The notes under the pieces: generated by a model
Seen by the model: only the letters and a program-made list of their open reading frames with translations
Told to the model about the DNA's origin: nothing
Database searches by the model: none
DNA from: an uncultured virus (IMG/VR IMGVR_UViG_3300021559_000006)
Taxonomy: Duplodnaviria; Heunggongvirae; Uroviricota; Caudoviricetes
Length of the DNA: 64,000 nt
IMG/VR virus record: IMGVR_UViG_3300021559_000006
Reading direction: 5' to 3' (one strand)
Shown here: positions 1-64,000 of the stretch, piece after piece
How positions within the stretch are numbered: the stretch's first letter is position 1
Layout: each line of letters starts with the position of its first letter
Position numbers and translations under genes: made by a program

Positions 1-1
1 G

Positions 2-163
2 TACCCGCACCTGCGGGCCGTACAGGAAGAGGCGCGGCAGGCCGTCGAGGAGCACCCCGTCATGGCCGACGCCATCGCCCGCGGACGGTGGGACGTCACT
101 GCCAGGGCGCTGCGGGACGCGACGCGGGAAGCCGAAGAGGAAGAGGCGCAGGCGGCGGCGTGA
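2..163 (+). CDS. 3' end of a CDS entering from outside the window (YPHLRAVQEEARQAVEEHP...EAQAAA*)
   Basis: Open frame 2 with GC-rich third positions, ending TGA at 161-163. Confidence 0.55.
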   Translation, partial: YPHLRAVQEEARQAVEEHPVMADAIARGRWDVTARALRDATREAEEEEAQAAA

Positions 164-218
164 GCAGCAGTGCGGCCCGCCCCTCCGGATGGAGAAGCGG
201 GCCGCTGGCGCCACCGGT

Positions 219-797
219 TCAGTTCTGCATGAGAAGCCGCGCGAGTTCGGCCACGTCCGTCGGCGCCATGTGCTTCCGCAGCGTCGCGGCCACAGCCTCG
301 GGCTGCTCGACTCTCACCGTCACCGACTTCGGACGGAAGCCCGCCCGCACCATCGCGGCGTGCGCGGACAAGTGGCCGGCGAGGACTTCGGCGTGGAGCT
401 CCGGGGCGTCCTTGCGGAGGCGGCGTAGGGCGGCGGTCTGAGTGTTGCCCGTCGGTCGCTCGATACCGTTTACATTGTCCACGGTTTCCGCAGGGCGGCC
501 GACATCTCGCTGCAGTGCGGAGTCGAGCAGATCCACCGCCTCCGGGTCACTGGCCACCACGCGCTTGATCAGGTCGAGCGTGGCGCCGAGCCCCTTCAGC
601 GGGGGCCGGACGACGAAGTCCTCGAACCGCTCGTACTGCACCACCTCGCCGCGCTGCGTAGTGAACTCCCGCCACGAACCCTCCGACAGCACCCGCTTCA
701 ACAAGCCCGGCACCGTCTTCAACCCGTGGTCGCCACTGCGCAACGCCGAACCCAGCGCGTCGACCAGCGTCGCGTTGACCTTCTGCTGATCCTTCAC
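219..797 (-). CDS. Hypothetical protein, probable DNA-binding helical protein coupled to the HNH-helicase
   Basis: 192-aa ORF with good codon bias; GTGA overlap with the helicase stop; C-terminal RRLRKDAPELHAEVLAGHLSAHAA helical motif. Confidence 0.75.
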   Translation of the reverse strand: MKDQQKVNATLVDALGSALRSGDHGLKTVPGLLKRVLSEGSWREFTTQRGEVVQYERFEDFVVRPPLKGLGATLDLIKRVVASDPEAVDLLDSALQRDVGRPAETVDNVNGIERPTGNTQTAALRRLRKDAPELHAEVLAGHLSAHAAMVRAGFRPKSVTVRVEQPEAVAATLRKHMAPTDVAELARLLMQN

Positions 798-2797
798 AGC
801 AGCTCACCGAACCAGCGCACCAGGGTGGCCCGGATCGCCTCGAGCTCCTCCACTGTCGCCTCGCCGCGCTTCGGATGCCCCTGCCGCAGCAGATCAATGT
901 TGACCTCCTGCGGCATGCGCCCCGCCCGGTAGGCGACCTTCCCGACCAGCGTCTTGATCTCACCACGGAGCAGCTTCTCGCGACGATGGCGCGGCATCTC
1001 CGTCGCCTGCGCCGCGACCGCAACCGCCGGGGACGCAGCCTGACCGCGCAGCAGCGGCACCAAGTTCACCGCGAACCTGGTCGGGATACCCAACGCCCGG
1101 CACTGCGCCTCCGCCGCGGCGACCTCGTCCGGCGTCGACTCCTGCCCGCCCAGGATCGCCCGGTCGAACACCGGCTCCGACGCCGACAGCGGCTCACGGA
1201 AGTCGAACAAGCCCTGACTGCCATCCCCCGATGCCTCCGCGCGGGCCTTCTCGTCCTGCTCGGCAGCCAACTCCAGCTGATGGCGAAGCTCGTCCTCGAT
1301 CTCCCGCGCGTGCCGCATCAACTCCGGGACCGCGGGGATGAGCAGGCGGGCGTTGAGCTCCTCGTTGTCGCGGACCCGCACGAAGCGGCCAACGACCTGC
1401 CGAAAGAACAGCGGCGTCTGCGTCTTCGAGGCATACACCCCGACCGCGAGCCGCGGGATGTCCACACCCTCGCTGATCATCTTCACGGCGACGATCCACC
1501 GCCCCGTGCCGTCACGGAAGTCGTCGATGGTCTTCTTTGCGAGCTTCCCGCCCGGGTCCGCCTTCGGATCCGAAACCACCACCGGGGGAAGCGTGCCTGT
1601 GATCTGCTCCAGGATCTTCGCGTACCCGTGGGCGTGCCACTGCCGCTCGCACACCACCAGCCCGGCCGCGTCCGGGATCTCCCCACGCAACTCGCCCAGC
1701 ATGGTGTCGGCCTGCTTGAGCATCGCGGGCATCCACTGATGGTTCGGCTCGTACACCGCATCCAGTGCAGCCGACACGTCCGCTTCGTCCATGTTGGCGC
1801 CGAGCTTCGCGGTGAACTCCACCCGCACGTCGGTGTCCTTGCGGTACTCCCGTCGGCCGCGCGCCGGATCGATCCACCGGGCCTCGCCGTCATATGCGTG
1901 GAACTCGATGCGCCGGCACACCTCGTCGGCGACGGCCTCGCCGTACTCGTAGGCGTAGTCGACCACCACCGTCCCGTTGGCGTCGTACTCGACGAAGGGG
2001 ATAGGGGACTGCGAGTCGCGGCGCCACGGCGTCCCGGTCAGCGACAGGCGGTACGTCGCCGACTCGACCGCGTTTTGCAGGGACTCGCCCCAGGAGCGGT
2101 TGTCGCCCGCATGGTGGACCTCGTCGAGGATCGCCAGCGTCGCCCGCCGGGTCACGTTCCGCACGGCCTTCGCGCCGTCGCCGAGGAGCTGCTGATAGCT
2201 GACCACGCAGCCCATGTAGCCGGTCTTGCTGTAATCCGCATCCTCCGAGACGGGCATCAGCTGCAAGCCGCGGGCTGCTGCGGCGTCGGCCCACTGCCGG
2301 CGCAGCGCGTCGGTGGGCACCACGACGACTATTCGGTCCACCAGTCCCTGGCCGAGGAGCTGGTTCGCCAGGTCCAGGGCGTAGCGGGTCTTGCCGGCCC
2401 CGGGGGTGGCGGAGACGAGGAAGTCCTTGCGGGTGTTGGCGTAGAACGCTTCGGTGGCGCGCTGCTGCCAGATGCGTGGGCCCTTGGCCACGGTGGTGCC
2501 CTTCTTGAGGTTGCACGTCGGGCACAGTGCCTGCCCGTTGGCGATGTCTGTCTTGCCGCCCGCGGCGTACGGGGTGATGTGGTCGGCGTGCCAGCCGGGC
2601 TCGAGGGCTGTGCCGCACTGGGTGCAGTTGCCATCGGCGGTGAGGAAGAGGGCGACGTGCTCTGTCGCGTTGAAGCGGCGGCGGTCGTGGGGCCTGCCCA
2701 GAGAGGGTGAGGGGAGCAGGCTAGGGTTGGGCTCGTCCAAGGACGTCCATCCTTCGGGCCGTTGCCCTCGGCGGATCGCACATCCGCGCGGGGGCAA
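794..2797 (-). CDS. HNH endonuclease - SF2 (DEAD/DEAH-like, ResIII-type) helicase fusion; true start probably somewhat downstream of the ORF start
   Basis: HNH motif CTQC...HADHITP...N...CPTCN; Walker A ATPGAGKT; DEVHH; TGTP; SEGVDIP; QVVGRFVR. Confidence 0.9.
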   Translation of the reverse strand: MPPRGCAIRRGQRPEGWTSLDEPNPSLLPSPSLGRPHDRRRFNATEHVALFLTADGNCTQCGTALEPGWHADHITPYAAGGKTDIANGQALCPTCNLKKGTTVAKGPRIWQQRATEAFYANTRKDFLVSATPGAGKTRYALDLANQLLGQGLVDRIVVVVPTDALRRQWADAAAARGLQLMPVSEDADYSKTGYMGCVVSYQQLLGDGAKAVRNVTRRATLAILDEVHHAGDNRSWGESLQNAVESATYRLSLTGTPWRRDSQSPIPFVEYDANGTVVVDYAYEYGEAVADEVCRRIEFHAYDGEARWIDPARGRREYRKDTDVRVEFTAKLGANMDEADVSAALDAVYEPNHQWMPAMLKQADTMLGELRGEIPDAAGLVVCERQWHAHGYAKILEQITGTLPPVVVSDPKADPGGKLAKKTIDDFRDGTGRWIVAVKMISEGVDIPRLAVGVYASKTQTPLFFRQVVGRFVRVRDNEELNARLLIPAVPELMRHAREIEDELRHQLELAAEQDEKARAEASGDGSQGLFDFREPLSASEPVFDRAILGGQESTPDEVAAAEAQCRALGIPTRFAVNLVPLLRGQAASPAVAVAAQATEMPRHRREKLLRGEIKTLVGKVAYRAGRMPQEVNIDLLRQGHPKRGEATVEELEAIRATLVRWFGELL

Positions 2798-2981
2798 ACT
2801 CGTTCATACGACCGTCGCACGGCGGCCGATACGAAAATGTTACGCCTACTCACAGTCATTTCCGTGCCATGAGCCATCACTGACAGTAAGTCAACTGACG
2901 GCTGAGTACGGTTACTTCCGCCCATGAAGCACCACTGCTCAGGGTGTCGATCCAACTCCCCTGCCAGTAAGGCCTGAACGC

Positions 2982-3027
2982 AAAACAGCGCTCCTGCCCG
3001 GCCCGATAAGGGCCAGACAGGAGCGCT
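2982..3027 (-). terminator. Intrinsic terminator closing the late/lysis operon
   Basis: AGCGCTCCTG/CAGGAGCGCT stem with inner GGCCC/GGGCC, followed by GTTTT on the minus strand. Confidence 0.7.
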
Positions 3028-3231
3028 CAAAGTTGGTGCCAGCCCGGGGTTCAACCCCTCCCGGGAGCACGGGTACGCGCGGGCCAGCAGAGACCACCCG
3101 GCGATCAACCAGGCAGTGCCCCATCACGGATCAGGATAGGCCTACAGGACCACGCTGAGGTCGAGCAGCAGGCTCAGAAGCAGGTGCAGCAACAGGATCA
3201 CCCCCTCACTAGCGAGACGGCCGACGAACGC

Positions 3232-4035
3232 CTACGGCAGCCACCCGGCCGCAGCGAGGGCCTTCATCCACTGCTGCGCCATCAGCGCATAGCCGACGTC
3301 CAACGGGTGGATGCCGTTGTCGGTCCACTGCTCCGGCACCACCGTCATGTCCGCCGACACCACCCGGCCGGTCGAGGCACGAGCCGCAACCACGGCATCC
3401 ACGTCGGTGTTCACCGTCGCCTCGTTCGCGGCGAGCGTCGCACCCCGCGAGATCGCCACCCGCGCGCAGCACACCTTCACCGTCGGCGACGACGCCAAGA
3501 TCTGATCCACCAACGCCCCGTACGCCGCCTGGAAACCCGACAGGGCATTCTGGTTCGCGTCATTCGACCCGATGTCCAGCAGCACCACATCCGGCCCGAA
3601 CGACGACAGGGCCGCGCCGACACCCGGCTGCAGATCCGTGATCTTCCAGCCGTACCCGGCCCACGTCGAGAACGCCACCGCGACCCGCAGCTGATCCAGC
3701 AGGTCCTGAAACCACGTCCGGTACGAGTTCCGGTCCAGCGACCACACCCCACCAGCCGTGATGCTGTCCCCCAGGCACAGAACCTTCACCGTGCCCTTCG
3801 AGGCGATCCCCAGAACCGTACGCAGCTCCGCCCGCCCAGCCGCGGCAGCATCCCGCAGATACTCCACCTCCGCGTCCCGGCGCTGCCCCTCCCGGTACAG
3901 GTTCCACGTCGCCAGCATCGCCATGTTCGGGTCCATGCCCGGCGAATCCGCATACCCCTGCAGGAACGCACCAATCGCCACACCCCGCGCAGCGGAGAAC
4001 GGGTCAGTCTCAGGCGGAGTCGTCACACGGGTCAC
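3232..4035 (-). CDS. SGNH/GDSL hydrolase (esterase) with N-terminal extension
   Basis: Blocks GDSIT, G, GSND and DNGIHP. Confidence 0.88.
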   Translation of the reverse strand: MTRVTTPPETDPFSAARGVAIGAFLQGYADSPGMDPNMAMLATWNLYREGQRRDAEVEYLRDAAAAGRAELRTVLGIASKGTVKVLCLGDSITAGGVWSLDRNSYRTWFQDLLDQLRVAVAFSTWAGYGWKITDLQPGVGAALSSFGPDVVLLDIGSNDANQNALSGFQAAYGALVDQILASSPTVKVCCARVAISRGATLAANEATVNTDVDAVVAARASTGRVVSADMTVVPEQWTDNGIHPLDVGYALMAQQWMKALAAAGWLP

Positions 4036-4577
4036 CCTTCATCCAACTGGTCAGCGATATCCGAAGGGGCCACGGCACCACACCAGCGCGGCGGCGACCA
4101 CAACTCGGCAGCAGCGGCATGGTAGGCCGCCATGCCGTAGGCCGAGCACAGATAGTGCCCGGACTTGATGACGCGACGCTCCAGCCACCGCCCGGCCAGC
4201 GGCACACGCAGGTTCATCGCCGCCTGGCATGCGAAGTCCAGCCAGGAGTACCCGGCCCCGAGGTGCTCGACCGCCCAGGCGACGATCGTCGCGCGCTGAG
4301 CATCGGTCAGATCCACGCGCCCCGACGACCACAGGATCGTCGCGTCGTCCAGCCGGTACGTGTTCCGGCGTGCACCACCCGGCCAGCCCTCGACCGCGTG
4401 GACGACGTTGCCGTCCACCGACTCCACCACGAACACGTGGCGATACAACGAGTCCCGGTCGGCCTTGCGCCAATGGCCCTGAGCTACCTCGTCCAGCCAC
4501 TCGGCGACGCCGATCGCCACACCACCAGCACCGCACATCCGGACGAGCCCGAGGTCGCCCGGCAGCACGGCGGTCAC
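4032..4577 (-). CDS. Permuted papain-like NlpC/P60 (YiiX/YaeF-type) amidase
   Basis: PGDL...HVFVV...VEGWPGG...HLGAGY...LCSAY with His before Cys (permuted order); GTG at 4577 overlaps the upstream stop. Confidence 0.75.
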   Translation of the reverse strand: MTAVLPGDLGLVRMCGAGGVAIGVAEWLDEVAQGHWRKADRDSLYRHVFVVESVDGNVVHAVEGWPGGARRNTYRLDDATILWSSGRVDLTDAQRATIVAWAVEHLGAGYSWLDFACQAAMNLRVPLAGRWLERRVIKSGHYLCSAYGMAAYHAAAAELWSPPRWCGAVAPSDIADQLDEG

Positions 4578-4957
4578 GCCTTCAGCACCGCCTCGACCAG
4601 ATACGCCACCGGCACACTGTCGGCGGCGTCCGTGGCGGACTGCGGCATCCGGCACACACTCAGCTTCGTCGCACCCTCCCACGGATCCACCAGGACCGTG
4701 CCCTTCGCCGCATCCACGACGATCGGGTCCAGGATCCGCCAACCGACATGCCCGGCCAGCTCGGAGAAGACCGCCACGCGCAGCTTCGCCGTACCGAAGT
4801 CACACCCCAGCCGTACCCACACCCGCCCCCACGGGATGTCCTGGTCGCCGTCCCACTCCCTCGGGAGCAGCAGCACCGTGGCGTGCTCCGGGTGCACGAC
4901 CTTGCCCGCAGCGTCCGCAGCGAAGCCGGGCTTGAGCTCACCAACAACGATCGCCAT
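4574..4957 (-). CDS. Hypothetical protein, in frame directly after the endolysin stop; possible cell-wall-binding partner
   Basis: GAGGAG RBS; ATG abuts the TAG of the upstream gene. Confidence 0.65.
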   Translation of the reverse strand: MAIVVGELKPGFAADAAGKVVHPEHATVLLLPREWDGDQDIPWGRVWVRLGCDFGTAKLRVAVFSELAGHVGWRILDPIVVDAAKGTVLVDPWEGATKLSVCRMPQSATDAADSVPVAYLVEAVLKA

Positions 4958-5602
4958 CTAGACCATCTCCTCGTCGAGTCGCCGCCGGTCAGTCTTGGCC
5001 GGGGTAGGGGTAACTGGCGTCGGCACGGGAGCCGGTGCACTGGGTCGCGGGGTCTGCCCGAAATCCGGGGTCTCCGCGTAGTCGATGTCGGCGTTGCCGC
5101 CGAGGAGGGTGCCGCCGGTCTGCCGGATCGTCGCGAACGACGCCCACTGGCCGTTGCTCCACGCCACCGTCTGCCACAGGTAGCGGATGCCGTGAAGGTG
5201 CGCCCCGACGATGACGGGGTAGCCGCCGTAGCAGCCCACCCGGCCGATCCCGAGGACCGCGATCACACCGTCGAAGTACGGCGCCACGCTGGCCCAGGAC
5301 GTGTCCTCGTCCACCGCGAAGTGATGCACATGGTCAGCGGGTAGCCCGGCCGCCTTCCGCTGACCCTCGGCCGCCAGCGCATCCGACACCCCCGCCGCAC
5401 GACCCTGCGTCGCCCGGCCCGTCGTCGTCTCCCACACCGTCACCACCGCCAGGCCGGCGCCGAGGTAGCCGGGGATGTTCGAGCGGTTCAGGTTCTTGCT
5501 GGTGTCCGACGAGAAGTAGCCGGCGATCCAGTGCGCACCAACAGCACGCACCTGCGCCGGGGTGGGCTTGGACCACGCGAAGTCGATGCCCTCTTCAGCC
5601 AT
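4958..5602 (-). CDS. Endolysin catalytic domain (GH25-like / DUF1906, Rv2525c-type glycoside hydrolase)
   Basis: GIDF...GY...KNL...VWE...FAVD...GCYG...WQT.AWS pattern followed by a Pro-rich linker. Confidence 0.82.
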   Translation of the reverse strand: MAEEGIDFAWSKPTPAQVRAVGAHWIAGYFSSDTSKNLNRSNIPGYLGAGLAVVTVWETTTGRATQGRAAGVSDALAAEGQRKAAGLPADHVHHFAVDEDTSWASVAPYFDGVIAVLGIGRVGCYGGYPVIVGAHLHGIRYLWQTVAWSNGQWASFATIRQTGGTLLGGNADIDYAETPDFGQTPRPSAPAPVPTPVTPTPAKTDRRRLDEEMV

Positions 5603-6144
5603 CAGGCCACCCCCTTCTTCGCCGCAGCCTGCAGCATGTGCAGGTGGATGTGATCCGCCCGCGTGCGCGCCATCGACGCCTCGACCGGGTCGCAGATGAT
5701 CGTGGTCTGGTTGTCCTGCTTCGTCTCGCCAGACGTCGACCAGTTCGTGCTGCCGCCCACCGTGTACAAGCCGTCGACGACCAGAAGCTTCATGTGCTGA
5801 ATCGCATTCAGCTCTGAGCGACCGATCGCGATGCTCGACGCCGGGAACGCCTCCTTCGCCAGCAGCACGCGCTCATGCACCCCACCCGCCTGACTGGAGT
5901 CCAGCGTGAGCTGCACGAACACGCTCTCGTCAACGAGCTTCTCGTGCAGCGCATCCCCGAGCTCGTCATCATCGAAGCCGTAGCACGCCAAGATCAGGGA
6001 AGACGTCGCCGACCGGATCAGATCCAGCAGCGCGCCATGGATGTCGTCCACAGGCGAGAAGAAAGTCCGCCACGACTTCGAGTAGCCAGCAGGGAAGCCG
6101 CCGGTCTTGTGCTTGTCCAGCGCAGACAGATCAGCAAGCGCCAC
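5602..6144 (-). CDS. Phospholipase D-superfamily protein (single HKD motif, Nuc/Zucchini-like)
   Basis: HMKLLVVDG...GSTNWS motif. Confidence 0.88.
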
Positions 6145-6169
6145 GGGGTACCTCCGAGGGTGTAAAGCA

Positions 6170-6197
6170 GAAAGCCCCGGCCAGCAGGCGCGGGGCG
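6170..6197 (-). terminator. Terminator-like hairpin upstream of the PLD gene
   Basis: GCCCCG/CGGGGC stem followed by TTT on the minus strand. Confidence 0.45.
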
Positions 6198-6266
6198 GAA
6201 TGCGCGTCAGGTTGAAGACGCGGCAGGGAAGTTCAAGGCGACGGCGTGAGGCTTGAAAACCGCCGG

Positions 6267-6635
6267 TCAGGGCTTGAGGATCCGGTCCGGGAGTTTCCCT
6301 TCGATGTGGAACTGATGCAGTTCCCCGACGAGTTCAGCCAGCGCCGCATGGTCCTCGCGTACCAGCGCGATCTCGTCGACGACCGTGTCCCGGGTCTGCT
6401 GGATCTCCTCGACCTGCGCCCGACTCCCCACGTCCTGACCCACGATGATGATGCTCAGCAGCACCAACTGAAGGAACGTCTGCGCGATCCACGCGATCAA
6501 CGCCTGCCCCGACAGGGTCCACGGCTTGCTGCACAGCGCCAGCGCGGCGAAGGCATACGCGCACCACATGGAGCCGACCGCGCGCGTGATCTTCAGGCCC
6601 AGCCAGTCATTGAACACGCCGATGCGCTTCAACAT
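6267..6635 (-). CDS. Small two-TM membrane protein (DUF1003-like), holin candidate
   Basis: Two hydrophobic helices; ITRAVGSMW and [12 protein letters not shown] motifs; position next to lysis genes. Confidence 0.65.
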
Positions 6636-7429
6636 CACGGCCTCCCGGGGCCTGTAGAGACCGCGGCACCCGTGCGGTGCTGCGCCGCGTGCTTGCTGGT
6701 GGTCGCGGACTGCGAGGTTGGGGCCGTTGACGGCGCCGGGGCAGGCGGTACCGGCGCGGTGCCCGGCTTGCACGTGTACCGCGGCGCGTTCGGATCGAAC
6801 GGGCTGACGCGCTCACAGTCATACGAGTTGCCCAGGGCGTCCGTGTAGGTCCAGCCCATCGGCGGCTGACCACTGCCTCCCATCGCGCCCGGCGGTCCAG
6901 CCGGACCCGGGACGTTCGAGTTCTGCCCAGGCGGACCAGCAGGCCCCTGAGGTCCGGCGACGGTCGAGTTCGCGCCGGGAGCTCCAGCCGGGCCAGCCGG
7001 TCCCGTGGCGCCCGAAGGCCCTGGGCTAGGGTGCACCAGGCCAGCAGCCAAGGCAGCCACCTGAGCCGGATCCGGTGACACGCCGTCTTTGCCAGCTGGT
7101 CCGGGTGGCCCTTGGGGGCCGACGATCGACTGCCCGGGCTGGCCCTGCGCACCCGGTACGCCCTGGACGATCGTCGTCGCCGGTGGCGCGGATGGCGTCA
7201 CACCATGCTGCTGCAACTGCGCCCGTGTCGCGTCCAAGCTCGACGACAGCTTGGCTATGGCGGTCGCATCCGCCGCCTGCGTCGCCTGAGCCCTGTGCTG
7301 CGCATCCGTGGCAGCCCGCAAAGCCAGGATCACCACGACCGTCACGAACAGCGCGACCGCCCAGCCGCCAACCATCGCCAACGACGCCCGCCGAGGCCGG
7401 CGCGGCTTGACCGCATCCGGGATCGTCAC
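6635..7429 (-). CDS. Membrane-anchored collagen-like protein
   Basis: N-terminal TM helix, coiled coil, Gly-X-Y repeats, C-terminal two-Cys domain. Confidence 0.85.
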   Translation of the reverse strand: MTIPDAVKPRRPRRASLAMVGGWAVALFVTVVVILALRAATDAQHRAQATQAADATAIAKLSSSLDATRAQLQQHGVTPSAPPATTIVQGVPGAQGQPGQSIVGPQGPPGPAGKDGVSPDPAQVAALAAGLVHPSPGPSGATGPAGPAGAPGANSTVAGPQGPAGPPGQNSNVPGPAGPPGAMGGSGQPPMGWTYTDALGNSYDCERVSPFDPNAPRYTCKPGTAPVPPAPAPSTAPTSQSATTSKHAAQHRTGAAVSTGPGRP

Positions 7430-7737
7430 TTGGCCCCCTTGAGCGTCCCGTAGGCCTGCACCAGTAGCGCCGCGAGCATCAACATCACCGTCGCCACCCC
7501 AAGCCACCGGCCCAGCGACATCGCAGGCCTGCCCTCGACCTTCTCCAGGCGCCGCTCCATCGGCTGAATGACGTCCTCGCGGAGCTTCCGCAGATCCTCC
7601 GCGTGCTCCCGCTCCAGCCGTGCAATGTCCGCCGAGTGCGCCGCCTCGAGACGCCGAACCTCCGACCCGAAAGCCCGCTCGATCCGGGCCAGCGTGCGCC
7701 CCAACTCGCCAGCAGAGAGCTCATCAGGCACGCTCAC
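7426..7737 (-). CDS. Coiled-coil protein with C-terminal TM helix (holin-like / lysis-associated)
   Basis: Overlapping start/stop with neighbours; C-terminal hydrophobic helix. Confidence 0.65.
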   Translation of the reverse strand: MSVPDELSAGELGRTLARIERAFGSEVRRLEAAHSADIARLEREHAEDLRKLREDVIQPMERRLEKVEGRPAMSLGRWLGVATVMLMLAALLVQAYGTLKGAK

Positions 7738-7774
7738 CCCCTGCGGTGCGACGGAACAATGAGCGGCGTGGCCG

Positions 7775-8305
7775 TCAGAGCAACGTCACGTTGAAGTACG
7801 TGCCGCCCGTTGACGGGCCAGCCGTGGCCAGGGCGCCGCCGCTGTTCTGGAACGCGAACATCTCGAAATAGTCCCCAATCACAGCCGACACCGGGAACGC
7901 GGGCAGGTAGAGACTCCCGGAGGTTGCGCCGGACGGGTTGGGCCACACAGAGCGGGCGTTCGTCAATTCAATGCCGTTGCGGTACCACGTCAACTCCCGG
8001 AAACCCGTCGCGTTCGCGGCGAAGATCAACGCACCCGACAGGATGTACGTCCCCGCGACTTGCGCCGTGTACCGACTGTTGTTCGTGACGTTGCTGTGGC
8101 CCGCGTAGTTATCCAGGGAGGAACTGTTGAACTGCACACCGGTGAACGCACTGTTGGGAATCGACTGGGTCGTCGTCGTCGCCAGCTGACCCACAGGTTT
8201 GCCCAGCAGGAACGTCAACCCATTGAACAACTGAGCGTTGAGCAGGGAAGCCGAACCGACATCGCCGACCTGCCACTGGTACGGGGTAGGCGGAGCAAGG
8301 GACAC
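7775..8305 (-). CDS. Minor tail / receptor-binding protein (C1q-like beta sandwich)
   Basis: GGAGG RBS then GTG; QSIPNSAFT...RYTAQVAGTY motif typical of actinophage tail fibres. Confidence 0.72.
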   Translation of the reverse strand: MSLAPPTPYQWQVGDVGSASLLNAQLFNGLTFLLGKPVGQLATTTTQSIPNSAFTGVQFNSSSLDNYAGHSNVTNNSRYTAQVAGTYILSGALIFAANATGFRELTWYRNGIELTNARSVWPNPSGATSGSLYLPAFPVSAVIGDYFEMFAFQNSGGALATAGPSTGGTYFNVTLL

Positions 8306-8354
8306 GGCAACCTCCAAGCCAAGGCAGGGTGGTGCACCGTGCCAACGAAACGGA

Positions 8355-11300
8355 TCAGTAGGACACCCGCGGACTAGTCGCCGACAGCGTCGCCCCGGCA
8401 TCCAAAGACGCCGGGAAACCAGCCGCCGGCAGCGCGGGCAGCGTGTAGCCGCCCGGCAGCGGCTGGCACACCGTCTGCCCGGAGGCGTGGGTGTTGACCA
8501 GGTTCGCGGTGAAAGTCACGGCGACGCTGGTGTAGCCCGGTGACGTCGCGGCCACGGACAGGACCGTCATGTTCTCCGCCCCAGCCGCCCCGTACCCGAC
8601 GGTGAGCACCGTCCCTGCTGCCAGGACCGCGCTCGCCGGGTTCAGCGAAGAGCCAGTGAGCGCCCCGAGGGTGACTACCGGCTGCCCGGAGGCGGCCGTG
8701 GACTGCAACGTGGAGTGCAGCGACGCGACGATCCACCAGTTCAGGAACGGCTGCGCCGCACTGAGCTGCATCGACGCCCGCAGATTCCCCTGATCGTCAC
8801 CCGACCACGTCAAATGCTCCAGGAACTGCTGCAGCGTGATCGCCGCCGCACCAGGACCCGACGGTGGCCGACGAGACACCTGCACCCGCGACCCGAAGCC
8901 CAACGGCAGCACCTGCGACCACAATGCCGGATTCGACGACCCGTCGACCGTCAACGCCGCCACCCGAGCCAGCGGCTGGCTGTACTGCTGCGACAGATAG
9001 TTCGCGGCGTACTGCGGCACCGTCACGTCCTGCACGTTGATCGTGCGCTGCAACGTGCGGGGCGCATATGCCGTCGATGACGCCGCGTTGCTCGACAACG
9101 CAGCGGGCTGCTGCGTCGACCCCGGCGGCCCACTGTTGGTGACCTGCACCTGGTTGTAGATGTGCGTGGTGTCGTACTCGACTAGGAAATCGTCCAGGTA
9201 CGGGATCTCGCCACTGACCTGGTGCTCGCCGATGAACACAGCCGGCGCGTTCTGGTAGTAGCGCCACAGCCGGCCCGCCAACGTCACCGTGTTCGCGCCG
9301 TCCGCGTACACCTGCCCGTTCTCGGTGTCGGCGACCAACTGCAGGGCCGTCATGACGCCCTGGGCGGCCAGGTTCGCGCCGCCCATCGCCGTGGTCGCGT
9401 CCATCGTCGCAAGCGCGCCACCGTACCCCGACAGGTTCAGGATGCGCTGCGCCCGGGCCGCGCTCGTTTCCCCGGCCCAGCCCGTACTGAATCCGGCGGC
9501 GATGTCCGAGAGGCTGGGCACGTTGTTGGTGGGGACTTCGCAGGCGTAGGCGAGATCCCCGGAGAACATCCAGCCGTAGAAGTTCTGCCGCGAGGTGACG
9601 TACGCGCCGATGGTGTCGTCGACGATGCCGGTCGGGTGGCAGTCGACGGTATTGGTGCCCACATACCCGACACCGTCGACGTTGACGTTCAGGGTCTTGC
9701 CGTCGGCTGACAGAATGATCGCGGCCATGTGCCAGTTGCCGTCGCACACGGCGATCGTGGGCACACTTGCCTGAATCGTCTGGCCTGCCGTGTTCTGCAC
9801 GTAGGCCTGGACTTGCTGGAACGAATCGACATACAGGCCGCCGGACGCGCCGGACAGGGTGGGGCCCGAGGCTAGCCATAGCGCCATGGCCTGGCCGGAC
9901 GCGGGGATGGTGCTGGTACGGAAACAGATCAGCCTCGTCCATCCACCCGATGTGGGCGGCCCGTTGGGCGACCCCAGGTTGATGTAGGTACCGGCCTGGG
10001 CGACGACGTTCGGCGCGGGGTTCGCCAGCGTCACCACGGGGCCGGGCGCGCCCACGAACCCGGTGCCGGTGATGCTGGACCCGGCCGTGAGGGTGCCCGC
10101 GCCCAACGGCGAGTTGACGATGTTCGCGAACCCGTGCTTGCCCGTCGCATCCCGGAAGCCGACCGTGCCCTTGGGCTCGTCGAGCGGATACATGCGGGTC
10201 GGGCCGAGCGCGAGGAGCTGCGCCACCGTCGATGGATTCAGCGTGAACTGCGCCAAGGCGGCCAGGGCGTCCACGGCGGTGATGTTGATGGTCCCGTAGG
10301 TGCCGGTGCGGTCCCACTTCTGCGGCCAGCGCTCGATGAAGCCGGCCCACAGCGGGTAGACCGTGCCGCCGCTGGTCCAGGGCGTGACGGCGGCAGCCTG
10401 CTCGAGCTGCACGGCGGTGATGTAGATCGTGTTCACGGCAGTGGTCGTGAGGGTGGCGAACGTCCAGTCAAGGCGGCACGACACCGCCCCCGCCGGGGCG
10501 GTCGCGGTCGCGGTCAGCTGCACCCAGGTCGGAGTGACGGGCACCGTTGCTGTGCCCGTGCTTCCGCTGATCTGGCTGCCGTCCTGCCGGTACCACAGGA
10601 TGGTGCAGTTGATGTTGATCGTCGGGTCGGCCGACGACGCACGGGTCAGCCACATCGACAGGCTGTACTGCAGTCCGGCGGTGACGGGGAACGCCGTGGC
10701 GTCCGCGCTCCCGGCTGTGGGCCCGGTCAGAAACGGGTAGAAGTTGGCGTTGCTGGCCGTGATGGGAAACTGCCAGGCGGCGGCCGTGGTGTGGCCCGTG
10801 GGTGCCGGCGCGAGGCCGGTCGCGGGGGTCTCGGTGCCGCTGTAGACGTGCCACTGGTTCGCGGCCGCGGTGCCGTTGGCGTACCCAGGTGGCAGCAGGT
10901 TCCGCGTCGGCGGCCACACCGCCTGCATGCGACAGGGCTTCATCGGCAGCACGTTCGGCGAGTAGGGGCTCGACGTGTTGAGCGGGTCCAGGGCCCCGTC
11001 GAGGTTCCATAGGGATGCGGTGAGTTGCCCGGACTGGATCTGGTCCAGCTCGTACTGGCGCCCCGACAGCTGCGCGGACCACGAGCCGCGCAGCCGCGAC
11101 GACAAGTCCACGAACGCGGGCTGCCCGGACAGGGACGCGCCCTGGTTGAACGCCACCTGGAAGCGGATCTGCGGCCACGACGGCATCAGGCTGCTGGAGC
11201 CGAGGGCGGTGTTGACGTGCTCGATGTACGCGAACTCGCCCGACACAGTCGACGATCCGGCGCTGAAGAACACACTGACCGCGGTCGGCGCCCACGAGTA

Positions 11301-11771
11301 GGCGATGGATGCGACCTGCGTCCACGCCGTCCCGTCCGGCGACACCGAGAACAGCCAGGTGCCCGACGATTCAGTGATCTCCCACCAGGCGTGGGCGGTC
11401 GGGTCGAACGCGGGCAGGTTCACGGTGGTGGCCACCCCTGCGATGGTCACGGCGGCCTGCCAGGTACTGCCCGGTGTGCAGGTGAGGGACGCGGCGTTAC
11501 TGGAGTCCTTCTGGATCTTCATGATCGTCGTGACGACCTGCCCGCCGATACCCGCCAACGCCGGTGTGACCCGCGCGGTCAGGGACTGCCCGGTCGCGTC
11601 GTACGGGCCCGTGGCGGACAGGGTCGGGAACGCTGCGGTGGCCTGGATCGCTACACGCCCCGGCGCGGCGAGAGTGACCAGGCCGCCACCGGTAGTCCCG
11701 TTCCATACGCCGAGGTTGAGCGTGCTCGCCGTGAACGAGTCGACCAGGGAACCGAGTGGCGGGTTCGGCAC
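8355..11771 (-). CDS. Large tail-tip protein with carbohydrate-binding and LamG/concanavalin-like domains
   Basis: 1138 aa directly after the TMP; GRQYELDQIQSG...NLDGALDPLN, YPLDE and CDGNWH motifs. Confidence 0.85.
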   Translation of the reverse strand: MPNPPLGSLVDSFTASTLNLGVWNGTTGGGLVTLAAPGRVAIQATAAFPTLSATGPYDATGQSLTARVTPALAGIGGQVVTTIMKIQKDSSNAASLTCTPGSTWQAAVTIAGVATTVNLPAFDPTAHAWWEITESSGTWLFSVSPDGTAWTQVASIAYSWAPTAVSVFFSAGSSTVSGEFAYIEHVNTALGSSSLMPSWPQIRFQVAFNQGASLSGQPAFVDLSSRLRGSWSAQLSGRQYELDQIQSGQLTASLWNLDGALDPLNTSSPYSPNVLPMKPCRMQAVWPPTRNLLPPGYANGTAAANQWHVYSGTETPATGLAPAPTGHTTAAAWQFPITASNANFYPFLTGPTAGSADATAFPVTAGLQYSLSMWLTRASSADPTININCTILWYRQDGSQISGSTGTATVPVTPTWVQLTATATAPAGAVSCRLDWTFATLTTTAVNTIYITAVQLEQAAAVTPWTSGGTVYPLWAGFIERWPQKWDRTGTYGTINITAVDALAALAQFTLNPSTVAQLLALGPTRMYPLDEPKGTVGFRDATGKHGFANIVNSPLGAGTLTAGSSITGTGFVGAPGPVVTLANPAPNVVAQAGTYINLGSPNGPPTSGGWTRLICFRTSTIPASGQAMALWLASGPTLSGASGGLYVDSFQQVQAYVQNTAGQTIQASVPTIAVCDGNWHMAAIILSADGKTLNVNVDGVGYVGTNTVDCHPTGIVDDTIGAYVTSRQNFYGWMFSGDLAYACEVPTNNVPSLSDIAAGFSTGWAGETSAARAQRILNLSGYGGALATMDATTAMGGANLAAQGVMTALQLVADTENGQVYADGANTVTLAGRLWRYYQNAPAVFIGEHQVSGEIPYLDDFLVEYDTTHIYNQVQVTNSGPPGSTQQPAALSSNAASSTAYAPRTLQRTINVQDVTVPQYAANYLSQQYSQPLARVAALTVDGSSNPALWSQVLPLGFGSRVQVSRRPPSGPGAAAITLQQFLEHLTWSGDDQGNLRASMQLSAAQPFLNWWIVASLHSTLQSTAASGQPVVTLGALTGSSLNPASAVLAAGTVLTVGYGAAGAENMTVLSVAATSPGYTSVAVTFTANLVNTHASGQTVCQPLPGGYTLPALPAAGFPASLDAGATLSATSPRVSY

Positions 11772-11783
11772 GTCAGCCCCCGA

Positions 11784-14663
11784 TCAGTGGTAGACCACGC
11801 CCGTGGTCGGGTTACGGCGGCCATAGCGCAGCGCCTGCGTCTGCACGATCCTGAACAGGGCTTGGCCGTCGACCTGCACGACGATGTCCGGCGGCTGACC
11901 GCCCGCGCCCGCACCGTTAGCGCCCACGGCGAGAGCGCCCAGACTCGGCCCGGATATGGCCATCGCACCGGCACCGATGACCTTCTTGGCCATATTGCTC
12001 GACGCCACAGCAGCATCAGGGCTGCCCTTGACTAGGCCGTTCACCAGACCCTCGGTCACACCGAGGCCGATCTCGTGGAACACCTTCGACGGCGAGTTGA
12101 TCCCAAGGATCTTCAACACCGGGCCGGGGATCACGGACTGGATCAGGCTGGAGATCTGGCTCGCGATCCACGAGCCCATCGACACAATGCCGTTCCACAG
12201 CCCCTCAATGATCGAAATCCCGGCGTTGTACAGCCACGACGCCGCACCAGAGAACCAGCCCAAAATCCGGCCCGGCAGTGCGGCCAGCCACGTCGCCGCC
12301 TTCACCCCAGCCGAGATCACGCCGTTCCACACCGCTTCGATCGCATGCCACAGCCACTGGCCGGTCATGACGATGCCCTGGAAAGCGGGTCGGATCCCGT
12401 TGTTGTACAGCCACATCGCGGCTGTCGCGATGCCGTGGAAAACCGGTTCGAACACCGAATGCCACAACCACAAAGCGATCACGGAGATCGACTGGAACGT
12501 GACCATGACGATGTTGCGGAACCAGGCGAAGTGCGTCCAGGCATACACCAGCGCAGCAACCAGGGCGGCGATCGCGATCACAACCAACCCGATCGGGTTG
12601 GCGTCCAAGGCGATATTCAGGAGCCACTCGCCCGCGGCAGCGGCTTTCTCCGCGACCGCTGTCGCAAGGAGAGCGATCTTCTCGCCTACCCAGGCGAGCG
12701 CCGCCCGGCCCGCGTTCAAAGCGCCCTCAAGGGCGGCCTTCGACATTTCGTACAGGCCGATCGCGGCGGTCTTCGCCGCACCACCCACCGTCTGGGCGAT
12801 GCCCATGAAACCGCGCCACGCCTGCCCGGCCTTACCCGCGCCAGCAACCAGCAGATCCTGCGTGCCCCGCCAGGCCTTCCCCAGGCCGGAGGCTGTCGCG
12901 ACCATCCCGGACTGGATGCCCGACCAGGCCTTTGACGCCCCGGCAGCTATCCCCCCCCAGGCGGTCGTGGCGGCACTTCCGGCGGCCTTCGCGCCGACCG
13001 AGATGCCCTTCCACAGGCCGTCCCAGCCGGTGCGCAGGGCCCCGCCGATCGAGCCCATCTTCCCGGAGAACGCCGAAGCGGCGACCTGTGAGGAGTTGAA
13101 GCCCTGCACCAGGCGGCCCACACCCTGCGCCGCGCTGATCCCGGCTTTGCCCAGTCCGCCCAATGCCTTCACGTAGGGGGTGAGGGCGCCGGTGACGAAC
13201 TTGAGGACACTGCCGGTAAGGATCACGCCGATCGCGATCGCGAGCGCCTCGCTGGCCGCCTTGTGCTGAGTGAAGAAGGTGATCGCGGAGGAGATGATCG
13301 GGATGAGCTGCATACCCAGCTTGATCGCCAAGACGTCCGCGCCCTGCCGCAACTGCGCCAACTGCACGCTTAGGAGCTGACTGGTCGACTTCCAGCCCTC
13401 GACGTCCTTCGCGCCATCATGAAACGACGTGTTGACCTTGGCGATGTTCGTCTTGGTGCGATCGGCGCTCTCTCCGGTCAGCAGAAGCGCGGTCTGCAAC
13501 CCCGTCTGCCCGCCGGTGGCCTTCGCGAGGAGATCCGAGAACGTGGTCAGCGGGCCGTTGCCCGCTTTCACGCCGTCGGAGAATCCCTTCGACTTCTCCA
13601 CCAGCGACATGAACTGGGTGGCCATCGCCGCCTGGTCGGCGGGCATCGCCTTGATGGCCTTCTTGAAGTCACCAATGCTCATGGTGTTGTCCATGAAGCT
13701 CTGCGCCACGGTCTTCAGGCTGGGCGGCATCGACGCGAGCATGGCGGTCGCGGACTGCGCGGCCTGCCCCGAGGCCTTGAAGACACCCGCCGCGTACAGG
13801 CCAGAGGGGCCCATCTTGGTCTGGATTGCGCCGACGATCTCGTTGAGGACGCCCGACAGGCCCTTTGTGCCCAGATCCTTGCCCACTTGCTGGGTGCTCA
13901 GGCCAAGCTGGTTGAGCGTGGAAACGGTAGTCGAGTTCGCCTTCTGGAGCCTGCCAAGCGTCCCTGCCATGAGCTGTGCGGAGTGCTGCGCCGTCTCGCC
14001 GTGCTGCGTCATCGTGGCCAGCGACCCGATGACATCGCCAAGACCAACGTGAGCGGCATACGCGGCAGGAAGGACCGTCGATAGCGCGGAGGAGAACAGC
14101 GCGAACGTGGTCTTAGCCTCGCCCGCACCGGTCTTCATCGCATTCATGACTTGCACCGACTGCGACGCCGGGATGTGGAAGTTGTTCATCACAGTGGTCA
14201 TGGCGCTGACCACGTCATTCAGCGGGGCACCTTCCTCGCGCGCACCCTGCGCCGCGACCTTCACCACATCCAGGCCGCCGTGCGCATAGTCGAACCCGGC
14301 CTTCTCGGCCTGGTACATGCCGTCGGTGACCTGCTGCCAACTCGTGCCCGTCGACGAGGCGATCTTCAGAATCCCGTCGCGGACCTTGCCCAGGTTCGTC
14401 TGCGCCTCGCCGGCGGCAGTGACCAGAACGTTGGTCTCCTGCTGGAACTCCGACGCCATGTGCACCGACGCGACGACGACAGCAGCACCGGCAAGCGTCG
14501 TGGCTTCGCCGATCTTGTTGACGGTCTTCCCGAGGCCGCCCATCTTCGAGGTGAACGTCTCTCCTTCGGCCGCCGCCGCCCTGAGGTTTCGCGTGAACGG
14601 GGCGGTCTCTGCGCGGAGAATCACGAACAGGTCGGCAACCTCAGACACGACGCCCCCTGTCAT
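11784..14663 (-). CDS. Tail tape measure protein
   Basis: 959 aa, Ala/Gly-rich; ANPIGLVVIAI, periodic Trp/Phe repeats, INSPSKVF. Confidence 0.95.
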   Translation of the reverse strand: MTGGVVSEVADLFVILRAETAPFTRNLRAAAAEGETFTSKMGGLGKTVNKIGEATTLAGAAVVVASVHMASEFQQETNVLVTAAGEAQTNLGKVRDGILKIASSTGTSWQQVTDGMYQAEKAGFDYAHGGLDVVKVAAQGAREEGAPLNDVVSAMTTVMNNFHIPASQSVQVMNAMKTGAGEAKTTFALFSSALSTVLPAAYAAHVGLGDVIGSLATMTQHGETAQHSAQLMAGTLGRLQKANSTTVSTLNQLGLSTQQVGKDLGTKGLSGVLNEIVGAIQTKMGPSGLYAAGVFKASGQAAQSATAMLASMPPSLKTVAQSFMDNTMSIGDFKKAIKAMPADQAAMATQFMSLVEKSKGFSDGVKAGNGPLTTFSDLLAKATGGQTGLQTALLLTGESADRTKTNIAKVNTSFHDGAKDVEGWKSTSQLLSVQLAQLRQGADVLAIKLGMQLIPIISSAITFFTQHKAASEALAIAIGVILTGSVLKFVTGALTPYVKALGGLGKAGISAAQGVGRLVQGFNSSQVAASAFSGKMGSIGGALRTGWDGLWKGISVGAKAAGSAATTAWGGIAAGASKAWSGIQSGMVATASGLGKAWRGTQDLLVAGAGKAGQAWRGFMGIAQTVGGAAKTAAIGLYEMSKAALEGALNAGRAALAWVGEKIALLATAVAEKAAAAGEWLLNIALDANPIGLVVIAIAALVAALVYAWTHFAWFRNIVMVTFQSISVIALWLWHSVFEPVFHGIATAAMWLYNNGIRPAFQGIVMTGQWLWHAIEAVWNGVISAGVKAATWLAALPGRILGWFSGAASWLYNAGISIIEGLWNGIVSMGSWIASQISSLIQSVIPGPVLKILGINSPSKVFHEIGLGVTEGLVNGLVKGSPDAAVASSNMAKKVIGAGAMAISGPSLGALAVGANGAGAGGQPPDIVVQVDGQALFRIVQTQALRYGRRNPTTGVVYH

Positions 14664-14721
14664 GGTCCAGTTGTGTCGTTCCTGTGGCCGCGATCACCGA
14701 TCGGGACTACGGTCGCCAGGC

Positions 14722-15034
14722 ATGACGCCCCGCACCCTGGCCGCCGTACTCGTGCTCGTTGCGTCGCCCCTGTTCACCGGCTGCGGATCCAGCAGCAAGC
14801 CCAGCCAGCAAGAGGGCGTCTACGCCCTCTCCGTTCAGCAGGCCGACCCCGCTGACTTCGGTCCTCGCCCCAACAGGCCACGGCATCTGCGACGACCTAA
14901 GGAACGGCCAGACAGAAGCCGACGAAATCGCGAAAGTCGGGGCGGGCTTCAACCAGAAGGAGACAGCAGCGCTCATCGCCGCAGCGCCGGCCCTGTGCCC
15001 CGACCAGCAGCCCAAGATCACACCGGCGGGTTGA
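14722..15034 (+). pseudogene. Frameshifted lipoprotein (DUF732-like), antisense within the tail operon
   Basis: Signal peptide and lipobox-like FTGC in one frame; GHGICDDLRNG...AAPALCP in another frame; span of 313 nt is not a multiple of 3. Confidence 0.7.
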
Positions 15035-15035
15035 C

Positions 15036-15488
15036 TCAGATCCCCTTCCAGCCCACCCCGAACTCTTTGCGGTACAGCGCCGGTGCGGCGACCGTCCACC
15101 CGAACTTCGCCGCTGGCTTCAGGAACGGATACGTCGCCCCGTTCTTCAATCCGGTCTCTAGGAACAGGCCGTACTTGCTCGACGGGGTCTTGCTGTACGG
15201 CGACGTGAAGCCAGCCCCGGTTCCGACCTTGCACTCCCAGCCCAGCCCGTTCGGGACGATGTCGGTGTGTGTGATCGACTTCACCAACGTGCCCGAAATC
15301 CGTGCCGGGCCCGACCCCGGACTCGCCGGAGTCGGCGTGCCGTAGGCGTGCGACCCGCTCGACGCATTGGTCTTGGCTTGCTTCTCAACGACGTTCGCCA
15401 GCCCAGTCAGGACCCTGCGGGTGCGCAGGCTTCCCTGCGCGGTGATCTCGGTCATAAGTCGGGTGAACACCCCGATCCGCAACTCCAT
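15036..15488 (-). CDS. Tail completion / neck protein (HK97 gp10-like)
   Basis: GPARISGTLVKSI...YGLFLETG...YPFLKPA motifs. Confidence 0.75.
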   Translation of the reverse strand: MELRIGVFTRLMTEITAQGSLRTRRVLTGLANVVEKQAKTNASSGSHAYGTPTPASPGSGPARISGTLVKSITHTDIVPNGLGWECKVGTGAGFTSPYSKTPSSKYGLFLETGLKNGATYPFLKPAAKFGWTVAAPALYRKEFGVGWKGI

Positions 15489-15491
15489 CTC

Positions 15492-15743
15492 TCACCCCTT
15501 GCTGGCCTTCTCGTTCGCGGCCTGCTCCGCGTCGCGCCGCGCCAGGATCAGATCCCACGTGAAGCGCCGCACATAGAAAGGGGTGTCCTGCAGGTCCCGC
15601 CACGTCCAGCCCATCTCCCGCATGACCTCGAAATCGACCAGCTCCTCGGGGGCAGGCCCAGAAGACCACGTTCCCTCGTACACGCTCTCGGCAGGCCAGA
15701 GCACGTCGTTGAGGTACGGGTCATCCAGGCCTAGATCCCCGGG
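15492..15743 (-). CDS. Tail assembly chaperone, -1 frameshift extension (gpT-like part)
   Basis: Open in the -1 frame from the C CCG GGG heptamer; MGWTWRDLQDTP motif. Confidence 0.75.
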   Translation of the reverse strand, partial: PGDLGLDDPYLNDVLWPAESVYEGTWSSGPAPEELVDFEVMREMGWTWRDLQDTPFYVRRFTWDLILARRDAEQAANEKASKG

Positions 15744-16087
15744 TTGACGACCCTCTTGATCTCTTCGGCGATCTGCTCGGTGATGCACATCGGGAGCTTG
15801 GCCACGGACTCCGCGGTCGCGGGAAGAGGCAGCGGCGGCTGATCGTCTTCGATGCTGGTGGCGTCGTAGACGTGCCAGGCCTTCACCAGCCCGGCGACGA
15901 CCTTGTACATCGCGGCCTCGATCTGGCGCTCGTCGGGCTTGCCGTCAGGGCCGAGAGGCAGGTCAGAGGGCATCAACTCGGCCATAGGGACCGTCCGCGG
16001 GTTCTTGATGACGACGTGGACGTTGTCACCATCCTCCGACAGATCGGGAAAGGGCAGCATGATCGTGCGGTTGGCGTAGCCAGCCAT
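15731..16087 (-). CDS. Tail assembly chaperone (gpG-like)
   Basis: AAGGAG RBS, ATG at 16087; follows the tail tube gene; LVKAW...VAKLP motif. Confidence 0.85.
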   Translation of the reverse strand: MAGYANRTIMLPFPDLSEDGDNVHVVIKNPRTVPMAELMPSDLPLGPDGKPDERQIEAAMYKVVAGLVKAWHVYDATSIEDDQPPLPLPATAESVAKLPMCITEQIAEEIKRVVNPGI

Positions 16088-16108
16088 AGAGGGCTCCTTG
16101 AAGCATTG

Positions 16109-16173
16109 GGAGGGCGTCGGAGGGCGTGTTCCCCGGTCGTGTCGGACGCCCTCCAAGCGGACACGACCGGGGA
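16109..16173 (-). promoter_or_regulatory. Structured intergenic RNA element: 14-bp hairpin with pseudoknot-compatible loop
   Basis: Stem 16130-16143/16160-16173; loop 16145-16154 complementary to 16109-16118. Confidence 0.6.
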
Positions 16174-16201
16174 GTAGCGGGAAAACCGCAGGCCGGAGGG
16201 C

Positions 16202-17371
16202 CTAATATGCGGCGGTCTGCCAGTTCTGGAGCGTGGCCTGCACGGCGCCGCCGTCGGTCGTGTTGTAGATACCGGCGAGGGTGAAATCCGCCTGGGCATA
16301 CACCTGACCCAAGTCCCGCTTGCCCTTGTACCAGCCCGACTTCGACATGGTCATGGACAGGAACTGGCCGCCGCGGGCTACCGGCTGCTGCAGGCTCGCG
16401 GTCGTCGCGGTCTGCGTGTAGTTGAGGTACAGGCCCAGGTCGGTCTGATTCTCGAAGATCGCCTTGTAGGTGCCGTCGACCTCGATCGGGCCGGCGAACA
16501 CCTCACGCGGGGCCTGCACGCCATCGGAGGACTGGATCGCCTCGGTCGTGCGCTTCACCGTGGCGTCGAACGTCAGCCCGCGCGTCGACGCGGCACCGGC
16601 GTTGGTCATGTTCCACGACCAGCCCAGCAGCGGGTCGTAGGTCGAGAACGTCTCCGTCTGCAGCGACTGCACCACCGACGGGAACGACATGTACTTCAAC
16701 GTGAGGGCCGCTGCTCCCTTCGGGTCGATCTTGACGCCGAGGTCCGACAGGCGGCAGTAGCTGCAGCTCAGCGTCTGCGTGGTGTCGTAGATCGTCAGCG
16801 AGTACGTCGGCAAAGCGGTCGTGGACTGCTTGAACGTGTGCGTCGTCGTCGTGGTCACCGCGACGCCTGACGCGTGCCCCAGGGTCAGTCCGACACGGTT
16901 CGCGCCGATCTTCCCCAGCACGGTGGTTACGTTCGACGTATACGGGCCGACACCCGTAGCAGCACCGTCAGTCCACGCGTACTCCACCAGACCCGCGGTG
17001 TCGATGCGGATCACGCTGCTGGCGGGGAGCGCCACGGCCGTCGTGATCACCGTCGCGCCAGCCGTCGTCAACGCCGACAGCGTCGTCGCGGTAGCTGCGG
17101 TCACCACATCGGGGCCGATGATCCCGGCCAGGAAGTGCCCAACCAGATCCGGATAGGCCATCACATCAATGTTCCACTCGGCGTGCACCGGCCCCTGATA
17201 CATGCCCTGCAGGACCGTGTCGTTGCCGCGCACCGACTCGTCCTTGATCTCCTGGAACATGTCCTCGTAGTCGCCCTTGAGGAACGGGATCCCGATCGTC
17301 GGCGCGCCCCACGTGCCGGGGGTGGACTCCTTGAACAGGCCCAGCGTTGCGGTACGCGAAATTTGGGTCAC
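16202..17371 (-). CDS. Major tail tube protein
   Basis: 389 aa, Thr-rich beta protein; LGLFKESTPGT start; position before the chaperones. Confidence 0.85.
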   Translation of the reverse strand: MTQISRTATLGLFKESTPGTWGAPTIGIPFLKGDYEDMFQEIKDESVRGNDTVLQGMYQGPVHAEWNIDVMAYPDLVGHFLAGIIGPDVVTAATATTLSALTTAGATVITTAVALPASSVIRIDTAGLVEYAWTDGAATGVGPYTSNVTTVLGKIGANRVGLTLGHASGVAVTTTTTHTFKQSTTALPTYSLTIYDTTQTLSCSYCRLSDLGVKIDPKGAAALTLKYMSFPSVVQSLQTETFSTYDPLLGWSWNMTNAGAASTRGLTFDATVKRTTEAIQSSDGVQAPREVFAGPIEVDGTYKAIFENQTDLGLYLNYTQTATTASLQQPVARGGQFLSMTMSKSGWYKGKRDLGQVYAQADFTLAGIYNTTDGGAVQATLQNWQTAAY

Positions 17372-17595
17372 AGCTGCGGCTCCTCACCGACGGGCGCCAG
17401 GTCGGGCGCGGCCTTCTTACGGACGGTCTTGGAGGGCGCGGCGGGGGGATCAGCCGGCCGCCGGGCGTCGGCCTCGTCGGTCAGTTCCTCGAATCCGGCA
17501 ATGGGGATCGGCCAGTCGACGACCTCACCCGGGCCGACCGTCGCCGGAATCGCGGGTACATCGACTGGGGCTTCATGGAGGGAGCGTTGGTACAC
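17368..17595 (-). CDS. Small virion-operon protein
   Basis: GTGA overlap with the tail tube start. Confidence 0.6.
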   Translation of the reverse strand: MYQRSLHEAPVDVPAIPATVGPGEVVDWPIPIAGFEELTDEADARRPADPPAAPSKTVRKKAAPDLAPVGEEPQL

Positions 17596-17657
17596 GGGGG
17601 CCTCCGGGCATGACGAAGACCCCCGCGGTAGGCGAGGGCCAGGAAGGGGTAGGAAGG

Positions 17658-18143
17658 TCAGCCGGCGGTTTCGGCGTCGTCCGCCCAGTACGTGATCTCC
17701 GCGTGGAACTCCGCATCCGGCGGCATCGTGGAGACCGGATCGACGAAATGCACCGCCACCAGCGGCGGATCCTCCGCCACCGACCGGAACCTGCCCCCGT
17801 GGGACTTGTCGCCCGGGAAGCCACCGATGCGCGTCAGAACAGCGTCTACCGCCACGTCGAACGCCCGCTGATCAGCCTCAGCAATGCCCTGACCCGAGGT
17901 GAGCGGCCAGATCAACTTGAGCGTGAACTCGTAGGACGCCATGCGGCGCACGTTCGCGAACCGCTTGTGGTGGATCGTGCGGCGCAGCACAAACAGGTTG
18001 CTGCCACGGCGACCCGGGGTGCGCGGCTGATACGCCTGCAGGTTGTTGAACTGGCCTGCGCCGGTACCCACCAGCGCAGGCAGCCCGTCGCCCGTTGTTT
18101 GAAGCCAGGCGACCTCCCTGTCGACCGAATCAGCGGTGCTCAA
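17658..18143 (-). CDS. Tail terminator-like protein
   Basis: AGGAGG RBS, TTG at 18143 overlapping the upstream TGA; synteny. Confidence 0.7.
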   Translation of the reverse strand: MSTADSVDREVAWLQTTGDGLPALVGTGAGQFNNLQAYQPRTPGRRGSNLFVLRRTIHHKRFANVRRMASYEFTLKLIWPLTSGQGIAEADQRAFDVAVDAVLTRIGGFPGDKSHGGRFRSVAEDPPLVAVHFVDPVSTMPPDAEFHAEITYWADDAETAG

Positions 18144-18784
18144 CGCGGCCTCCTGACCTTGCGGCGGTGAATGAACCCAGGCCGTTGAGCCCGGTAGTGG
18201 TGCACGCGCCGAATCTTGCGCACATGCGGCCGGTGCGCGGCGTGGTGCGTCGCCCGCTGCTTGAACACGTGCACACGCTTCTGGCCGCGGTGCACGGGAG
18301 GCCCGTGGCGGCGGTGCACTGCCCGGCCGCGCGGATGCGGAGACCGCCGCGGATGCGTACCCGCGCGGCGGTGCACACCGTGCCTGTGGTGTACGCCGGG
18401 ATGACCCTTGCGCTTGTGCTTCAGGTGGAAGTGACGGCGGCCGTGGTACTTCCGCTTGTGCAGCAGGCGGCGCTTGTGCAAGGTCCGGCGCTTGTGGAGC
18501 GTCCTGCGCTTGTGCTTCAGCTTGTAGTGACGCCGCTTGTGCGTCAGGTGGCGCTTGTGCTTCAGATGCCGCTTCTTCGCGGCATGCCGCTTGTGCTTCA
18601 GGTGGTAATGCCGACGATGTGCACGGTGGCGGTGATGCGCCGACTTCCGCCGATGATGCACACCGTGCCGATGGTGCTTGCCCTTGAGTGCACGGCTGAT
18701 CTTCGCCCGGGCCGCTGAGGACAGCTTGTGACCCCTGTGCGGATGCCGCTTGCCCGTATGCCGCCGCGCATGTCCCCAAGCCAC
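18140..18784 (-). CDS. His/Arg/Lys-rich protamine-like protein with N-terminal NUMOD3-like motif
   Basis: Fills the gap between adaptor and terminator genes exactly; GC3-biased codons (CAC AAG CGC); no Asp or Glu. Confidence 0.8.
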   Translation of the reverse strand: MAWGHARRHTGKRHPHRGHKLSSAARAKISRALKGKHHRHGVHHRRKSAHHRHRAHRRHYHLKHKRHAAKKRHLKHKRHLTHKRRHYKLKHKRRTLHKRRTLHKRRLLHKRKYHGRRHFHLKHKRKGHPGVHHRHGVHRRAGTHPRRSPHPRGRAVHRRHGPPVHRGQKRVHVFKQRATHHAAHRPHVRKIRRVHHYRAQRPGFIHRRKVRRPR

Positions 18785-18790
18785 GTCAGC

Positions 18791-19453
18791 CTACTTGCGG
18801 GTGTACGCAGCGAGGATCTCCAACGCATCCGCCCGCATCGCATCCGGATCATGCCCCGAACGCCCGTCAACCGGATCGAGCTGCTTCACAGCGATGCTCG
18901 CGGCCATGTACTCGCACGCCAGCACCAGATCAGCCGGCACCGTCTGGTAGCCGCCCGAATAGGTGGCCTGGATCGTGGTGCCCGGCGGCACATAGGTTCC
19001 AAGGGCGAAGCGGCAATGCCCGGTGTCGGCCTCGAACTGGATGTTCGTGATCGTCACTGCCTGGGAGCCGGAGTACGAGCGGTACAGCGTGATCCCCGTG
19101 ATCGCCCCGGTCCAGTACTCGGGGTACCGGCCTGGGAACTCCCTCACCCAGAAGTGCCGGGTCAGCAGCGTCGAACCCAGCGACTGTGCTCGCGAGAACC
19201 CCAACTGGCTCGTCGGATCCAGAGGCACATAGGCGTCCATGGCGTCTTCGATGTCCATGGCGTCGGCGCGCTGCGTCTCCACCAGGCCCGTGAAGGGCGC
19301 CAGGCGGCGGTCGCACGCCGACTCGCACGCCCGGGTGGCCTGCAGCATCAAGTTCGCCTGCGCCGTGCCGGAGTACCCCGAGACTAGGTTCGCGAACGGG
19401 CCTTCCGTGAAAGACGCCACGGAAGCAAGCGGAGTTGGATTGTCGGCAGCCAT
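18791..19453 (-). CDS. Head-to-tail adaptor (gp6-like)
   Basis: ATRACESACDR and TYSGGYQTVPADLVLA...ILAAY motifs. Confidence 0.82.
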   Translation of the reverse strand: MAADNPTPLASVASFTEGPFANLVSGYSGTAQANLMLQATRACESACDRRLAPFTGLVETQRADAMDIEDAMDAYVPLDPTSQLGFSRAQSLGSTLLTRHFWVREFPGRYPEYWTGAITGITLYRSYSGSQAVTITNIQFEADTGHCRFALGTYVPPGTTIQATYSGGYQTVPADLVLACEYMAASIAVKQLDPVDGRSGHDPDAMRADALEILAAYTRK

Positions 19454-19505
19454 CAGCGCCCACCCCCAATCGGATCGTCAGGAGACGGGCAAGGGTGAGG
19501 GGGTA

Positions 19506-19802
19506 CTACTCGGTGACCTCGGTCGGCGACGCCGCTGTCTTGCGGGTGTAGGCGCGCTTCTTCGGCGCAGGCGGATCAGCGACCGGAGCCTCGACCACTT
19601 CGCCCGAAGGCGCAGCCGCACCACTGTCCAGAGGCGACTCGGGGCCACTGCCGGGCTCGGGTGCCGCGACCTCGGAGAACCCGCCCTGAGGCATCGCCAG
19701 CAGAGCACCGGCCATGTCCGCGTCCACGTCGACGACATCGCCGTCGTTGTCCCACACGTAGCCGGGGCAGGACCCGGCCTGTTCCTTGCGAATGAGCGGC
19801 AT
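19506..19802 (-). CDS. Small capsid-associated protein with low-complexity tail
   Basis: GGAGG RBS; typical position after the capsid gene. Confidence 0.65.
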   Translation of the reverse strand: MPLIRKEQAGSCPGYVWDNDGDVVDVDADMAGALLAMPQGGFSEVAAPEPGSGPESPLDSGAAAPSGEVVEAPVADPPAPKKRAYTRKTAASPTEVTE

Positions 19803-19811
19803 CCCGCCCTC

Positions 19812-19991
19812 CTACTTCTCTGGATCCTTCGGCTGCTTCTTCGGGTCCTGGGCTGCTTCCCAGTCGCGGAAGAAGTCCTCCTTGTATGTCAGGTGCTTCC
19901 GGCAAATTCGGTAGCCCTTGACGGTCGTCTCGGCCTTGACCTCCGTGTTGTCTTTGAACAGACACACGCAGCACCACTTCACGGCAGACAA
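19812..19991 (-). CDS. 59-aa Cys/His zinc-finger-like protein absent from the ORF track (MSAVKWCCVCLFKDNTEVKAETTVKGYRICRKHL...)
   Basis: AAGGAG RBS, TTG start, CxxC...CxxH. Confidence 0.65.
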   Translation of the reverse strand: MSAVKWCCVCLFKDNTEVKAETTVKGYRICRKHLTYKEDFFRDWEAAQDPKKQPKDPEK

Positions 19992-20135
19992 GGGCGCTCC
20001 TTCGCGGTCGGGGTGACTCCGAGGCAGGGCGGAGGGCCCAGGCGTGAAGCCCGGGCCCTCTAGCGTCAGTGGACCTGGCTTAGGAACTCGCCGCCTATGT
20101 CGGTGACGACCGCAAAGCAGCCGTCTGACCTGCGG

Positions 20136-21497
20136 CTACAGGGTCGCGGCCACCCGACTCAAACGGCCGACATATTTCGGCCCCCGGACCGCGAGCGCAC
20201 TGTCAGTGAGGACCGCGAACGGCAGGCTGTCAGGGCTGGTGACGGTCGGAGCCAGGGGCAGGATCGTCATGTCGCGCACGTACGGGCGGACCAGGAAATT
20301 CGGGTCGCGCGGCACGAGGTACAGGTCCTCCTGCGCGTTCGCCGTACCGCGGGGCAGGGCACCGGTGTTGGTGTTCTGGTAGGCGGTGGGGCCGGTGTTG
20401 CCCGCACTGTTGGTCTGCAGGTTCGAGCCGGTGTCGATGACAGTGGTGACCGCCACACCGGTGGTGTCGAACGCGTCGATGGTGCCGAGGAGCGACTCGG
20501 TGGTCGTCGCCGTGCTGCGGTAGACCTTGTACAGGATCGGCGAGGCGCCGTCGGGCAGACCGGTCGGAGTGGAGAACGTGAGCGTCACCGTGGAGGTGGA
20601 GCCGGTAGTGACCTGCGACACCTCGGTGGAGGCGCCGATCTCCCCGAAGCGCGCCACGACCGCGGACACGCGGTAGTAGTAGGTCGCCGCAGCCAGCGTG
20701 CCACCGGTGGTGGAAGTGGCAGTGGCGACGGCACCCATGGTGTTGGTGCGCGGGCTCAGGAACGAGCTCTTGATGATGGGAATGTCACGGTACGTCGGCA
20801 CGTTCAGACCGCCGCCGACCATGGTGGTGGGCGCGGCGAAACGCTGCTGCGCCACAAACGCCTGCGACACGGCCGAGGCCATACGCGGCGACATGACCAG
20901 CATGAAGTTCGACCCGATCGGCATCGCCGCATTGGTCTCGACGAGGTCGATGAGCTGGTCGAGGTAGTGCAGCGCGAAGCTGGCGTTGATGTCCAGCGCG
21001 TTGACGTAGTTGCTGGACCCGGAGCCCGCAGTCCAGTTGGACACCAGGTAGTCCAGGCCCGAGCAGATCGGGAACTGGCCGGCGGCGGTCGCACCGTCGT
21101 TGCCCCAGATGAACGCGTTCTCCAGGGTGTACATCATCGACGTGACAGTGCCGTCGAGTTCGATCTGCCGCAGGTCGCCGACCACGTCGCGGGTCACAGC
21201 CTGGGCGAAACCAGTGACCGCGCCCACAGCCTGGAACAGGCGAATGTTGAACACAGCCTGCTCGTAGGTGCTGTTGCCGATCGGCCGGGCACCACCGTCG
21301 ACCACGCCACCGGAGTCCGGGCGAGACACGCGACGGTTGAAGAAGTACTGCGTCGAGTTCCACGCCCGGGTGGGGATCGCCGCCAGGAGCGGCGCGTAGC
21401 GGCGCTGGTACTCCAGGAGCAGCGGGTCGATGGACTTCGGGATCAACGGGGATACAGCACCCGCAGTGGTGATCGCTTCCTCGAGCTCCGTAGGCAA
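20136..21497 (-). CDS. Major capsid protein with inserted Ig/FN3-like domain
   Basis: 453 aa after protease/scaffold; ENAFIWG...GLD motif; GGTLAAATYYYRVSAV...YKVYRS insertion. Confidence 0.88.
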   Translation of the reverse strand: MPTELEEAITTAGAVSPLIPKSIDPLLLEYQRRYAPLLAAIPTRAWNSTQYFFNRRVSRPDSGGVVDGGARPIGNSTYEQAVFNIRLFQAVGAVTGFAQAVTRDVVGDLRQIELDGTVTSMMYTLENAFIWGNDGATAAGQFPICSGLDYLVSNWTAGSGSSNYVNALDINASFALHYLDQLIDLVETNAAMPIGSNFMLVMSPRMASAVSQAFVAQQRFAAPTTMVGGGLNVPTYRDIPIIKSSFLSPRTNTMGAVATATSTTGGTLAAATYYYRVSAVVARFGEIGASTEVSQVTTGSTSTVTLTFSTPTGLPDGASPILYKVYRSTATTTESLLGTIDAFDTTGVAVTTVIDTGSNLQTNSAGNTGPTAYQNTNTGALPRGTANAQEDLYLVPRDPNFLVRPYVRDMTILPLAPTVTSPDSLPFAVLTDSALAVRGPKYVGRLSRVAATL

Positions 21498-21509
21498 CGG
21501 AGTCTCCTC

Positions 21510-21594
21510 TCATGCAAAAGCCCCGCGCCGGAATCCCGGGCGGGGCTCGAAGTGATGGGGGGTCATGCGAAAGCCCCGCGCAGTGGCGGGGCTT
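21510..21594 (-). terminator. Two tandem terminator-like hairpins between scaffold and capsid genes
   Basis: AGCCCCGC/GCGGGGCT stems each followed by T runs; 19-nt direct repeat with one mismatch. Confidence 0.6.
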
Positions 21595-21612
21595 GGAGGA
21601 GGGCGGTGCTGC

Positions 21613-23295
21613 CTACTGGACGGGGGCCGCGGGGATGCCGATGGCGCCGAGCATGATGTTGGCGCGGTCGGCGTACAGGTCCTCGATGTTGTCGGGGGCC
21701 TTGTCGTTCTCGTGGACACGGAAGCCCTGACGCTGCGGGGTGCCGTATTCCTTGAGCATCGACTCGCGCAGCTCGTCGCGCTGCTTGGCGAGGGCCTCGG
21801 CGAGCTTGGCGTCCATGCTGGCCTGCAGCTCGGCGACGGTCTCGGCGAGAGCCTTCTTGCCGCTCTTCTCCTTGACGACCGGGGCCGGGGCGGTCTCGGT
21901 GGCCTTGGTCTTCTTGCCGGCCTTGGGCGCAGACTCGGAGACGGCGGCCAGGACAGGCGCCAGGTTCTCCTTGAGGACGACGCCGAAGATCGCCCCGAGG
22001 GCCTTGAGGTCTTCGTCGGTGAAGGACCGGGCAGGGGCCGCGGTCTCAGTGGTCGGGGTGGGCTCGCCCATGGCGGCCTCCTCCTCGGTGGTGGTGGTGA
22101 CCGCGCCCGTGCTGGGCGAGGGGGTCTGAGGGAGGGCTTCGGTGACTGTGCGGGCGGGCGGGGCCACGGCCTCGACGACGGGAGCGGCTGCGGTCACGGC
22201 GGTTTCGCCGGTGCCGTCCATGTCGTCGTCGGTGTCCTCGGCCGGGGCGCCGGGTACGTCGACGTCGCCGTCCATGTCCGGGTCGACGGCCTGGAGAGCG
22301 TTGATCGCGGCGTCCATGGCGGCTGCGGCGATGACGCGCAGGTCGGCCGGGTCGATGGAACAGTTCCGGATCGTCAGCGACGTGGGGCCGTTGTAGGCGT
22401 CGATGCAGAACCCTGCCGCACCGCCCGGGCCGTCGGGGTAGTACTCGCGGACGTCGGAGTAGCGGGTCGTGGACTCGTTCATGGAGCCGTCCTTGTTCCA
22501 GGTGTCGGGGATGAGCGCGGACAGCCCCATGGCGGCGGCGCGCTTGATGATGAAGGCCCGGATCTTGTCGTGGTCGGCTCCGCCGCGGCCGACCGCGCGG
22601 ATGGCCTTGCGAAGCTGTGCCTTGGACTTGATCGGGTAGGCGGGTTCGCCGTCGGCGTTCTTCATCGCCTGGCCCTTGGCGAGCGCCGCCCGCTTCGCCT
22701 TCGCCGACAGCTCCTGGACGGGCGCGTCCTCGGTGACGGCCTCGACGGTGGCTTCCATCGACTCGCTGATCGGGGTCCGGCCGCTGGTCGACTCGGCGGC
22801 GTCACCGGGGCGCACCCACGTGGCGGAGTCGACCGTCGCGCCGAGGACGCCGGGCGAGGCGGTGAAATCAACGGCGTCCACCTCAAGGTCCGAGGCTGTG
22901 CTAACGCTTTCGCCCTCATAGGTCACCGTCTTGACCGGGCCGAGCCAGTAGCCGTGGATGCTGACGGATCGCAGCGCCGGGGGCTGGCCCTTGCCAGGAA
23001 CGACGAGCGTTGCGATGTCGCGGCCGTGGGTGGTATCGAACAGGTCAGCGGCGTAACTGGCGCTGCCGTCCTCGCCAACCGTCACGCTCCGAAGGGCGCC
23101 CACTATCCGCACAGAGTCATCTCCGGCAGCGTGGTGCGAACGCATGACGATCGGCAGGCCCATGGGGTCTGCGATCCGTTCTTGCATGCGCTTGGCTGCG
23201 CTGGCGATGACCTCGCGGGTGTACAGGCGCTTGTTGCGGCTGACGCCGGGAGTGAGCATCGTCCCGGAGATCGTGGCGACCTTGCCGGCCATCAC
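21613..23295 (-). CDS. Capsid maturation protease / scaffold fusion
   Basis: GVSRNKRLY...H...SVSI.G...VDFTASPG protease motifs; internal basic domain (YPIKSKAQLRKAIRAVGR); coiled-coil C-terminus. Confidence 0.85.
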   Translation of the reverse strand: MMAGKVATISGTMLTPGVSRNKRLYTREVIASAAKRMQERIADPMGLPIVMRSHHAAGDDSVRIVGALRSVTVGEDGSASYAADLFDTTHGRDIATLVVPGKGQPPALRSVSIHGYWLGPVKTVTYEGESVSTASDLEVDAVDFTASPGVLGATVDSATWVRPGDAAESTSGRTPISESMEATVEAVTEDAPVQELSAKAKRAALAKGQAMKNADGEPAYPIKSKAQLRKAIRAVGRGGADHDKIRAFIIKRAAAMGLSALIPDTWNKDGSMNESTTRYSDVREYYPDGPGGAAGFCIDAYNGPTSLTIRNCSIDPADLRVIAAAAMDAAINALQAVDPDMDGDVDVPGAPAEDTDDDMDGTGETAVTAAAPVVEAVAPPARTVTEALPQTPSPSTGAVTTTTEEEAAMGEPTPTTETAAPARSFTDEDLKALGAIFGVVLKENLAPVLAAVSESAPKAGKKTKATETAPAPVVKEKSGKKALAETVAELQASMDAKLAEALAKQRDELRESMLKEYGTPQRQGFRVHENDKAPDNIEDLYADRANIMLGAIGIPAAPVQ

Positions 23296-23516
23296 CGCCC
23301 CCTTCCTCGCCGCACGGGCGTCGTCACGGTGGGTCTGGGCTGGCGGGGCTTGGATGCTCCGGCTGCGACGCGCAGGATCGCCGCGCGCACGGTGTCGTCG
23401 TTCTCGATCAGGTCGACCAGGAGCTCGGCGAGCGCCGCCTCGTCTTCGGCGGCCTCGACTTCCTCGCGGGTGACGATGCGACGCCGCTTCGGGGGAATGT
23501 CGTACACGGCACTCAC
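23292..23516 (-). CDS. Small hypothetical protein
   Basis: Four-base start/stop overlaps on both sides. Confidence 0.6.
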   Translation of the reverse strand: MSAVYDIPPKRRRIVTREEVEAAEDEAALAELLVDLIENDDTVRAAILRVAAGASKPRQPRPTVTTPVRRGRGR

Positions 23517-24052
23517 CTGCCCGTGATCCCGACCTGAGAGGTCAGGGCGGAGAACGTGCCCGTGACCGTCCACGCGACCCGGTACTGGCCGGCACCGGAC
23601 ACCAGGAGGTTCCCGTTGGTCATGCCGGGGCCGACACTGAAGCCGTAGGTTCCGGTCGCGGTGATCGCCGCGGTGGAGCCGACCGTGACCCAGTTGCCGT
23701 TCGCGTCCTGCTGCTGCAGCGAATAGGTGACGTTCGTGCCGCCGGTGAACACGGAGACCACGACGGACACGAAGAACGCGCTGGCGTTGTTGGGGAAGCT
23801 GCCCGCATTGGTGTTGCCGTTGGTCAGGCGCGCCCCGCTGACGACCGCTGACTCGGTGTAGACGTTGAACGCGGCCTGCGTCAGGACGTTGATGGCGCCA
23901 TTGGAGCCGCGGAGCCGGTCGAACGTCGTCCCGTTGAACACCAGCACCCCGGAACCGGGCACCGACCCGGGCGTGATCGAGTCGCCGGAGGCGACTTGGC
24001 CCATCACGTTGCCGGAGCCGTCGACCGGGGTGAACACCGGATTGGTGGGCAT
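23513..24052 (-). CDS. Beta-rich structural protein (head decoration / fibre candidate)
   Basis: GGAGG RBS; Gly/Thr/Asn-rich; within the head module. Confidence 0.65.
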   Translation of the reverse strand: MPTNPVFTPVDGSGNVMGQVASGDSITPGSVPGSGVLVFNGTTFDRLRGSNGAINVLTQAAFNVYTESAVVSGARLTNGNTNAGSFPNNASAFFVSVVVSVFTGGTNVTYSLQQQDANGNWVTVGSTAAITATGTYGFSVGPGMTNGNLLVSGAGQYRVAWTVTGTFSALTSQVGITGR

Positions 24053-24069
24053 GGCGGTGTACCTCCAGG

Positions 24070-25365
24070 TCAGGCGGGGGCAAGGATGCAGCGGCAGCTT
24101 GGATGCTGGGGCAATGCCGGGGCGGCGAAGGGGCTGTACGGGCCTTGCCCTGCGATGTCGTCGCAGCGTTGGCATACGGCGCCGTCGCCAGCGGTGATCC
24201 ATTGGAGGGCTTGGATGCCGGCGCTGATGTAGGCGGCGATGAGGCCCGCCCCGTAGGCGGCGGAGACGGCGAGGTCGACGGTGAGGGTGACGTCCAGGCT
24301 GGCGGCGAGGACCGCGGCGATGGCCGCGAGTGGATCCTCGTGGGTGTCGGCCATGGCGCGTCCGGCGCGGCGTGCGACGGCGGCGAGGATGCGGCCGAGC
24401 CAGCTGGTCGCGGTGGCCTGGGCTGTGGCGTCGGGCATCTCGGATGCGCCGAGCGTGTAGCCGCTACCGGTGGTGTCGTCGTACTCGCTGTCGTCGGCGA
24501 GGTCGGCGGTGGTGAGGTGGTGTCCGGCCTGCCAGCCCGCCGCGTAGGCGCGCTGTATGGCCAGGGCCAGCGCCGCGCGCAGTCTCTTCCAGGCCTGGGA
24601 GGTGAGGACGGCGAGGATCATTGCGGCGGCTGCCTCGCGGCGCTGCTGTTGTTGCTGGTCGAGTTCGCCGACTGTGCGCCGCCATGCCGTGAGGGCGGGG
24701 CGGAGCGTCAGGCCGTCGGCGTCGGCGCGCCAGGCGGCGAGGACGATCGCGTCGGCGGTGGCGTGCAGGGCCATGCGGCGGGCGTAGACCGGGCGCCATA
24801 CGCCCTGCGGCGAAGAGAGCTGGATGGTGGCGCTCTCGACCGTGCCGTAGTTCCGGATCGCCGCACTCTCGAATGGGGAGAGCGGGAAGTTGGTCCGCTC
24901 GTTGCCGTAGACGGCCGACACGGCAGTGAAAGCCACCGGGACGGAGGGCAGCCGATCCAGGGGAGTGTCGGCGTCCGGAGCGAGGTATTGGATCGTCAGA
25001 TGCGGCGTGTATCCGTGATCACGCGGGATCTCGACGCCCTGTGCGGTGAGCAGGTCCATCGTGTCGCGGCGTAGGTCTTCGAGGCCGGGTGAGTCGACCA
25101 GGGCGACGACGACATCCTGCTCGCCGCCAGTGAATCGGGCGTGACCAGAGACACTGGCCTCGATCGGTCCCCGACCTGCCAGCGACTGCGCGACCTTGAG
25201 CAGGGTGCTGCGGTCGACTTCGGCCGTGCCGCCGAGGTAGGCCACGGTGACGTGCATCTCAGCCGGATCGAGCCCGTCGGCCACGGCCAGATCGTCAGCG
25301 AGTTGCCGTGGCGGATAGAGGGCGATCATGCAGCCATCGGAGTAGTCGGGGCTGGCCACTGCCAC
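24070..25365 (-). CDS. 2H phosphoesterase (2'-5' RNA ligase-like) fused to a Mu gpF-like minor head protein
   Basis: HVT and HLT 2H motifs; C-terminal WITAGDGAVCQRC...PQHPSCRC. Confidence 0.85.
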   Translation of the reverse strand: MAVASPDYSDGCMIALYPPRQLADDLAVADGLDPAEMHVTVAYLGGTAEVDRSTLLKVAQSLAGRGPIEASVSGHARFTGGEQDVVVALVDSPGLEDLRRDTMDLLTAQGVEIPRDHGYTPHLTIQYLAPDADTPLDRLPSVPVAFTAVSAVYGNERTNFPLSPFESAAIRNYGTVESATIQLSSPQGVWRPVYARRMALHATADAIVLAAWRADADGLTLRPALTAWRRTVGELDQQQQQRREAAAAMILAVLTSQAWKRLRAALALAIQRAYAAGWQAGHHLTTADLADDSEYDDTTGSGYTLGASEMPDATAQATATSWLGRILAAVARRAGRAMADTHEDPLAAIAAVLAASLDVTLTVDLAVSAAYGAGLIAAYISAGIQALQWITAGDGAVCQRCDDIAGQGPYSPFAAPALPQHPSCRCILAPA

Positions 25366-25467
25366 CCCCTTGGGCTTCCGGGCGGCGGTCAGCCGATCTC
25401 CTTGGCGATCAGCGGGCCAACATCCTGCGCGCGGGTCGGGTGTCCACCGTCCATTGAGGTCACCTCC

Positions 25468-25659
25468 TCAGCAGTCGACCGGCGCGAGGAGTTCATCCGG
25501 ACGCGGCAGGCCATGCAAGGTCATGTAGGCGTGGACTTCGTCGAGGCGGTCGAACGGCCCGACGGGGCGCCCGTCGTTGTGCCGGTACCAGCGCACCTCG
25601 AAGCCGCCTGCGGCAGTGGGGTCGAGTTCGGCCGTGTGGCCGCGCAGCTGCTCGCTCAC
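25468..25659 (-). CDS. Small hypothetical protein
   Basis: AGGAGG RBS then GTG. Confidence 0.55.
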   Translation of the reverse strand: MSEQLRGHTAELDPTAAGGFEVRWYRHNDGRPVGPFDRLDEVHAYMTLHGLPRPDELLAPVDC

Positions 25660-25746
25660 TGAACCCCCTCCTGATGCGTCTTCTCGCAGTCGCGGGCCAG
25701 CGACGGCACCGGATACACCACGCCGCAGCCGGAGCAGGTCCATGGG

Positions 25747-28377
25747 TCAGACCTTGGCGAGAGCCTCGTCCAGGAGCTTGCGGTACAGGTCATCCCACAG
25801 TTCCTCCGGAGGCTGGCCCTGCGCCGCATCCTTCGACAAGCCTGGCCCGTCCTCTGGATCCTTCGGCGGGGTCGCGGAGTTCGGGGCCTTCGCGACCGGG
25901 TTCGGCGTGGGATCGAGCTCGGCATCGGGAACGCCGGGCACATACCCGTTGACGCCGGCAGCGCTGAGTGGCGCGGTGCGGTAGGCGATCATTGCGCGGG
26001 AGAACGCTGCGATGTCGGTCCAGAACACCGGACCCTGGCGGTCCATCAGGATCGCGTCGTCGCCACCGTCGATCGGAGGCTCGCCGATCTCCGCGCGCCA
26101 ACGGTTGATGGTGTAGGCGCCGGAGTTGAGGCGGATCTGCCGGATCTCCTCGACCACGCGGCTGTCCCGGTAGTCGATCTCGTTGAACTCCAGGTGCCAG
26201 TCGGTGATCCCGAAGCCCTCCTGGAGGAGGTGGAAGTTCAGCTTCTCCAGGATCAGGTTCGCCACCGGGATGATCGTGTTGACCCGGAAGGTGTTGTGCG
26301 TCGGGATCATCGCCTCGCCCACGAGGTACATGTGGTTCGGCGAGTCCACCCGGATGCATCGCATGGGCCGGTCCGGGATCTTGGTGGCGCTGACGATCGT
26401 GCGGTGGTGCAACTGCATCGCCGCACGCTGCTTCGGTGACCACTTGTCGGCCTTCCGGGCGAGCCGGAACACCTGGATCGTCGGGGTCCACGTCACGCCG
26501 AACTGCGGCCCGCAGTCCACGCCGTTGAGCATGGCGCGGCCCTTGGCCTTGACGGGCTTCTGCCCCAGCGACCGGGCCAACTCGACCACGGCGTCGGCGA
26601 GCCGCTCGTTGGTGTTGCGGAACAGTACCTGCTGGCCGCTGGAGAATCCGCCGTCGGCGTCCATGAGGCCCTGTAGCAGTGCGAGGCGCTGCGCTTCCGA
26701 GCCGCGCAGGTAGGCAGATGGAACATGCTTGTCCCCGAGCAGCGACGCCTTGCGTAGAGCTGTCCGCAGTCCGGTAATGGTGTAGAACGGCGTCCTGCCC
26801 GAGCGTCGGGCAGCGGCCTGTTCGGTGATCCCGTAGCCGGCTGCGCGAATCTCGTCGAGCATCTGCTCGTCGCCGACACCGCACGTGACGGTCCCGGAGA
26901 TCCCTGTGCCGTCTCCGAGCCACACGCCCAGCGTGTACGGGTCGATGGGAAGCGTGGCGTCGGGCAGTTGCAGTGCGCCTGCGACGGGGACCGAGTGGTT
27001 GTTGTCGCCCCTGGTGGGGTGGTGCAGCGTCTCGACGATCTCGGCAGTGCGCCGAGTCTCTGGGCCCTTGTCGCGACTAGAGCGCCAGGTGGGCCAGTTG
27101 TCCGGGAGTGCCTTGCCGTCGCGGGACGCCGAGCGGCCGAATGCCTTGCGGTCGGCGTAGGTCCACGTCGTCCACAGGTGATCCGCGCAGCAGTCGATAT
27201 GGGTGCCGTCGGAGAACTCCAGTCGCCACGATTCGGCGTTGGGGACCTCGTAGGTTCCGGTGACGTTGCAGGGTCGGCCGTACTCGTCGAGGACGGTGTC
27301 CCCAACCTTCAGTTCTCCCATGGTCGTCCATCCGGCCGGGGTGGGAATGGGGGTCGCGAGATCCACGGCCTTATCCTGCGCCTCGCCACTCCCGGATCCC
27401 AAATTCCCGGTCTCGATGATGCCGAGCTTGGCCGGAGGCACGCCGAACGTGGAAATGATCTGGTCCCGCAACTGCCGGTCGGCGTCGAGGTAGTCGGTGA
27501 CCTTGCGGCCGTCGAGGACCTGGACGATCGCGCCGCCCGTGGTGAGCAGTGGCTCGCCCACGGCCTTCGGGCCGAGGTTGAACACCCGGTACTGCTCGCG
27601 CCACCGCTGCACGTCCGTGTCTTGGAAGTGCTGCAAATCGACGTGCACGCGCGGCGGGTCACCGCGGCGCCCGCACTCCTTCAGCGTCGCCGCCCAGAAC
27701 AGCCACGACGTGATCGGCAGCAGGCACTTCTGCGCCGGGCTGACGCCATAGAGGCCGCCGCGGGGGGCGTCGAGGCTGATATGGATGACCTGGTCGGCGT
27801 CGAACTTGGCGGTCCGGACGCCGTCGACGTCCTGGATGTAGCCGGACACCTCGCCGTGCTGGTCGGAGACCACGGTCATCGTGGTGGCGTCGAGGGTGTA
27901 CAGGGCGACGGGCTCGCCGAGGAGGGACACGATCTCCAGGTAGGCGTCGCCGAACAGCATCAGGTCCGTGGCGACGTTGCGGAGGAGCTGGACCATGTCC
28001 TCGCGCGGGTTGCAGAACCGCATCAGTCTGCGCAGGCGGGTGACTTGCGGGGTGTCTTCGGGGGTGTCGCCGTTCTCGTCAGCCTCGGCAACGATCTGAA
28101 TGCCGCCCGCGGTGACGGTGCGGGCGATCAGGTCGATGCTCGCCGACACCCAGTTGCAGGCCATGTAGGCCTGGTGGAGCTGCGCCAGAACCTGCTGCCG
28201 CTCGGAGGTTGCCGACGTCAGAGACGACGTGTTCTGGATGTTGAGGGGCAGCCCGTACTCGTAGCCGACACGGCGAACCTGCGCCGGAGTGGGCGCGTCG
28301 AGGGCCTCGGCGAGCGGGGCCGACTCCTGTGCGCGGGTGCGCCCGAAGGCGTCCCGGACGCGGCTCACAAAGCCCAT
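25747..28377 (-). CDS. Portal protein containing an intein
   Basis: HK97-like portal motifs (LFGDAYLEI, YGVSP, FGVPPAKLG, TINRWRAEIG) interrupted by Hint and LAGLIDADG motifs. Confidence 0.93.
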   Translation of the reverse strand: MGFVSRVRDAFGRTRAQESAPLAEALDAPTPAQVRRVGYEYGLPLNIQNTSSLTSATSERQQVLAQLHQAYMACNWVSASIDLIARTVTAGGIQIVAEADENGDTPEDTPQVTRLRRLMRFCNPREDMVQLLRNVATDLMLFGDAYLEIVSLLGEPVALYTLDATTMTVVSDQHGEVSGYIQDVDGVRTAKFDADQVIHISLDAPRGGLYGVSPAQKCLLPITSWLFWAATLKECGRRGDPPRVHVDLQHFQDTDVQRWREQYRVFNLGPKAVGEPLLTTGGAIVQVLDGRKVTDYLDADRQLRDQIISTFGVPPAKLGIIETGNLGSGSGEAQDKAVDLATPIPTPAGWTTMGELKVGDTVLDEYGRPCNVTGTYEVPNAESWRLEFSDGTHIDCCADHLWTTWTYADRKAFGRSASRDGKALPDNWPTWRSSRDKGPETRRTAEIVETLHHPTRGDNNHSVPVAGALQLPDATLPIDPYTLGVWLGDGTGISGTVTCGVGDEQMLDEIRAAGYGITEQAAARRSGRTPFYTITGLRTALRKASLLGDKHVPSAYLRGSEAQRLALLQGLMDADGGFSSGQQVLFRNTNERLADAVVELARSLGQKPVKAKGRAMLNGVDCGPQFGVTWTPTIQVFRLARKADKWSPKQRAAMQLHHRTIVSATKIPDRPMRCIRVDSPNHMYLVGEAMIPTHNTFRVNTIIPVANLILEKLNFHLLQEGFGITDWHLEFNEIDYRDSRVVEEIRQIRLNSGAYTINRWRAEIGEPPIDGGDDAILMDRQGPVFWTDIAAFSRAMIAYRTAPLSAAGVNGYVPGVPDAELDPTPNPVAKAPNSATPPKDPEDGPGLSKDAAQGQPPEELWDDLYRKLLDEALAKV
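26293..27369 (-). mobile_element. 359-aa intein with LAGLIDADG homing endonuclease, class-3 signature
   Basis: Starts QDK|AVDLATPI; ADHLW; LGVWLGDG; LQGLMDADG; MRCIRV; ends PTHN|T. Confidence 0.9.
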
Positions 28378-29927
28378 GGGTCACCTCCGATCAGCACGGG
28401 GAACCCGCCGAACATCTGCGGAGCAGGCGGCGGCACCCGACTCGCGCTGGTCGCGGTCGGATCCAACTCGGGGGCCACGGCGACCGGATCGGACGGGAAA
28501 TGGAACTTCGCCTCCCCACCGATCGACATCAGGAGGTACCGGCTGGCGTCATACCAGTGGTCGGGACCGTCGGTGTCGACGTCTTCGGGGCGGTGCGGGT
28601 CGCGGGGTAGTTCGCCCATGGTCTTGGTGAACTGCGGGCAGGAGCCGTCGAGGATGTGGAGCAGCGGGCAGGTCGCCCAGCCGAGTTCGCGGTGGTGAGC
28701 GCAGGCCGGGGCCTCGGCGAGGTAGCTGTGCATCCGGGACTTGCCGCCGAGACGGTCATTGTCCGCCTTCGTGAGATGTAGGCCCTCGGTGGCCATCTGA
28801 TCAGCTGGCGGCAGAGAGGACCCAGTCTTGCCCCACATGGCGGGGTCGGCGGCGATGGCCTGGACCTGGTGGCCGCTGTTCGCGTCGAGGATCTTCTTCG
28901 CCTGCTCGCGCTCCGGGGTCTGCACCATCGTCAGCTCGCGGTAGAACCACAAGCGCCCGTCGCCGTCCCGCGCCGCAGCAAGGTAGACGGAGGGCGCGGC
29001 CCAGCCGTAGTCCATGCCGCCGCGACGCTGCCACGTGGCAGGGATCTCGAACGGCGGCACGACGATCCGGTCGCGCTTCCAGTCGGGGAACGCGGCGTCG
29101 GGCATCGCGGACCAGTCTCCGTCCTTGATACGTGCGCGCAGGTCCGGGTCGGCGATGCCTTCGAGGGTCTTCTCGTAGTCGCCGACGTACGGGTTGTCGG
29201 ACGCCTTGGCGGGGATGAACAGGCGGCGCCGTCCGGCATTGTCGACGATCTCTTTGGTGCCGTAGTCGGTCGCGTCGACGTAGTCGGCTTTGACGACGCC
29301 GTGTCCGATGTGGCCGGGGTTGCTCGCGGAGCGAACGCCGAGGCAGGGGACACCGGCGACGCCTGAGCGGACGCGCGTGTAGAGGAAGTCGACGACGTCG
29401 GGGGGCATGGTGGTGCGCTCGTCGATGACCAGCATGTTGATCTCTGCGCTGCTCAGCGCGGCGGCTTCTTCCATGTTCTTCGCGTGGGCGAAGGTCAGGA
29501 TCGAGGCACCAGGGAAGCGGAGCTCGTACTTCGAGCCGTTCCACTGGCCGCCCACGGCCTTGGCGTAGTTGTAGCGCGCCAGGTTCCGCAGGACGGATTG
29601 GTTGAGCTGCGGGAACGTCTTGCGGAACCAGAAGATCTGAATGCCCGGGTAGCGGATGCAGGTGCGGATGACCAACGCGAGCAGCGACGCCGACTTGCCG
29701 CCGCCGCCGGCCCCGCCATAGAGGACGTCGAGGTCTTCATCGGGCAGGTTGAGGAACCGCTCCTGCGGGCATCCGCCGCACATTGGCGGCAGTTCAGCGT
29801 CGGAGGCTCCGGCGAGGCGGGCGAGGGCCCGCGGCTTGCATACCGGCTCGAAGCCCAGCATGGTGAGGGTGTCGGGCTTCTCGAAGTTCCGAGCCGCGTA
29901 TTCAGCCCAGTCGAGGATGGCGGTCAT
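28365..29927 (-). CDS. terL: Terminase large subunit
   Basis: Walker A GGAGGGGKS, Walker B LVIDE, ASNPG, nuclease GMDYG and DHWYDA. Confidence 0.95.
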   Translation of the reverse strand: MTAILDWAEYAARNFEKPDTLTMLGFEPVCKPRALARLAGASDAELPPMCGGCPQERFLNLPDEDLDVLYGGAGGGGKSASLLALVIRTCIRYPGIQIFWFRKTFPQLNQSVLRNLARYNYAKAVGGQWNGSKYELRFPGASILTFAHAKNMEEAAALSSAEINMLVIDERTTMPPDVVDFLYTRVRSGVAGVPCLGVRSASNPGHIGHGVVKADYVDATDYGTKEIVDNAGRRRLFIPAKASDNPYVGDYEKTLEGIADPDLRARIKDGDWSAMPDAAFPDWKRDRIVVPPFEIPATWQRRGGMDYGWAAPSVYLAAARDGDGRLWFYRELTMVQTPEREQAKKILDANSGHQVQAIAADPAMWGKTGSSLPPADQMATEGLHLTKADNDRLGGKSRMHSYLAEAPACAHHRELGWATCPLLHILDGSCPQFTKTMGELPRDPHRPEDVDTDGPDHWYDASRYLLMSIGGEAKFHFPSDPVAVAPELDPTATSASRVPPPAPQMFGGFPVLIGGDPWAL

Positions 29928-29943
29928 CGGCCGCCTCCGCGAC

Positions 29944-30702
29944 TCAGGAGATCAGCGCGCGCAGGTGCTTCGGTACGACGTCGGGGACGAGTGCCAACTG
30001 TTCAGGGGAGAGGCGCAGATCGGAGAGGATGCCCCGGATGGCCTGCGCGACCTGCTCGCCTTGGGACTCGGCGAGCTTGACGCGACGCTCCTCGATGCCG
30101 GCCCGAATGGCTTCCGAGCAGACCTTGACGAGGTGGGCGCGCTCGGTTTGGTAGAGCCGGAGCCAGACGTTGGGGCCCGCTTCGTGGGTATCGCCGCGGT
30201 CTTCGCCGCCGGTCTTGCTGCGGACCTTGCCCCAGACGAGCGGGTTCTCAGTATCGTCGCCTGTCGCCTGAGTCTCGATCTCCTGGACGCGTTCCCGTAG
30301 CCAGGCGACGTGCCCGGCTGTCCACTTGACCTCTTCAAGGAGGGCTTCGGTGGCCGTGGTCTCGATTTTTCGGCCGTAGGTCTGCATGATCGCGCGCGCC
30401 CTTTCCTCGATGAGGCGGCGCTGGGCGGCGGCCTTGTTCTGGGGTGCGTGCCCGCCGTGGAAGCCGCAGATGGTCTGCCCTTTCAGGGCCCAGCAAGGAC
30501 AGCGCTGGCCGGGGCTCTTCGGGTGGTTCTTCGACAGGTGGGCGGTGCAGCGCCGCCCGTCGGGGATGAAGTGCTGGTTGCAGTAGTCAGTGCCCGGCAA
30601 CTTCCGCTGCTCGCAGCGCTGGCCGCGCAACTCGGGGCGCTGGCGGTACTTCTCGCCGTAGATGCCGCTGCAGCGCTCTTCGTCTGGCGGCACACTGGCC
30701 AT
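29944..30702 (-). CDS. terS: Terminase small subunit (zinc-finger / HGG-type N-terminus)
   Basis: Directly upstream of terL; C..C..CGFHGG motifs; helical C-terminus. Confidence 0.75.
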   Translation of the reverse strand: MASVPPDEERCSGIYGEKYRQRPELRGQRCEQRKLPGTDYCNQHFIPDGRRCTAHLSKNHPKSPGQRCPCWALKGQTICGFHGGHAPQNKAAAQRRLIEERARAIMQTYGRKIETTATEALLEEVKWTAGHVAWLRERVQEIETQATGDDTENPLVWGKVRSKTGGEDRGDTHEAGPNVWLRLYQTERAHLVKVCSEAIRAGIEERRVKLAESQGEQVAQAIRGILSDLRLSPEQLALVPDVVPKHLRALIS

Positions 30703-31130
30703 CAGCCTGCTCCGGCCGCCATGGCTGCGGCCCAGTGTGCGGGGACTTCCTGCACGGTCTGCATGGGCCCGTTGTTGGGGAGAGGTTCGGGGTCGCAGCC
30801 GCACAGGGGGAGGGCGGTCGCGTCGGGCCCGGCACACTCTGCCTGATGGACTTGGGCGGCGGCGTCCATGTGGATGGCGTGTGCCCCGCAGGCGAGGACG
30901 GCGTGCACGAAGTCCGCAGTGGTGGGCATGGGGCCGAAGTCGGGGGGCGGGAGTTGGATGTCGCGCTGCGCGTACAGCTCATCCCGCCGTGCCTGCTCGA
31001 TCGTGAGCTGCTCAGCGAGCTCCGCATCAGTGAGGCGGCGCTGCCATTGCACAAGCGGCCGTTCGGGGCAGCCGGTGGCGTGGCAGGTGGCCGGAGCGGG
31101 CTGGAGTTCGATAGCGTCCATGTCGGTCAC
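30702..31130 (-). CDS. Cys-rich hypothetical protein
   Basis: GGAGG RBS, coupled to terS. Confidence 0.6.
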   Translation of the reverse strand: MTDMDAIELQPAPATCHATGCPERPLVQWQRRLTDAELAEQLTIEQARRDELYAQRDIQLPPPDFGPMPTTADFVHAVLACGAHAIHMDAAAQVHQAECAGPDATALPLCGCDPEPLPNNGPMQTVQEVPAHWAAAMAAGAG

Positions 31131-31135
31131 CTCCG

Positions 31136-31444
31136 TCAGGCGGTGGGGGTGACCACGGTCGGGTCGGGGTGCTGCGCGGGTGCGGGGTTGATGGCGTCCT
31201 TGGCGTCGGTGACGGCCTCGCTGGCGAGGTGTTCGGCGTCGTGCTCGACCTCGGCCACCACGGGTGCGGCGGCCTTGACCGTGTCGGCCTCGACCTGCGC
31301 GACGTCGGCCCTGGCCTCGGTCTCCAGCACGGGCACGTCGGTCTTGAAGTGCGCGAGGACGTCCTCGGCGAGGGCGACGAGGTGGTGGCCTTCGGCCTTG
31401 AGGCCGTCGCGCAGGACGGTGAGCTTGTCGATGAGTGCGGACAT
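31136..31444 (-). CDS. Acidic helical hypothetical protein
   Basis: AAGGAG RBS, codon bias. Confidence 0.65.
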   Translation of the reverse strand: MSALIDKLTVLRDGLKAEGHHLVALAEDVLAHFKTDVPVLETEARADVAQVEADTVKAAAPVVAEVEHDAEHLASEAVTDAKDAINPAPAQHPDPTVVTPTA

Positions 31445-31472
31445 GGCGGTACTCCTTGAGGGTGAGGGTGGG

Positions 31473-31751
31473 TCAGACTCGCTCGGGCCAGTGCCAGGTG
31501 CCGCCTGCGTAGTCGAGGGCGCCGCAGAGGTTCGTGCCCCCGAGGCGGTCCGGCGACCCGAGGTCGCACGGGACGTCGCGGTTGAAGAACTGGCCGGTCG
31601 GGTTAGCGACCATCAGCCCGACGGACATGTCCGCGTCCGGGTGCTCAGTCACTTCAGTGACGATCGCGGCCCGGCACTCGCGGTTGTACTCGCCGCCCGG
31701 GGTGCCGTAGCTGACGTAGTGGACGATGCGGCCGACGCTGGGAGTGGTCAC
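31473..31751 (-). CDS. Conserved actinophage hypothetical protein (PSVGRIVHYV motif)
   Basis: PSVGRIVHY...AAIVTEV...GTWHWP. Confidence 0.75.
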   Translation of the reverse strand: MTTPSVGRIVHYVSYGTPGGEYNRECRAAIVTEVTEHPDADMSVGLMVANPTGQFFNRDVPCDLGSPDRLGGTNLCGALDYAGGTWHWPERV

Positions 31752-31948
31752 TTGGTGTCTCTCGCACAGCGCTTGCAGGGCAGCTGCCGGTGGTGCACTG
31801 AGCAGGACAGGTCGCGGGCGGGTTCGTAGCGCGGGGCGGGCCCGTTGTAGAACGCGTACTCGCGGGACAGCGTGCGCGAGTGGGCGCGGCGCTGGCTGCG
31901 GGTGGGGAGAACGAGCATGAGGGTGCTCCGAGGGTGAAGGTTGGTGGG

Positions 31949-32161
31949 TCAGGGTTCGGTGAGTTCGGTCCACTGCACGGCGAGGTACACAAAGCCGCCC
32001 TCAACCGCGGTGACCTGGGCGGGCCCGGTCAGTCCGGATTCGCTCTCGTACACGACGACGTGATCGCCGACCGCGATCGGCCCGGTGACGTCGTCGAGGG
32101 TGGTGTAGGTCTGGTTGCTGCGGACGCGCACGTTCGGGTCGATCTCGATACGGGTCCGCAT
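31949..32161 (-). CDS. Small beta-barrel hypothetical protein
   Basis: TGATG coupling to the upstream stop. Confidence 0.55.
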   Translation of the reverse strand: MRTRIEIDPNVRVRSNQTYTTLDDVTGPIAVGDHVVVYESESGLTGPAQVTAVEGGFVYLAVQWTELTEP

Positions 32162-32973
32162 CAGGCGGCGGGGAGCAGGGGCCGCATCGCGGCGGCGACA
32201 CGGCCCGCGCACCACAGCGCTGCGGGCATGCGGGGGTGGACACCGTCCCAGGTGGCCCGGTGGCTGAGCGGGGTCCAGTCGGCGACGACGACCCTGGGGG
32301 AATTGAACGACGCGACCGCGTTCAGGACGTAAGTGTCGACCTGCTGCTCCCCGCTGGCGAGCCACTGCGCCAGGGACAGCGCGGGCTCGACGCACACGAC
32401 CTGGGTCACCGTCGCATAGTTCAGGCACTGGCTGACCGCCGCCTCGAACCGGGTCGTCCAGTCAGTCAGGTCCGGCTGGGCTGCGTCGTTGGTCCCGAAC
32501 TGGAGGACCACCACCGACGGATTGGCTGCGGCGAGCGCGGCGGCGATGTTCGGCTGTTCCTCGCGCAGCGTGATCCCGCCGACCGCGAGACGGCTGACCG
32601 AAGCGGCATAGCCCCAGCGGTCGAGGAGCGGTGGCAGCAGGCCGGCGTAGCCGACGCTGTCCGCCGGGGAGTTGCCTTGCGGGTTGGTGAACCCTTGGGT
32701 TCCGGTGCCCAGCGAGATGCTGTCGCCGACAACGAGGACGGGCACGGCGACCGGGGTGACGTTGCCGATCTTCCGCATGAGTTGCCGGGTGGCCATCTCG
32801 CCCATCAGCGCCTGGTAGGCCATGTACTCCAGGCCCAGTGCGATCGCCTGGTTGTTGTAGAGGGCGACGGACTGATCGTCCCAGGTGACGCCGCTGTACT
32901 CGGTGTAGCCGTCAGTGGTGACCCCGGCCGTGATGGCACACGCGGTCTGGGGGTCGTACGGGGGCGTGGTCAC
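32161..32973 (-). CDS. Second SGNH/GDSL hydrolase
   Basis: GDSIS, GTND and DGVHP blocks; GAGGAGG RBS. Confidence 0.88.
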   Translation of the reverse strand: MTTPPYDPQTACAITAGVTTDGYTEYSGVTWDDQSVALYNNQAIALGLEYMAYQALMGEMATRQLMRKIGNVTPVAVPVLVVGDSISLGTGTQGFTNPQGNSPADSVGYAGLLPPLLDRWGYAASVSRLAVGGITLREEQPNIAAALAAANPSVVVLQFGTNDAAQPDLTDWTTRFEAAVSQCLNYATVTQVVCVEPALSLAQWLASGEQQVDTYVLNAVASFNSPRVVVADWTPLSHRATWDGVHPRMPAALWCAGRVAAAMRPLLPAA

Positions 32974-32984
32974 AGCTGGCCTCC

Positions 32985-33176
32985 TCATGGCGGCTCGGGC
33001 AGGAATTCGGCGGTCACGCCGTAGCGGGGCTGGCACGATGGCCCGTCATGCCACCAGCGTTCGTGGTCGAGCAGCGCGGGCCCGTTGCAGCGGCTGCACC
33101 GGCCGGGGATCGGATCCCAGTCATCCGGCAGCGTGAACGGCGCGTTGAGGGCGCGGGCCGGATCGTCCTGGGTCAC
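32985..33176 (-). CDS. Small Cys-containing hypothetical protein
   Basis: GTGA overlap; CxxC. Confidence 0.5.
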   Translation of the reverse strand: MTQDDPARALNAPFTLPDDWDPIPGRCSRCNGPALLDHERWWHDGPSCQPRYGVTAEFLPEPP

Positions 33177-33733
33177 TCGGCTCCCGGCTCGGGGGTGCGC
33201 CGCTGGGCGAAGAACGGGGTGACGTAGAAGCCGCCCGGGTAGGCGAACTTGATCCGCTTCGCGTTGTGCAGTTCGATGAACTCGTCCTGCTGCTCGGCCG
33301 ACAGGTGCTGGAAGTAGAACTTGGCCTGCCGCTGGGACGCCTCGTCCTCGCTGAGGTAGGCCTTGTAGCTCTTGTCCGTCGGCCCGACTGTCCAGCCCGC
33401 GCGGACCAGCTCCATGAACCGGTCAGGCTGCAGGCTGCCGCAGTAGGAGCAGTACGGTCCTGCCGGGTCTGTGCGCCAGGTGTCGAGGTTGGTGCCGCTG
33501 CCGACGAATGGCGAGTCGGGCTTGTCGTGGCCGGTCTCGGCGCGACGCGGGCAGGTGTGGCGCTCCTCAGCCCGGTGCTGGTCGGCATGCTCGCGGATCG
33601 GCTCGTGGTCGAGGCCGACGTTGACGGTGAGGCTGCCGTCCGGCTGCTTGCCGCCTGGCGTCGCGCTGGCGGGGATGGTGATGGTCTCGCCACACGCCGG
33701 GCACGGGACGTGGATCGGGTCGATGGCAGCCAT
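33173..33733 (-). CDS. Zinc-ribbon hypothetical protein
   Basis: CPAC and CSYCGSL motifs; codon bias. Confidence 0.65.
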   Translation of the reverse strand: MAAIDPIHVPCPACGETITIPASATPGGKQPDGSLTVNVGLDHEPIREHADQHRAEERHTCPRRAETGHDKPDSPFVGSGTNLDTWRTDPAGPYCSYCGSLQPDRFMELVRAGWTVGPTDKSYKAYLSEDEASQRQAKFYFQHLSAEQQDEFIELHNAKRIKFAYPGGFYVTPFFAQRRTPEPGAE

Positions 33734-33893
33734 CACGTCTCCTGGTCGTCGTCGCTGTCGAACTGGGGGCATTCACACGGCCAGTCCGCCGCAGACCGGG
33801 CCCGGCACTTCCCGCCTTGGGCGTGCTCGTCGGCGACGTGACCACACGAACACCAACGCAGGGCAGGGATGGCGGGCATGGTCACCGCCTTCA

Positions 33894-33970
33894 TGGTCGG
33901 CTCGGCCGGAGTTGAACCGGCGACACCCGCCTTATCGGGGCGGTGCTCTAACCAACTGAGCTACGAGCCA
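33894..33970 (-). tRNA. tRNA-Ile (GAT), CCA encoded
   Basis: TGGCTCGTAGCTCAGTTGGTTAGAGCACCGCCCCGATAAGGCGGGTGTCGCCGGTTCAACTCCGGCCGAGCCGACCA folds into a full cloverleaf. Confidence 0.92.
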
Positions 33971-34058
33971 AGGGGCGAGTGGATGACGGGCTACCGTCAG
34001 GGCCGGTCTCGCCTTGTCCGGCCACCTTCCCGGGAGCTACCCGAGCGGTCAACCGGTC

Positions 34059-34122
34059 CGTGCACTGCCAGGAATTGAACCTGCCTCCCCGCCATACGGG
34101 GCGCGCCCTGCGCTGCAGCACG
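34059..34122 (-). ncRNA. Degenerate tRNA-like element (pseudo-tRNA)
   Basis: T-arm CAGG-TTCAATT-CCTG, anticodon-like stem CCCCG/CGGGG, minimal D-arm, bulged acceptor stem, no CCA. Confidence 0.55.
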
Positions 34123-34250
34123 AGATCAGGTTAGGCCTCGCGGCCCCGCTTTTGTGCGGGAAGGCGGGGCCGCGAGGGGCCCGCTGCGACCCTCGGCGTC
34201 GCGGGCCAACCCCGCACGCCGGACAGGGCAGCACGGCAGCGGGGAGATTG

Positions 34251-34478
34251 TCAGGCAGCGACGGGGTAGATACGGCGGGCGCGTTCACGGGTCGCTCTCT
34301 CCGCCCGGATCACATCCACGGAGCGCACCAGAACCCGGCCCCGCCAGTCCCGGCCGGCGTCCTCCAGCAGCCCGCGGCGACGCCACTTGTGCACCGCATC
34401 GACGGACACCTGCGCGAGTTCAGCGGCCTCAGCGACGGTCCAGAGGTCCTTCTCCAAGGCAACCGCGACATCAATCAC
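34251..34478 (-). CDS. MerR-like helix-turn-helix protein
   Basis: WTVAEAAELAQVSVDAVHKWRRRGLL; GGAGG RBS. Confidence 0.8.
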   Translation of the reverse strand: MIDVAVALEKDLWTVAEAAELAQVSVDAVHKWRRRGLLEDAGRDWRGRVLVRSVDVIRAERATRERARRIYPVAA

Positions 34479-34497
34479 CGGGGCACCTCCAGGCACG

Positions 34498-34532
34498 CAA
34501 AAGGCCCCGGAATCAGCGACTCCGGGGCCCTT
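34498..34532 (-). terminator. Intrinsic terminator shortly after the putative late promoter
   Basis: GGCCCCGGA/TCCGGGGCC stem followed by TTTT on the minus strand. Confidence 0.75.
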
Positions 34533-34567
34533 GGAAGATCTACGAGCGAACATGACGCTCCGCCGGA

Positions 34568-34597
34568 AGCTTAGACATGTCCAAACTCCCTGGTCAA
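34568..34597 (-). promoter_or_regulatory. Putative late promoter (sigma70/HrdB-like)
   Basis: TTGACC-N18-TAAGCT on the minus strand. Confidence 0.6.
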
Positions 34598-35295
34598 GCG
34601 GCGATGCCCGAAAATTTCGCAGCATCATGGAGACGCATCACGTAGATCGCGTACTCGTCGTTCGACATGACCTTCTGGCAGTCCATGTTGGTGCACTCGA
34701 CCACGCCGTTCCGCGACCGCATCCACGGATCCCTGCAGCGCGGGCACGCGGCGATCCGATCCGCCGGCCTCTGCTCATCCTGCTTGCAGAACACCTCGGC
34801 GGAGCGGTGCCAGCTGTAGATCTGCCAGGCTGGGTTGCCGGACCGTCCGCCGTGGGAGTCGGTGGCGCAGGGGTGCTCGGCCAGGAGCCAGCGCAGGTGC
34901 CGAATGAGGGTGCCGATGGCGCGGTTGATGGCGATGCTGCCGGTGTCCGGGTTCTCGACCGGTTCGTCGAGCTGCTCGCGAACGTCGTTGGCGAGGATCA
35001 GGATTCCTTCGCCGAGGCCGTCGGCGAACAGGCGGGCGTGCTGCCCTGGCCACGGCGGGGCCTGGAGTCCGACGCGGCCGATGGTGCCGACGAGCTTCGT
35101 AATGGTGCCGTCTAGTCCTTCGAGGTAGATCGCCTCGAATAGGGCTGGGAGCTGATGCAGTTGGGTGTGGGCGCTGGCGTAGCAGGACCAGCAGTGGACG
35201 GGCTCGCCGGGGATGGGTTCGAGGTTGTGCTGCCGGCCGAGTTCTTCGGCTCGGCGCCACGCGGAGTTGCAACGGCCGGGGCAGGGTGTGGGCAT
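34594..35295 (-). CDS. Zinc-ribbon protein, candidate late-gene regulator
   Basis: N-terminal Cys cluster, C-terminal CPRC...CTNMDC; directly upstream of the late promoter. Confidence 0.7.
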   Translation of the reverse strand: MPTPCPGRCNSAWRRAEELGRQHNLEPIPGEPVHCWSCYASAHTQLHQLPALFEAIYLEGLDGTITKLVGTIGRVGLQAPPWPGQHARLFADGLGEGILILANDVREQLDEPVENPDTGSIAINRAIGTLIRHLRWLLAEHPCATDSHGGRSGNPAWQIYSWHRSAEVFCKQDEQRPADRIAACPRCRDPWMRSRNGVVECTNMDCQKVMSNDEYAIYVMRLHDAAKFSGIAA

Positions 35296-35543
35296 GGCGC
35301 AGGCTCCCGGGTGACAGGAGTGATGTGGGCTGCCGCCAGTATGCGCCTGAGGTGGCTGATTGCGTGTGTGACCTGCACGGCACGCGCGAAGGCCCCACTC
35401 GCGACGGGGGATGCGCGAGCGGGGCCCTCGGGTACAGCGTGGCACCAGCTTGTGCCACCAGGATGCCCGCAACGTCGTGTCGGTGCAGGCGAATCCCGGC
35501 GATTCGCTCGCGCACGACGTGACCTGGCGTCACCATGGGCCGT

Positions 35544-35720
35544 ATGAGCGCGGTGACGATCAGCGTCCAAGCGGACAGTGAGGCCGAAGCGTTGGCCTGG
35601 CTGGAGAAGCTGCGCGCCCTCGGATTGGTGCCACTCGGCAGGCCATCGACGGTGATTGGCCGGAGCCGATGGCTGGTCCGCACCCAGCCCGAGCACGACG
35701 TGCAGCAGGCCGAAGGCTGA
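35544..35720 (+). CDS. Small hypothetical protein
   Basis: Lone + strand ORF in a gap between minus-strand genes. Confidence 0.55.
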   Translation: MSAVTISVQADSEAEALAWLEKLRALGLVPLGRPSTVIGRSRWLVRTQPEHDVQQAEG

Positions 35721-35727
35721 GCATCGC

Positions 35728-36378
35728 TCACTGCTGGCCTTCCAAGTAGCTGAGCACGCCGGTGTACTCCCGGGCGCCGGGCTGATTGCCTCGACCCCAC
35801 ATGGACAGCGACTCCTCCGCCGCAAAGAACTCCGTGATCGTGTGCGTCGGCAGCAGCGGCACCTGCATCACCGGTTCGCCGGTCTCGTCCAGCACCGGCT
35901 GCCCGTCGTCGTCCAGGACCGGCACCGGCTCGGGGTGCTGGAACGTGTGCGTGTAGGGCGGCCCGTCCTGTGGCGGCGTGAGGATCCGGGTGAGCACATC
36001 GGCCATCGACGTCGGGGAGTGGCTGCCGCTCACAGCAGCCATGTCCAGAACTCCCTGGCGCAGCCGTTCAACACCCTCGGGCGCTACGCCGGCTTCCTTG
36101 ACGAGCCGGTCCATGGCTGCGGTGAAGTCGTCGGCCGCCTGCTTGGCACGCTGGTAGCCGGGGTGGGCCATGGCCGCGAGGTCCCGGGCGGCTTTGAGGG
36201 CGGCAGAGTCGATGAGGTCGGGGCCGGTGTAGAGCTGCACCGTCTCGGCTTCGGCGAGCTGCTGCGTCACGCCGTCGCGGTACTGCTGGGCTTCCTCGTC
36301 GGTGAGGAGTCGTGGCTCCTGCCCGGACACGAACAGGTACGTGCCAGAGGCGGGCGCGGTCCAGCGGGCCTCGGTCAC
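35728..36378 (-). CDS. Hypothetical protein
   Basis: GGAGG RBS, GTGA overlap. Confidence 0.6.
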   Translation of the reverse strand: MTEARWTAPASGTYLFVSGQEPRLLTDEEAQQYRDGVTQQLAEAETVQLYTGPDLIDSAALKAARDLAAMAHPGYQRAKQAADDFTAAMDRLVKEAGVAPEGVERLRQGVLDMAAVSGSHSPTSMADVLTRILTPPQDGPPYTHTFQHPEPVPVLDDDGQPVLDETGEPVMQVPLLPTHTITEFFAAEESLSMWGRGNQPGAREYTGVLSYLEGQQ

Positions 36379-36680
36379 GGCTGCCTCCGGGGTACGAGGT
36401 TGCGGAACGGCTCGGCTTGCAGGAGCACCGTGTTGAGCCCTTCCGGGAGGTCCACCACGGCGGGCAGGCCGGCGTCGGCGATGACCTCCGCCGGAACCGG
36501 CTCGCGGCCATCAGGCCCGTAGCGGCCCCAGCCTGTGCCGCGCTCGTACCAGCAGCCAGCCATGTGCCGCGGCCACGGCGGCAGGCGGAACGGCACGGCC
36601 GGGCCGAGGTCGAACGGGGCGAGAACGGCGGGCAGCGCGGCAATGGCAGCCTCGACACTGGCGGTCACGGCGTCGGTCAT
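36375..36680 (-). CDS. Hypothetical protein
   Basis: GGAGG RBS, ATGA overlap. Confidence 0.55.
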   Translation of the reverse strand: MTDAVTASVEAAIAALPAVLAPFDLGPAVPFRLPPWPRHMAGCWYERGTGWGRYGPDGREPVPAEVIADAGLPAVVDLPEGLNTVLLQAEPFRNLVPRRQP

Positions 36681-37336
36681 TTCCGCCTCCGTCGCCGGTT
36701 GATCTGCCGCTGCCGGTAGCGGGCATCCAGGAACGACGGACCACCCCAACTATCCAGTTCGGCGACCCGCACCCGAGGCACACCCGCCGCCAACTCCGCC
36801 ACCACATGCGCGTGCCCAGCCAGAGCCTGCCCTTCGGTGCACCAACGCCACTGCTGCTCGCCTGATCCCGGCCCGAACACCATCGTCTCGAACAGGATCG
36901 GCGGCCCGCCGAGGAAGTTGTAGTCCACGCCCAGCCACACCGTCGACACCCGCAGGTCCACGGCAGGGTTGCCCTTGGAACGGATCCGGGTGAGGGCGAC
37001 ACGGCGGTACGCCCGGTCACCGAGCAGCGTGTTCGCGGTCTCGGAGTCGATGGGCTGGCCCTGCTTGTCGAACCACAACTGGCGCGCGAGGCCAGGCGAG
37101 CCCGGGCCGAACTGATACCAGCCTGCTGTGGGGGCGGTGAACCGTCCGCCGTCCTCCTCCTCGGCTTCACGCCGGTCGACGGTGAACGTGATCCGCTCAA
37201 CCGTCGGCGCCTGGAGGATCCGCGCGGGGTCGGCGGTGTACACCAGCGGGGCACCGTCGTCGGGTGTCCAGCGGGCGGCGTCGGGGCTGACGGTGTCGTC
37301 CCGCAGACTGTGGTCGATCAGGTCGAGGATGCTCAC
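36677..37336 (-). CDS. Hypothetical phage protein (VSTVWLG...FETMVFG motif)
   Basis: Codon bias, coupled overlaps. Confidence 0.65.
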   Translation of the reverse strand: MSILDLIDHSLRDDTVSPDAARWTPDDGAPLVYTADPARILQAPTVERITFTVDRREAEEEDGGRFTAPTAGWYQFGPGSPGLARQLWFDKQGQPIDSETANTLLGDRAYRRVALTRIRSKGNPAVDLRVSTVWLGVDYNFLGGPPILFETMVFGPGSGEQQWRWCTEGQALAGHAHVVAELAAGVPRVRVAELDSWGGPSFLDARYRQRQINRRRRRK

Positions 37337-37536
37337 GGGGCCATCATCCTCCGGCCCGGCCGTAGCCATGCCCGCACCCGGCTGACCGCCTGTACATGCC
37401 GCGGTCCCACACCCCAGAATCCGGCGATACGCGGGTACAGGCGAGCGAACTCGCGGTCGTCGCCCTGGGTTTCAGTCAGGCCGGGGCCGCCGTAGATGTG
37501 GCGGGTCGTGCCGTCCGGGTAGGTACGTGCAGGCAT
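37333..37536 (-). CDS. Small hypothetical protein
   Basis: AAGGAG RBS. Confidence 0.5.
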   Translation of the reverse strand: MPARTYPDGTTRHIYGGPGLTETQGDDREFARLYPRIAGFWGVGPRHVQAVSRVRAWLRPGRRMMAP

Positions 37537-37587
37537 AGCGGGCTCCTTCGCAGGCGATTCAACGATGGCACGGCGGACGGGCGAGCG

Positions 37588-38211
37588 TCACTGCCAGGGT
37601 GCGGGGCCGGTCCCGGCGGTCCAGGCGGCGAGTTTTGCGGCGTCGTACATACGCAGGCCGACGCGCTGCCCGAACGCGGCAGCGTCGGGCGTGAACCGGC
37701 TGGTGGTGACGACCGCGGCCAAGTGCGCGCCGTGAATCTGCCGGTACGTGCCGTTGACGGCCTGCAGCGCCGGGGACCGGACGGGGTTGCCGTCGGCGTA
37801 GCGCTTGGCCTGGATCAGGATCCTGCGCCCGTCGGGCGTGGTGGCCAGCACGTCGGCGGCGAGGTCACCCGCGCCACCGACCACCTCGACCCGCGTGCAG
37901 CCGTCACGGCGGCACAGGGCAGCAATGTGCTCCTCGAACTGCCCGGGGCTCAGGCGCTGCATGCCAGCGATGGAACGCTGATGGATACGCCGCCCGTAGT
38001 GCCGGCGCGCTTTCGCCCAGCCGACTGCGGTAGCGACGAGCAGGAGCAGCAGGACGGCGAGGATCGTCACGCCCGGGTGCTGCTTGGCGTAGCTGACTGC
38101 GGTGAGCGCCAGGATCACGGCGAGGACACCAGACACGAGCCGGGCATCACGGTGCGCCTTCGAGCGGCGGCGCAGCACGCCGCGGCGCCGGTAGCGCGCG
38201 GGGGCGGTCAC
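37588..38211 (-). CDS. Membrane-anchored Mrr-like (PD-(D/E)xK) nuclease
   Basis: Two TM helices, then FEEHIA...GDLAAD...IQAKRY...VTTSRFT. Confidence 0.88.
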   Translation of the reverse strand: MTAPARYRRRGVLRRRSKAHRDARLVSGVLAVILALTAVSYAKQHPGVTILAVLLLLLVATAVGWAKARRHYGRRIHQRSIAGMQRLSPGQFEEHIAALCRRDGCTRVEVVGGAGDLAADVLATTPDGRRILIQAKRYADGNPVRSPALQAVNGTYRQIHGAHLAAVVTTSRFTPDAAAFGQRVGLRMYDAAKLAAWTAGTGPAPWQ

Positions 38212-38645
38212 CGTCCGGCCCGGAAGCTCGAGTTGTCGCCCTGGTGGAAGTTGCTGATCCGCACCCCGCCCGTCGACCTGACCACGACGAGAGCGATCGC
38301 ACCGGACACGAAGATCGCAGCGACACCGATCAGTGCGTGCGTGGCCAGCGCCATCCCGGCGAACAGCAGATACGACCCAGCCTCAGCAACACCGGCACCG
38401 GCGAGGATCCCGAACGCCATCACACCGCAGCCCATCATGCGCTGCGGCAACGGATCGTACGGGGGCGGCGGCGCCGGCTGGTAGGCGTAGTAGGGCTGCT
38501 GACCGGGCACGGCCATGACCCGGACGTTCGGCGGGATCTGCGGCACCGGGGCAGGCGCGTACACCGGCAGCTGTGCGGGCTGCTGCTCAACCAGCGGCAG
38601 GTCGGCAGCCCAGTCGTACAGCTCAGTCGGACGGTAGGCGGGCAT
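38208..38645 (-). CDS. Two-TM membrane protein, Spd-like
   Basis: Pro-rich N-terminus, two hydrophobic helices; directly downstream of traB. Confidence 0.65.
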   Translation of the reverse strand: MPAYRPTELYDWAADLPLVEQQPAQLPVYAPAPVPQIPPNVRVMAVPGQQPYYAYQPAPPPPYDPLPQRMMGCGVMAFGILAGAGVAEAGSYLLFAGMALATHALIGVAAIFVSGAIALVVVRSTGGVRISNFHQGDNSSFRAGR

Positions 38646-38646
38646 G

Positions 38647-40749
38647 TCAGTTCTCCTCGGGGCGCAGCGCGTACTGGCCGCGCGCGGGCTGATGGATCTG
38701 CGGTTCGGCCTTGAGCCAGTCCGTGATCGCGGAGCGGGACGGGGCCGGGGCTGCGGGGAACGTGATCCGGAAGAAGTCGAGGATCGCGGCCGGGTTGATG
38801 CCCCCGGGGCCGGACTTCGCGACGAGCGAGAACACGTACGGCCAGCGCACATCGTCGGTGACGCCCGACGTTGGTGTCGGCACGGTGGCCTCGGCCGGCT
38901 GCTCCGTGCTGGTGGGTTTGGTCCAGGTGACGCCACCGGCGTCGAGGATCTCCTGGAAGCGCCGGTCGAGATCGGCATCCCGACTGGTGGCTTCGTCGGC
39001 AGCATTGCGGAGGGCGTCGCGGGCGGCGTCGGCCTGATCGAGAGCAGCCTGCGTGTCGACGCGCGGCGCCGCCGTGCCCCAGTCCGCGGTGACACCCGAG
39101 CCGCGCGGACGCTCCGGGGTTGGGGCGGGCTCAGCGTCGACGGGGGCTTCGGGTGCCTCGCCGATACCGAAGAGGTGGTCCTTGCCGTTCCACCGGTTCT
39201 CGTAGTCGTCGCCTGCGGCCCGGCGGGACAGGTCGTCGAGTTCGGGCTGCCGGTCGGCGGTGGCGACGACGATGTCCCGGATCTGGTTGGGCTTGATCCG
39301 GTAGACCTTGAAGGGCCGCGCAGGCTCGTCGTCGATCTTGATGAAGCCGCATCCGGCATACGGCGCTTCCTCGGGTGAGACGCGGTCGCCCCAGCCGAAC
39401 AGGTACGCCATCTCGGCCTCGTCGGACTTCATGCCGATCTTGCAGGATGCCTGCTTCACCAACTGCGGCTCCGTCACCACATCCTGCGTGGCCCGCAGCG
39501 CCGCGTTCTCGACGTTGCACGCCACCGCGCGGGCGAGTTCCAGGATCTGCACGATGATGTCGCCGACCTCCCGCAGTACCGGATCCCTGCGGGCCTTCGG
39601 CGAGAACAGTTCCGCGATCTCGTCGTTGGTCAACGTGATCCCCGGAACCCCGGCGGACACCGGGAGCTTGTCGTCGTTGGCCTGGATCTCCAGCTGCTTG
39701 TAGCCGGGCTTGCGGGCCTTCGCGATCCGTAGCAGCGCCTTCGCCATCCGCAGTGCCTCGTCGGGGGTGTCGGCGACCCAGTCGATCGGCGGCCGTCCCG
39801 GGCGGCCGGCTGAATGCCAGGCGTGGAGCCAGGCGAGGGCGAGGCCACCGCCGTTGAGGTCGAGGACCCAGGTGAGGTTGTCGTCCATCCGCGCCTGGTT
39901 GGCGATCTTCACGTTCATCAGGTTCGTCTTGCCCGAGCCGCGGCGACCGGCGGTGAACCCGGAGCGCTGGCGCAGGTTCGGGCCGGCGATGCTGCCGTCG
40001 CGGTAGACGCCGTGCGGGGAGGGTCCGTCGAGGTGCAGGACGGTGTAGTCGGTGGGGTAGTCGGCGTCGGCGATCAGGGCGTTGACGGTGGCGACGTCGA
40101 TGAGGACCGCGCCGCGGTGGGCGCCGGCCTTGACCTCGACGCCGCAGCCCTCGGGGAGCCGGGCTTCGGCAGCGAGCGCGTCGCAGTGCGGCAGCAGGTC
40201 CCGCCACTTGGTACCTGCGAGGCATTCGGCGTCGAGGGTGTAGCCGCCGTCGGATGCCCACGGCTCGACGCCGACGATTTTGACGTTGGCGCTGGTGCAC
40301 ACGAGGGCGATGCGCTGGTCCCACTCGTCGGCGATCTTCTGGCGTTTGAAGTCCATCGTGGCGCGCTTCACTGCGGCCTCGACCTCAGCCTGGTGGGCGG
40401 CCTGCTTCTCCTCGACGCGGTGGGCCCCGACCAGGGCGGTGCCCATGCCGACCGCGCCAGCCAGCAGGGCCCCGAGGATCGACGGGTGCCACGGCGTGTC
40501 CGTGATCGCCCACGAGCACCACTCGCCCGCAGCCAGCCACGTCGCCGCGTGCAGGCCCAGAGTCAGACGCGGGAAGCCCTTGCGGATCCCGGCGATGGCA
40601 GTGCCGGCGAGGCCGAGGCCGGCGGTGGCGAGCGCCCAGCCCGGGTCGGCGTGGGCGACGCTGCCGATCCAGGCCAGCGACAGCGCCGTAGCGCCAGCGT
40701 TGATCGGTCCGGTGACGGGCCCGTGGCCGCCTTCCCAGTCGAGGTGCAT
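38647..40749 (-). CDS. traB: Streptomyces-type conjugative DNA translocase TraB (FtsK/SpoIIIE family)
   Basis: N-terminal TM helices, Walker A GRRGSGKT, Walker B TNDE, C-terminal winged-helix-like region; AAAGG RBS before ATG at 40749. Confidence 0.8.
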   Translation of the reverse strand: MHLDWEGGHGPVTGPINAGATALSLAWIGSVAHADPGWALATAGLGLAGTAIAGIRKGFPRLTLGLHAATWLAAGEWCSWAITDTPWHPSILGALLAGAVGMGTALVGAHRVEEKQAAHQAEVEAAVKRATMDFKRQKIADEWDQRIALVCTSANVKIVGVEPWASDGGYTLDAECLAGTKWRDLLPHCDALAAEARLPEGCGVEVKAGAHRGAVLIDVATVNALIADADYPTDYTVLHLDGPSPHGVYRDGSIAGPNLRQRSGFTAGRRGSGKTNLMNVKIANQARMDDNLTWVLDLNGGGLALAWLHAWHSAGRPGRPPIDWVADTPDEALRMAKALLRIAKARKPGYKQLEIQANDDKLPVSAGVPGITLTNDEIAELFSPKARRDPVLREVGDIIVQILELARAVACNVENAALRATQDVVTEPQLVKQASCKIGMKSDEAEMAYLFGWGDRVSPEEAPYAGCGFIKIDDEPARPFKVYRIKPNQIRDIVVATADRQPELDDLSRRAAGDDYENRWNGKDHLFGIGEAPEAPVDAEPAPTPERPRGSGVTADWGTAAPRVDTQAALDQADAARDALRNAADEATSRDADLDRRFQEILDAGGVTWTKPTSTEQPAEATVPTPTSGVTDDVRWPYVFSLVAKSGPGGINPAAILDFFRITFPAAPAPSRSAITDWLKAEPQIHQPARGQYALRPEEN

Positions 40750-40778
40750 CGTGGTGCCTTTCTCCCAGCGGGCTGGGG

Positions 40779-42128
40779 TTAGTTGGAGCGGACGTCCCAC
40801 ATGGCCTCGGACTCGCGGCCCTTGCGGGGCTGCTCGATGCGGGCGATGTCGACCTGGTGGAGTTTGCGGAACGCGGGCTGCAGGTCGCGGGCCATCTCGG
40901 CGGCTTTGAGCTGCATCTGGTGGATCTGCCGCATCAGTTCGACGATCTGCGGCGCCAGCGGGTACTTCGCGTCGGCGTTCTCGACGGTGACTTTCATGGC
41001 TTCGGCGTGCAACTCGAGGGCTTGCTGGAGTCCGGCGAAGTCTTGGCCGACCTGCATCATTCCGGTGGGCTGGTAGTTGGCGGCGGCTCGTGCGCCTTCC
41101 ATGGCGGGGGCGACGAAGTGGTGTCCGGACATGGCGGGGGCTCCTGCACGGGTCGGGGTTGAGGTGGCGGTGGGGCGGCGGACGCTGCTGGCGATGGTGG
41201 CGGCGGCCGGCTTCGGGGCTGCGGCGGTCTTGCGCTTGGCGCGGTGCTTCTTCCAGGCAGCCAGGGCCCGCTGACGGCCCTTCGCCCAGGACCAGTGCCG
41301 GATGGTGCCCCACACGCCGGACCGCAGCGCCTTGAGGGCGTCGGCGGAGGCGCCGCGCATCTTCCGTACGCTGCGGGCGGCCAAGGTGCGGGCCTGCTTG
41401 CGGCGGTCGGCGTGCTTCGCCCAGGTACGGGCAGCCTGCCGACGGGCCGCGGCTGCGCTACGGCGGGTGAGGCCGGACTGCGCACTGCCCTTGCGGTCCT
41501 TCTTCGACTTCCGCTTGCCCTTGGCCTTGTCCGTGGGCGACACCTTGCCGGTGCCACCGAGCATCCGATCCGCCAACCGGGCGAGGCGCGAGGTGCCGGT
41601 CTTGCCGGCGCCGGTCGCGCCGCCCCGGGTCGCCTTACTGTCCCTGACGGTCCCGGACGATCCCGGACGCGACTGCGACCCGCCGCCAGCGCCACGGCCG
41701 CCACCGACGGAACTGCCGCGCGGCGTAGAGCCCCCGCCGCCGGAGCGCCCCGCCGAGCCCGTCGACGGAAGCGTCCATCCGCCGCCCTTCGCCGAGCGGC
41801 TCGCCGCCGTCGACAGGTTCCGACGCTTCACCGTCGCCCGACGCTTCACCACCGACGCGCCACCGGCCGCCACCAGACCGGCACCCGTCGCGGCGAGGGC
41901 AGGCCAGCCGCCGGCGTAGAACGCACTCGTGACCGTCAGGGCCGCGGCGTTGCCCGTCGCAGCGAGGGCGGGGCCAGCGGGAACGCCTCGACGCCGAGGC
42001 GCACGCTCAGTGGCGGGCTTTGTCTCGGTGGGAGCAGCAGGCTGCGCCCATCCCGCTGTGACGTGCACGGGGACAGGCGGCAGGGTCTGGACGGGCGGGG
42101 GTGCGGGCGGTGCTTGGGTGTCCGCCAC
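40779..42128 (-). CDS. TraA-like plasmid transfer accessory protein
   Basis: TM segment, Gly/Arg/Lys-rich middle, helical C-terminal domain; directly upstream of traB; AAGGAG RBS. Confidence 0.65.
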   Translation of the reverse strand: MADTQAPPAPPPVQTLPPVPVHVTAGWAQPAAPTETKPATERAPRRRGVPAGPALAATGNAAALTVTSAFYAGGWPALAATGAGLVAAGGASVVKRRATVKRRNLSTAASRSAKGGGWTLPSTGSAGRSGGGGSTPRGSSVGGGRGAGGGSQSRPGSSGTVRDSKATRGGATGAGKTGTSRLARLADRMLGGTGKVSPTDKAKGKRKSKKDRKGSAQSGLTRRSAAAARRQAARTWAKHADRRKQARTLAARSVRKMRGASADALKALRSGVWGTIRHWSWAKGRQRALAAWKKHRAKRKTAAAPKPAAATIASSVRRPTATSTPTRAGAPAMSGHHFVAPAMEGARAAANYQPTGMMQVGQDFAGLQQALELHAEAMKVTVENADAKYPLAPQIVELMRQIHQMQLKAAEMARDLQPAFRKLHQVDIARIEQPRKGRESEAMWDVRSN

Positions 42129-42256
42129 GGTGGCTCCTTCGATGTCGTCGTAGTCGTCGTTGTCGTCGTCGCCCAGGGAAGGGGCAGGTCAGGCGCCACG
42201 CGAGGGGCTGGGGAGGGATGTCGTCGTCGTAGTCGTCCACGACGACGACACCGTTC

Positions 42257-43180
42257 TCACCGCCCCTCCTCACTCAAGGCGGGAACGTCCGCGCGGTCGA
42301 GGATCTCCGCCCGGATCGTCTTCGCCGTGGTGTCCGACACCGAGCCGTGCCCGGCTGCTTCGATCGCCTGGGCGAACTCGTTCGCGGTCGGCTGGCGGCG
42401 CAGGCGCTGGAACTCGGCGTGGAAGATCGGCCCGGCGAGGGGCACCCACTCGTCGAGGGAGCGACGGGGCGCCTTCTTCCTGACGCCGGAACGGGCAGGC
42501 TTCTGACGGCGGGCCGTCGACGGCTTGACGGTGTTTCCGTCGACGGCGGCAGCGTCGGGAAGGCCGACGGAAGTATCGACGGAAGGGGCCGATCCGTCGA
42601 CGGCTGGCGCCGCAGCTGTCGCGACGGAACGCGTCGTCTCGTCGACGGTTCGCGGCGCTGCCGACGCGACGGAAAGCGTCGAACCGACGCTGCTCCCGAC
42701 GACGGGAACGGGCCGATCCGTCGCCGACGGAACAGGCGAGTCGTCGACGGTTGCCTTCGACAGGGCGCCCTGCATCTGACGCATCAGCGCCCCGAAGGCG
42801 AGCAGTGCGGCGACGGGCGGGACGGCGGCGACGACGTAGGTCATGGCCGCGGCGTTGCCGCCGACGCCGGCGACGTTGAGGGCGATGGAGCCGAGGGATC
42901 CGGTGGCGGCGAGGAAGATCGCGGTCCGGTCGGTGAGGTAGCGCAGGGCTGCGCGGAGGATGAGGATTTCGCCGATGACGATGAACGTGTCGACGGTGGC
43001 GGGCCAGGCCCAGGCGCGGGATCCGCTGAGTCCGTAGCGCTGGGCGACGTCGTGGAGGTGTTCGTAGGAGAGCCAGAACGCGATGCCGGTGAGGATGACG
43101 GTGGCGATGACCGCGGCGATGGCGAGGCGGCGCAGGGTGTCCGGGGACGCGGCGGGCGCGTGCTTGTCGGGCGCGGTCAC
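42257..43180 (-). CDS. DUF2637 / SpdA-like membrane protein
   Basis: AFWLSYEHL...AWAWPATVD...SIALN...AAVPP, four TM helices, C-terminal HTH-like segment. Confidence 0.8.
   Translation of the reverse strand: MTAPDKHAPAASPDTLRRLAIAAVIATVILTGIAFWLSYEHLHDVAQRYGLSGSRAWAWPATVDTFIVIGEILILRAALRYLTDRTAIFLAATGSLGSIALNVAGVGGNAAAMTYVVAAVPPVAALLAFGALMRQMQGALSKATVDDSPVPSATDRPVPVVGSSVGSTLSVASAAPRTVDETTRSVATAAAPAVDGSAPSVDTSVGLPDAAAVDGNTVKPSTARRQKPARSGVRKKAPRRSLDEWVPLAGPIFHAEFQRLRRQPTANEFAQAIEAAGHGSVSDTTAKTIRAEILDRADVPALSEEGR
42514..42752. repeat. Cluster of 8-mer direct repeats CGACGGAA (clt-like)
   Basis: Exact copies at 42565, 42577, 42622, 42667 and 42725, plus CGACGG variants. Confidence 0.65.
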
Positions 43181-43220
43181 GGTTCTGTCCTCCGGTCGGT
43201 GGGGTTCGGTTGGGTGGCGG

Positions 43221-43460
43221 TCAGCCGCGGTCTCGGTTGACGCGGCCGTTGCTGACCTGGCGTCCGCCGACGGCCCCGGGGTTGTTCTGCACCCCGCTCA
43301 TGGCGCCGGTGTTGACGATGCCGGTGCCGTTGTTGTCGTCCTTGGCCGTCTCTTTGGCGAGCTGGGCGGCCCAGGCATCAAACGCCTCGGGGTCGGCGAC
43401 GGGGTCCGGCATGGACGCGGCGGACGAGTCGGACGTGGACTTCTTGCTGAACAGGCCCAT
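43221..43460 (-). CDS. Small hypothetical protein of the transfer operon
   Basis: AAGGA RBS, ATG. Confidence 0.6.
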   Translation of the reverse strand: MGLFSKKSTSDSSAASMPDPVADPEAFDAWAAQLAKETAKDDNNGTGIVNTGAMSGVQNNPGAVGGRQVSNGRVNRDRG

Positions 43461-43700
43461 GAGGTGTTCCTTCGTCTCGCTGGTCGGTGGTGGCCCGGCT
43501 GTCCTGTCGACAGCTGGGCCGGGGGCTGGCTGTGTGGGTTAGACCTCGTCGAGTGGCTGTCGGGTTTGGGTGTCGGTGGGGTGTTCGATGTCGGGCTGGG
43601 GCTGGGGCGTGGGCTGGGTCACGGTCGGGCCTTTCGGTCGTGGGCGGGTGGCCGGGCGGTAGGCGCCGCGGGGGCAACGCCTACCGCCGTCTGTGGGCGG

Positions 43701-43880
43701 CTACTTGCCGCGGCTGGCTGCTTCGTGGTCGGCGGGTGTGGTGCCGACGAGGTCGGCGACGGAGAGGGCGAAGTCGTGGGCGGCGGCGTTGTGGGGGGTG
43801 GGGTTGTTGTTGAGGTCGGCGAGGGCTTGGGCGGAGACGTGGGCGGCTTCGGTGCGGGTGGACTGGGGGTGCTTGCTCAT
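43701..43880 (-). CDS. Small hypothetical protein
   Basis: GAGGAG RBS. Confidence 0.55.
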   Translation of the reverse strand: MSKHPQSTRTEAAHVSAQALADLNNNPTPHNAAAHDFALSVADLVGTTPADHEAASRGK

Positions 43881-43923
43881 GGCGGGTTCTCCTCGGGTTC
43901 GGGCTGGTCGAGTGGGCTGCCGT

Positions 43924-44109
43924 TCAGCAGCGTGGTACGCCGTCGTCGCACCCGCAGCGGCCGCCGGCGAGTCCGGTCCAGCCGCAGACGGCGCAGTAGT
44001 TGTCGGGCTCGGGCGGGTCCATCCGCTCACGCGGTTCGCCGGAGTCGTCGAGGGCGAGCTGGCCGCGGATCTGCTCGCGGGTGATGCCGAACGCGCGGTC
44101 GCCGTTCAT
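43924..44109 (-). CDS. Small Cys-rich protein
   Basis: ATGA overlap; CAVC...CGC. Confidence 0.5.
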   Translation of the reverse strand: MNGDRAFGITREQIRGQLALDDSGEPRERMDPPEPDNYCAVCGWTGLAGGRCGCDDGVPRC

Positions 44110-44486
44110 GCCGGGCTCCCGGGCTTGGGCATGGCGCGGCAGGTGCTGGCGTGGGCTTGGGCCCAGTCCTTGGCGCCCTGGAGGGTTCGTGAGTCCTCGG
44201 TGCGGCCCCAGTCGGACTTGATGGTTTCGGTCTTCTTGGTCTCCCCGCAGCCGGTGCAGGTGGCCGTGCAGACCGCGTAGCGAACGTCCTTGTCGACGCC
44301 CGAGAGGGTCGGCTGGCGGCGGGTTTCTTCCTGGGTCTGGTTGACGTCGACGGTCGTGCGGCCGTCGAACGACCCTGCGACGGTGAGATAGCGGGCGATC
44401 ACCCCGGGTTCCCAGGCGGTGGCTTCTTCGGCTGCGCGTCGGGCGAGTTCGCCGTTGGGGCCGTACAGCCAGTCGGGGCTGCTCAT
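44106..44486 (-). CDS. Zinc-binding hypothetical protein typical of actinomycete integrative elements
   Basis: ARYLTVAG...CTGC...WAQAHASTCRAMP. Confidence 0.65.
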   Translation of the reverse strand: MSSPDWLYGPNGELARRAAEEATAWEPGVIARYLTVAGSFDGRTTVDVNQTQEETRRQPTLSGVDKDVRYAVCTATCTGCGETKKTETIKSDWGRTEDSRTLQGAKDWAQAHASTCRAMPKPGSPA

Positions 44487-44897
44487 GCCGCGCTCCCGCC
44501 GCTGGGTCCGCGCTGGCCGGGAACAGGCAGGGGGATGACGCGGCGGTTGTCCCAGTCGTCGCCCTGCCCGAAGGCCCGATTGGCGTGCGGCTGGCCAATG
44601 CGGTCGCCTTGGGGCTGGAGTCGACCGAAGGCCTTGTCGTAGGCGCCGCGGTTGAAGCTGGCCACGAGGGGACGCCGCGCGGTCGGGCCGGGGACGGGGC
44701 GGAGGGACGCGCCCGGGGTACGGCGGGGCAGCGTGGTCACCGTGCCGGTGCGCGGTGGATCTGTCCGAACTGTCGTCACGTCTGTACCATGCGAAACCAT
44801 GGGCTTGCCTTCCCGTCAAGGTCACAGGCTTGCTCTAAGGCCCCCGCCTCGTTGCCTCAGAAACCACGAGACGGGGGCCGCTCTCTGTCGGAAGAGC

Positions 44898-44915
44898 GTG
44901 CTTCCATGGAAGCAC
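44898..44915. promoter_or_regulatory. Perfect 18-bp palindrome GTGCTTCCATGGAAGCAC (operator candidate)
   Basis: Exact palindrome between the divergent transfer operon and a regulator gene. Confidence 0.65.
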
Positions 44916-44939
44916 TGATATTGACTTGAGGTCAAGGTC

Positions 44940-45242
44940 ATGGGAGACAATGTCGGCGTGCCCGCAAATGAGCCAGCCGCGAAGAGGGAGGTGCAGGAGT
45001 TGGTGACCCTTGCCGAGATCGCCAGACGCGTCGTCGAACTGGGGTACGCGCGGACGATGAGCAAGGAGCGCGTCAGCCAGCTCTCGAAGACCGACCCTCG
45101 CTGGCCCGTTCCGCGTGAGGACTGGAAGAAGCTCGGCCCGTACTTCCAGATCCCTTGGCCGCCGATCGAGGAGTACTTCCGCAACCGGAACCCAGTGCAT
45201 GGCGTGCATCTGAACCGGAAGACCGACCCGCCGACCGAGTAG
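44940..45242 (+). CDS. Small HTH-like regulator divergent from the transfer operon
   Basis: LVTLAEIARR...MSKERVSQL..TDPRWP. Confidence 0.7.
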   Translation: MGDNVGVPANEPAAKREVQELVTLAEIARRVVELGYARTMSKERVSQLSKTDPRWPVPREDWKKLGPYFQIPWPPIEEYFRNRNPVHGVHLNRKTDPPTE

Positions 45243-45401
45243 CCGGACCCACGGAAGCGCCCTCGATCACGTCGATCGGGGGCGTTTTTCGCGCGCCCGC
45301 AGTAGGGGTGTGCGTGTCCAATTGATCTGCATATGAGCGTATTGACACGCTTTCAGATCTTGTGTCACCTTCGGCCACGTCACCCAACCGAAGGAGTAGC
45401 C

Positions 45402-46067
45402 ATGGCGCGCGGTCGTCTCGCCGAGTACCACCCGTTCCAGGCAGCGAAGCTGCTGCACGTGTCGGACGCCCAGTTCACGTGGGCCCGGCACGCGAAGCTG
45501 ATCCCGCCGCCGGACGCGTCCGAGGAGACGTGGTTGCGGGCCACGGTGGAGGCCATGGACCCGGCGAAGATGCGCAAGGCCCTGCCGGAGCCGGTCACCG
45601 CGGGCAGGGCCGCCGACCTGATCGCCGCATCACTGGGCATTCCGAATCCGCCGATGGGCCGGCCGAACGTTAAGGCGTGGACGGTCGAGCGCTTCGTCGC
45701 TCGCGGGCTGCTGCTGCGGCTGTCGTGGAGCCCGTGCGAGGTCAACCCGGCGCAGGTCGCGAAGCTGTGCCTGCGGAAGAACATCTGGGATCTGCTGGCC
45801 GAGGAGACACCGCTCGGCCCGGACCAGTCCGCGGCCCGGCTCCGGATCCGCCGGTCAGACTGGGACCACATCGTGCGCCTGGGCTGGATCAAGCCGAAGG
45901 ACTGGCAGAAGGTCCAGTTCGGCACCAGCAAGGCCGGGGCGGTGGACGTCCCGATCTACCGCGGCGGCGACGTGGATGCGATCCCGGGCAAGCGCAGGAA
46001 GGTCGACTGGGAGCAGCTGCGCGGATTGGGCAAGGGGCAGCGGTCACCGCTGGCGAAACTCGGCTAA
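45402..46067 (+). CDS. Hypothetical protein with repeated HTH-like segments
   Basis: AAGGAG RBS; strong codon bias. Confidence 0.7.
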   Translation: MARGRLAEYHPFQAAKLLHVSDAQFTWARHAKLIPPPDASEETWLRATVEAMDPAKMRKALPEPVTAGRAADLIAASLGIPNPPMGRPNVKAWTVERFVARGLLLRLSWSPCEVNPAQVAKLCLRKNIWDLLAEETPLGPDQSAARLRIRRSDWDHIVRLGWIKPKDWQKVQFGTSKAGAVDVPIYRGGDVDAIPGKRRKVDWEQLRGLGKGQRSPLAKLG

Positions 46068-46134
46068 AGAATCTTCCTCCGCCGCGGGGGCAACCATCCC
46101 TGCCGCGCCTATAACCAGGTGGCCGCCACAGCGC

Positions 46135-46167
46135 GGAAGGCCCGGCACCCCAGGTGCCGGGCCTTCG
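46135..46167. terminator. Hairpin between convergent transcription units
   Basis: GAAGGCCCGGCACC/GGTGCCGGGCCTTC inverted repeat. Confidence 0.75.
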
Positions 46168-46200
46168 TTGTCGCGATGACTAGTTGAAGGTATCAACACG

Positions 46201-46404
46201 TCATGCCCGAGGTTGCCCGTCGACGGCCCCGAGCGGATCCCCGGGCAGGCCCACGACCTCCGGATCCCAGCGCACCGTGTGGTTGTAGGCGGCGTCGGCG
46301 ATTGCCGTCGTGAGCGCGTCGACGTCCGCCTCGCTGGCTTCGGGCGGGAGGTAGACGCCGATGGTGTAGCCGGTCGGGTAGGTCGGGGCGGGCTGCTCGG
46401 TCAC
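46201..46404 (-). CDS. Small hypothetical protein (GYTIG motif)
   Basis: GTGA overlap; similar to the N-terminus of 59030-59551. Confidence 0.55.
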   Translation of the reverse strand: MTEQPAPTYPTGYTIGVYLPPEASEADVDALTTAIADAAYNHTVRWDPEVVGLPGDPLGAVDGQPRA

Positions 46405-46673
46405 GTCGTCTGTGCCTCGGCGTCTGTGAGCACCCTGACGGGCGTCCCGGCCATGTAGGCCCGTCCGATGCGGTAGGTGATCCGGCAGACGTAGGGCCCG
46501 GTTCCGGTGCAGGTCTCTACGAGGCACATCTCACCGTGGCTCCTGTCGCCGATGAAGACGCGGGAGTCGTCGGGGACTGGCTCAGTGAGGGTGATGATCC
46601 AGTTGGTGTCGTGGAGCGGGGTGCCGGGCCGTGCGTTGACGGGGCCGACGTTCGCGGCGAGGGTGGCGGTCAC
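46401..46673 (-). CDS. Small hypothetical protein
   Basis: GTG start, codon bias. Confidence 0.5.
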   Translation of the reverse strand: MTATLAANVGPVNARPGTPLHDTNWIITLTEPVPDDSRVFIGDRSHGEMCLVETCTGTGPYVCRITYRIGRAYMAGTPVRVLTDAEAQTT

Positions 46674-46770
46674 GTCCCCAGGATGGCACCTGTGTGGCGC
46701 GCCCCAGCCCCTTCGTAGCCGGTGCGCGCCGCCGCCATGGTAGCCAGCGCGGCGGGGCGAGCGAGGCGGG

Positions 46771-47370
46771 CTAGTCGGCGGGAGGCTCGAGGTCGTCGAC
46801 CGGCTGGGAGAGACTCTTACGGACAGCATCGCCGAGGGCGACCTCATCAACGTCATCCGTGCCAGCCGCCTTGAGATACCCGGCGATTGTGCGCCCCGTC
46901 GCCCTGATGCCGACTGTCGCGCGATAGGCACGTCGACCAGCTGGGCGGGACCAGGTCTGGAAGTCGTTCCACACTTCGCCGTCGTCGTCGGCGGGCAGGT
47001 CGTCCTCGAGCGGGCGTTCGCCGAGGAGCCAGTTCCAGGCGATGTCTGCGCCGATCTCGCCGGCCGATGTGATGGGGGTCGAGTCGTGCTGGTCTGCGGT
47101 CGGCGGCAGCAGGAGCGCGGTCGGACTGACGCGTAGGGCGAGGGCGATGACGATGAGGTCGTCGACGTCGACCTTGCGTTGGCCGAGCTCGAGCTTGGTG
47201 ATGCTCGAGGCGGTGATGGGTCGGCCGGCGTCCTCGAGGAGCTTGGCGAGCTGGATTGTGGTGAGTCCTCGAGCGTTGCGGAGGCGCGCGACGTTGCGGG
47301 CCACGGTCATGCCGCTGGGGCCGACGCCGTTGACCTGCCGCGATTCTCTGCGCGCTCCATGTGCTTCCAC
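46771..47370 (-). CDS. XRE-family HTH immunity repressor
   Basis: NVARLRNARGLTTIQLA...SITKLELGQRKVDVDDL. Confidence 0.88.
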   Translation of the reverse strand: MEAHGARRESRQVNGVGPSGMTVARNVARLRNARGLTTIQLAKLLEDAGRPITASSITKLELGQRKVDVDDLIVIALALRVSPTALLLPPTADQHDSTPITSAGEIGADIAWNWLLGERPLEDDLPADDDGEVWNDFQTWSRPAGRRAYRATVGIRATGRTIAGYLKAAGTDDVDEVALGDAVRKSLSQPVDDLEPPAD

Positions 47371-47485
47371 ATTGGCAGTCTTCCACGCGATCTACGCAGT
47401 CGGCCATCGCTACTTGTGGAATGCAGTCGCATGGAGGTGTACACTTCTTGTTAGGAAGTGGCTTATGTTGCGAGAGAAGAGATCA

Positions 47486-47704
47486 GTGACTATTCCTGTC
47501 CATGCAGCTACAGATCCTGACGAGTTCCTCAAGCCCGCTGAGGCATCGCAGGTCGTCAAGCTCACCGTCCGCACCCTCGCCACCATGCGCAGCGAAGGCC
47601 GCGGACCCGCCTACACCAAGCTCAGCCCCGGGCGCTCAGGCCACGTCCGCTACAAGCATCGCGACCTCATCGCCTGGCTGAACCGCAACCAGATCCCCGC
47701 GTAG
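47486..47704 (+). CDS. Cro/excisionase-like HTH protein
   Basis: LKPAEAS...TLATMRSEGRGPAYTK...VRY; divergent from the repressor. Confidence 0.85.
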   Translation: MTIPVHAATDPDEFLKPAEASQVVKLTVRTLATMRSEGRGPAYTKLSPGRSGHVRYKHRDLIAWLNRNQIPA

Positions 47705-47738
47705 CACCTCCCACTGGCGCGACCTGAGAGAGCCCCGC

Positions 47739-49724
47739 GTGACCTGGAACGACAACCCCGAAGACGAACCGTCACCCCGGTTCGAGGTCCCACGCGACCG
47801 CCAGGCAGAACACATGGTCCTGGCGGGCGTCATGGCCAGCCCCGCCGCCTACCCGGAAGCCGCCTCGCTGCTCCAGCGCGCCGACTTCCCGTTCGACCCC
47901 GAGCGGGCGATCTGGGACGCCATCACCGACCAGGCCCGCGCCGGAGACCCGCTCGAGCCGGCCGCGATCCTCAAGCGCCTCGAGACTACGAAGGCGCGCG
48001 TCGACCGGGACTTCTTCCTCAAGCTGGCCACCGCGCCGGTGACCGGCGGGACCGTCGGCTACTACGCCGAAGAGATGCTCGTCGCCAGCGAGCTGCGCCC
48101 CTTCGCGGACCTGCTCGGCCAACTCGGCGTTGCACTGACGGAGAAGGCCGTGCGAGCCAGCACGCTGCGCCGACTTGTGAACGAGAAGCTCGAGGAGTCC
48201 CGGCTCGTCTCCGTTCCCGGTACCGCGCGGCTGCCCAGTGGTGGCCGCTGGCCGGACCCGCTTCCGCTCGAGAACCCGCCGCCGCCCGCGCTCGACGCCG
48301 GGCTGCTCGGCGGCATCGGGGAGATGGCGCAGGCCGTGTCCACGTCGCTTCAGGTCCCGGTCGACCTGCCCGCATTCCTGGGCTTGGCGGTTGCCTCTGC
48401 CGCGATCGGCGGCCGACGACTGGTCAGTCCGAAGCCGGACTGGATCGAGGTCGTGACTCTGTACACCATGCCTGTCGCCGCGCCGGGCGAGATGAAGTCG
48501 CCTGCCCTGTCGCTGATGGCTGGTCCGCTGTACCGGGCGCAGTCCTCGAGGCGCAAGGAGGCCGAGGAGTCGATCAGCAAGGACGCTACCGAGCGGCACC
48601 TTGCCGAGGCGCGCATCAAAGGCGCGGAGGCGAGGTTCGTCAAGGCGTTCGACCAGAAGGGCATGGAGACGGCCAAGGCGCAGATGAAGATGGCGCAGGA
48701 CGAGCTTGCGATGCTCGGCGAGGCTCCGGTGATGCCTCAGATGCTCGCGGACGACACCACACCGGAGGCCCTGGCGGACATCATGCTCGAGCAGGACGAC
48801 CGCATGGCGATCCTCTCAACCGAGGGCAGCTTCCTCGGCAACATCGCCGGGCGGTACTCGTCGGGGACGGCGAACCCGGAGATCGCGCTCAAGAGCTGGA
48901 ACCAGGAACCGCACCCGATCAACCGCAAGGGACGCTCGGTCATCCTCGAGCACCCGAACCTGACGCTCGGCCTCGCTGCGCAGCCGGGTCTGCTCACCGG
49001 CCTCGGGAAGTCGGCGGCGGTGTTCGAGGAGCGCGGCTTGATGGGACGGTTCCTGTTCGCGATGCCTGCCTCGAGGGTCGGCCTGCGTGACTACGACTCC
49101 GAGAAGATCAGCGACACGGTCAAGGACGCCTACGAGTCGAGCATCAAGACGATGGTCGCCCGGATCTGGGCCGACAAGCAGCGGCGCACGCTCGAGTTGG
49201 ACCCCAAGGCGGCGGACTCGTTCCGCTCGTTCTGGCTCGAGCTCGAGCCGCGTCACGCTGAGACCGGTGACCTTGCGTCGGTGGAGGGCTGGGCGAAGAA
49301 GCTTCCGGGGCAGGTGCTGCGGATCGCGTCGGTCCTCGAGCTGTTCGCCGAGCCGGCGTCGATGACGGTGGGCGGGGCGGCGATGGATGACGCGATCGCC
49401 TTGGTGCCGTATCTGGTGGCGCACGCGCGGCTGGTGGCGGACTTGATGACGGGTCAGCGGCGCTCGAGCCTGGGGCCTGCTCGAGACATCCTCGAGTGGC
49501 TGCGGTCGACGCGGACTGAGGTGTTCGCGGTCGCGGAGGTGCAGCGGGCGCTCCATGGTCGGTCGTGGTGCTCGGATGCCTCGAGCGTCGAGTCGGCGGT
49601 GGCTGTGCTCGAAGAGCGCTACTGGGTGTCGGCGGTGCCTGCGCCTGAGCGTGCTACTGGGTCGCGTGGTCGTCCGCCGAAGCCTCGGTTCGCGGTGCAT
49701 CCGTCGGTGTGGGCGGGGGAGTGA
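47739..49724 (+). CDS. Replication protein: DnaB N-terminal-like domain fused to a DUF3987/YfjI-like helicase domain
   Basis: VPRDRQAEHMVLAG (DnaB-N); WPDPLPL; APGEMKSP; DDTTPEAL; GLMGRFL. Confidence 0.82.
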   Translation: MTWNDNPEDEPSPRFEVPRDRQAEHMVLAGVMASPAAYPEAASLLQRADFPFDPERAIWDAITDQARAGDPLEPAAILKRLETTKARVDRDFFLKLATAPVTGGTVGYYAEEMLVASELRPFADLLGQLGVALTEKAVRASTLRRLVNEKLEESRLVSVPGTARLPSGGRWPDPLPLENPPPPALDAGLLGGIGEMAQAVSTSLQVPVDLPAFLGLAVASAAIGGRRLVSPKPDWIEVVTLYTMPVAAPGEMKSPALSLMAGPLYRAQSSRRKEAEESISKDATERHLAEARIKGAEARFVKAFDQKGMETAKAQMKMAQDELAMLGEAPVMPQMLADDTTPEALADIMLEQDDRMAILSTEGSFLGNIAGRYSSGTANPEIALKSWNQEPHPINRKGRSVILEHPNLTLGLAAQPGLLTGLGKSAAVFEERGLMGRFLFAMPASRVGLRDYDSEKISDTVKDAYESSIKTMVARIWADKQRRTLELDPKAADSFRSFWLELEPRHAETGDLASVEGWAKKLPGQVLRIASVLELFAEPASMTVGGAAMDDAIALVPYLVAHARLVADLMTGQRRSSLGPARDILEWLRSTRTEVFAVAEVQRALHGRSWCSDASSVESAVAVLEERYWVSAVPAPERATGSRGRPPKPRFAVHPSVWAGE

Positions 49725-49726
49725 GC

Positions 49727-49917
49727 GACTTGTTTCCCTTTTTTCACCGTCCTCCGTAGGTAGTGAGTTGAAGTCTGGGTTCTTTCACCAGGGCCCTAAA
49801 TACGGTTTTGAACAGTAACTATAACTATATGTAACTACTTCTGACTCTCCGTATCCATCTGCTCCCCCTGATTCAACTCACTACCTCCCGAAGGCAGTGA
49901 AAAAAGCGAAATAAGTC
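49727..49917. other. Putative replication origin: 46-bp inverted repeats flanking an AT-rich core
   Basis: 49727-49772 vs 49872-49917 match at 39/46; TAACTA repeats in the spacer. Confidence 0.65.
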
Positions 49918-49980
49918 CCTCGGGGCACACGCGCTCGAGCGGTGCCGCCCATCCCAGTCAGCCTCTTGAAGGAGCACCAC

Positions 49981-50790
49981 ATGCCCAAGCAGCTCACCGT
50001 CCACAACGCCACCATCACCACGGCCTCGGTTCAGGTGAAGACCCTCACTATCAGCGGCAAGCAGGTGACCCTCGCGGTGTTCCGGCAGCTCCGCGAGGAG
50101 CAGCTCGTCGCGGACGACGGCACCCTGAACGGCGTCCCCTGGGGCTACGTCAACTACCACCCCGACAAGTGCGAGAGCGGCAACCCGCACCTGCACGTTG
50201 TCTGGCAGAACGGCGACGACCTACTCCGCGCCAGGGTGGATACGAAGCCAGGCTTCGAATGGAAGGGATCGGACGGGCACGCCCATGTACCGGTCGAGGC
50301 CAGCCAGTACCTCGCCAGCCAGGTGAGGGAGTGGATGCACGGTCGCACGGATGACTGCCCCGTCGACATCGACGAGAGCGGCCGAAGTCGCTTCGGCCGG
50401 CGCGCCGAGGGGCAGCCCATGGGAAGTCCGTACGGGTTCCCGGTCTGGGCGAAAGTGACGCCCTCTATGGCCCGAGCCATCGACGCCAAGGAGGAGGCTG
50501 ACGCGTCGGAGCGCCTCCTTGAAGGCATGCTGGAGTCGGGGATGCGGTACGGCATGCCAGTCACGCCGGAGCACATTGCCGAGCGCCGTGCCGATACGGC
50601 CAAGGCGCTGGAGGGGTTCGCCGACGTGCGGACCGCCATGGATGCGGAGATCGGTCAGCTTGGCCTGAGTCATGGCCAGCTCGCAGAGGCGATGAACGCA
50701 GCCGTCCACGCGGAGCACCTGCGTCGTCAGCGTCACCGCGATGTCCGTACCGCGCTGGCTGACCTGCCGCAACTGTTCATCGCCGTCTGA
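49981..50790 (+). CDS. Hypothetical phage protein
   Basis: AAGGAG RBS; KQVTLAVFRQL...PWGYVNYH motif. Confidence 0.7.
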   Translation: MPKQLTVHNATITTASVQVKTLTISGKQVTLAVFRQLREEQLVADDGTLNGVPWGYVNYHPDKCESGNPHLHVVWQNGDDLLRARVDTKPGFEWKGSDGHAHVPVEASQYLASQVREWMHGRTDDCPVDIDESGRSRFGRRAEGQPMGSPYGFPVWAKVTPSMARAIDAKEEADASERLLEGMLESGMRYGMPVTPEHIAERRADTAKALEGFADVRTAMDAEIGQLGLSHGQLAEAMNAAVHAEHLRRQRHRDVRTALADLPQLFIAV

Positions 50791-50821
50791 CGGCCGCTTC
50801 AAGGACATGGCGCACGGCTGA

Positions 50822-50998
50822 TCAGCCGTCGGGGCTGGCGGGCTTGGGTGGCGTGGAGACGTACCGGTGCAGGGCGGTGAGGATCACGTCCGTCAGCGTG
50901 ACGCCTTCCTCGGCGGCTTTGGCTTGGGCGGCGTGCCAAAGCCCGTCGGGTACGCGGACGTTGCGGACGGGTGTGATGCCGGTCTTGCGTCCTGCCAT
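50822..50998 (-). CDS. Ribbon-helix-helix repressor
   Basis: TPVRNVRVPDGLW...LTDVILTALHRY; GGAGGAGG RBS. Confidence 0.75.
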   Translation of the reverse strand: MAGRKTGITPVRNVRVPDGLWHAAQAKAAEEGVTLTDVILTALHRYVSTPPKPASPDG

Positions 50999-51054
50999 GG
51001 TCGCCTCCTCCGTTGCTGTACTTACAAACATAGCATCCCGTCTGTGGATACTGC

Positions 51055-51083
51055 TTGACAAGGGGGCGTCGGGGGAGCATTCT
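51055..51083 (+). promoter_or_regulatory. Early promoter TTGACA-N17-CATTCT with flanking operators
   Basis: Consensus -35 box and 17-nt spacer; operator-like repeats at 51016-51030 and 51082-51096. Confidence 0.75.
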
Positions 51084-51124
51084 GTAAGTACAAACAAGGG
51101 ACGCGAACAGCCAAGGAGTCGAAG

Positions 51125-51565
51125 ATGTCGAACCTCACCACCACCCAGGACGAGATCAACGCCGACATCACCGACGTCCTGCTCAACGGCGAGATCGTCG
51201 CCGACATCCTCGACGAGCACGGCGTCATCGCCAGCCGCGGCCGGTACGCCGCCCGCTGCAACGGTGCCGTCTCCTTCCACGCCACCCAGGACGAGGCCCT
51301 GGTCGCGGTCCGCAACCTCCTCGGCCTGGGTGCCGAGCCCGAGTGGCGCACCCTCAAGGGCGTCGCCACCCCGTTCCAGGTGCTCGTCACCGACACCAAG
51401 CGGCTGATCCCGACCCGCGACCGCCGCACCCCGACCGGCGTCCCGGTCACCGTGGCCCGGGTCGAGAAGGCCGGCGGATGCGCCACCGGCTACACCGCCG
51501 ACGGACGACGCGTCAGCTTCAACGGCAACGCGACCCGCATGTGGGTCATCGCGGAGGCCGCCTGA
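51125..51565 (+). CDS. Hypothetical protein, first gene of the early operon
   Basis: AAGGAG RBS; strong codon bias. Confidence 0.7.
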   Translation: MSNLTTTQDEINADITDVLLNGEIVADILDEHGVIASRGRYAARCNGAVSFHATQDEALVAVRNLLGLGAEPEWRTLKGVATPFQVLVTDTKRLIPTRDRRTPTGVPVTVARVEKAGGCATGYTADGRRVSFNGNATRMWVIAEAA

Positions 51566-51942
51566 TGAAGCGCGGCAAGCCGGTGCCCGTCACCGCCGAC
51601 AACCTGCTGATGCCCGCCCTGGTCGCCGACTTCATACGCGACCACGTCCTGCCTCCGGGCATAGCAGACCAGATCCATCTGCGGTTCTGCTGGTGCGAGG
51701 TCACCCTGTGCGGGGCCTGCGAGCACGGCGACCACCCGAAGTGCCTGAGCCTCCTGCCCGGTCGGGAGCGCTGGCACGACGGCGGCGGTGCCGGGTTCTT
51801 CATCGGCAAGGACGGCTTCGGCCGGCCCGGCTACCCCGAGGTCCACTACGCAGACCGGCTCTGCTGGTGGACGTGCACCTGCGAACCGTGCCGCGCCCTG
51901 CTCGCCGCCCGTCGGCCGGTCAAGCAGCTCGCCATCTTCTAA
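51565..51942 (+). CDS. Cys-rich hypothetical protein
   Basis: TGATG coupling; CGACEHGDHPKC. Confidence 0.6.
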   Translation: MKRGKPVPVTADNLLMPALVADFIRDHVLPPGIADQIHLRFCWCEVTLCGACEHGDHPKCLSLLPGRERWHDGGGAGFFIGKDGFGRPGYPEVHYADRLCWWTCTCEPCRALLAARRPVKQLAIF

Positions 51943-51969
51943 TCCACCCTCGAACGAAAGAGAGACACC

Positions 51970-52221
51970 ATGACCGACACCGCCGTTGAGCCCACACTTG
52001 CCGAGCCCGCCACCCAGTGGCCGTGCAGCCGGACCGGATGCCCGAAGCCCGCTGTGGCCGCTGCCCGATTCCACAATCAGGCGGGCCACGTCCACGACTG
52101 CTCCCAGCACATCGCAGAACTGCGCGAGTGGACCGACGTCGCTGAAGTCGTCCCACTGCCTTGCCCCTTCTCGCATGGCGACGGGACTACTTGGATCGAC
52201 GACCCGAAGGAACTGACGTGA
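51970..52221 (+). CDS. Small zinc-finger-like protein
   Basis: C....C...C..H pattern. Confidence 0.55.
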   Translation: MTDTAVEPTLAEPATQWPCSRTGCPKPAVAAARFHNQAGHVHDCSQHIAELREWTDVAEVVPLPCPFSHGDGTTWIDDPKELT

Positions 52222-52667
52222 CCGATGACCTGCGGGAGTTCGTGATCGCCCGCCTCGGCGAGCAAGAGAAGCGCCTGTGGCACATGAGGAAGCAGGTCAT
52301 CGAGCACATCTGGTGCGCCTTCCCCTCTGACATGAGCGGCTGGCGGATCGGCATCGCCAACGGTCAGGCTGACGGCTGGACCGTTGCCCGGGGCATGGAG
52401 CAGGCCGCCGCCGAGTACGTCGTCGCGCTTGCCACGCCGGACCAGGTTCGCGCCGATCTGGCGTCCAAGCGGCGGATCATCGCACGGCACGCGCCTGCGC
52501 CCGGCGGCGAAGAGCTGGCGATGCCGTCCTACTGCGCCGCACACGCCTACAGGCACCGCGACGGCACGGTCACGTACCTGGTCGCACTGAAGGACTGCCC
52601 GGAGTTGCGCGACCTCGCCGCGCCCTACGCCTACCATCCCGGCTACCGCGAGGAGTGGAAGCCGTAA
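52218..52667 (+). CDS. DUF6221-like protein
   Basis: DLREFVIARL...SKRRII...LAAPYAYHPGYREEWKP. Confidence 0.75.
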   Translation: MTDDLREFVIARLGEQEKRLWHMRKQVIEHIWCAFPSDMSGWRIGIANGQADGWTVARGMEQAAAEYVVALATPDQVRADLASKRRIIARHAPAPGGEELAMPSYCAAHAYRHRDGTVTYLVALKDCPELRDLAAPYAYHPGYREEWKP

Positions 52668-52819
52668 CCCGCTCCCGCCCGCCCACTGTGGCCCAAAACA
52701 CGTGCTGACCTGCGGGTTTGCGGGCGGGGAGTGTGGCCGAACGCTAGCGGACGGACCGTCAAACGCGGGACCATAGAACCAGCCCAAATGCGGATCAACT
52801 CCCATGAAAGGTAACCCTC

Positions 52820-53263
52820 ATGCCCGACACCGAACCCTCGACCACGACGCTCGTGTACGCGATCGAGCACCCGCGCGAAGCCTTCCCCGGCGAGACCTGG
52901 CGCCTCACTTACGGCACCCGGACCGACCTCACCGTCGACGACGTGCCCGCGCTCGCGATCGAAGTCGCCCGGGACGCGCGGGTCGGGCACTCGTACTACA
53001 CCGGGCCGCTCACCGTGTCCGTCTGGGAGGCCCGCGAGGACGAGCACTACCGGCTGCCTGTGCCGGAGAACGCCGCCGTGTACGGCTTCCCCGCGAGCCG
53101 GCCGGACGCCAACAACGAGGGCCGCGTGTCCCCGGATGCGGGCAACCCTCACGCCTGCAACTGCAATGGTGCGTGGCATGCGATGCAGGACCACTGCGTG
53201 ACCTGGCCCTGCCCCGGCTGCAACCACATCTGCCCCCGCGAGCGTGGCGCTGGGGAGGACTGA
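52820..53263 (+). CDS. Hypothetical protein with Cys-rich C-terminus
   Basis: GAAAGG RBS; codon bias. Confidence 0.6.
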   Translation: MPDTEPSTTTLVYAIEHPREAFPGETWRLTYGTRTDLTVDDVPALAIEVARDARVGHSYYTGPLTVSVWEAREDEHYRLPVPENAAVYGFPASRPDANNEGRVSPDAGNPHACNCNGAWHAMQDHCVTWPCPGCNHICPRERGAGED

Positions 53264-53266
53264 GCC

Positions 53267-53674
53267 GTGACCGAGATCCGAGCCCTGACGATCCGCCAGC
53301 CCTGGGCCGACGCGATCGCCCACGGTGAGAAGCGCACCGAGAACCGCAGTCGGCGCACCAATTACACCGGGAAGGTGCTGATCCACGCCGGTCTGACCGG
53401 CGACCGGGAGGCGGTCGTCATCGCTGGGGTCTGGCCCGGTCCGGATGTCCGTGGCGCAGTGATCGCAGTCGCCGACCTGGTCGGTTGCCACCAGGCAGCG
53501 AAGGGGTGCTGCGCGCCGTGGGGCTTCGAGGATTGCTGGCATTGGGTGCTGTCGGACGTGCGCCCGCTGCCGCGCCCGATCCCGGCCAAGGGACGCCTCG
53601 GCCTGTGGATTCCCGACGCCGACCTGCTGGCCGCTGTCGAGGCGCAGTACACGGAGATGGAGGTGGCGTGGTGA
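53267..53674 (+). CDS. ASCH domain protein
   Basis: ALTIRQPWA...GEKRTENR...LIHAG...KGRLGLW. Confidence 0.9.
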   Translation: MTEIRALTIRQPWADAIAHGEKRTENRSRRTNYTGKVLIHAGLTGDREAVVIAGVWPGPDVRGAVIAVADLVGCHQAAKGCCAPWGFEDCWHWVLSDVRPLPRPIPAKGRLGLWIPDADLLAAVEAQYTEMEVAW

Positions 53675-54051
53675 ACGAGGTCGAGGAGCTGCGAGCCGAG
53701 GTTGCCCGCCTCACGGAGCAGCTCGCTGCGCAGGCTGTGGCCCCGGAGCTTCCCGCCGAGTACGAGGGTGAGCCGATCGCGTGGCGTCCCTGGGAGGCCG
53801 CGCCGGTGATCCTGTGCTCCCGCAACGGGGACCTCAACGGGTGCCCGCAGTGCGACCATCCCGGGCCGTCGATGCTCGCGTTCGGGCTCGCCGGCCCCGG
53901 GCATCCGCTGATCCGGTTCAACGCGAACCGCTGTCCTGCCTGTCAGGAGATGCGGGTGTACTTCCGGGACTACAGCGACAAGTACCGGATCGGCGCGCGC
54001 CTGGTCGAGATCGCATACCACCCGCCGCGCACCATCGCCCGCAGCACCTGA
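53671..54051 (+). CDS. Hypothetical zinc-ribbon protein
   Basis: CPQC and CPAC; overlap with the ASCH stop. Confidence 0.55.
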   Translation: MNEVEELRAEVARLTEQLAAQAVAPELPAEYEGEPIAWRPWEAAPVILCSRNGDLNGCPQCDHPGPSMLAFGLAGPGHPLIRFNANRCPACQEMRVYFRDYSDKYRIGARLVEIAYHPPRTIARST

Positions 54052-54087
54052 CCCCTGCCCGCCCCAACCCTCACGAACGGAACCCTC

Positions 54088-54459
54088 ATGACCACGAACG
54101 ACGCGGGCATCACCTACGGCCCGAACGGGATCCGCTGCGGCTGCGGGAAGGACGCCCACTCCAACCTCAGCCCGTGCCACGCCATCGACGTCGGCCCCGG
54201 GATGCGATCCGCTGACATCCCCGACGCCGGCCAGGGCACCCCGGACTACGGAACCTGCCCGAGCTGCAGCAAGCGGGATGTGCGCCTGAACAAGGACGGC
54301 ACCGTGCGCCAGCACTGGAAGCGGGGCTGGACCCGGCGCGAGGGCAACCCGCCCTGCGGGGGGTCGGGAGAGAAGCCGACGGTCCTCAATGCCGGACGCA
54401 CCGCCCGGCACCTCGCAGAGGTCCGCCGCACTGCCTACGACCAGCCCGACAAGATCTGA
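54088..54459 (+). CDS. Cys-rich hypothetical protein
   Basis: CPSC...GTVRQH...CGGSG. Confidence 0.55.
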   Translation: MTTNDAGITYGPNGIRCGCGKDAHSNLSPCHAIDVGPGMRSADIPDAGQGTPDYGTCPSCSKRDVRLNKDGTVRQHWKRGWTRREGNPPCGGSGEKPTVLNAGRTARHLAEVRRTAYDQPDKI

Positions 54460-54466
54460 GGCCACC

Positions 54467-54811
54467 ATGACCGACCCGCGTATCGAAACCTTGACCCGCG
54501 CCCGTCTCGAAGTCGAGTACGAGTGGCTGCACAAGCGCCCCTGCCCGGACTACGTCGGCTTTAACGCCCGCGAGCGCGCCGAGTGCGAACGCGAGCTGCA
54601 AGCCTGGCTTCCGGCGTTCGAGCGGGCCGGTTGGTCCGACGCGAACAGCGGGCCGCTGATCGACGCGGACCGGCTGCGGACACTCCGCCTGGTCCTGGCT
54701 GCGATCGAGGACCGGTCGCTGCGGAACGGGCTGGGCTGGGAATCGGCCCGCGACATCGTCCAGGGAATGATCGACGCCAGTCCCAAACCCGACGACGCCC
54801 CCGCCGCCTGA
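54467..54811 (+). CDS. Hypothetical protein
   Basis: GAGG RBS then ATG. Confidence 0.5.
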   Translation: MTDPRIETLTRARLEVEYEWLHKRPCPDYVGFNARERAECERELQAWLPAFERAGWSDANSGPLIDADRLRTLRLVLAAIEDRSLRNGLGWESARDIVQGMIDASPKPDDAPAA

Positions 54812-54868
54812 CCCCCCTGACCGCCGCCTGCGGGTATTGGTCCGCGGCAGACCGAAGGAGCAGCACCC

Positions 54869-55348
54869 ATGGGAATTAGCACCAGCGCGAAACTGATCTA
54901 CGGCTACCGACTCCGCAACGAGAACGACGGCTGGCTCGTCAAGGAAGTCCACGACGACGACAGCCCCGAGTACGGCCTCAAGCTCGACTGGCTCGGCGAG
55001 GACGACGACGACTTCCAGGACAAGGCCGAGGACCGGCTCCTCGCCGCAGCCGGATTCGAGGACACCGGCTACGAGGAAGACCCCGACGCATGGCGTGCCC
55101 GCCGCAAAGAGGCGCGCGCCAGGGTCGCAGTCACGTTCGAGATCGGCGGCTACGAGTTCTCCGACCTGTTCCTGTCGGTCGCGACGTACAAGGCCTACCT
55201 GGGTGAGCTGGCGCAGGTGACGCCGGGTGGCCTTCTCGTCCAGTCCGGTGCGGTAGCAGACGATCGTCTCGCTTCCGCCCTGGCCACCCTCGGCCTGACG
55301 CCGTTGCAGGAGCAGCCGGCGTGGCTGCTGACCGCCTGCCGAGGCTGA
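54869..55348 (+). CDS. Acidic hypothetical protein
   Basis: AAGGAG RBS; MGISTSAKLIYGY. Confidence 0.7.
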   Translation: MGISTSAKLIYGYRLRNENDGWLVKEVHDDDSPEYGLKLDWLGEDDDDFQDKAEDRLLAAAGFEDTGYEEDPDAWRARRKEARARVAVTFEIGGYEFSDLFLSVATYKAYLGELAQVTPGGLLVQSGAVADDRLASALATLGLTPLQEQPAWLLTACRG

Positions 55349-55771
55349 CCCGCCTCCGCCGCGAGCTCGCCCGCTGGGCGCCAGCGTTCGGCGGGTTCGC
55401 CGTCTCCCTCGGCGTCAGCGACATGCTCAGCCGCCACTGGTACGGGACGGCCGGTGATGTGGCGCTCATCGTGGCCGGGGTCCTGTGCCTCGCCTGCTGG
55501 GTAGGGCAGACGATCCACGACACCAACGAGCGGCTGCGGCAGGAGATTCTTCTCTGCGCCCGCATCTGGCCCGGCTTGCAGGCGCGTGAGATCGGCGAGA
55601 AGTGCCACCTCAGGCCCGGCCGCCTGTACCCGCTCCTCGACCAGCTGGTCGAAGCCGGCGAGTTGCTGCGCGACCGGGACGGCAGCCGGCTCACGTACCG
55701 CGCCAACACCTGACCCCGCCCACTGCTGCCGTCTGGTTTCCCGGCCGGGCGGCCAACCCGAAGGAGCCGTG

Positions 55772-56023
55772 ATGACCACCGCCCGCGATGACCTGATCGA
55801 CGCGCTATGCGAGGAAGGCGCGTACACCGCCGAGTCCGCCATCCACCTCGCCGACACCCACCACAACGCCGTAATCGAGGAGGCCATCACCAGCCTCCAC
55901 CAGCTCTGGCTCCTGGCCCCGGACTCGGAACGTGCGCCCGGCCTGAACTTCGCCATCGGGGCCCTCATGGCGCGGAAGAAGCGCAAGGCCAGCCAGCCCA
56001 CACCGGAAGGGGCAGCATCGTGA
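55772..56023 (+). CDS. Hypothetical protein
   Basis: AAGGAG RBS. Confidence 0.55.
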   Translation: MTTARDDLIDALCEEGAYTAESAIHLADTHHNAVIEEAITSLHQLWLLAPDSERAPGLNFAIGALMARKKRKASQPTPEGAAS

Positions 56024-56496
56024 CGACCCGCCAGGAAGCCGCCGCGAAGGCCGCAGAGTGGGCGCAGGATGCTGACAGGCACGAGCGGACCAGCCGTGAG
56101 GAGTGGCGTCAGCGCGCCCACGAGCACGCCCTCATGTGGACCGGCATAGCCGCACTGCTGCCCGAGGGGCCCGCGTGCGCGGTCACGTTCCCGGACTCCA
56201 TGAGCGATGACGACCGCGCCCGCTTCATCGCCGCATGGACCCACCCGCAGCCCACCGCCGCGCCCGAGCCGAAGCCGCCGACCGACCTCGCCAACGTGCC
56301 GGACTTTGAGCTGATCCCGGAGTGGCGTGCCCTGCTCGACCGCGAGCCGGAACCAGCGCCGCGCCTGCTCGACCGGACCGCCGTCCACGCGGTGATCCGC
56401 TTCGTCGCGAGCGCTACGGGTCGCATCGACCCGGAGAGCATCGAACTGCTCACCGACCACTGCTGGGCCACATGCGCCCGCACGTCAACGACCTGA
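56020..56496 (+). CDS. Hypothetical protein
   Basis: GTGA overlap. Confidence 0.5.
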   Translation: MTTRQEAAAKAAEWAQDADRHERTSREEWRQRAHEHALMWTGIAALLPEGPACAVTFPDSMSDDDRARFIAAWTHPQPTAAPEPKPPTDLANVPDFELIPEWRALLDREPEPAPRLLDRTAVHAVIRFVASATGRIDPESIELLTDHCWATCARTSTT

Positions 56497-56552
56497 CCGT
56501 CTGCCGCCTGGGCCTGCCGGGCGGCACCACCACCACGTAGGAGCACAACACT

Positions 56553-57200
56553 ATGCGCAAGATCCCCACCGTCTTCAAGCGCGACCCCGACGACCGGGCG
56601 CACGTCCTGCCCGTGGTCAACCCCGACTGCCAGTGGGTCCTCAACGGGGAAGGCACTGCGACCAGGAAGTACGACGGCACATGCGTCCGCCTCGACGAGG
56701 ACGGCCAGTGGTGGGCCCGGCGCGAGGTGAGGCCAGGCAAGGCCATGCCCGCGAACTACATGCCGGTGACGACCGATCCGGTCACCCACAAGGTCATGGG
56801 CTGGGAGCCGATCGAGCAGTCCGCGTTCGCGAAGTTCCACGCCGAGGCCGTGAACTGGGGCGACCACCCGCCCGCGCCGCTCAGGCCGGGCACGTATGAG
56901 CTCGTCGGCCCGAAGATCAACGGCAACCCGGAGCGGCGCGATGAGCACTGGGTCCTGTCGCACCGCAACGCCCCGATCATCAAGGCTCCGGATCGGTCCT
57001 TCGGGGCGATCCGGGCGCTCGTCCTGCGCCTCCACGAAGAGGCCGGCTGCGAGGGCATCGTCTTCCATCACCCCGACGGGCGCATGGCGAAGATCAAGGC
57101 GAGGGACTTCGAGGTGATGCCGTACACCGTCACCTGCACCTGTGACTGCCCCGAGTGCGCGGGCGGGCACGGCTGTTGCGACGGAGAGGCCAGCCGGTGA
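56553..57200 (+). CDS. Minimal RNA-ligase-like nucleotidyltransferase (DUF5565-like)
   Basis: Motif I KYDGT, motif III YELVG, motif IV EGIVF, motif V KIK. Confidence 0.78.
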   Translation: MRKIPTVFKRDPDDRAHVLPVVNPDCQWVLNGEGTATRKYDGTCVRLDEDGQWWARREVRPGKAMPANYMPVTTDPVTHKVMGWEPIEQSAFAKFHAEAVNWGDHPPAPLRPGTYELVGPKINGNPERRDEHWVLSHRNAPIIKAPDRSFGAIRALVLRLHEEAGCEGIVFHHPDGRMAKIKARDFEVMPYTVTCTCDCPECAGGHGCCDGEASR

Positions 57201-57841
57201 CGCGCCTGAGCTGCCTCATCAACGCCGACACGGCCGCCGTGCTCCTGCGTCAACCGGCAGGCGTCACCATCACCGAGACGGTGCGCCGGGCCATCACCCT
57301 GTACGACCTGCTCGACCGTGCCACGGCGGACGGGAGCCGGATCGAGTTGGTGCACGGCTGCCAGGTACGGGAACTCGTGCTGCACGGCGGGGAGGGGCAG
57401 TGATCCTCGCCTGGAGCTACCTGCTGGCCCGCTTCCGCCTCCGCTCCCACGGCACCCGTGCGCAGCGCCAGACGGCCCGCCAGCGGGACGACGCGACGCT
57501 TGTGGCGCTATGGATGGCCGCCAACCCGCAGGGGCCGCTACAGGCGGCCGGGTTCGAGATTCCGCTGAGCGGGCGCAGGCTACGGCAGGCGTTGGCGCGG
57601 CTCGCAGATGAGGCGACGGAGGCAGGCCGGTGAGGCGTTGTGTGTCCTGTCGCCGCCGGATCTGGCCGTGGCAGTCCTGGTCCGGCTGGGGGCCAGCCGG
57701 ATTCCAGGCCCGCAATGCCGACCTCGCCCAGCACACCGCGTGCATGCGCCGCCAAGCCCTCGAACGCCACCAAGGCGAGCACCAGCGCACCGGGCTCTGC
57801 AGCCTGCTCGACTGCCCGAACGACACCGCCCAGGAGGCATC

Positions 57842-58234
57842 GTGACCGACCTCGCCCGGGAGCTGCTGCGGTTCGCTCCCCGATGCACCTTCCGACTCCG
57901 TGTCCCCGTCGACGGCGGCCTGTTCCGCTACGACGACCTCTGGCCCACAAGCGGCCGGCTCAACGACGGCGAGTGGCCGTTCCTCAACCCGCCCGACATC
58001 GGGGACACGGTTGGTCTGTGGAAGCCCGACTGGCGAGTCGAGCCGAAGCCGCCGCACCCGCACGGCGTCTACCGGGTCATCGAACGGGACTGGTCCTACG
58101 CCAGCTACGGCTCCGGGGCGTGGCCGTATGGCGAGCCTGCTCCGAAGGTCGGACCGATGCTCACGCTCATCGTCGAACCGGCCGAGGGCCCGTACCGCAA
58201 CGAGGCGCCAGCCGACGAGGAGGAGACGTCGTGA
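57842..58234 (+). CDS. Hypothetical protein
   Basis: AGGAGG RBS, GTGA overlap. Confidence 0.55.
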   Translation: MTDLARELLRFAPRCTFRLRVPVDGGLFRYDDLWPTSGRLNDGEWPFLNPPDIGDTVGLWKPDWRVEPKPPHPHGVYRVIERDWSYASYGSGAWPYGEPAPKVGPMLTLIVEPAEGPYRNEAPADEEETS

Positions 58235-58716
58235 CCGACGGCCTGAACGAGTGGCGGCAGGCGGCGTACACGGCCACCCACGAACGAGACGAGGCCCGCG
58301 CTGACCTGGAGAAGTGGGACGACCTCCGCGCCGAGACTCACGAGCGGATGCGTACGGACCTCACCGAGCTGATCCAGTCGAAGTGGGATGCCGAACTCTG
58401 CGACCCCGACGCGGCGATGGCCGCCGACACGGTCCTTGACTACCTGGAGAACGACTTCGCCGGCCAGCTCGCCCGCATGCAGCAGCGCACCGAAAAGGCA
58501 GAGCAGCAGGTGCAGCGTGTCCGGGAGTTCGCAGCCAGCGACGCCCTCCAGCCGTGGGTGCGTGAGCGATTGGCCGCCGCCCTCGACCCGCCACCACCGA
58601 CATGCCCGCGCTGCCACGGGCACGGCAAGATCCCGGACTGGTCGCAGGGCCTTGATCCGGTCTACGGCGAACCCCAAGCCAAGGCATGCCCCGACTGCCA
58701 GGAGACTCCCGCATGA
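58231..58716 (+). CDS. Coiled-coil protein with C-terminal zinc finger
   Basis: CPRCHGHG...CPDC; GAGGAG RBS. Confidence 0.6.
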   Translation: MTDGLNEWRQAAYTATHERDEARADLEKWDDLRAETHERMRTDLTELIQSKWDAELCDPDAAMAADTVLDYLENDFAGQLARMQQRTEKAEQQVQRVREFAASDALQPWVRERLAAALDPPPPTCPRCHGHGKIPDWSQGLDPVYGEPQAKACPDCQETPA

Positions 58717-59033
58717 CCGATCCTCAGCTGCCCGCCGAGCATGCCGGGCACGCGATCAGCTGGGAGCCGTGGCAGACGCGGGCCGTGTGCGGGCGCGACC
58801 TGGTGCCGCAGGACTGCAGCATCTGCGGCCAGAAGACGCCCCACGAGCGCACCCTGGGCCGCGTGGACGGCTCCACGACTGTCCGGGCCAGCGCGCTGCG
58901 GTGCATGCTCTGTGGCGGCGTCCGAGCGCTCTGGCGCGAAGACCCGGCGCCGGGTGCGGCGAGGGGGAAGCTGGTGCCGCTGTGCACCGGCGCGCACGTA
59001 GAAGCATTCACCACCGAGGAGACACCCGCATGA
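58713..59033 (+). CDS. Zinc-ribbon hypothetical protein
   Basis: CSIC and CMLC; ATGA overlap. Confidence 0.5.
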   Translation: MTDPQLPAEHAGHAISWEPWQTRAVCGRDLVPQDCSICGQKTPHERTLGRVDGSTTVRASALRCMLCGGVRALWREDPAPGAARGKLVPLCTGAHVEAFTTEETPA

Positions 59034-59551
59034 CCGACGACCAGCCCGACTCCTTCGCTGCTGCTCACGCTGAGCGCGGCTACACCATCGGCGCGTACTT
59101 TCCGCCGTCGGTGCCGTGGGAGGTCGTTGACGCCGCGTTCGATCTGCTTGGGGATCACATCCACGCCTACACCGACGCGCCGTGGGATGTCAGCGTGATC
59201 GGCGGTGCCGGGGATCAACTCGGCGTCAGCGGTGAGCCGTTGCCGCCGTTCCCATACCACTTGGCGCGCTGCATGGGCTGCGATGAGTTGACGGACGACT
59301 GCACCTGCACATCCACCGAGGCGGAGATCGATGCGGCGATGGCCGCCGGTGAACCGGTCGAGATCACCGACGCCCCGGACCTGACCCGCGCCGAGTTGCA
59401 GGACCTCGCCGACGAGTTGACAGGGTCGCTGCGGCGGCGATGGAGGCGTTCAAGCCCGGCGCCGGGCCCGTGTTCTGTCACCACCCGAACGCCCAGCGGA
59501 GCGTCCGCGCAGTGCGATCGGGTTGGGGATGGAGGACGTTGGTCACGCTGA
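59030..59551 (+). CDS. Hypothetical protein (GYTIG motif); 3' end uncertain
   Basis: GAGGAG RBS, ATGA overlap. Confidence 0.5.
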   Translation: MTDDQPDSFAAAHAERGYTIGAYFPPSVPWEVVDAAFDLLGDHIHAYTDAPWDVSVIGGAGDQLGVSGEPLPPFPYHLARCMGCDELTDDCTCTSTEAEIDAAMAAGEPVEITDAPDLTRAELQDLADELTGSLRRRWRRSSPAPGPCSVTTRTPSGASAQCDRVGDGGRWSR

Positions 59552-60080
59552 CGTGCCCCGCCTGTCCGGCCTGGGCGGAGCAGGTGGACGGCGAGCCGGT
59601 TCTCGCGCCGTGGCTGCTCAATGTGGAGCGGTGTACCGAGGCGTGCGCCGAGCGGCACACGTATCGGCAGGGCTGCGGGATGCGGCCCAGCGCCCCGTTG
59701 CGTACCCCCCCAACGGCCGCAGATGAGCCGCGGTGGATCGAGGGCAACCCGGTGCCGATGCCGGCGGTGGATGCTGCAGGGCAGGCGTGGTGGAAGGGCA
59801 AGCCGTGGCCACCACGGAACGATACGGCCCCGGTGCTCCACGACCATCAGGTGTGCGAGCGGTGCGATGTGACCGACCCGTGCGGTTGCTGCGGGATTCG
59901 GTTCACTGACGGCCGGTGGGTCAACGCCGACGGCACGCCGGCCACTGTCGCCAGCGTGGCAACAGGCGGCGAGTCCGTGCCGTGGGGCGGTGACGCGCAG
60001 GACTGCAACCAGTGCACAGCAGACGGGCGGACGGGGTTGCGCCTCTGTCCTGGCCATCCGGCACCAGGCGAGGCGCAGCG

Positions 60081-60515
60081 GTGAGCGCCCGTCTGCGGCG
60101 TCCTGGCGGGCGTTGGCGGCTCCTGGTCCATCACTGGGCCGGGCGCGAGCCAGGCAGGCGCGAAGGTGGCTACGACGTGTCCCATCACGTCAGCCCTGAT
60201 CCGGCGTTCGGCGGACAGCACCCCGACAGCGCGCACTCACGGACGCACCTGATCGAGGGCACTGAGTTCGACGAGCTGGTCGTCGGGAGCTTCCTGCACG
60301 TGGAGCAGATAGGCATCGGGTTGTGGTGGATCAACGTCGGCGGAGTCGTCGTGCATGTGGAGGCTGATCGCGACGGCCGCCCGCGAGACGTGTGGGTGTG
60401 TGGACCGAAGGACTATGACGAGCCGCGTGAGGGGTGTACGTATCGATTGAACTGGGGCAAGCACGTCGAGGAACCCGGACAGGCGGGCTCCGGTTCTGTC
60501 ACGATGCCGTCATGA
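60081..60515 (+). CDS. Hypothetical protein
   Basis: GTGA overlap; FDELVVGSFLHVEQ...WWINVGG. Confidence 0.6.
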   Translation: MSARLRRPGGRWRLLVHHWAGREPGRREGGYDVSHHVSPDPAFGGQHPDSAHSRTHLIEGTEFDELVVGSFLHVEQIGIGLWWINVGGVVVHVEADRDGRPRDVWVCGPKDYDEPREGCTYRLNWGKHVEEPGQAGSGSVTMPS

Positions 60516-60679
60516 GTCCTGTCGCCGCCCCTGTGGCCGCCCCCACGCCCATCCGTCGCCGTGTGCCGCTCACCGTGCTGGCGAAGTCCCACGCGCTGCC
60601 CGGTGCTGTCCGTGAGCGGGTCCTGCCGGGTGAGAAGAAGGCTCAGGTTGAGGTGGCGGCGTTCCAGTCGTCCGTGTAG
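60512..60679 (+). CDS. FxSxx-COOH (FxsA-like) RiPP-precursor-like peptide, 55 aa
   Basis: RVPL..LA...RVL...VAAFQSSV-stop; ATGA coupling to the upstream gene. Confidence 0.72.
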   Translation: MSPVAAPVAAPTPIRRRVPLTVLAKSHALPGAVRERVLPGEKKAQVEVAAFQSSV

Positions 60680-60681
60680 CC

Positions 60682-60924
60682 GTGCCTGCCCAGCTTCCGC
60701 TGCTCCCTGAGCCCTCGGCCGGGGAGCAGCCGCTTGTGCGCTGCCGGGAATGCCGGCGGCCACTGCACGACCCGGAGTCGAGGCGGCGCGGGACCGGACC
60801 GGAGTGCCAGGTTGAAGCCTTCGCCGCACGCCGGTTCCAGGTCGACCAAGAGCCGCTGCCGGGCATGGAACAGCCCCGCCGGTTGCAGCCGGACGGGGCC
60901 AGGGTGGTGCGGGGCTCGGACTAA
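60682..60924 (+). CDS. DUF6011-like zinc-finger protein
   Basis: RCRECRRPLHDPESRRRGTGPEC. Confidence 0.7.
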   Translation: MPAQLPLLPEPSAGEQPLVRCRECRRPLHDPESRRRGTGPECQVEAFAARRFQVDQEPLPGMEQPRRLQPDGARVVRGSD

Positions 60925-61539
60925 CGAGCAGCTGTGCGTGGCACGAGAGCAGGGCCAGTCTGTCAGACCCTCGCCCTACCGTCGTGGACAGCGCAACCCG
61001 GGCCGTCACGGCGACGACCGCAGCATGGCGCAACGATGATGGCCAGTCCCGACACACGGGGACTGGCCATCGATCACTTCCGCCTCCTGCGGTTGCGCTG
61101 CCTGATCCGGTGCCGGCCGTCCAGCGCGGACGGGGCGCCGAGCCCGAAACGGGCCTGCCGGATCCGGTGCCGGCGCAGGACCTGGCGTTCGCCCCGGTTG
61201 GGTCCGGACCAGTACCAGCGGGTCATGGCGGCGCGGACTTGCTGTTCTTCGGTGTCGGTCAGGTCTGCGCCGATGACCGCCCACGACGCGAGGCCGAGGA
61301 GCTGCACCGCCGCGACACGGGACGCAAGCACGGTCACGAGGTCGCCGCCGGGTCGACGCAACTCGAGGCGAGTGCGGCCTGCAACTCGTCGCGCATCCGG
61401 GCGCACTCCCGTGGCTGCATCGGCCGCGCCCACCACGAGTCCAGCAGCGCCTGCACCCACTGGACGGTGGCCCGGTCACGCTGCGCCTGCCCCTCAGCCT
61501 CAGACGCAGCAAGCCGGGCATCCGGGTCGCGCTGATCGG

Positions 61540-61989
61540 TCATCGCACACCCCCCGCTACAACGGCCGCGGCCACCGCGAGCCACCCCTTGTGCCACGCC
61601 TGATCCAGCAGGTACGGCGAGCCAGGATCACGCTCCAACCAGCCCGCATGCCCGGTGACAGCAGCCAGCCGGGCGACTCCGCGCGGATGCGGCTCACGCC
61701 AGTGACCAGCCTGCCGATCCGCCGCATAGTGCGTGACCGCCGACACCGCGAGACCCAGGGCAGCGCGCCGCCAGTCGAGGCGCAGCCCCAGCAGCCGGTC
61801 AGCGGCCAGCAGAGCCAGGCCCTGCGTGGCCGTGTACGTGGCGACGTGCGATGCGCACGCCTGGGCACCGGCAGGACCAGGCAAGCCCTTCGCGGTCGCC
61901 TGGGCGTCGATCTGCACCCAGTGGTCGGCGACCTCGTGCGAGGCCGTGAGAACCGCGTAGGCGGCGGCGAAACGAGCGGCGTGGTTCAC
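61540..61989 (-). CDS. DUF3307-like membrane protein
   Basis: HEVADHWVQ...HVATY...THYAADR...DQAWH. Confidence 0.75.
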   Translation of the reverse strand: MNHAARFAAAYAVLTASHEVADHWVQIDAQATAKGLPGPAGAQACASHVATYTATQGLALLAADRLLGLRLDWRRAALGLAVSAVTHYAADRQAGHWREPHPRGVARLAAVTGHAGWLERDPGSPYLLDQAWHKGWLAVAAAVVAGGVR

Positions 61990-62256
61990 GGGAGGTCCTT
62001 GATGGTCTGGCCGCACTCCACGCAGCGCTCAGCCAGCAGGTGGAACGCCTCGACCGAGTCCGGGTGCTGCATCTCGTCCAGCAGGTGGTCCTGCTCGGGG
62101 ATGCCGGAGTGCGGCAGGGTAGCGACGGCGGGGGTGTGGGCTTGGGTGTACTGCTCGACGGTCATGGCTTTCTCCGGGGCTTGTCGGCGTGGTGCAGGAG
62201 TAGGGCGGCCAGAGTGAGAGCCGCGAGGGCAACGGTGAAGAGCAGGGCTGGGTTCA

Positions 62257-62601
62257 CTAGGCACCGTCCTTAACGATGCGCACGACGTTGGCGAGCGGCT
62301 TCTCGGTCATCCATGCGCGGGACGCCTCCCGCCAGGCGAGCAGCTCCTGCACCGGGTCGCGCCACCGCAGGTTGGGCCGGTCCTGGATGAACGGTGCGGT
62401 GAGGATCTGCACGGGGTCGATCTCGGCGGCCACGAACGCAGCGAAGCGCTGGGTGGTGGCCCAGTCGTCGAACCCCCACGCCCATTCGGGTTCAGCGCCG
62501 CGCAGTGCGACAGCGAACCGCGGTGCGGGTGCGGGTTCGGGCTGGCCTGTTTCGCGGCGGCCGTGCGCGGCCATATCGGCGGACAGGCTGCGGTCGGTCA
62601 T
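62257..62601 (-). CDS. Hypothetical protein
   Basis: GAGGAG RBS, ATGA overlap. Confidence 0.55.
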   Translation of the reverse strand: MTDRSLSADMAAHGRRETGQPEPAPAPRFAVALRGAEPEWAWGFDDWATTQRFAAFVAAEIDPVQILTAPFIQDRPNLRWRDPVQELLAWREASRAWMTEKPLANVVRIVKDGA

Positions 62602-62798
62602 GGGGTCGGCTCCTCGTTGCCGTCGATCCAGTCCGTCTCGATGACGCGGAAGATCCGGCCCTGGTCGATGAGGCGGTCGGTCTTGGCGACCTCGGTGATG
62701 ACGTCGTCGGCGAGGGCGTACAGCTGATCGACCCGCAGCACGATGCCGAGGCGGTCTGAGGAGTTGCCGAGGGCGGCGACGATGTCGTCACGCATCAA
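62598..62798 (-). CDS. Small hypothetical protein
   Basis: Coupled overlaps on both sides. Confidence 0.5.
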   Translation of the reverse strand: MMRDDIVAALGNSSDRLGIVLRVDQLYALADDVITEVAKTDRLIDQGRIFRVIETDWIDGNEEPTP

Positions 62799-63271
62799 CG
62801 GCTCGGCGCCCGCACAGCAGCAGCGTCCTTGCGCCAGGCGTCGACGGCACCACGGATCCGCTGGACGGCTTCACGCATGCCGTCGTCGTCCTCGTCGTGC
62901 TGGCCGTAGACCTCCTGCACGATGGCGTCGCACTCGGCGATCACCGCGTTGTGCAGGCTGTCCCGCTGGGCGAAGAACGTGCCCGCCTGGACGCGAAGAT
63001 GGTCGGCCTCGGCGGTGAGCATCTCCACGTCGGCGGCGAGGGACTGGGCGCGGTCGCGGGCGTGATTCCACGCGAACAGGTACCGGCCACGCTCGGCGGC
63101 GACCAACTCCAGGTCGGCACGCAGCCGGTCGACCTCGGCGAGCAGTGCGCAGAGGTCGGCGACGGCCTCGTGCTGTACGAGGGTCCGCCACTCGCCGCTC
63201 GCGCTGCTGCGCTCGTGACGGGCGCGGATCTCGGTGAGGCGGGCATCGGACAGGGGCAGGGGCTCAGGCAT
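62795..63271 (-). CDS. Coiled-coil hypothetical protein (LLAEVDRLRA motif)
   Basis: AAGGAG RBS; common actinophage motif. Confidence 0.65.
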   Translation of the reverse strand: MPEPLPLSDARLTEIRARHERSSASGEWRTLVQHEAVADLCALLAEVDRLRADLELVAAERGRYLFAWNHARDRAQSLAADVEMLTAEADHLRVQAGTFFAQRDSLHNAVIAECDAIVQEVYGQHDEDDDGMREAVQRIRGAVDAWRKDAAAVRAPSR

Positions 63272-63669
63272 TGCGGGTCTCCTTGGTCTGGTGGGTGCGG
63301 TGTTGGACGGTGTGGAGCAGCATCATGCGTTCGGCCTCAGCCTCGTCGACGCCGAGGATCGTGGTCGGGCACGCCGTCGACGCCGTACAGATCAGGGCGC
63401 GGCCGCCCTCGGGGATCGCGGCGTCGGCGGTGGTGAGCGTGTCCATCAGGACTCCTTCGGCGTGGTGGCCATGCGGCGGAATTCGTCGGCGACCTCGCAG
63501 TGGCAGGTCATCCAGCCGTGCTCGGCCTTCGGGTTGTGGGTGAAGCACGAGGTTCGGATCATCGCTTCGAGCTGGTTCAGTGCGGCGATGCGGATCGCGA
63601 CAGCAGTCCGGTGCCGCTCCCCGGTCCCGTTCACCTCGGCCCACACGGCAGACCAGAACCGGCGGGCGC

Positions 63670-63945
63670 TCACTGGCCGGCCTCGGTGCAGGTCTTGCAG
63701 CGGGTGCGTCGGGTCTTCGGGTCGAGAGGGTTGACGGTGACCATCTGCGAGTCCGGGGTCAGCTGGCCGCAGCTCAGGCACTCGTCGCCGAGCATGTTGC
63801 GGAGCCGGTCGAGTTGGTCTGCGAACTCGCGGCGTTCGTTCGGCAGCATGTCCACGGCGATGCGTCGGGCTTCGGTGTAGTCCTGGTTGAGGACGTGCCA
63901 GAGGGCGGCGGTCTCGGCGAAGGTGGTGACGGGCGGTGTGGCCAT
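63670..63945 (-). CDS. Zinc-ribbon hypothetical protein
   Basis: AAGGAG RBS; CLSC...CKTC. Confidence 0.6.
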   Translation of the reverse strand: MATPPVTTFAETAALWHVLNQDYTEARRIAVDMLPNERREFADQLDRLRNMLGDECLSCGQLTPDSQMVTVNPLDPKTRRTRCKTCTEAGQ

Positions 63946-64000
63946 GGGTCAGCTCTCCTTGGGGAAGCGGGGCAGGCAGGTGTGGCGGTCGGCCAAGGCG

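Follow-up and report, generated by a model that had tools for sequence, protein, structure and literature searches.

The DNA packaged by tailed phages is thought to be handled and neutralised by small cations and a few folded neck proteins. Eukaryotic dsDNA viruses possess protamine-like condensers, as is the case of the adenovirus core proteins VII and mu and of baculovirus P6.9. Among tailed phages there is a precedent for internal proteins that are packaged with the DNA and injected, the T4 proteins IPI-III. These use an N-terminal targeting peptide to enter by way of the scaffolding core, and they are no repeat proteins of polycationic type. In the host cell, Lys/Ala-rich basic tails occur in the actinobacterial nucleoid proteins HupS and Hlp, as they do in histone H1. 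Freestanding homing-endonuclease genes, in turn, typically lodge between conserved phage genes. One report on these enzymes presents NUMOD3 as the minor-groove-binding alpha-helix of I-TevI, I-HmuI and I-BmoI (PMC3664794). In the neck of phage 80alpha, the tail completion protein gp51 lies in the lumen, where it caps the DNA end with a positive surface turned toward it, and the channel is negatively lined (bioRxiv 10.1101/2024.12.10.627806). The gene for gp51, whose equivalents are lambda gpZ, SPP1 gp16.1 and HK97 gp10, stands between those of the adaptor and the terminator. In the uncultured virus analysed here (IMGVR_UViG_3300021559_000006; the window is the whole stretch of 64,000 nucleotides), a polybasic (PB) gene is found in this same place (Table 1).

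Table 1. Coordinates of the PB gene, its parts and the neighbouring genes in the window.
Feature	Coordinates	Strand	Description and evidence
Polybasic (PB) gene	18140..18784	(-)	214 codons, GTG start; composition, synteny, dN/dS
Single retained NUMOD3-type unit, residues 18-38	18671..18733	(-)	GHKLSSAARAKISRALKGKHH; family-unit HMM, AF2 helix, alignment to L014 unit
His/Lys/Arg repeat region, residues 49-125	18410..18640	(-)	HLKHKR-type, 6-aa period; TRF period 18 nt, AF2
Arg/His/Pro-rich C-terminal tail, residues 126-214	18143..18409	(-)	predicted disordered (AF2), composition
AGGAGG in the PB frame (codons Arg211-Arg212), embedded Shine-Dalgarno	18149..18154	(-)	5 nt upstream of the next gene's TTG
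Downstream gene, tail terminator by predicted fold	17658..18143	(-)	161 aa, TTG start; AF2 pTM 0.76, Foldseek
Small acidic gene between terminator and tube	17368..17595	(-)	75 aa; conserved in relatives
Tail tube protein	16202..17371	(-)	Pfam Phage_tube_2, 31.4 bits vs cut-off 27
HK97 gp10-like tail completion/Neck1 gene	15036..15488	(-)	PHROG_5, E 4.4e-5; displaced to after the tube gene
Upstream gene, head-tail adaptor	18791..19453	(-)	220 aa; PHROG_442, E 1.1e-5
Major capsid protein	20136..21497	(-)	PHROG_752, 5.5e-29; Pfam SU10_MCP

The PB protein has an extreme composition, with 49 His, 51 Arg and 27 Lys (59.3% of its 214 aa) and neither Asp nor Glu; the recount matched exactly the numbers given by the first-pass annotation. 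That annotation had also pointed out HKRR/HLKHKR repeats, a gap of 6 nt after the adaptor stop, a TTGA overlap with the next start and a GC3-biased frame that looked translated, and these observations held as well. Tandem Repeats Finder (TRF) detected 18-nt (6-aa) repeats at 18453-18515 and 18532-18601, PB starts 6 nt past the adaptor stop, and its TGA overlaps the TTG at 18143 that starts the conserved downstream gene. The GC content at codon positions 1/2/3 is 0.74/0.48/0.805. When the window's stop-to-stop open frames with 100 codons or more, 374 in total, were ranked, PB came first both for H+R+K (0.59 vs a 99th percentile of 0.39) and for His, and its Lys content (12%) compares with 0-3% in the other basic-rich open frames listed. 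The computed net charge rises from about +82 at pH 7 to about +123 at pH 5.

To read PB as no gene at all, one would take as the real frame either a 373-aa ORF (17658-18779, minus strand) or an antisense ORF of 207 aa (18095-18718, plus strand). In the window neither is interrupted; among 19 homologues, the shifted sense frame runs without stops in 10 and the in-phase antisense frame in 9, with a stop in the other 10. However, GC3 in the window is 0.81 for PB vs 0.48 for the overlapping 373-aa frame and 0.74 for the antisense one, and across the 19 homologues the PB frame gives 0.77-0.91 vs 0.48-0.71 and 0.61-0.75 for the alternatives in the relatives. Furthermore, conservation within the 373-aa ORF sets in at the TTG at 18143, where all homologues have their start, and neither alternative translation matches Pfam. 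We consider this reading extremely improbable. The dN/dS values of PB (0.146-0.577 over 13 pairs) resemble those of the adaptor gene for the same pairs (0.128-0.585). Given its GC3 of 0.81, a dN/dS like that of the adaptor and its syntenic place after the adaptor gene, PB is, to judge by its sequence, a real gene, translated-looking and coupled to its head-tail joining neighbours. Its own start is preceded by a weak Shine-Dalgarno only. Contigs from a soil metatranscriptome (X3) cover 12000-30000 completely and with an even depth of about 5-11, in which RNA and carried-over phage DNA are inseparable; the long X3 pieces over 12000-22135, PB gene included, differ at 1 base in all, and the sequencing runs X10 and X12 yielded short pieces only.

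The related loci were collected with the adaptor alone as seed, and comprise 14 viral loci and 6 loci in Streptomyces/Kitasatospora genomes. The syntenic homologues that the first-pass annotation led one to look for were recovered, since a polybasic ORF follows the adaptor gene in 13 of the 14 viral loci and in 5 of the 6 genome loci. The viral set consists of 12 full-length forms directly after the adaptor, one 73-aa form and one other gene, and the bacterial genomes present three full-length forms, two short ones and one locus with none. Culturable carriers of the prophage include Streptomyces sp. PH10-H1 (L016, His-rich type), Streptomyces sp. SDr-06 (L015, NUMOD3-array type) and Kitasatospora humi RB6PN24 (L019). 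The 73-aa basic ORF, without NUMOD3 unit, is the only one in L005, L017 and L020; the slot of L006 is occupied by an unrelated 258-aa ORF (GC3 0.67, no Pfam match), and in L018 no ORF was found after the adaptor. In addition, seven further contigs found with PB proteins have the PB match directly after an adaptor homologue. A single distant case, L033, suggests that the place between adaptor and terminator may be kept beyond this lineage as well. This second search was seeded with single proteins, as alignment A1 of the family is too variable to serve as seed; with P0044 it gave no match in viral contigs. Among 50,697 records of deposited phages, no relative was found by blastn with 5.3 kb or by tblastn with the adaptor and the PB protein of L012.

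It should be noted that what occupies this slot varies considerably. PB proteins are 32-37% identical to most relatives, whereas adaptor identity reaches 85%; their length goes from 73 to 281 aa and the repeat number, as a pattern count, from 0 to 10. Such variation in length and repeats, together with the low identity, is the behaviour of an accessory gene. PB could be a moron-type gene in a permissive gap that acts in the cell and not in the virion, where a coat on DNA, RNA or another polyanion could shield phage DNA, on entry or during replication, from host nucleases, or compact or silence the host nucleoid. Several features are in line with this: the slot of L006 with its unrelated ORF and lower GC3, the 73-aa forms, the rapid turnover of repeats by tandem duplication (units of 57-66 nt with 75-82% matches), a divergence much faster than that of the neighbours, and the proposed ancestry in DNA-binding modules of freestanding homing endonucleases. 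The PB subtype is also decoupled from adaptor relatedness, as His-rich forms accompany adaptors 85% (L016) and 51% (L014) identical to that of the window, and L002, whose adaptor is 84% identical, nevertheless has a PB of the NUMOD3-array type. On the other hand, PB stands at the adaptor/terminator junction in every locus of the lineage that has the gene, its coupling to the two neck genes is tight, its dN/dS is no higher than that of the adaptor, and PADLOC and anti-defence families gave no match of note. On balance, we regard a purely intracellular accessory role as possible but rather unlikely.

On sequence grounds, PB falls into a family without a name, whose members are small and consist of 1-12 tandem NUMOD3 units and a disordered basic tail. 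Pfam NUMOD3 is matched by 13 of the 15 members in alignment A1 (best E 9e-28), and a search with the family profile retrieved 194 representatives at E<=1e-10. Small polybasic proteins make up 35 of the best 150, which gives the family at least 35 clusters at 50% identity. The larger, non-polybasic matches carried a GIY-YIG-type domain in 9 of the 48 scanned and HNH in 1 of the 48. We defined the family as small proteins with at least 35% H+R+K, at most 3% D+E and at least one NUMOD3 unit, encoded directly after the head-tail adaptor gene. The PB of the window belongs here with its 214 aa, 59% H+R+K, no D/E, one unit and a distance of 6 nt from the adaptor, and among the adaptor-seeded loci this layout holds in 12 of the 14 viral and 3 of the 6 genome ones.

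Two properties are maintained across the family, an almost complete lack of acidic residues and the Arg+Lys charge; the His content is not conserved. There are only 10 D/E in the 4088 residues of 20 family proteins, as compared with 10% D/E in the adaptor, and the 18 full-length forms have a net R+K charge between +47 and +83, irrespective of how their repeats are built. Three different architectures keep this range of charge. In the window PB one NUMOD3 unit is left and HLKHKR-type repeats take the place of the others, and the member in L031 presents about ten Lys/Ala-rich repeats of the MTAAQ(K/R)AARKAKMSAAIK-type with no acidic residue in 281 aa. Only three proteins, those of the window, L016 and L014, reach 17-25% His; the other 17 have 6-16%. 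Consequently, a His-based switch cannot be the conserved function of the family.

No named family for PB was found in PHROGs, Pfam, NCBIfam or PADLOC, nor was a description of the protein or its family found in the full-text literature, in agreement with the first-pass annotation, which knew of no described equivalent. NCBIfam gave only a sub-threshold match of 13.5 bits to a group I intron endonuclease, for L007, and the weak PADLOC matches to a type I specificity subunit and a homing endonuclease model are due to the NUMOD3 repeats. A word-indexed protein search returned only two weak matches (P0001 and P0002), which were the first pointer to NUMOD3. The PB protein of L012 found nothing among PDB sequences, the ESM Atlas gave no usable match, and an exact-sequence cluster look-up recovered none of five locus-derived PB proteins, which GTG translated as V or different start calls may explain. 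The entry P0003 carries the name 'hypothetical protein'.

The likeness of residues ~18-36 to NUMOD3, noted at first sight, was confirmed with a model of the family's own units. With the Pfam model itself (PF07460, gathering score 20.4 bits) the window PB gave no match even at E<=10; L014 (24.4 bits) and L016 (22.1 bits) pass that score. A family-unit HMM made with 58 units taken from 10 relatives that match PF07460 did recognise residues 18-38, with 32.3 bits vs 7.0 for the best of 1000 composition-preserving shuffles, and in the BLASTP alignment of the window PB with L014 (7e-17) the two units are aligned to each other. These comparisons indicate that the segment is a genuine homologue of bona fide NUMOD3 units. 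The AF2 model places a helix at residues 23-37 (block pLDDT 87) and a single long helix at residues 49-125 (block pLDDT 83-98 for 51-110), and gives the C-terminal tail no secondary structure (block pLDDT 45-54 over residues 121-214). Although confidently predicted, the long helix could be an artefact of the low-complexity repeat, and it is unlikely to be stable alone because it lacks both acidic residues and a hydrophobic face. With a hydrophobic moment of 0.08 at 100 degrees, neither an amphipathic helix nor a coiled coil was accepted for this region. No GIY-YIG, HNH or other nuclease family was detected in the window PB or in the 15 members of A1. From the minor-groove motif, whose binding is established for I-TevI, I-HmuI and I-BmoI only, we infer that PB binds DNA. 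A prediction of the complex of adaptor, terminator and PB residues 1-60 scored 0.00, which counts neither way on binding.

The embedded AGGAGG (Table 1) is common in the family, as 17 of 20 family genes have an in-frame AGG AGG within their last six codons; L010 and L031 have none and present GGAGG after the stop instead. The terminal Arg run of PB is explained by its codons serving as the ribosome-binding site of the downstream gene. The predicted fold of that gene product is the one of a tail terminator: its model had 13 Foldseek matches at E<=1e-3, with T5 p142 (8bcp_B, TMq 0.65), lambda gpU (3fz2) and the R4C stopper-terminator complex (8gtf) among others. The gene has no PHROG or Pfam match, and the terminator profile found nothing among PDB sequences. 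The small acidic gene that follows has no match to PHROGs or Pfam either. A role of PB in lysis was discarded, as the endolysin gene is about 13 kb off (4958-5602) and nothing supports the idea.

PB might instead be a decaying and functionless remnant of a homing endonuclease, kept open only for read-through to the ribosome-binding site and start of the terminator gene. In favour of this are its NUMOD3 units with no nuclease domain and the nucleases borne by some of the nearest non-polybasic relatives. The Arg run accounted for by the AGG AGG that serves the next gene, and the fact that a 73-aa version is enough in some phages, also fit. Yet a spacer with no selection on the protein would not keep dN/dS at 0.15-0.44, nor would it nearly exclude Asp and Glu over 4088 residues, which single-base changes in His, Lys, Gly and Ala codons would create, nor hold the net charge within its range across three repeat architectures. 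We judge a mere remnant to be improbable.

Compared with the homing endonucleases, the PB family has a repeat unit homologous to the NUMOD3 (PF07460) of I-TevI and I-BmoI (GIY-YIG) and I-HmuI (HNH), and its profile retrieves NUMOD3 proteins of both nuclease types. It differs from them in having neither a nuclease domain nor a helix-turn-helix module, in being nearly free of acidic residues, and in its long polybasic tail and fixed place in a structural operon. The number of units, up to 10 by pattern count, also contrasts with the three predicted in I-BmoI (PMC3664794). With respect to gp51 of 80alpha, the window phage has a separate gp10-like gene, in a different position as had been anticipated from the sequence (Table 1), and PB lacks a match to PHROG_5 or to any other PHROG or Pfam family of head-closure (stopper) or tail completion proteins. 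Its predicted short helix, long helix and disordered tail are unlike such proteins. In contrast to T4 IPI-III, an N-terminal Trp motif is common to only 9 of the 35 PB representatives; with this frequency, the 'MAW' motif was dropped as a candidate targeting signal. The Lys/Ala-rich repeats of L031 recall the tails of HupS, Hlp and histone H1, by composition and not by homology, and the PB proteins have neither an HU nor a globular domain.

Like adenovirus VII and mu and baculovirus P6.9, PB is small, Arg-rich, essentially devoid of acidic residues and encoded among late/structural genes, a comparison made by composition. No sequence relationship with them was found, and PB has in addition a minor-groove motif and 23% His. 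Its composition, its computed charge, its His content and its place among head and neck genes would suit the model of the first-pass annotation, a protamine-like bulk condenser packaged in the head and working by a His-protonation switch (tight when acidic, loose when neutral), or else a metal-binding plug. Against this, the low His of 17 of the 20 family proteins does not allow such a switch as conserved function. By our own arithmetic, each molecule would neutralise about 80 phosphates, so that a genome of tens of kilobases needs hundreds to thousands of copies. The GTG start, the weak ribosome-binding site and the coupling to low-copy neck genes are at odds with that demand; PB is likely a low-copy protein, unlike the viral core proteins, because of that coupling. 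Furthermore, the gene is short, replaced or missing in some relatives, which argues against an essential bulk structural role. A bulk condenser thus seems to us a poor candidate.

The explanation that we put forward, plausible although somewhat short of probable, is that PB is a late gene in a lineage of temperate siphophages of Streptomycetaceae, and that its product, a polycation of about +80, binds DNA with no sequence specificity, acts at head completion and enters the next cell. The family would descend from the DNA-binding part of homing endonucleases, through a module of tandem NUMOD3 minor-groove helices that lost its acidic residues, had no nuclease domain and gained a disordered Arg/His/Lys tail. 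The window copy would have exchanged every unit except one for HLKHKR-type repeats while keeping the charge. Translation would proceed by coupling from the adaptor stop, and the last Arg codons would in turn provide the ribosome-binding site for the tail-terminator gene, so that the copy number of PB may be near that of the neck proteins. When the head is completed, the protein would act on the DNA of the phage itself and bind either the packaged genome or the end of that genome inside the neck/tail channel with its negative lining; it would be present in the virion and would travel with the DNA into the next cell. On a more speculative and rather doubtful note, a few copies of +50 to +80 on the leading DNA end in the neck/tail channel might keep that end fixed once packaging is over and enter first at infection. 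In that case the cationic leader, and with it the DNA end, could be drawn into the cell by the inside-negative membrane potential, the coat would shield the end from nucleases, and the charge of the His-rich subtype (window, L016 and L014) would respond to pH. We know of no tailed phage that uses such a particle-borne polycation.

A conserved and strongly selected polycation at the head-tail junction would be a new kind of component for tailed phages. Depending on its site of action, PB could be a holder or leader of the DNA end, a coat injected together with the DNA, or an accessory protein that coats DNA inside the cell. The family would also illustrate an evolutionary route in which the DNA-binding module of a selfish endonuclease, after loss of the nuclease and of the acidic residues and by tandem duplication, becomes a protein defined by its charge, with a sequence free to shift among NUMOD3 arrays, His/Lys/Arg hexapeptides and Lys/Ala repeats provided that the charge stays. 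The prophage is carried by Streptomyces and Kitasatospora strains that can be cultured, which makes the system open to testing at the bench.

The polybasic gene (PB) starts with GTG and has 214 codons, and its product contains 49 His, 51 Arg and 27 Lys (59.3% together) and neither Asp nor Glu, exactly as counted by hand in the first-pass annotation. In a composition ranking of the window's 374 open frames that run from stop to stop over 100 codons or more, PB came first both for His and for the sum of the three basic residues (0.59, against a median of 0.19 and a 99th percentile of 0.39), and its Lys content is 12%, as compared with 0-3% in the other basic-rich open frames listed. Given this rank and the Lys content, the composition is not that expected from translating G+C-rich DNA (68.8% in the window) in the wrong frame. 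Tandem Repeats Finder located 18-nt (6-aa) repeats at 18453-18515 and 18532-18601. The G+C content at codon positions 1/2/3 (0.74/0.48/0.805) is like that of the other window genes, which were themselves picked by high GC3, and the sense-frame GC3 across 19 homologues is 0.77-0.91. Two further ORFs overlap the gene. The 373-aa ORF has a GC3 of 0.48 across the PB stretch, and its conservation sets in only at the TTG at 18143, the point at which every homologue starts (VSTADAVDREVAWL...). For the 207-aa antisense ORF, which is in phase with PB, GC3 is 0.74; in the homologues this frame shows values of 0.61-0.75 and is interrupted by one or more stops in 10 of 19. Furthermore, the dN/dS of PB (0.146-0.577; Nei-Gojobori, 13 pairs) is similar to that of the adaptor in the same pairs (0.128-0.585). 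On the basis of GC3, the antisense stops and dN/dS, the His/Arg/Lys frame was taken as the gene, in agreement with its earlier description as GC3-biased and apparently translated. Contigs of a soil metatranscriptome library span 12000-30000 at flat depth, and such contigs cannot separate RNA from co-purified phage DNA; the pieces across PB and its neighbours differ by 1 base in all.

Genes and overlapping ORFs of the window discussed in the text
Feature	Position	Strand	Family or model
HNH endonuclease/DNA helicase protein	794-2797	minus	667 aa; HNH region ~39-121, helicase region 107-499
Tape measure protein	11784-14663	minus	
gp10-like tail completion/Neck1 gene	15036-15488	minus	PHROG_5, 4.4e-5
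Tail tube	16202-17371	minus	Pfam Phage_tube_2
75-aa acidic gene	17368-17595	minus	
161-aa gene	17658-18143	minus	tail-terminator fold (AlphaFold2 model)
373-aa ORF overlapping PB	17658-18779	minus	
207-aa antisense ORF	18095-18718	plus	
PB, polybasic gene	18140-18784	minus	
Head-tail adaptor	18791-19453	minus	PHROG_442, 1.1e-5
Major capsid protein	20136-21497	minus	
2H-phosphoesterase/MuF-like protein	24070-25365	minus	2_5_RNA_ligase2, 5.7e-12
Portal	25747-28377	minus	Phage_portal; LAGLIDADG_3
Terminase large subunit	28365-29927	minus	
FtsK/SpoIIIE-like protein	38647-41313	minus	PHROG_31069, 1.4e-83
Excisionase-like protein	42257-43180	minus	'excisionase' PHROG, 5.7e-27

The gp10-like gene lies away from the PB slot, as previously indicated. 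No family match was obtained for the 161-aa protein encoded downstream of PB, whose AlphaFold2 model (pTM 0.76) resembles T5 p142 (8bcp_B, TMq 0.65), lambda gpU (3fz2) and the R4C stopper-terminator complex, among others, with 13 structural matches at E<=1e-3. Since these matches are tail terminators, PB is flanked by the adaptor gene on one side and by the tail-terminator gene on the other. Its start lies 6 nt past the adaptor stop (0-12 nt in relatives), preceded by a weak Shine-Dalgarno sequence, and its stop overlaps the next start as TTGA, both as reported in the first-pass annotation; in the relatives, the terminator start overlaps the PB stop or comes just after it (GTGA, ATGA, TTGA). 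A C-terminal Arg run is near-universal in the family, and 17 of 20 genes encode it with an AGG AGG located 5-10 nt ahead of the terminator start (AGGAGG at 18149-18154 in the window). Locus L011 has GGG AGG in its place, and loci L010 and L031 carry GGAGG past the stop instead. As AGG AGG is the ribosome-binding site of the next gene, the terminal poly-Arg is at least partly a by-product, and this embedded site with the overlapping start implies translation of the PB frame over its full length. We conclude that PB is a real, selected and translationally coupled gene.

Other genes of the window also deserve mention. The 876-aa portal ORF matches Phage_portal at residues 77-335 and LAGLIDADG_3 at 563-606 (Pfam), and residues 333-699 hold all its PHROG matches to terminase, primase and helicase-loader families, a pattern typical of families that bear inteins; an intein appears to lie within this ORF. 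The 431-aa 2H-phosphoesterase protein carries that domain at its N-terminus, a weak sub-threshold match to the anti-CBASS protein Acb1 (3.6e-4), and C-terminal residues 367-430 that match head-morphogenesis/MuF-type minor head protein families; possibly the phage packages this enzyme as cargo. The FtsK/SpoIIIE-like and excisionase-like genes are located upstream of the structural genes.

With the adaptor protein as the sole query, we found 14 loci on viral contigs (51-100% identity; L001 identical to the window) and 6 in genomes of four Streptomyces spp., S. yunnanensis and Kitasatospora humi, some of these loci being one element sampled in both collections (L002 and L015 yield an identical protein, and so do L005 and L017). 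A polybasic ORF of 171-247 aa is placed directly 3' of the adaptor in 12 of the 14 viral loci, and full-length PB in 3 of the 6 genome loci (L015, L016, L019); a 73-aa basic form occupies the same place in L005 and in two genomes (L017, L020). Counting the 73-aa forms, a PB-type ORF follows the adaptor in 13 of 14 viral and 5 of 6 genome loci, so that the frame proposed in the first-pass annotation does have syntenic homologues. PB proteins as queries brought six further contigs (L023-L025, L027-L029) and L031, and in 7 of 7 the match was directly 3' of an adaptor homologue. The complete order of major capsid protein, small gene, adaptor, PB, terminator, small acidic gene and tube was present in L023, L024 and L031; in the remaining contigs some ORFs were hidden by the GC3 filter. 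No relative was found among 50,697 deposited phage records. In a S. griseocarneus-type prophage (L006, 4753-5529) the slot is occupied by an unrelated 258-aa ORF (GC3 0.67, hydrophobic stretches) without Pfam or PADLOC match, which looks like a recent replacement, and a scan near the adaptor stop of genome locus L018 revealed no ORF starting there. These two loci, the existence of 73-aa forms and the fast turnover of PB favour the main alternative, according to which PB is an intracellular accessory protein in a permissive slot; we regard it as possible, if on the unlikely side.

Pfam NUMOD3 matches were observed in 13 of 15 aligned family members (best E 9e-28), with the gathering score passed by L014 and L016, while the window PB gave no match to this model. 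BLASTP nevertheless aligned it with L014 (7e-17) across residues 1-97, which run from the MAWGH start through the unit into the RRHYHLKH repeats. An HMM made from 58 units of 10 relatives gave its residues 18-38 a score of 32.3 bits, as compared with at most 7.0 for 1000 shuffles. The likeness to NUMOD3 suggested earlier for residues ~18-36 is thereby upheld, and by sequence similarity the window PB is firmly linked to the NUMOD3 family despite the Pfam miss. In I-TevI, I-HmuI and I-BmoI, NUMOD3 is the helix of the DNA-binding domain that binds the minor groove (PMC3664794). A search with the PB family profile against 1.84 billion representatives recovered 3370 proteins with E<=1e-3, of which 194 reached E<=1e-10. 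Of the best 150 matches, 35 are small and polybasic (102-228 aa; H+R+K no lower than 35% and D+E no higher than 3%), and the other 115 are larger (median 292 aa) and of ordinary composition; a Pfam scan of 48 of these detected NUMOD3 in all 48, a GIY-YIG-type domain in 9 and HNH in 1. The polybasic proteins are covered by no PHROG, NCBIfam or PADLOC family, and full-text searches of the openly accessible literature, screened mostly by abstract, brought up no description of these proteins, consistent with the earlier remark that no described equivalent was known from tailed phages. The PB family derives from endonuclease DNA-binding modules, lacks the nuclease and is defined by charge. A distant, single and weaker case (tblastn E 1e-5, GC3 0.74) is a His/Lys/Arg-rich ORF on a phage-like 47-kb metagenome contig of 63% G+C (L033, 3534-4025), located two genes upstream of a neck gene of the gp10 type (PHROG_5, 8.8e-5). 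Its KGLKHPHKG repeats look like the segments that link NUMOD3 units, with the helix itself absent, and so a similar gene may exist in a second lineage.

Most members carry 4-10 NUMOD3 units by pattern count; the window, L016 and L014 have one or two together with HYHLKHKR-type repeats, and the 73-aa form has none. The L031 protein (3453-4298, 281 aa), free of acidic residues, has two units followed by some ten repeats rich in Lys and Ala (MTAAQ(K/R)AARKAKMSAAIK type), and thus reaches the same charge by a third route. In the DNA of the NUMOD3 arrays, stretches of 57-66 nt are repeated in tandem with 75-82% matches; the arrays hence expand and contract by duplication. Asp and Glu account for 10 of 4088 residues in 20 family proteins, versus 10% in the adaptor, and the 18 full-length proteins all have a net Arg+Lys charge between +47 and +83: charge is constant across the family while architecture varies. 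That PB could be a functionless endonuclease remnant, retained as a translational spacer, is improbable, since this would leave unexplained both the near-total exclusion of acidic residues and the dN/dS of the gene.

His makes up 6-25% of the residues, the high values being confined to the window, L016 and L014. This bears on the first-pass proposal of a virion-packaged, protamine-like bulk DNA condenser switched by pH through His. The computed net charge of PB does go from ~+82 at pH 7 to ~+123 at pH 5 (simple Henderson-Hasselbalch, His pKa 6.0), but His-richness is limited to one subtype and bulk condensation would need hundreds of copies or more. We thus give this proposal little credit, and a His-based switch is unlikely as a conserved family function. 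The His-rich type accompanies adaptors 85% (L016) and 51% (L014) identical to that of the window, whereas L002, with an adaptor 84% identical, has a PB of the NUMOD3-array type that shares only 32% identity with the window PB. Subtype and adaptor relatedness show no correspondence, a mismatch that points to exchange or to an old polymorphism inside the lineage.

The C-terminal tails of several members (e.g. L007, L008, L023 and the representatives P0015 and P0044) share a short non-basic motif, NASxKTLQVRY or SNxT(I/V)LQxKL...NRRLVLxAL, in which hydrophobic residues alternate in a beta-strand-like manner; the window PB has RVHVFKQR at about this position. The motif could be a docking strand.

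The AlphaFold2 model of PB, built with a 15-row alignment, has a mean pLDDT of 66. It includes a helix at residues 23-37 that corresponds to the NUMOD3 unit (block pLDDT 87), a long helix at 49-125 (83-98 for residues 51-110) and a structure-free stretch at 126-214 (~45-54). Confident helix predictions for low-complexity repeats, such as those of 49-125, call for caution. The long helix has neither a hydrophobic face (moment 0.08 at 100 degrees) nor acidic residues, and probably would form, if at all, only on a polyanion.

From the minor-groove helices and the polycationic charge, PB is predicted to bind DNA non-specifically. Our preferred reading, held tentatively, is that a few copies of it would associate with the DNA of the phage itself when the head is completed. 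This role is favoured by the fixed position between adaptor and terminator, by the coupling to both genes and by the weak start signals. The 80alpha neck sets a precedent, its DNA end being capped by a lumen protein within a negatively lined channel (bioRxiv 10.1101/2024.12.10.627806). The PB family, whose evolutionary origin is clear, is a new and unnamed version of a DNA-binding module already known, and PB is more interesting as a member of this family than as a lone odd ORF.

Follow-up and report, generated by a model that had tools for sequence, protein, structure and literature searches.

What does a bacteriophage gain from a gene for a small peptide of a kind that, in actinobacteria, is encoded together with the enzyme that cross-links it? 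The question is raised by a 55-residue reading frame in DNA of an uncultured virus (IMG/VR IMGVR_UViG_3300021559_000006), of which a stretch of 64,000 nucleotides, here called the window, was analysed. The original prediction had read this frame as an orphan precursor of the FxSxx-COOH type, and had proposed that the phage borrows the maturase of its host, or makes a decoy or mimic that interferes with a host Fxs signalling or defence system.

The peptide gene and its phage surroundings

The window belongs to a temperate siphovirus-like phage, probably one of soil actinomycetes. The genes and the junction on which the analysis turns are the following.

46771..47370, minus strand: HTH repressor-like gene, transcribed divergently from the rightward replication/early operon, in which the peptide gene lies (Pfam HTH_3 and HTH_31; PHROG transcriptional repressor families)
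47739..49724, plus strand: DnaB-N/DUF3987 helicase gene, on the strand and in the gene block of the peptide gene (Pfam; PHROG DNA helicase)
58686..59033, plus strand: conserved early Cys-rich gene, which three phages have upstream of their orphan peptide (tblastn)
60081..60515, plus strand: upstream gene coupled to the peptide gene, with its start at GTG 60081 or 60177 (GC frame, candidate starts)
60512..60515, plus strand: ATGA start/stop overlap of the upstream gene and the peptide gene, indicating translational coupling (direct sequence reading)
60512..60679, plus strand: FxsA-like (FxSxx-COOH type) precursor gene, 55 aa plus stop (ORF and frame analysis, HMM, 30-member clade)
60682..60924, plus strand: DUF6011 zinc-ribbon gene, 2 nt downstream of the peptide gene (PF19474, E 7.4e-11)

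The peptide reading frame is confirmed as a real gene. It runs from an ATG at 60512 to a TAG stop at 60677–60679 and encodes 55 residues, in agreement between the sequence and the ORF list. Its ATG shares nucleotides with the TGA (60513–60515) that closes the upstream frame, forming the ATGA junction, so the translational coupling to a neighbour that had been proposed is borne out; GTG 60682 of the next gene lies 2 nt past the peptide gene's own stop. Position-specific GC content over 60560–60679 (GC1 0.78, GC2 0.45, GC3 0.82) favours this frame, which is why it is taken to be coding. ATG 60512 is preferred to a start further upstream, at GTG 60434, since the N-terminus MSPVAAP is shared with the relatives P0018, P0025 and L063. 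Reading of the sequence revealed no obvious SD-like sequence ahead of this ATG, and a promoter and terminator scan of 57000–62500 gave 0 sites with a sigma-70 consensus that is ill-suited to actinomycetes. In an RNA library, one contig of 2,242 nt covers 59019–61260 with no differences, a weak sign of expression, as DNA carry-over is possible. The coupled upstream gene has no Pfam or PHROG match, and no relative in the viral contigs or the related prophages.

No near relative of the window was found among cultured phages. DNA matches to these consist of 430 bp at 72% to Streptomyces phage ZL12 and 45 nt in an RNA ligase gene, and tblastn of the peptide against them returned only chance matches, with E values of at least 2, to enterobacterial tail fibres. 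A metagenome scan retrieved nothing but a 4,070-bp piece of this phage (L008), ending about 580 bp beyond the peptide gene and within the window's own span.

Relationship of the peptide to FxsA

The product contains the motifs RRRVPL (aa 15–20), LAK and RERVLP (aa 34–39) and has VEVAAFQSSV as its C-terminus, followed directly by the stop. The 55-residue size and the F-x-S-x-x end with a free carboxyl are those of the small peptides of the FxsA family (TIGR04268), and in leader and core the peptide resembles those encoded next to FxsB. Its elements are located as follows.

60560..60571, plus strand: leader motif R-V-P-L (aa 17–20), matched in the HMM alignment to R-x-[SP]-L of canonical FxsA leaders (alignments)
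60617..60628, plus strand: second leader motif R-V-L-P (aa 36–39), corresponding to the canonical FxsA consensus LxR[AV]LPG (alignments)
60647..60676, plus strand: core V-E-V-A-A-F-Q-S-S-V with free C-terminus (sequence and clade alignment)

R17, V48, F51 (codon 60662–60664), S53 and S54 are invariant in all 30 members of the clade alignment, and at least 90% of the clade have L20, R36 and L38. The conservation of a terminal FxSxx in homologues, on which the original prediction had made itself depend, is thus present as an invariant F-x-S-S-[IVL] end (30/30), an end that is also found in FxsB-adjacent peptides.

A profile search had been named beforehand as one check on the assignment. For this, an HMM was built from 21 distinct FxsB-adjacent peptides, leaving out phage and close-clade sequences, and searched against the 1,035 stop-to-stop six-frame ORFs of the window. 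The peptide ranked first of the 1,035 with 31.8 bits and an E value of 5.6e-9, against 7.8 bits and 0.17 for the second-best ORF, and the alignment spans leader and core; the 55-residue peptide with leader-like motifs that had been read from the sequence is thereby recovered by a profile, though NCBIfam places it below the curated cutoffs (TIGR04268, 18.4 bits with a cutoff of 28; SjiA NF040585, 18 bits with an equivalog cutoff of 75). The FxsB-adjacent FxsA of L002 also stays under these cutoffs (24.6 bits for TIGR04268, 30.3 bits for SjiA), showing that they leave out genuine members of the clade. The relatives P0002 and P0003 and the L002 peptide match SjiA and TIGR04268 with E values of 3e-8 to 5e-4, close relatives of the window peptide align to SjiA over its full length, and P0002 is annotated by JGI as 'FXSXX-COOH protein'. 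PADLOC and PHROGs have no family for the window peptide. The scores under the curated cutoffs might be taken to mean that an unrelated small ORF happens to end in F-x-S-x-x; such a chance resemblance, to which we assign a negligible probability, is refuted by the full-length SjiA alignments, by relatives that directly adjoin FxsB and by the independent HMM with its distant runner-up. Judged by its sequence, the window peptide is a true homologue of FxsA, a precursor of FxSxx-COOH cyclophane RiPPs.

Orphan copies and host loci

No match to FxsB, FxsC, FxsT or the AAC3-like protein was found in the 64-kb window by tblastn at E ≤ 1e-4, the best value with a genuine FxsB query being 0.83, and Pfam found no radical SAM domain in sets of 56, 4 and 10 ORFs, consistent with the earlier reading that it holds no radical SAM gene. 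CxxxCxxC motifs in long ORFs, near 57135 on the plus strand and 44270 on the minus strand, were considered as radical SAM candidates and are excluded by Pfam. The window thus lacks what characterises a canonical fxs locus, an adjacent FxsB and a neighbouring TIR-like FxsC and TPR protein FxsT, and its peptide gene lies in a replication gene block. As originally proposed, the gene is an orphan fxsA in a phage replication/early-type region. This call covers the 64-kb window; the longest contig with the peptide gene, of 88.8 kb, extends about 25 kb beyond that coverage. A cognate maturase just outside, which had been foreseen as the finding that would make this an ordinary cluster, was found neither on the 403-kb contig of the collinear prophage (G089) nor in a 175-kb relative with a CheckV completeness of 100%, which has its peptide among replication genes. 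The FxsB matches of G089, G022 and G052 are all away from the prophage contigs, and FxsB was found in 0 of the 6 IMG/VR viral records that contain an orphan FxsA-type peptide (CheckV completeness 34–100%).

The closest counterpart is the G089:C3 prophage, collinear with the window across about 30 genes. Its orphan peptide gene (287797–287961) directly precedes the DUF6011 orthologue (287967–288194, 72% identical to the window gene), and the two syntenic peptides are only 53% identical over their last ~45 residues. Prophages G022:C124 and G052:C5 are mosaic relatives sharing 8 and 7 genes with the window, respectively. By tblastn, relatives of the Cys-rich gene at 58686..59033 occur at 286587–286907 of G089:C3 (74%) and at 91680–91880 of G001 (34%), and in L001 such a relative is the ORF immediately upstream of the peptide. 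Phage replication, lysis or terminase genes surround the peptide in 5 further IMG/VR loci; copies occur on unrelated viral contigs as well as in the related prophages. In the window, L041 and L044 the peptide gene is co-oriented with, and lies within, the DnaB/DUF6221 gene block; its neighbours differ from phage to phage. All phage copies keep the leader motifs, and the F-x-S-S end with free C-terminus is intact in the 30 clade members, the 5 further viral copies and the 3 prophage copies. Of the five cellular orphans, L046 and L058 have ordinary chromosomal surroundings and are not in prophages, so orphan copies are not specific to phages and may be mere extra substrates. Literature searches found no paper describing phage-borne orphan FxsA genes.

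The peptide profile is matched by 152 of the 401 Streptomycetaceae genomes searched. The closest cellular relative of the window peptide lies 40 bp upstream of FxsB (594–597 bits) in a full FxsA-B-(AAC3-like)-C-T locus, and FxsB is within 1.5 kb of the peptide in 27 of 30 cellular loci. The other three have the order peptide-FxsC-FxsT: two of them have FxsB about 7.5 kb further along their 20-kb locus, and in the third (L039) the single FxsB of G022 is about 16 kb on, in a tandem array where three peptide-FxsC-FxsT sets share that one enzyme. Host FxsC contains a TIR domain and FxsT ParA-like AAA, TIR, NB-ARC and TPR domains, confirming the TIR-like and NTPase/TPR proteins expected for Fxs loci. 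PADLOC yields no more than a candidate-system match, PDC-M28B, to the ParA part of FxsT. FxsB is above cutoff in all four orphan-bearing hosts, with one or two genes each (two in the G089 host), a count biased by three of the four genomes having been found through their own in-cluster matches.

When ranked against 38 in-cluster peptides from 33 genomes, the own host's FxsA came first for all five cellular orphans, with one tie; host range and phylogeny confound this match. In G022 the prophage orphan and the FxsB-adjacent FxsA of its host share 89% identity, with the last 14 residues the same and the next-best peptide at 58%; for the others the margins are small (53–62% versus 47–58%). At the DNA level, the G022 orphan and host fxsA are 81% identical over 129 nt, with flanks that have no homology, a dS of 0.75 and a dN/dS of 0.17. 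The dN/dS values of the other pairs (0.34–1.09 on 38–41 codons, by codon alignment) are uninformative, as dS is near saturation.

Possible roles and known systems

The cyclophane linkage made by FxsB connects F to S, an aromatic-to-C-beta bond of the triceptide type that lowers the mass by 2 Da. Formation of the cyclophane by FxsB is described in PMC10114670 and PMC10288494. Two comparative-genomics papers, Kaur et al. 2020 (PMC7159879) and preprint 10.64898/2026.10.19.760177, treat the rest of the locus: they predict that FxsC and FxsT form a TIR-ParA immune system working by cell suicide, and that the product of FxsAB serves as toxin, antiviral molecule or alarm signal. The preprint calls the Fxs system functionally uncharacterised. 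Were the peptide an alarm or activator, its production would harm a lytic phage, which counts against a counter-defence role.

The phage gene is a stand-alone copy of fxsA, which in Streptomycetaceae adjoins the genes for the radical SAM/SPASM maturase FxsB, for FxsC with its TIR domain and for FxsT, a ParA-TIR-STAND-TPR protein. Its product would be made along with the replication and early genes, recognised through the conserved leader and cross-linked by the host's FxsB at the F-x-S core, so that the phage would produce a peptide identical or nearly identical to that of its host. Less certainly, the matured peptide may act on the FxsC/FxsT module, a predicted abortive-infection system, most probably keeping it silent or jamming its signal while the phage replicates. 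The phage would then counter the defence with a look-alike of the ligand that the system itself uses, comparable to phage antitoxin mimics. Conservation of leader and core, and the match of orphans to the FxsA of their own host, lend indirect support to a borrowed maturase and a mimic. We put at about one in two the chance that host FxsB matures the phage peptide and that the latter then acts on the predicted FxsC/FxsT system, likely in counter-defence. A more elaborate version is possible but doubtful: that FxsA is the ligand holding the FxsT/FxsC suicide system off, that fxsA has repeatedly been captured by temperate actinophages and is matured by host FxsB, silencing the system, and that hosts respond with additional peptide-FxsC-FxsT sets whose cores diverge, G022 being an example. 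A predicted complex of the G022 FxsT TPR domain (482 aa) with the G022 prophage peptide (57 aa, unmodified and maybe the wrong ligand) reached scores of 0.02 and 0.00 where the mark is 0.32, which counts neither for nor against binding.

The temperate or integrated state of the carriers (the repressor of the window; the prophages in G022, G052 and G089) would also suit lysogenic conversion, in which an extra FxsA copy strengthens or primes the host Fxs system against other phages and so protects lysogen and prophage. The resemblance of the copies to the host's own peptide, and its prediction in the papers as an antiviral molecule or diffusible alert, agree with this; the position of the gene does not, as it is co-oriented inside the replication block in the window, L041 and L044, sits among replication genes in the 175-kb virus of 100% CheckV completeness and, in the window, is coupled to the preceding gene instead of forming a separately oriented moron, with no promoter-like site in the scan with the ill-suited sigma-70 consensus. 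We regard conversion as unlikely. Temperate carriers, a small processed product and the predicted diffusibility of the peptide could likewise fit an arbitrium-like communication system, with a host-matured peptide reporting infection density to guide the choice between lysis and lysogeny. This is a very improbable use of the gene, considering that no phage TPR protein or other candidate receptor is near it in the window, that the copies follow the host's peptide instead of diverging by phage lineage and that their neighbours vary among phages.

Conserved leader motifs, together with an early coupled gene that could be overproduced, might equally serve a competitive decoy that occupies FxsB or leader processing, gives no working product and starves the host of matured FxsA. 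A dead-end version could lose its core freely, however, and the residues for the cross-link are intact in every copy, with the G022 prophage copy sharing the terminal 14 residues of its host's peptide, so a pure decoy is disfavoured and we think it improbable. The chromosomal orphans L046 and L058, and several pairwise dN/dS values near 1, would be expected if the gene were a passenger with no function, a piece of some host fxs locus acquired by illegitimate recombination and now drifting. Such a piece would hardly keep its ORF intact, with the invariant leader and core residues, throughout 6 viral records, 3 prophages and 30 clade members, or its synteny between the window and G089 at the observed peptide divergence; the low dN/dS of the G022 copy, which has no flanking host DNA, also argues against drift, leaving this the least probable of the roles considered.

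Fxs systems are widespread in filamentous actinomycetes and predicted to be immune-related, and a phage gene that copies only their peptide part is a natural 'pointer', of the kind that exposed the logic of other defence systems. Two pairs are at hand, the G022 prophage orphan with the 89% identical FxsA of its host and the window-collinear prophage in a host with two FxsB genes; they make three things testable: acceptance of the phage substrate by FxsB, activation or silencing of FxsC/FxsT by the peptide, and a role of Fxs in defence against phages. Maturation by the host, if true, would be an unusual dependence of a virus on a host RiPP maturase. If the silencing of FxsC/FxsT is true as well, this would be the first case of counter-defence by way of a ribosomal natural-product precursor that the victim's own enzyme matures, and the uncharacterised Fxs system would gain a function.

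Among known systems, the TIR-ParA apoptosis systems have the same make-up as the host loci of the relatives; the accessible parts of PMC7159879 and preprint 10.64898/2026.10.19.760177 cover cellular loci and do not mention a phage-encoded FxsA, whereas the phage carries the peptide alone. To the FxsA/FxsB pairs (TIGR04268, TIGR04269; SjiA NF040585) the window peptide is alike in its size of about 55 aa, its R-x-[PS]-L...LA and R-[VA]-L-P leader, its F-x-S-S-[IVL] end and its profile similarity, and its closest cellular relatives are FxsB-adjacent. It differs from them in being carried within a phage replication gene block, FxsB, FxsC and FxsT being absent both from the window and from the related prophage contigs; like one genuine in-cluster FxsA of the clade, it scores under the curated cutoffs. 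Some phages encode antitoxin mimics that neutralise abortive-infection toxin-antitoxin systems. The FxsA copies are distinct from these in being RiPP precursors that still require a host enzyme, and in that their inhibitory role is putative, but the proposed logic is the same, a phage copy of the small regulatory component of a host system acting during infection, and they likewise track the host version.

The peptide gene and its family

The gene under study is encoded as follows:

60512-60679, plus strand: peptide gene, an ATG-to-TAG open reading frame of 55 residues with the C-terminus VEVAAFQSSV

Start codon and the TGA that ends the preceding reading frame share bases in an ATGA junction (60512-60515). 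The original observation of a 55-residue peptide ending in VAAFQSSV and coupled to its neighbour is borne out as written. The next gene starts with a GTG at 60682, two bases past the peptide stop. Position-specific GC content between 60560 and 60679 (GC1 0.78, GC2 0.45, GC3 0.82) fits a high-GC coding frame, and the plus-strand frames on both sides are likewise coding by this measure. The N-terminus MSPVAAP is also present in relatives of the peptide, supporting the ATG at 60512 over an upstream GTG at 60434. Four recorded contigs, the longest of 88.8 kb, encode exactly this peptide, and the stretch is present in soil metagenome runs; a contig from an RNA library also covers the gene, with carried-over DNA as a possible source.

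Two NCBIfam models match the peptide, both anchored at its C-terminus and both under the curated cutoff: TIGR04268 (18.4 bits, E-value 0.0019, against a cutoff of 28) and SjiA (NF040585, 18 bits). As such matches are weak on their own, relatives were sought. Searched exhaustively with HMMER, a set of 1.84 billion representatives gave one, P0002 (E-value 6.5e-6), called 'FXSXX-COOH protein' in JGI naming, and a viral-contig scan gave a 54-residue reading frame ending in VEVAAFQSSI in a 175-kb virus. These relatives match SjiA full-length at an E-value of 3e-8 and TIGR04268 at 20-24 bits. A profile search yielded a clade of 30 members with invariant Arg17, Val48, Phe51, Ser53 and Ser54, the last three conserving the terminal FxSxx as anticipated for homologues. 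Among cellular members the closest is from a Streptacidiphilus record; 40 bp downstream of it begins the gene of an 832-residue FxsB, the radical SAM maturase (594-597 bits, cutoff 370), with an AAC(3)-like gene, FxsC and FxsT after it. This bona fide in-cluster FxsA itself reaches only 24.6 bits on TIGR04268, making the curated cutoff too strict for this clade.

A control HMM was built from 21 distinct canonical FxsB-adjacent peptides of other Streptomycetaceae, leaving out the phage and close-clade sequences, and was scored on all 1,035 stop-to-stop window reading frames of at least 30 residues. The peptide ranks first (31.8 bits, E-value 5.6e-9), with an alignment covering both leader motifs and the core, against 7.8 bits (E-value 0.17) for the runner-up, ruling out a chance resemblance to FxsA. 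The proposed FxSxx-COOH precursor identity is therefore upheld by an independent model, albeit with NCBIfam scores below cutoff, and judging from its sequence the gene is almost certainly a phage-borne variant of the FxsA family.

FxsB, FxsC, FxsT and the AAC3-like protein gave no tblastn match at E≤1e-4 in the 64-kb window (best FxsB E-value 0.83), in keeping with the radical SAM maturase having been reported missing there. The longest contig with this gene extends about 25 kb further, and a collinear prophage in the cellular genome G089 served as proxy for that part of the phage; none of the FxsB-like matches of that genome is on the 403-kb contig carrying the prophage. Nor was FxsB found in the 175-kb virus (CheckV 100% complete). 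The gene is likely an orphan, i.e., an FxsA-type gene that has none of FxsB, FxsC and FxsT nearby.

The phage and its replication block

On the minus strand of the window (68.8% G+C) lies a structural module of siphovirus type, lysis genes included. A rightward block starts with a helicase and, by way of DUF6221, ASCH and RNA-ligase genes, reaches the peptide gene. Its features include:

11784-14663, minus: tape measure, structural module
16202-17371, minus: tube, structural module
20136-21497, minus: capsid, structural module
24070-25365, minus: 431-residue protein, structural module; N-terminal 2H phosphoesterase domain (2_5_RNA_ligase2, E-value 5.7e-12)
25747-28377, minus: portal, 876 residues, structural module
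28365-29927, minus: terminase-like gene, structural module
37588-38211, minus: Mrr-type nuclease, 37588-43180 region
38647-41313, minus: FtsK/SpoIIIE-like protein, same region
42257-43180, minus: DUF2637 protein matching an 'excisionase' PHROG, same region
46771-47370, minus: HTH repressor-like gene
47739-49724, plus: DnaB-N/DUF3987 helicase, first gene of the rightward block
56553-57200, plus: RNA ligase gene
61540-62016, minus: membrane-protein gene, PHROG category 'moron'

Comparison with the window found no close relative among cultured phages. DNA similarity to cultured phages is limited to the membrane-protein gene (72%, Streptomyces phage ZL12), whose product is also 60% identical to that of a gene in the 175-kb virus, and to 45 nt of the RNA ligase gene, which match the RNA ligase genes in two Mycobacterium phages at 95.6% identity. 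The portal has a LAGLIDADG_3 match at residues 563-606, and its orthologue in the G089 prophage aligns to residues 1-345 and 695-876 on contiguous DNA, indicating an intein- or homing-endonuclease-like insertion of about 350 residues in the window portal. The 431-residue protein scores 20.7 bits on the anti-CBASS Acb1 model, under its 27-bit cutoff, and has head-morphogenesis or protease-like PHROG matches at its C-terminus; a virion-associated enzyme acting on cyclic nucleotides or RNA ends is a possible identity. The Mrr-type, FtsK/SpoIIIE-like and DUF2637 genes are typical of actinomycete conjugative elements, here within a phage; the FtsK-like gene has a homologue in the prophage of genome G052, and the DUF2637 gene has one in that of G022.

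Orphan copies and their likeness to host peptides

Four cellular genomes contain extra FxsA copies, five in total, with no Fxs gene within about 10 kb. Three are carried by prophages that are relatives of the window phage, and two (loci L046 and L058) lie in ordinary chromosomal settings:

G089, contig C3, 287797-287961: orphan in the collinear prophage
G089, contig C57, 2574-2771: L046 orphan, adjoining isocitrate dehydrogenase and GT87 genes
G201, contig C1, 9991-about 10140: L058 orphan, between DUF2079 and Ku, ending in NSST, not NSSI

The G089 prophage and the window have about 30 genes in collinear order (terminase 87%, capsid 62-80% identical), with portal and tape measure of the prophage at the spacing expected. 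Its orphan lies downstream of the orthologue of window 58686-59033 (74%) and directly before that of the window DUF6011 gene (72%). The prophages on G022 contig C124 and G052 contig C5 have eight and seven genes in common with the window, their orphans sitting among DnaB, DUF6221, methylase or HTH genes. Scanning viral contigs with the canonical FxsA alignment gave five further IMG/VR records with peptides ending in VAAFNSSI or VAAFQSSI, all amid phage replication, lysis or terminase genes; FxsB was not found in any of these records, each searched whole (completeness 34-96%). Counting the 175-kb virus, the proposed survey of phages comes to six viral records and three prophage contigs, FxsB being found in none, and shows orphan FxsA on phages to be a recurrent phenomenon.

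A gene for a Thg1-like tRNA-His guanylyltransferase lies within a few kb of the orphan at three loci, one in a prophage and two on viral contigs:

L047, 13093-13875
L063, 16726-17517
L064, 6906-7868

An RNase H or exonuclease gene directly adjoins the orphan in L067, L066 and L001.

The G022 prophage orphan is 89% identical over its last 45 residues to the FxsB-adjacent FxsA of its host, the next best peptide reaching 58%. Their DNA is only 81% identical over 129 nt, the flanks are without similarity, dS is 0.75 and dN/dS 0.17, indicating that this is no fresh capture and that selection keeps the copy similar; dN/dS of the other pairs is uninformative. Among 38 in-cluster peptides of 33 genomes, that of the orphan's own host ranks first for all five cellular orphans, with one tie (53-62% against 47-58% outside G022), and each of the four genomes carries one or two above-cutoff FxsB genes, although these genomes were partly found through their own in-cluster matches, which bears on both results. 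Host matching could arise from host range and phylogeny alone. The best in-cluster match of the window peptide is G089's (53%). The expectation of fxs genes in the host holds for FxsB in the four orphan-bearing genomes.

The host system and a possible role for the peptide

The clade profile matches 152 of the 401 Streptomycetaceae genomes searched, and FxsB lies within 1.5 kb in 27 of the 30 best loci fetched. The other three have the order peptide-FxsC-FxsT. Two of them have FxsB further along the same 20-kb locus, at about 7.5 kb, and the third (L039) is served by the single FxsB of G022, about 16 kb on. The tandem array concerned (contig C113, L039/L040, about 43-79 kb) comprises three peptide-FxsC-FxsT sets and one FxsB. 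Its peptide cores differ, ending in FQSSI, FTSCI and FGSSV, which points to a separate sensor pair for each peptide and a maturase common to all; the array looks like diversification of peptide and sensor pair around one maturase. The TIR-like and NTPase/TPR proteins expected in Fxs loci are present: FxsC has a TIR domain, and FxsT has ParA-like AAA (residues 24-230), TIR (353-468), NB-ARC/STAND (510-702) and DUF7779 domains and about 480 residues of TPRs.

A RiPP leader serves enzyme recognition, and the cyclophane cross-link of FxsB-type products is a Phe-to-Ser C-beta linkage. Leader and F-x-S-S core are both constrained in the enzyme-less copies, from which we infer, with moderate confidence, that the phage peptide would be a substrate of host FxsB. 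The core is retained in every copy, which makes a pure decoy unlikely. The matured product might then act on FxsC/FxsT to the advantage of the phage, a more tentative step; a phage making the peptide with its replication genes would gain most if the suicide module were kept off or its signal swamped. An effect of opposite sign would fit the alternative of lysogenic conversion. A role in lytic growth is favoured by where the gene sits, within the replication block and on the strand of its genes, and by its coupling in the window. Maturation by host FxsB followed by action on FxsC/FxsT is, as a whole, a reasoned reading for which we consider the balance about even.

Kaur et al. (2020, PMC7159879) count modules that process FxSxx peptides and are coupled with TIR/AP-ATPase-TPR proteins among conflict systems; their prediction for the peptide is 'a peptide toxin or signal'. 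An October 2026 preprint (10.64898/2026.10.19.760177) classes FxsC/FxsT among functionally uncharacterised 'TIR-ParA apoptosis systems' and suggests the FxsAB peptide to be an antiviral molecule or diffusible alert, and cyclophane formation by FxsB and SjiB is described in PMC10114670 and PMC10288494. We did not find a phage-encoded FxsA described in the literature on FxSxx, FxsC/FxsT/KGGVGR/FxsD, triceptide/FxsB/SjiB or FxsA plus phage; the supplements of PMC7159879 and 10.64898/2026.10.19.760177 could list cases, and the listed papers on FxsA plus phage seem to deal with E. coli fxsA, which is unrelated. The window adds a link to integrated relatives in sequenced hosts, syntenic conservation and host-matching of the prophage copies, and its gene represents a known peptide family in a new variant, one borne by a phage.
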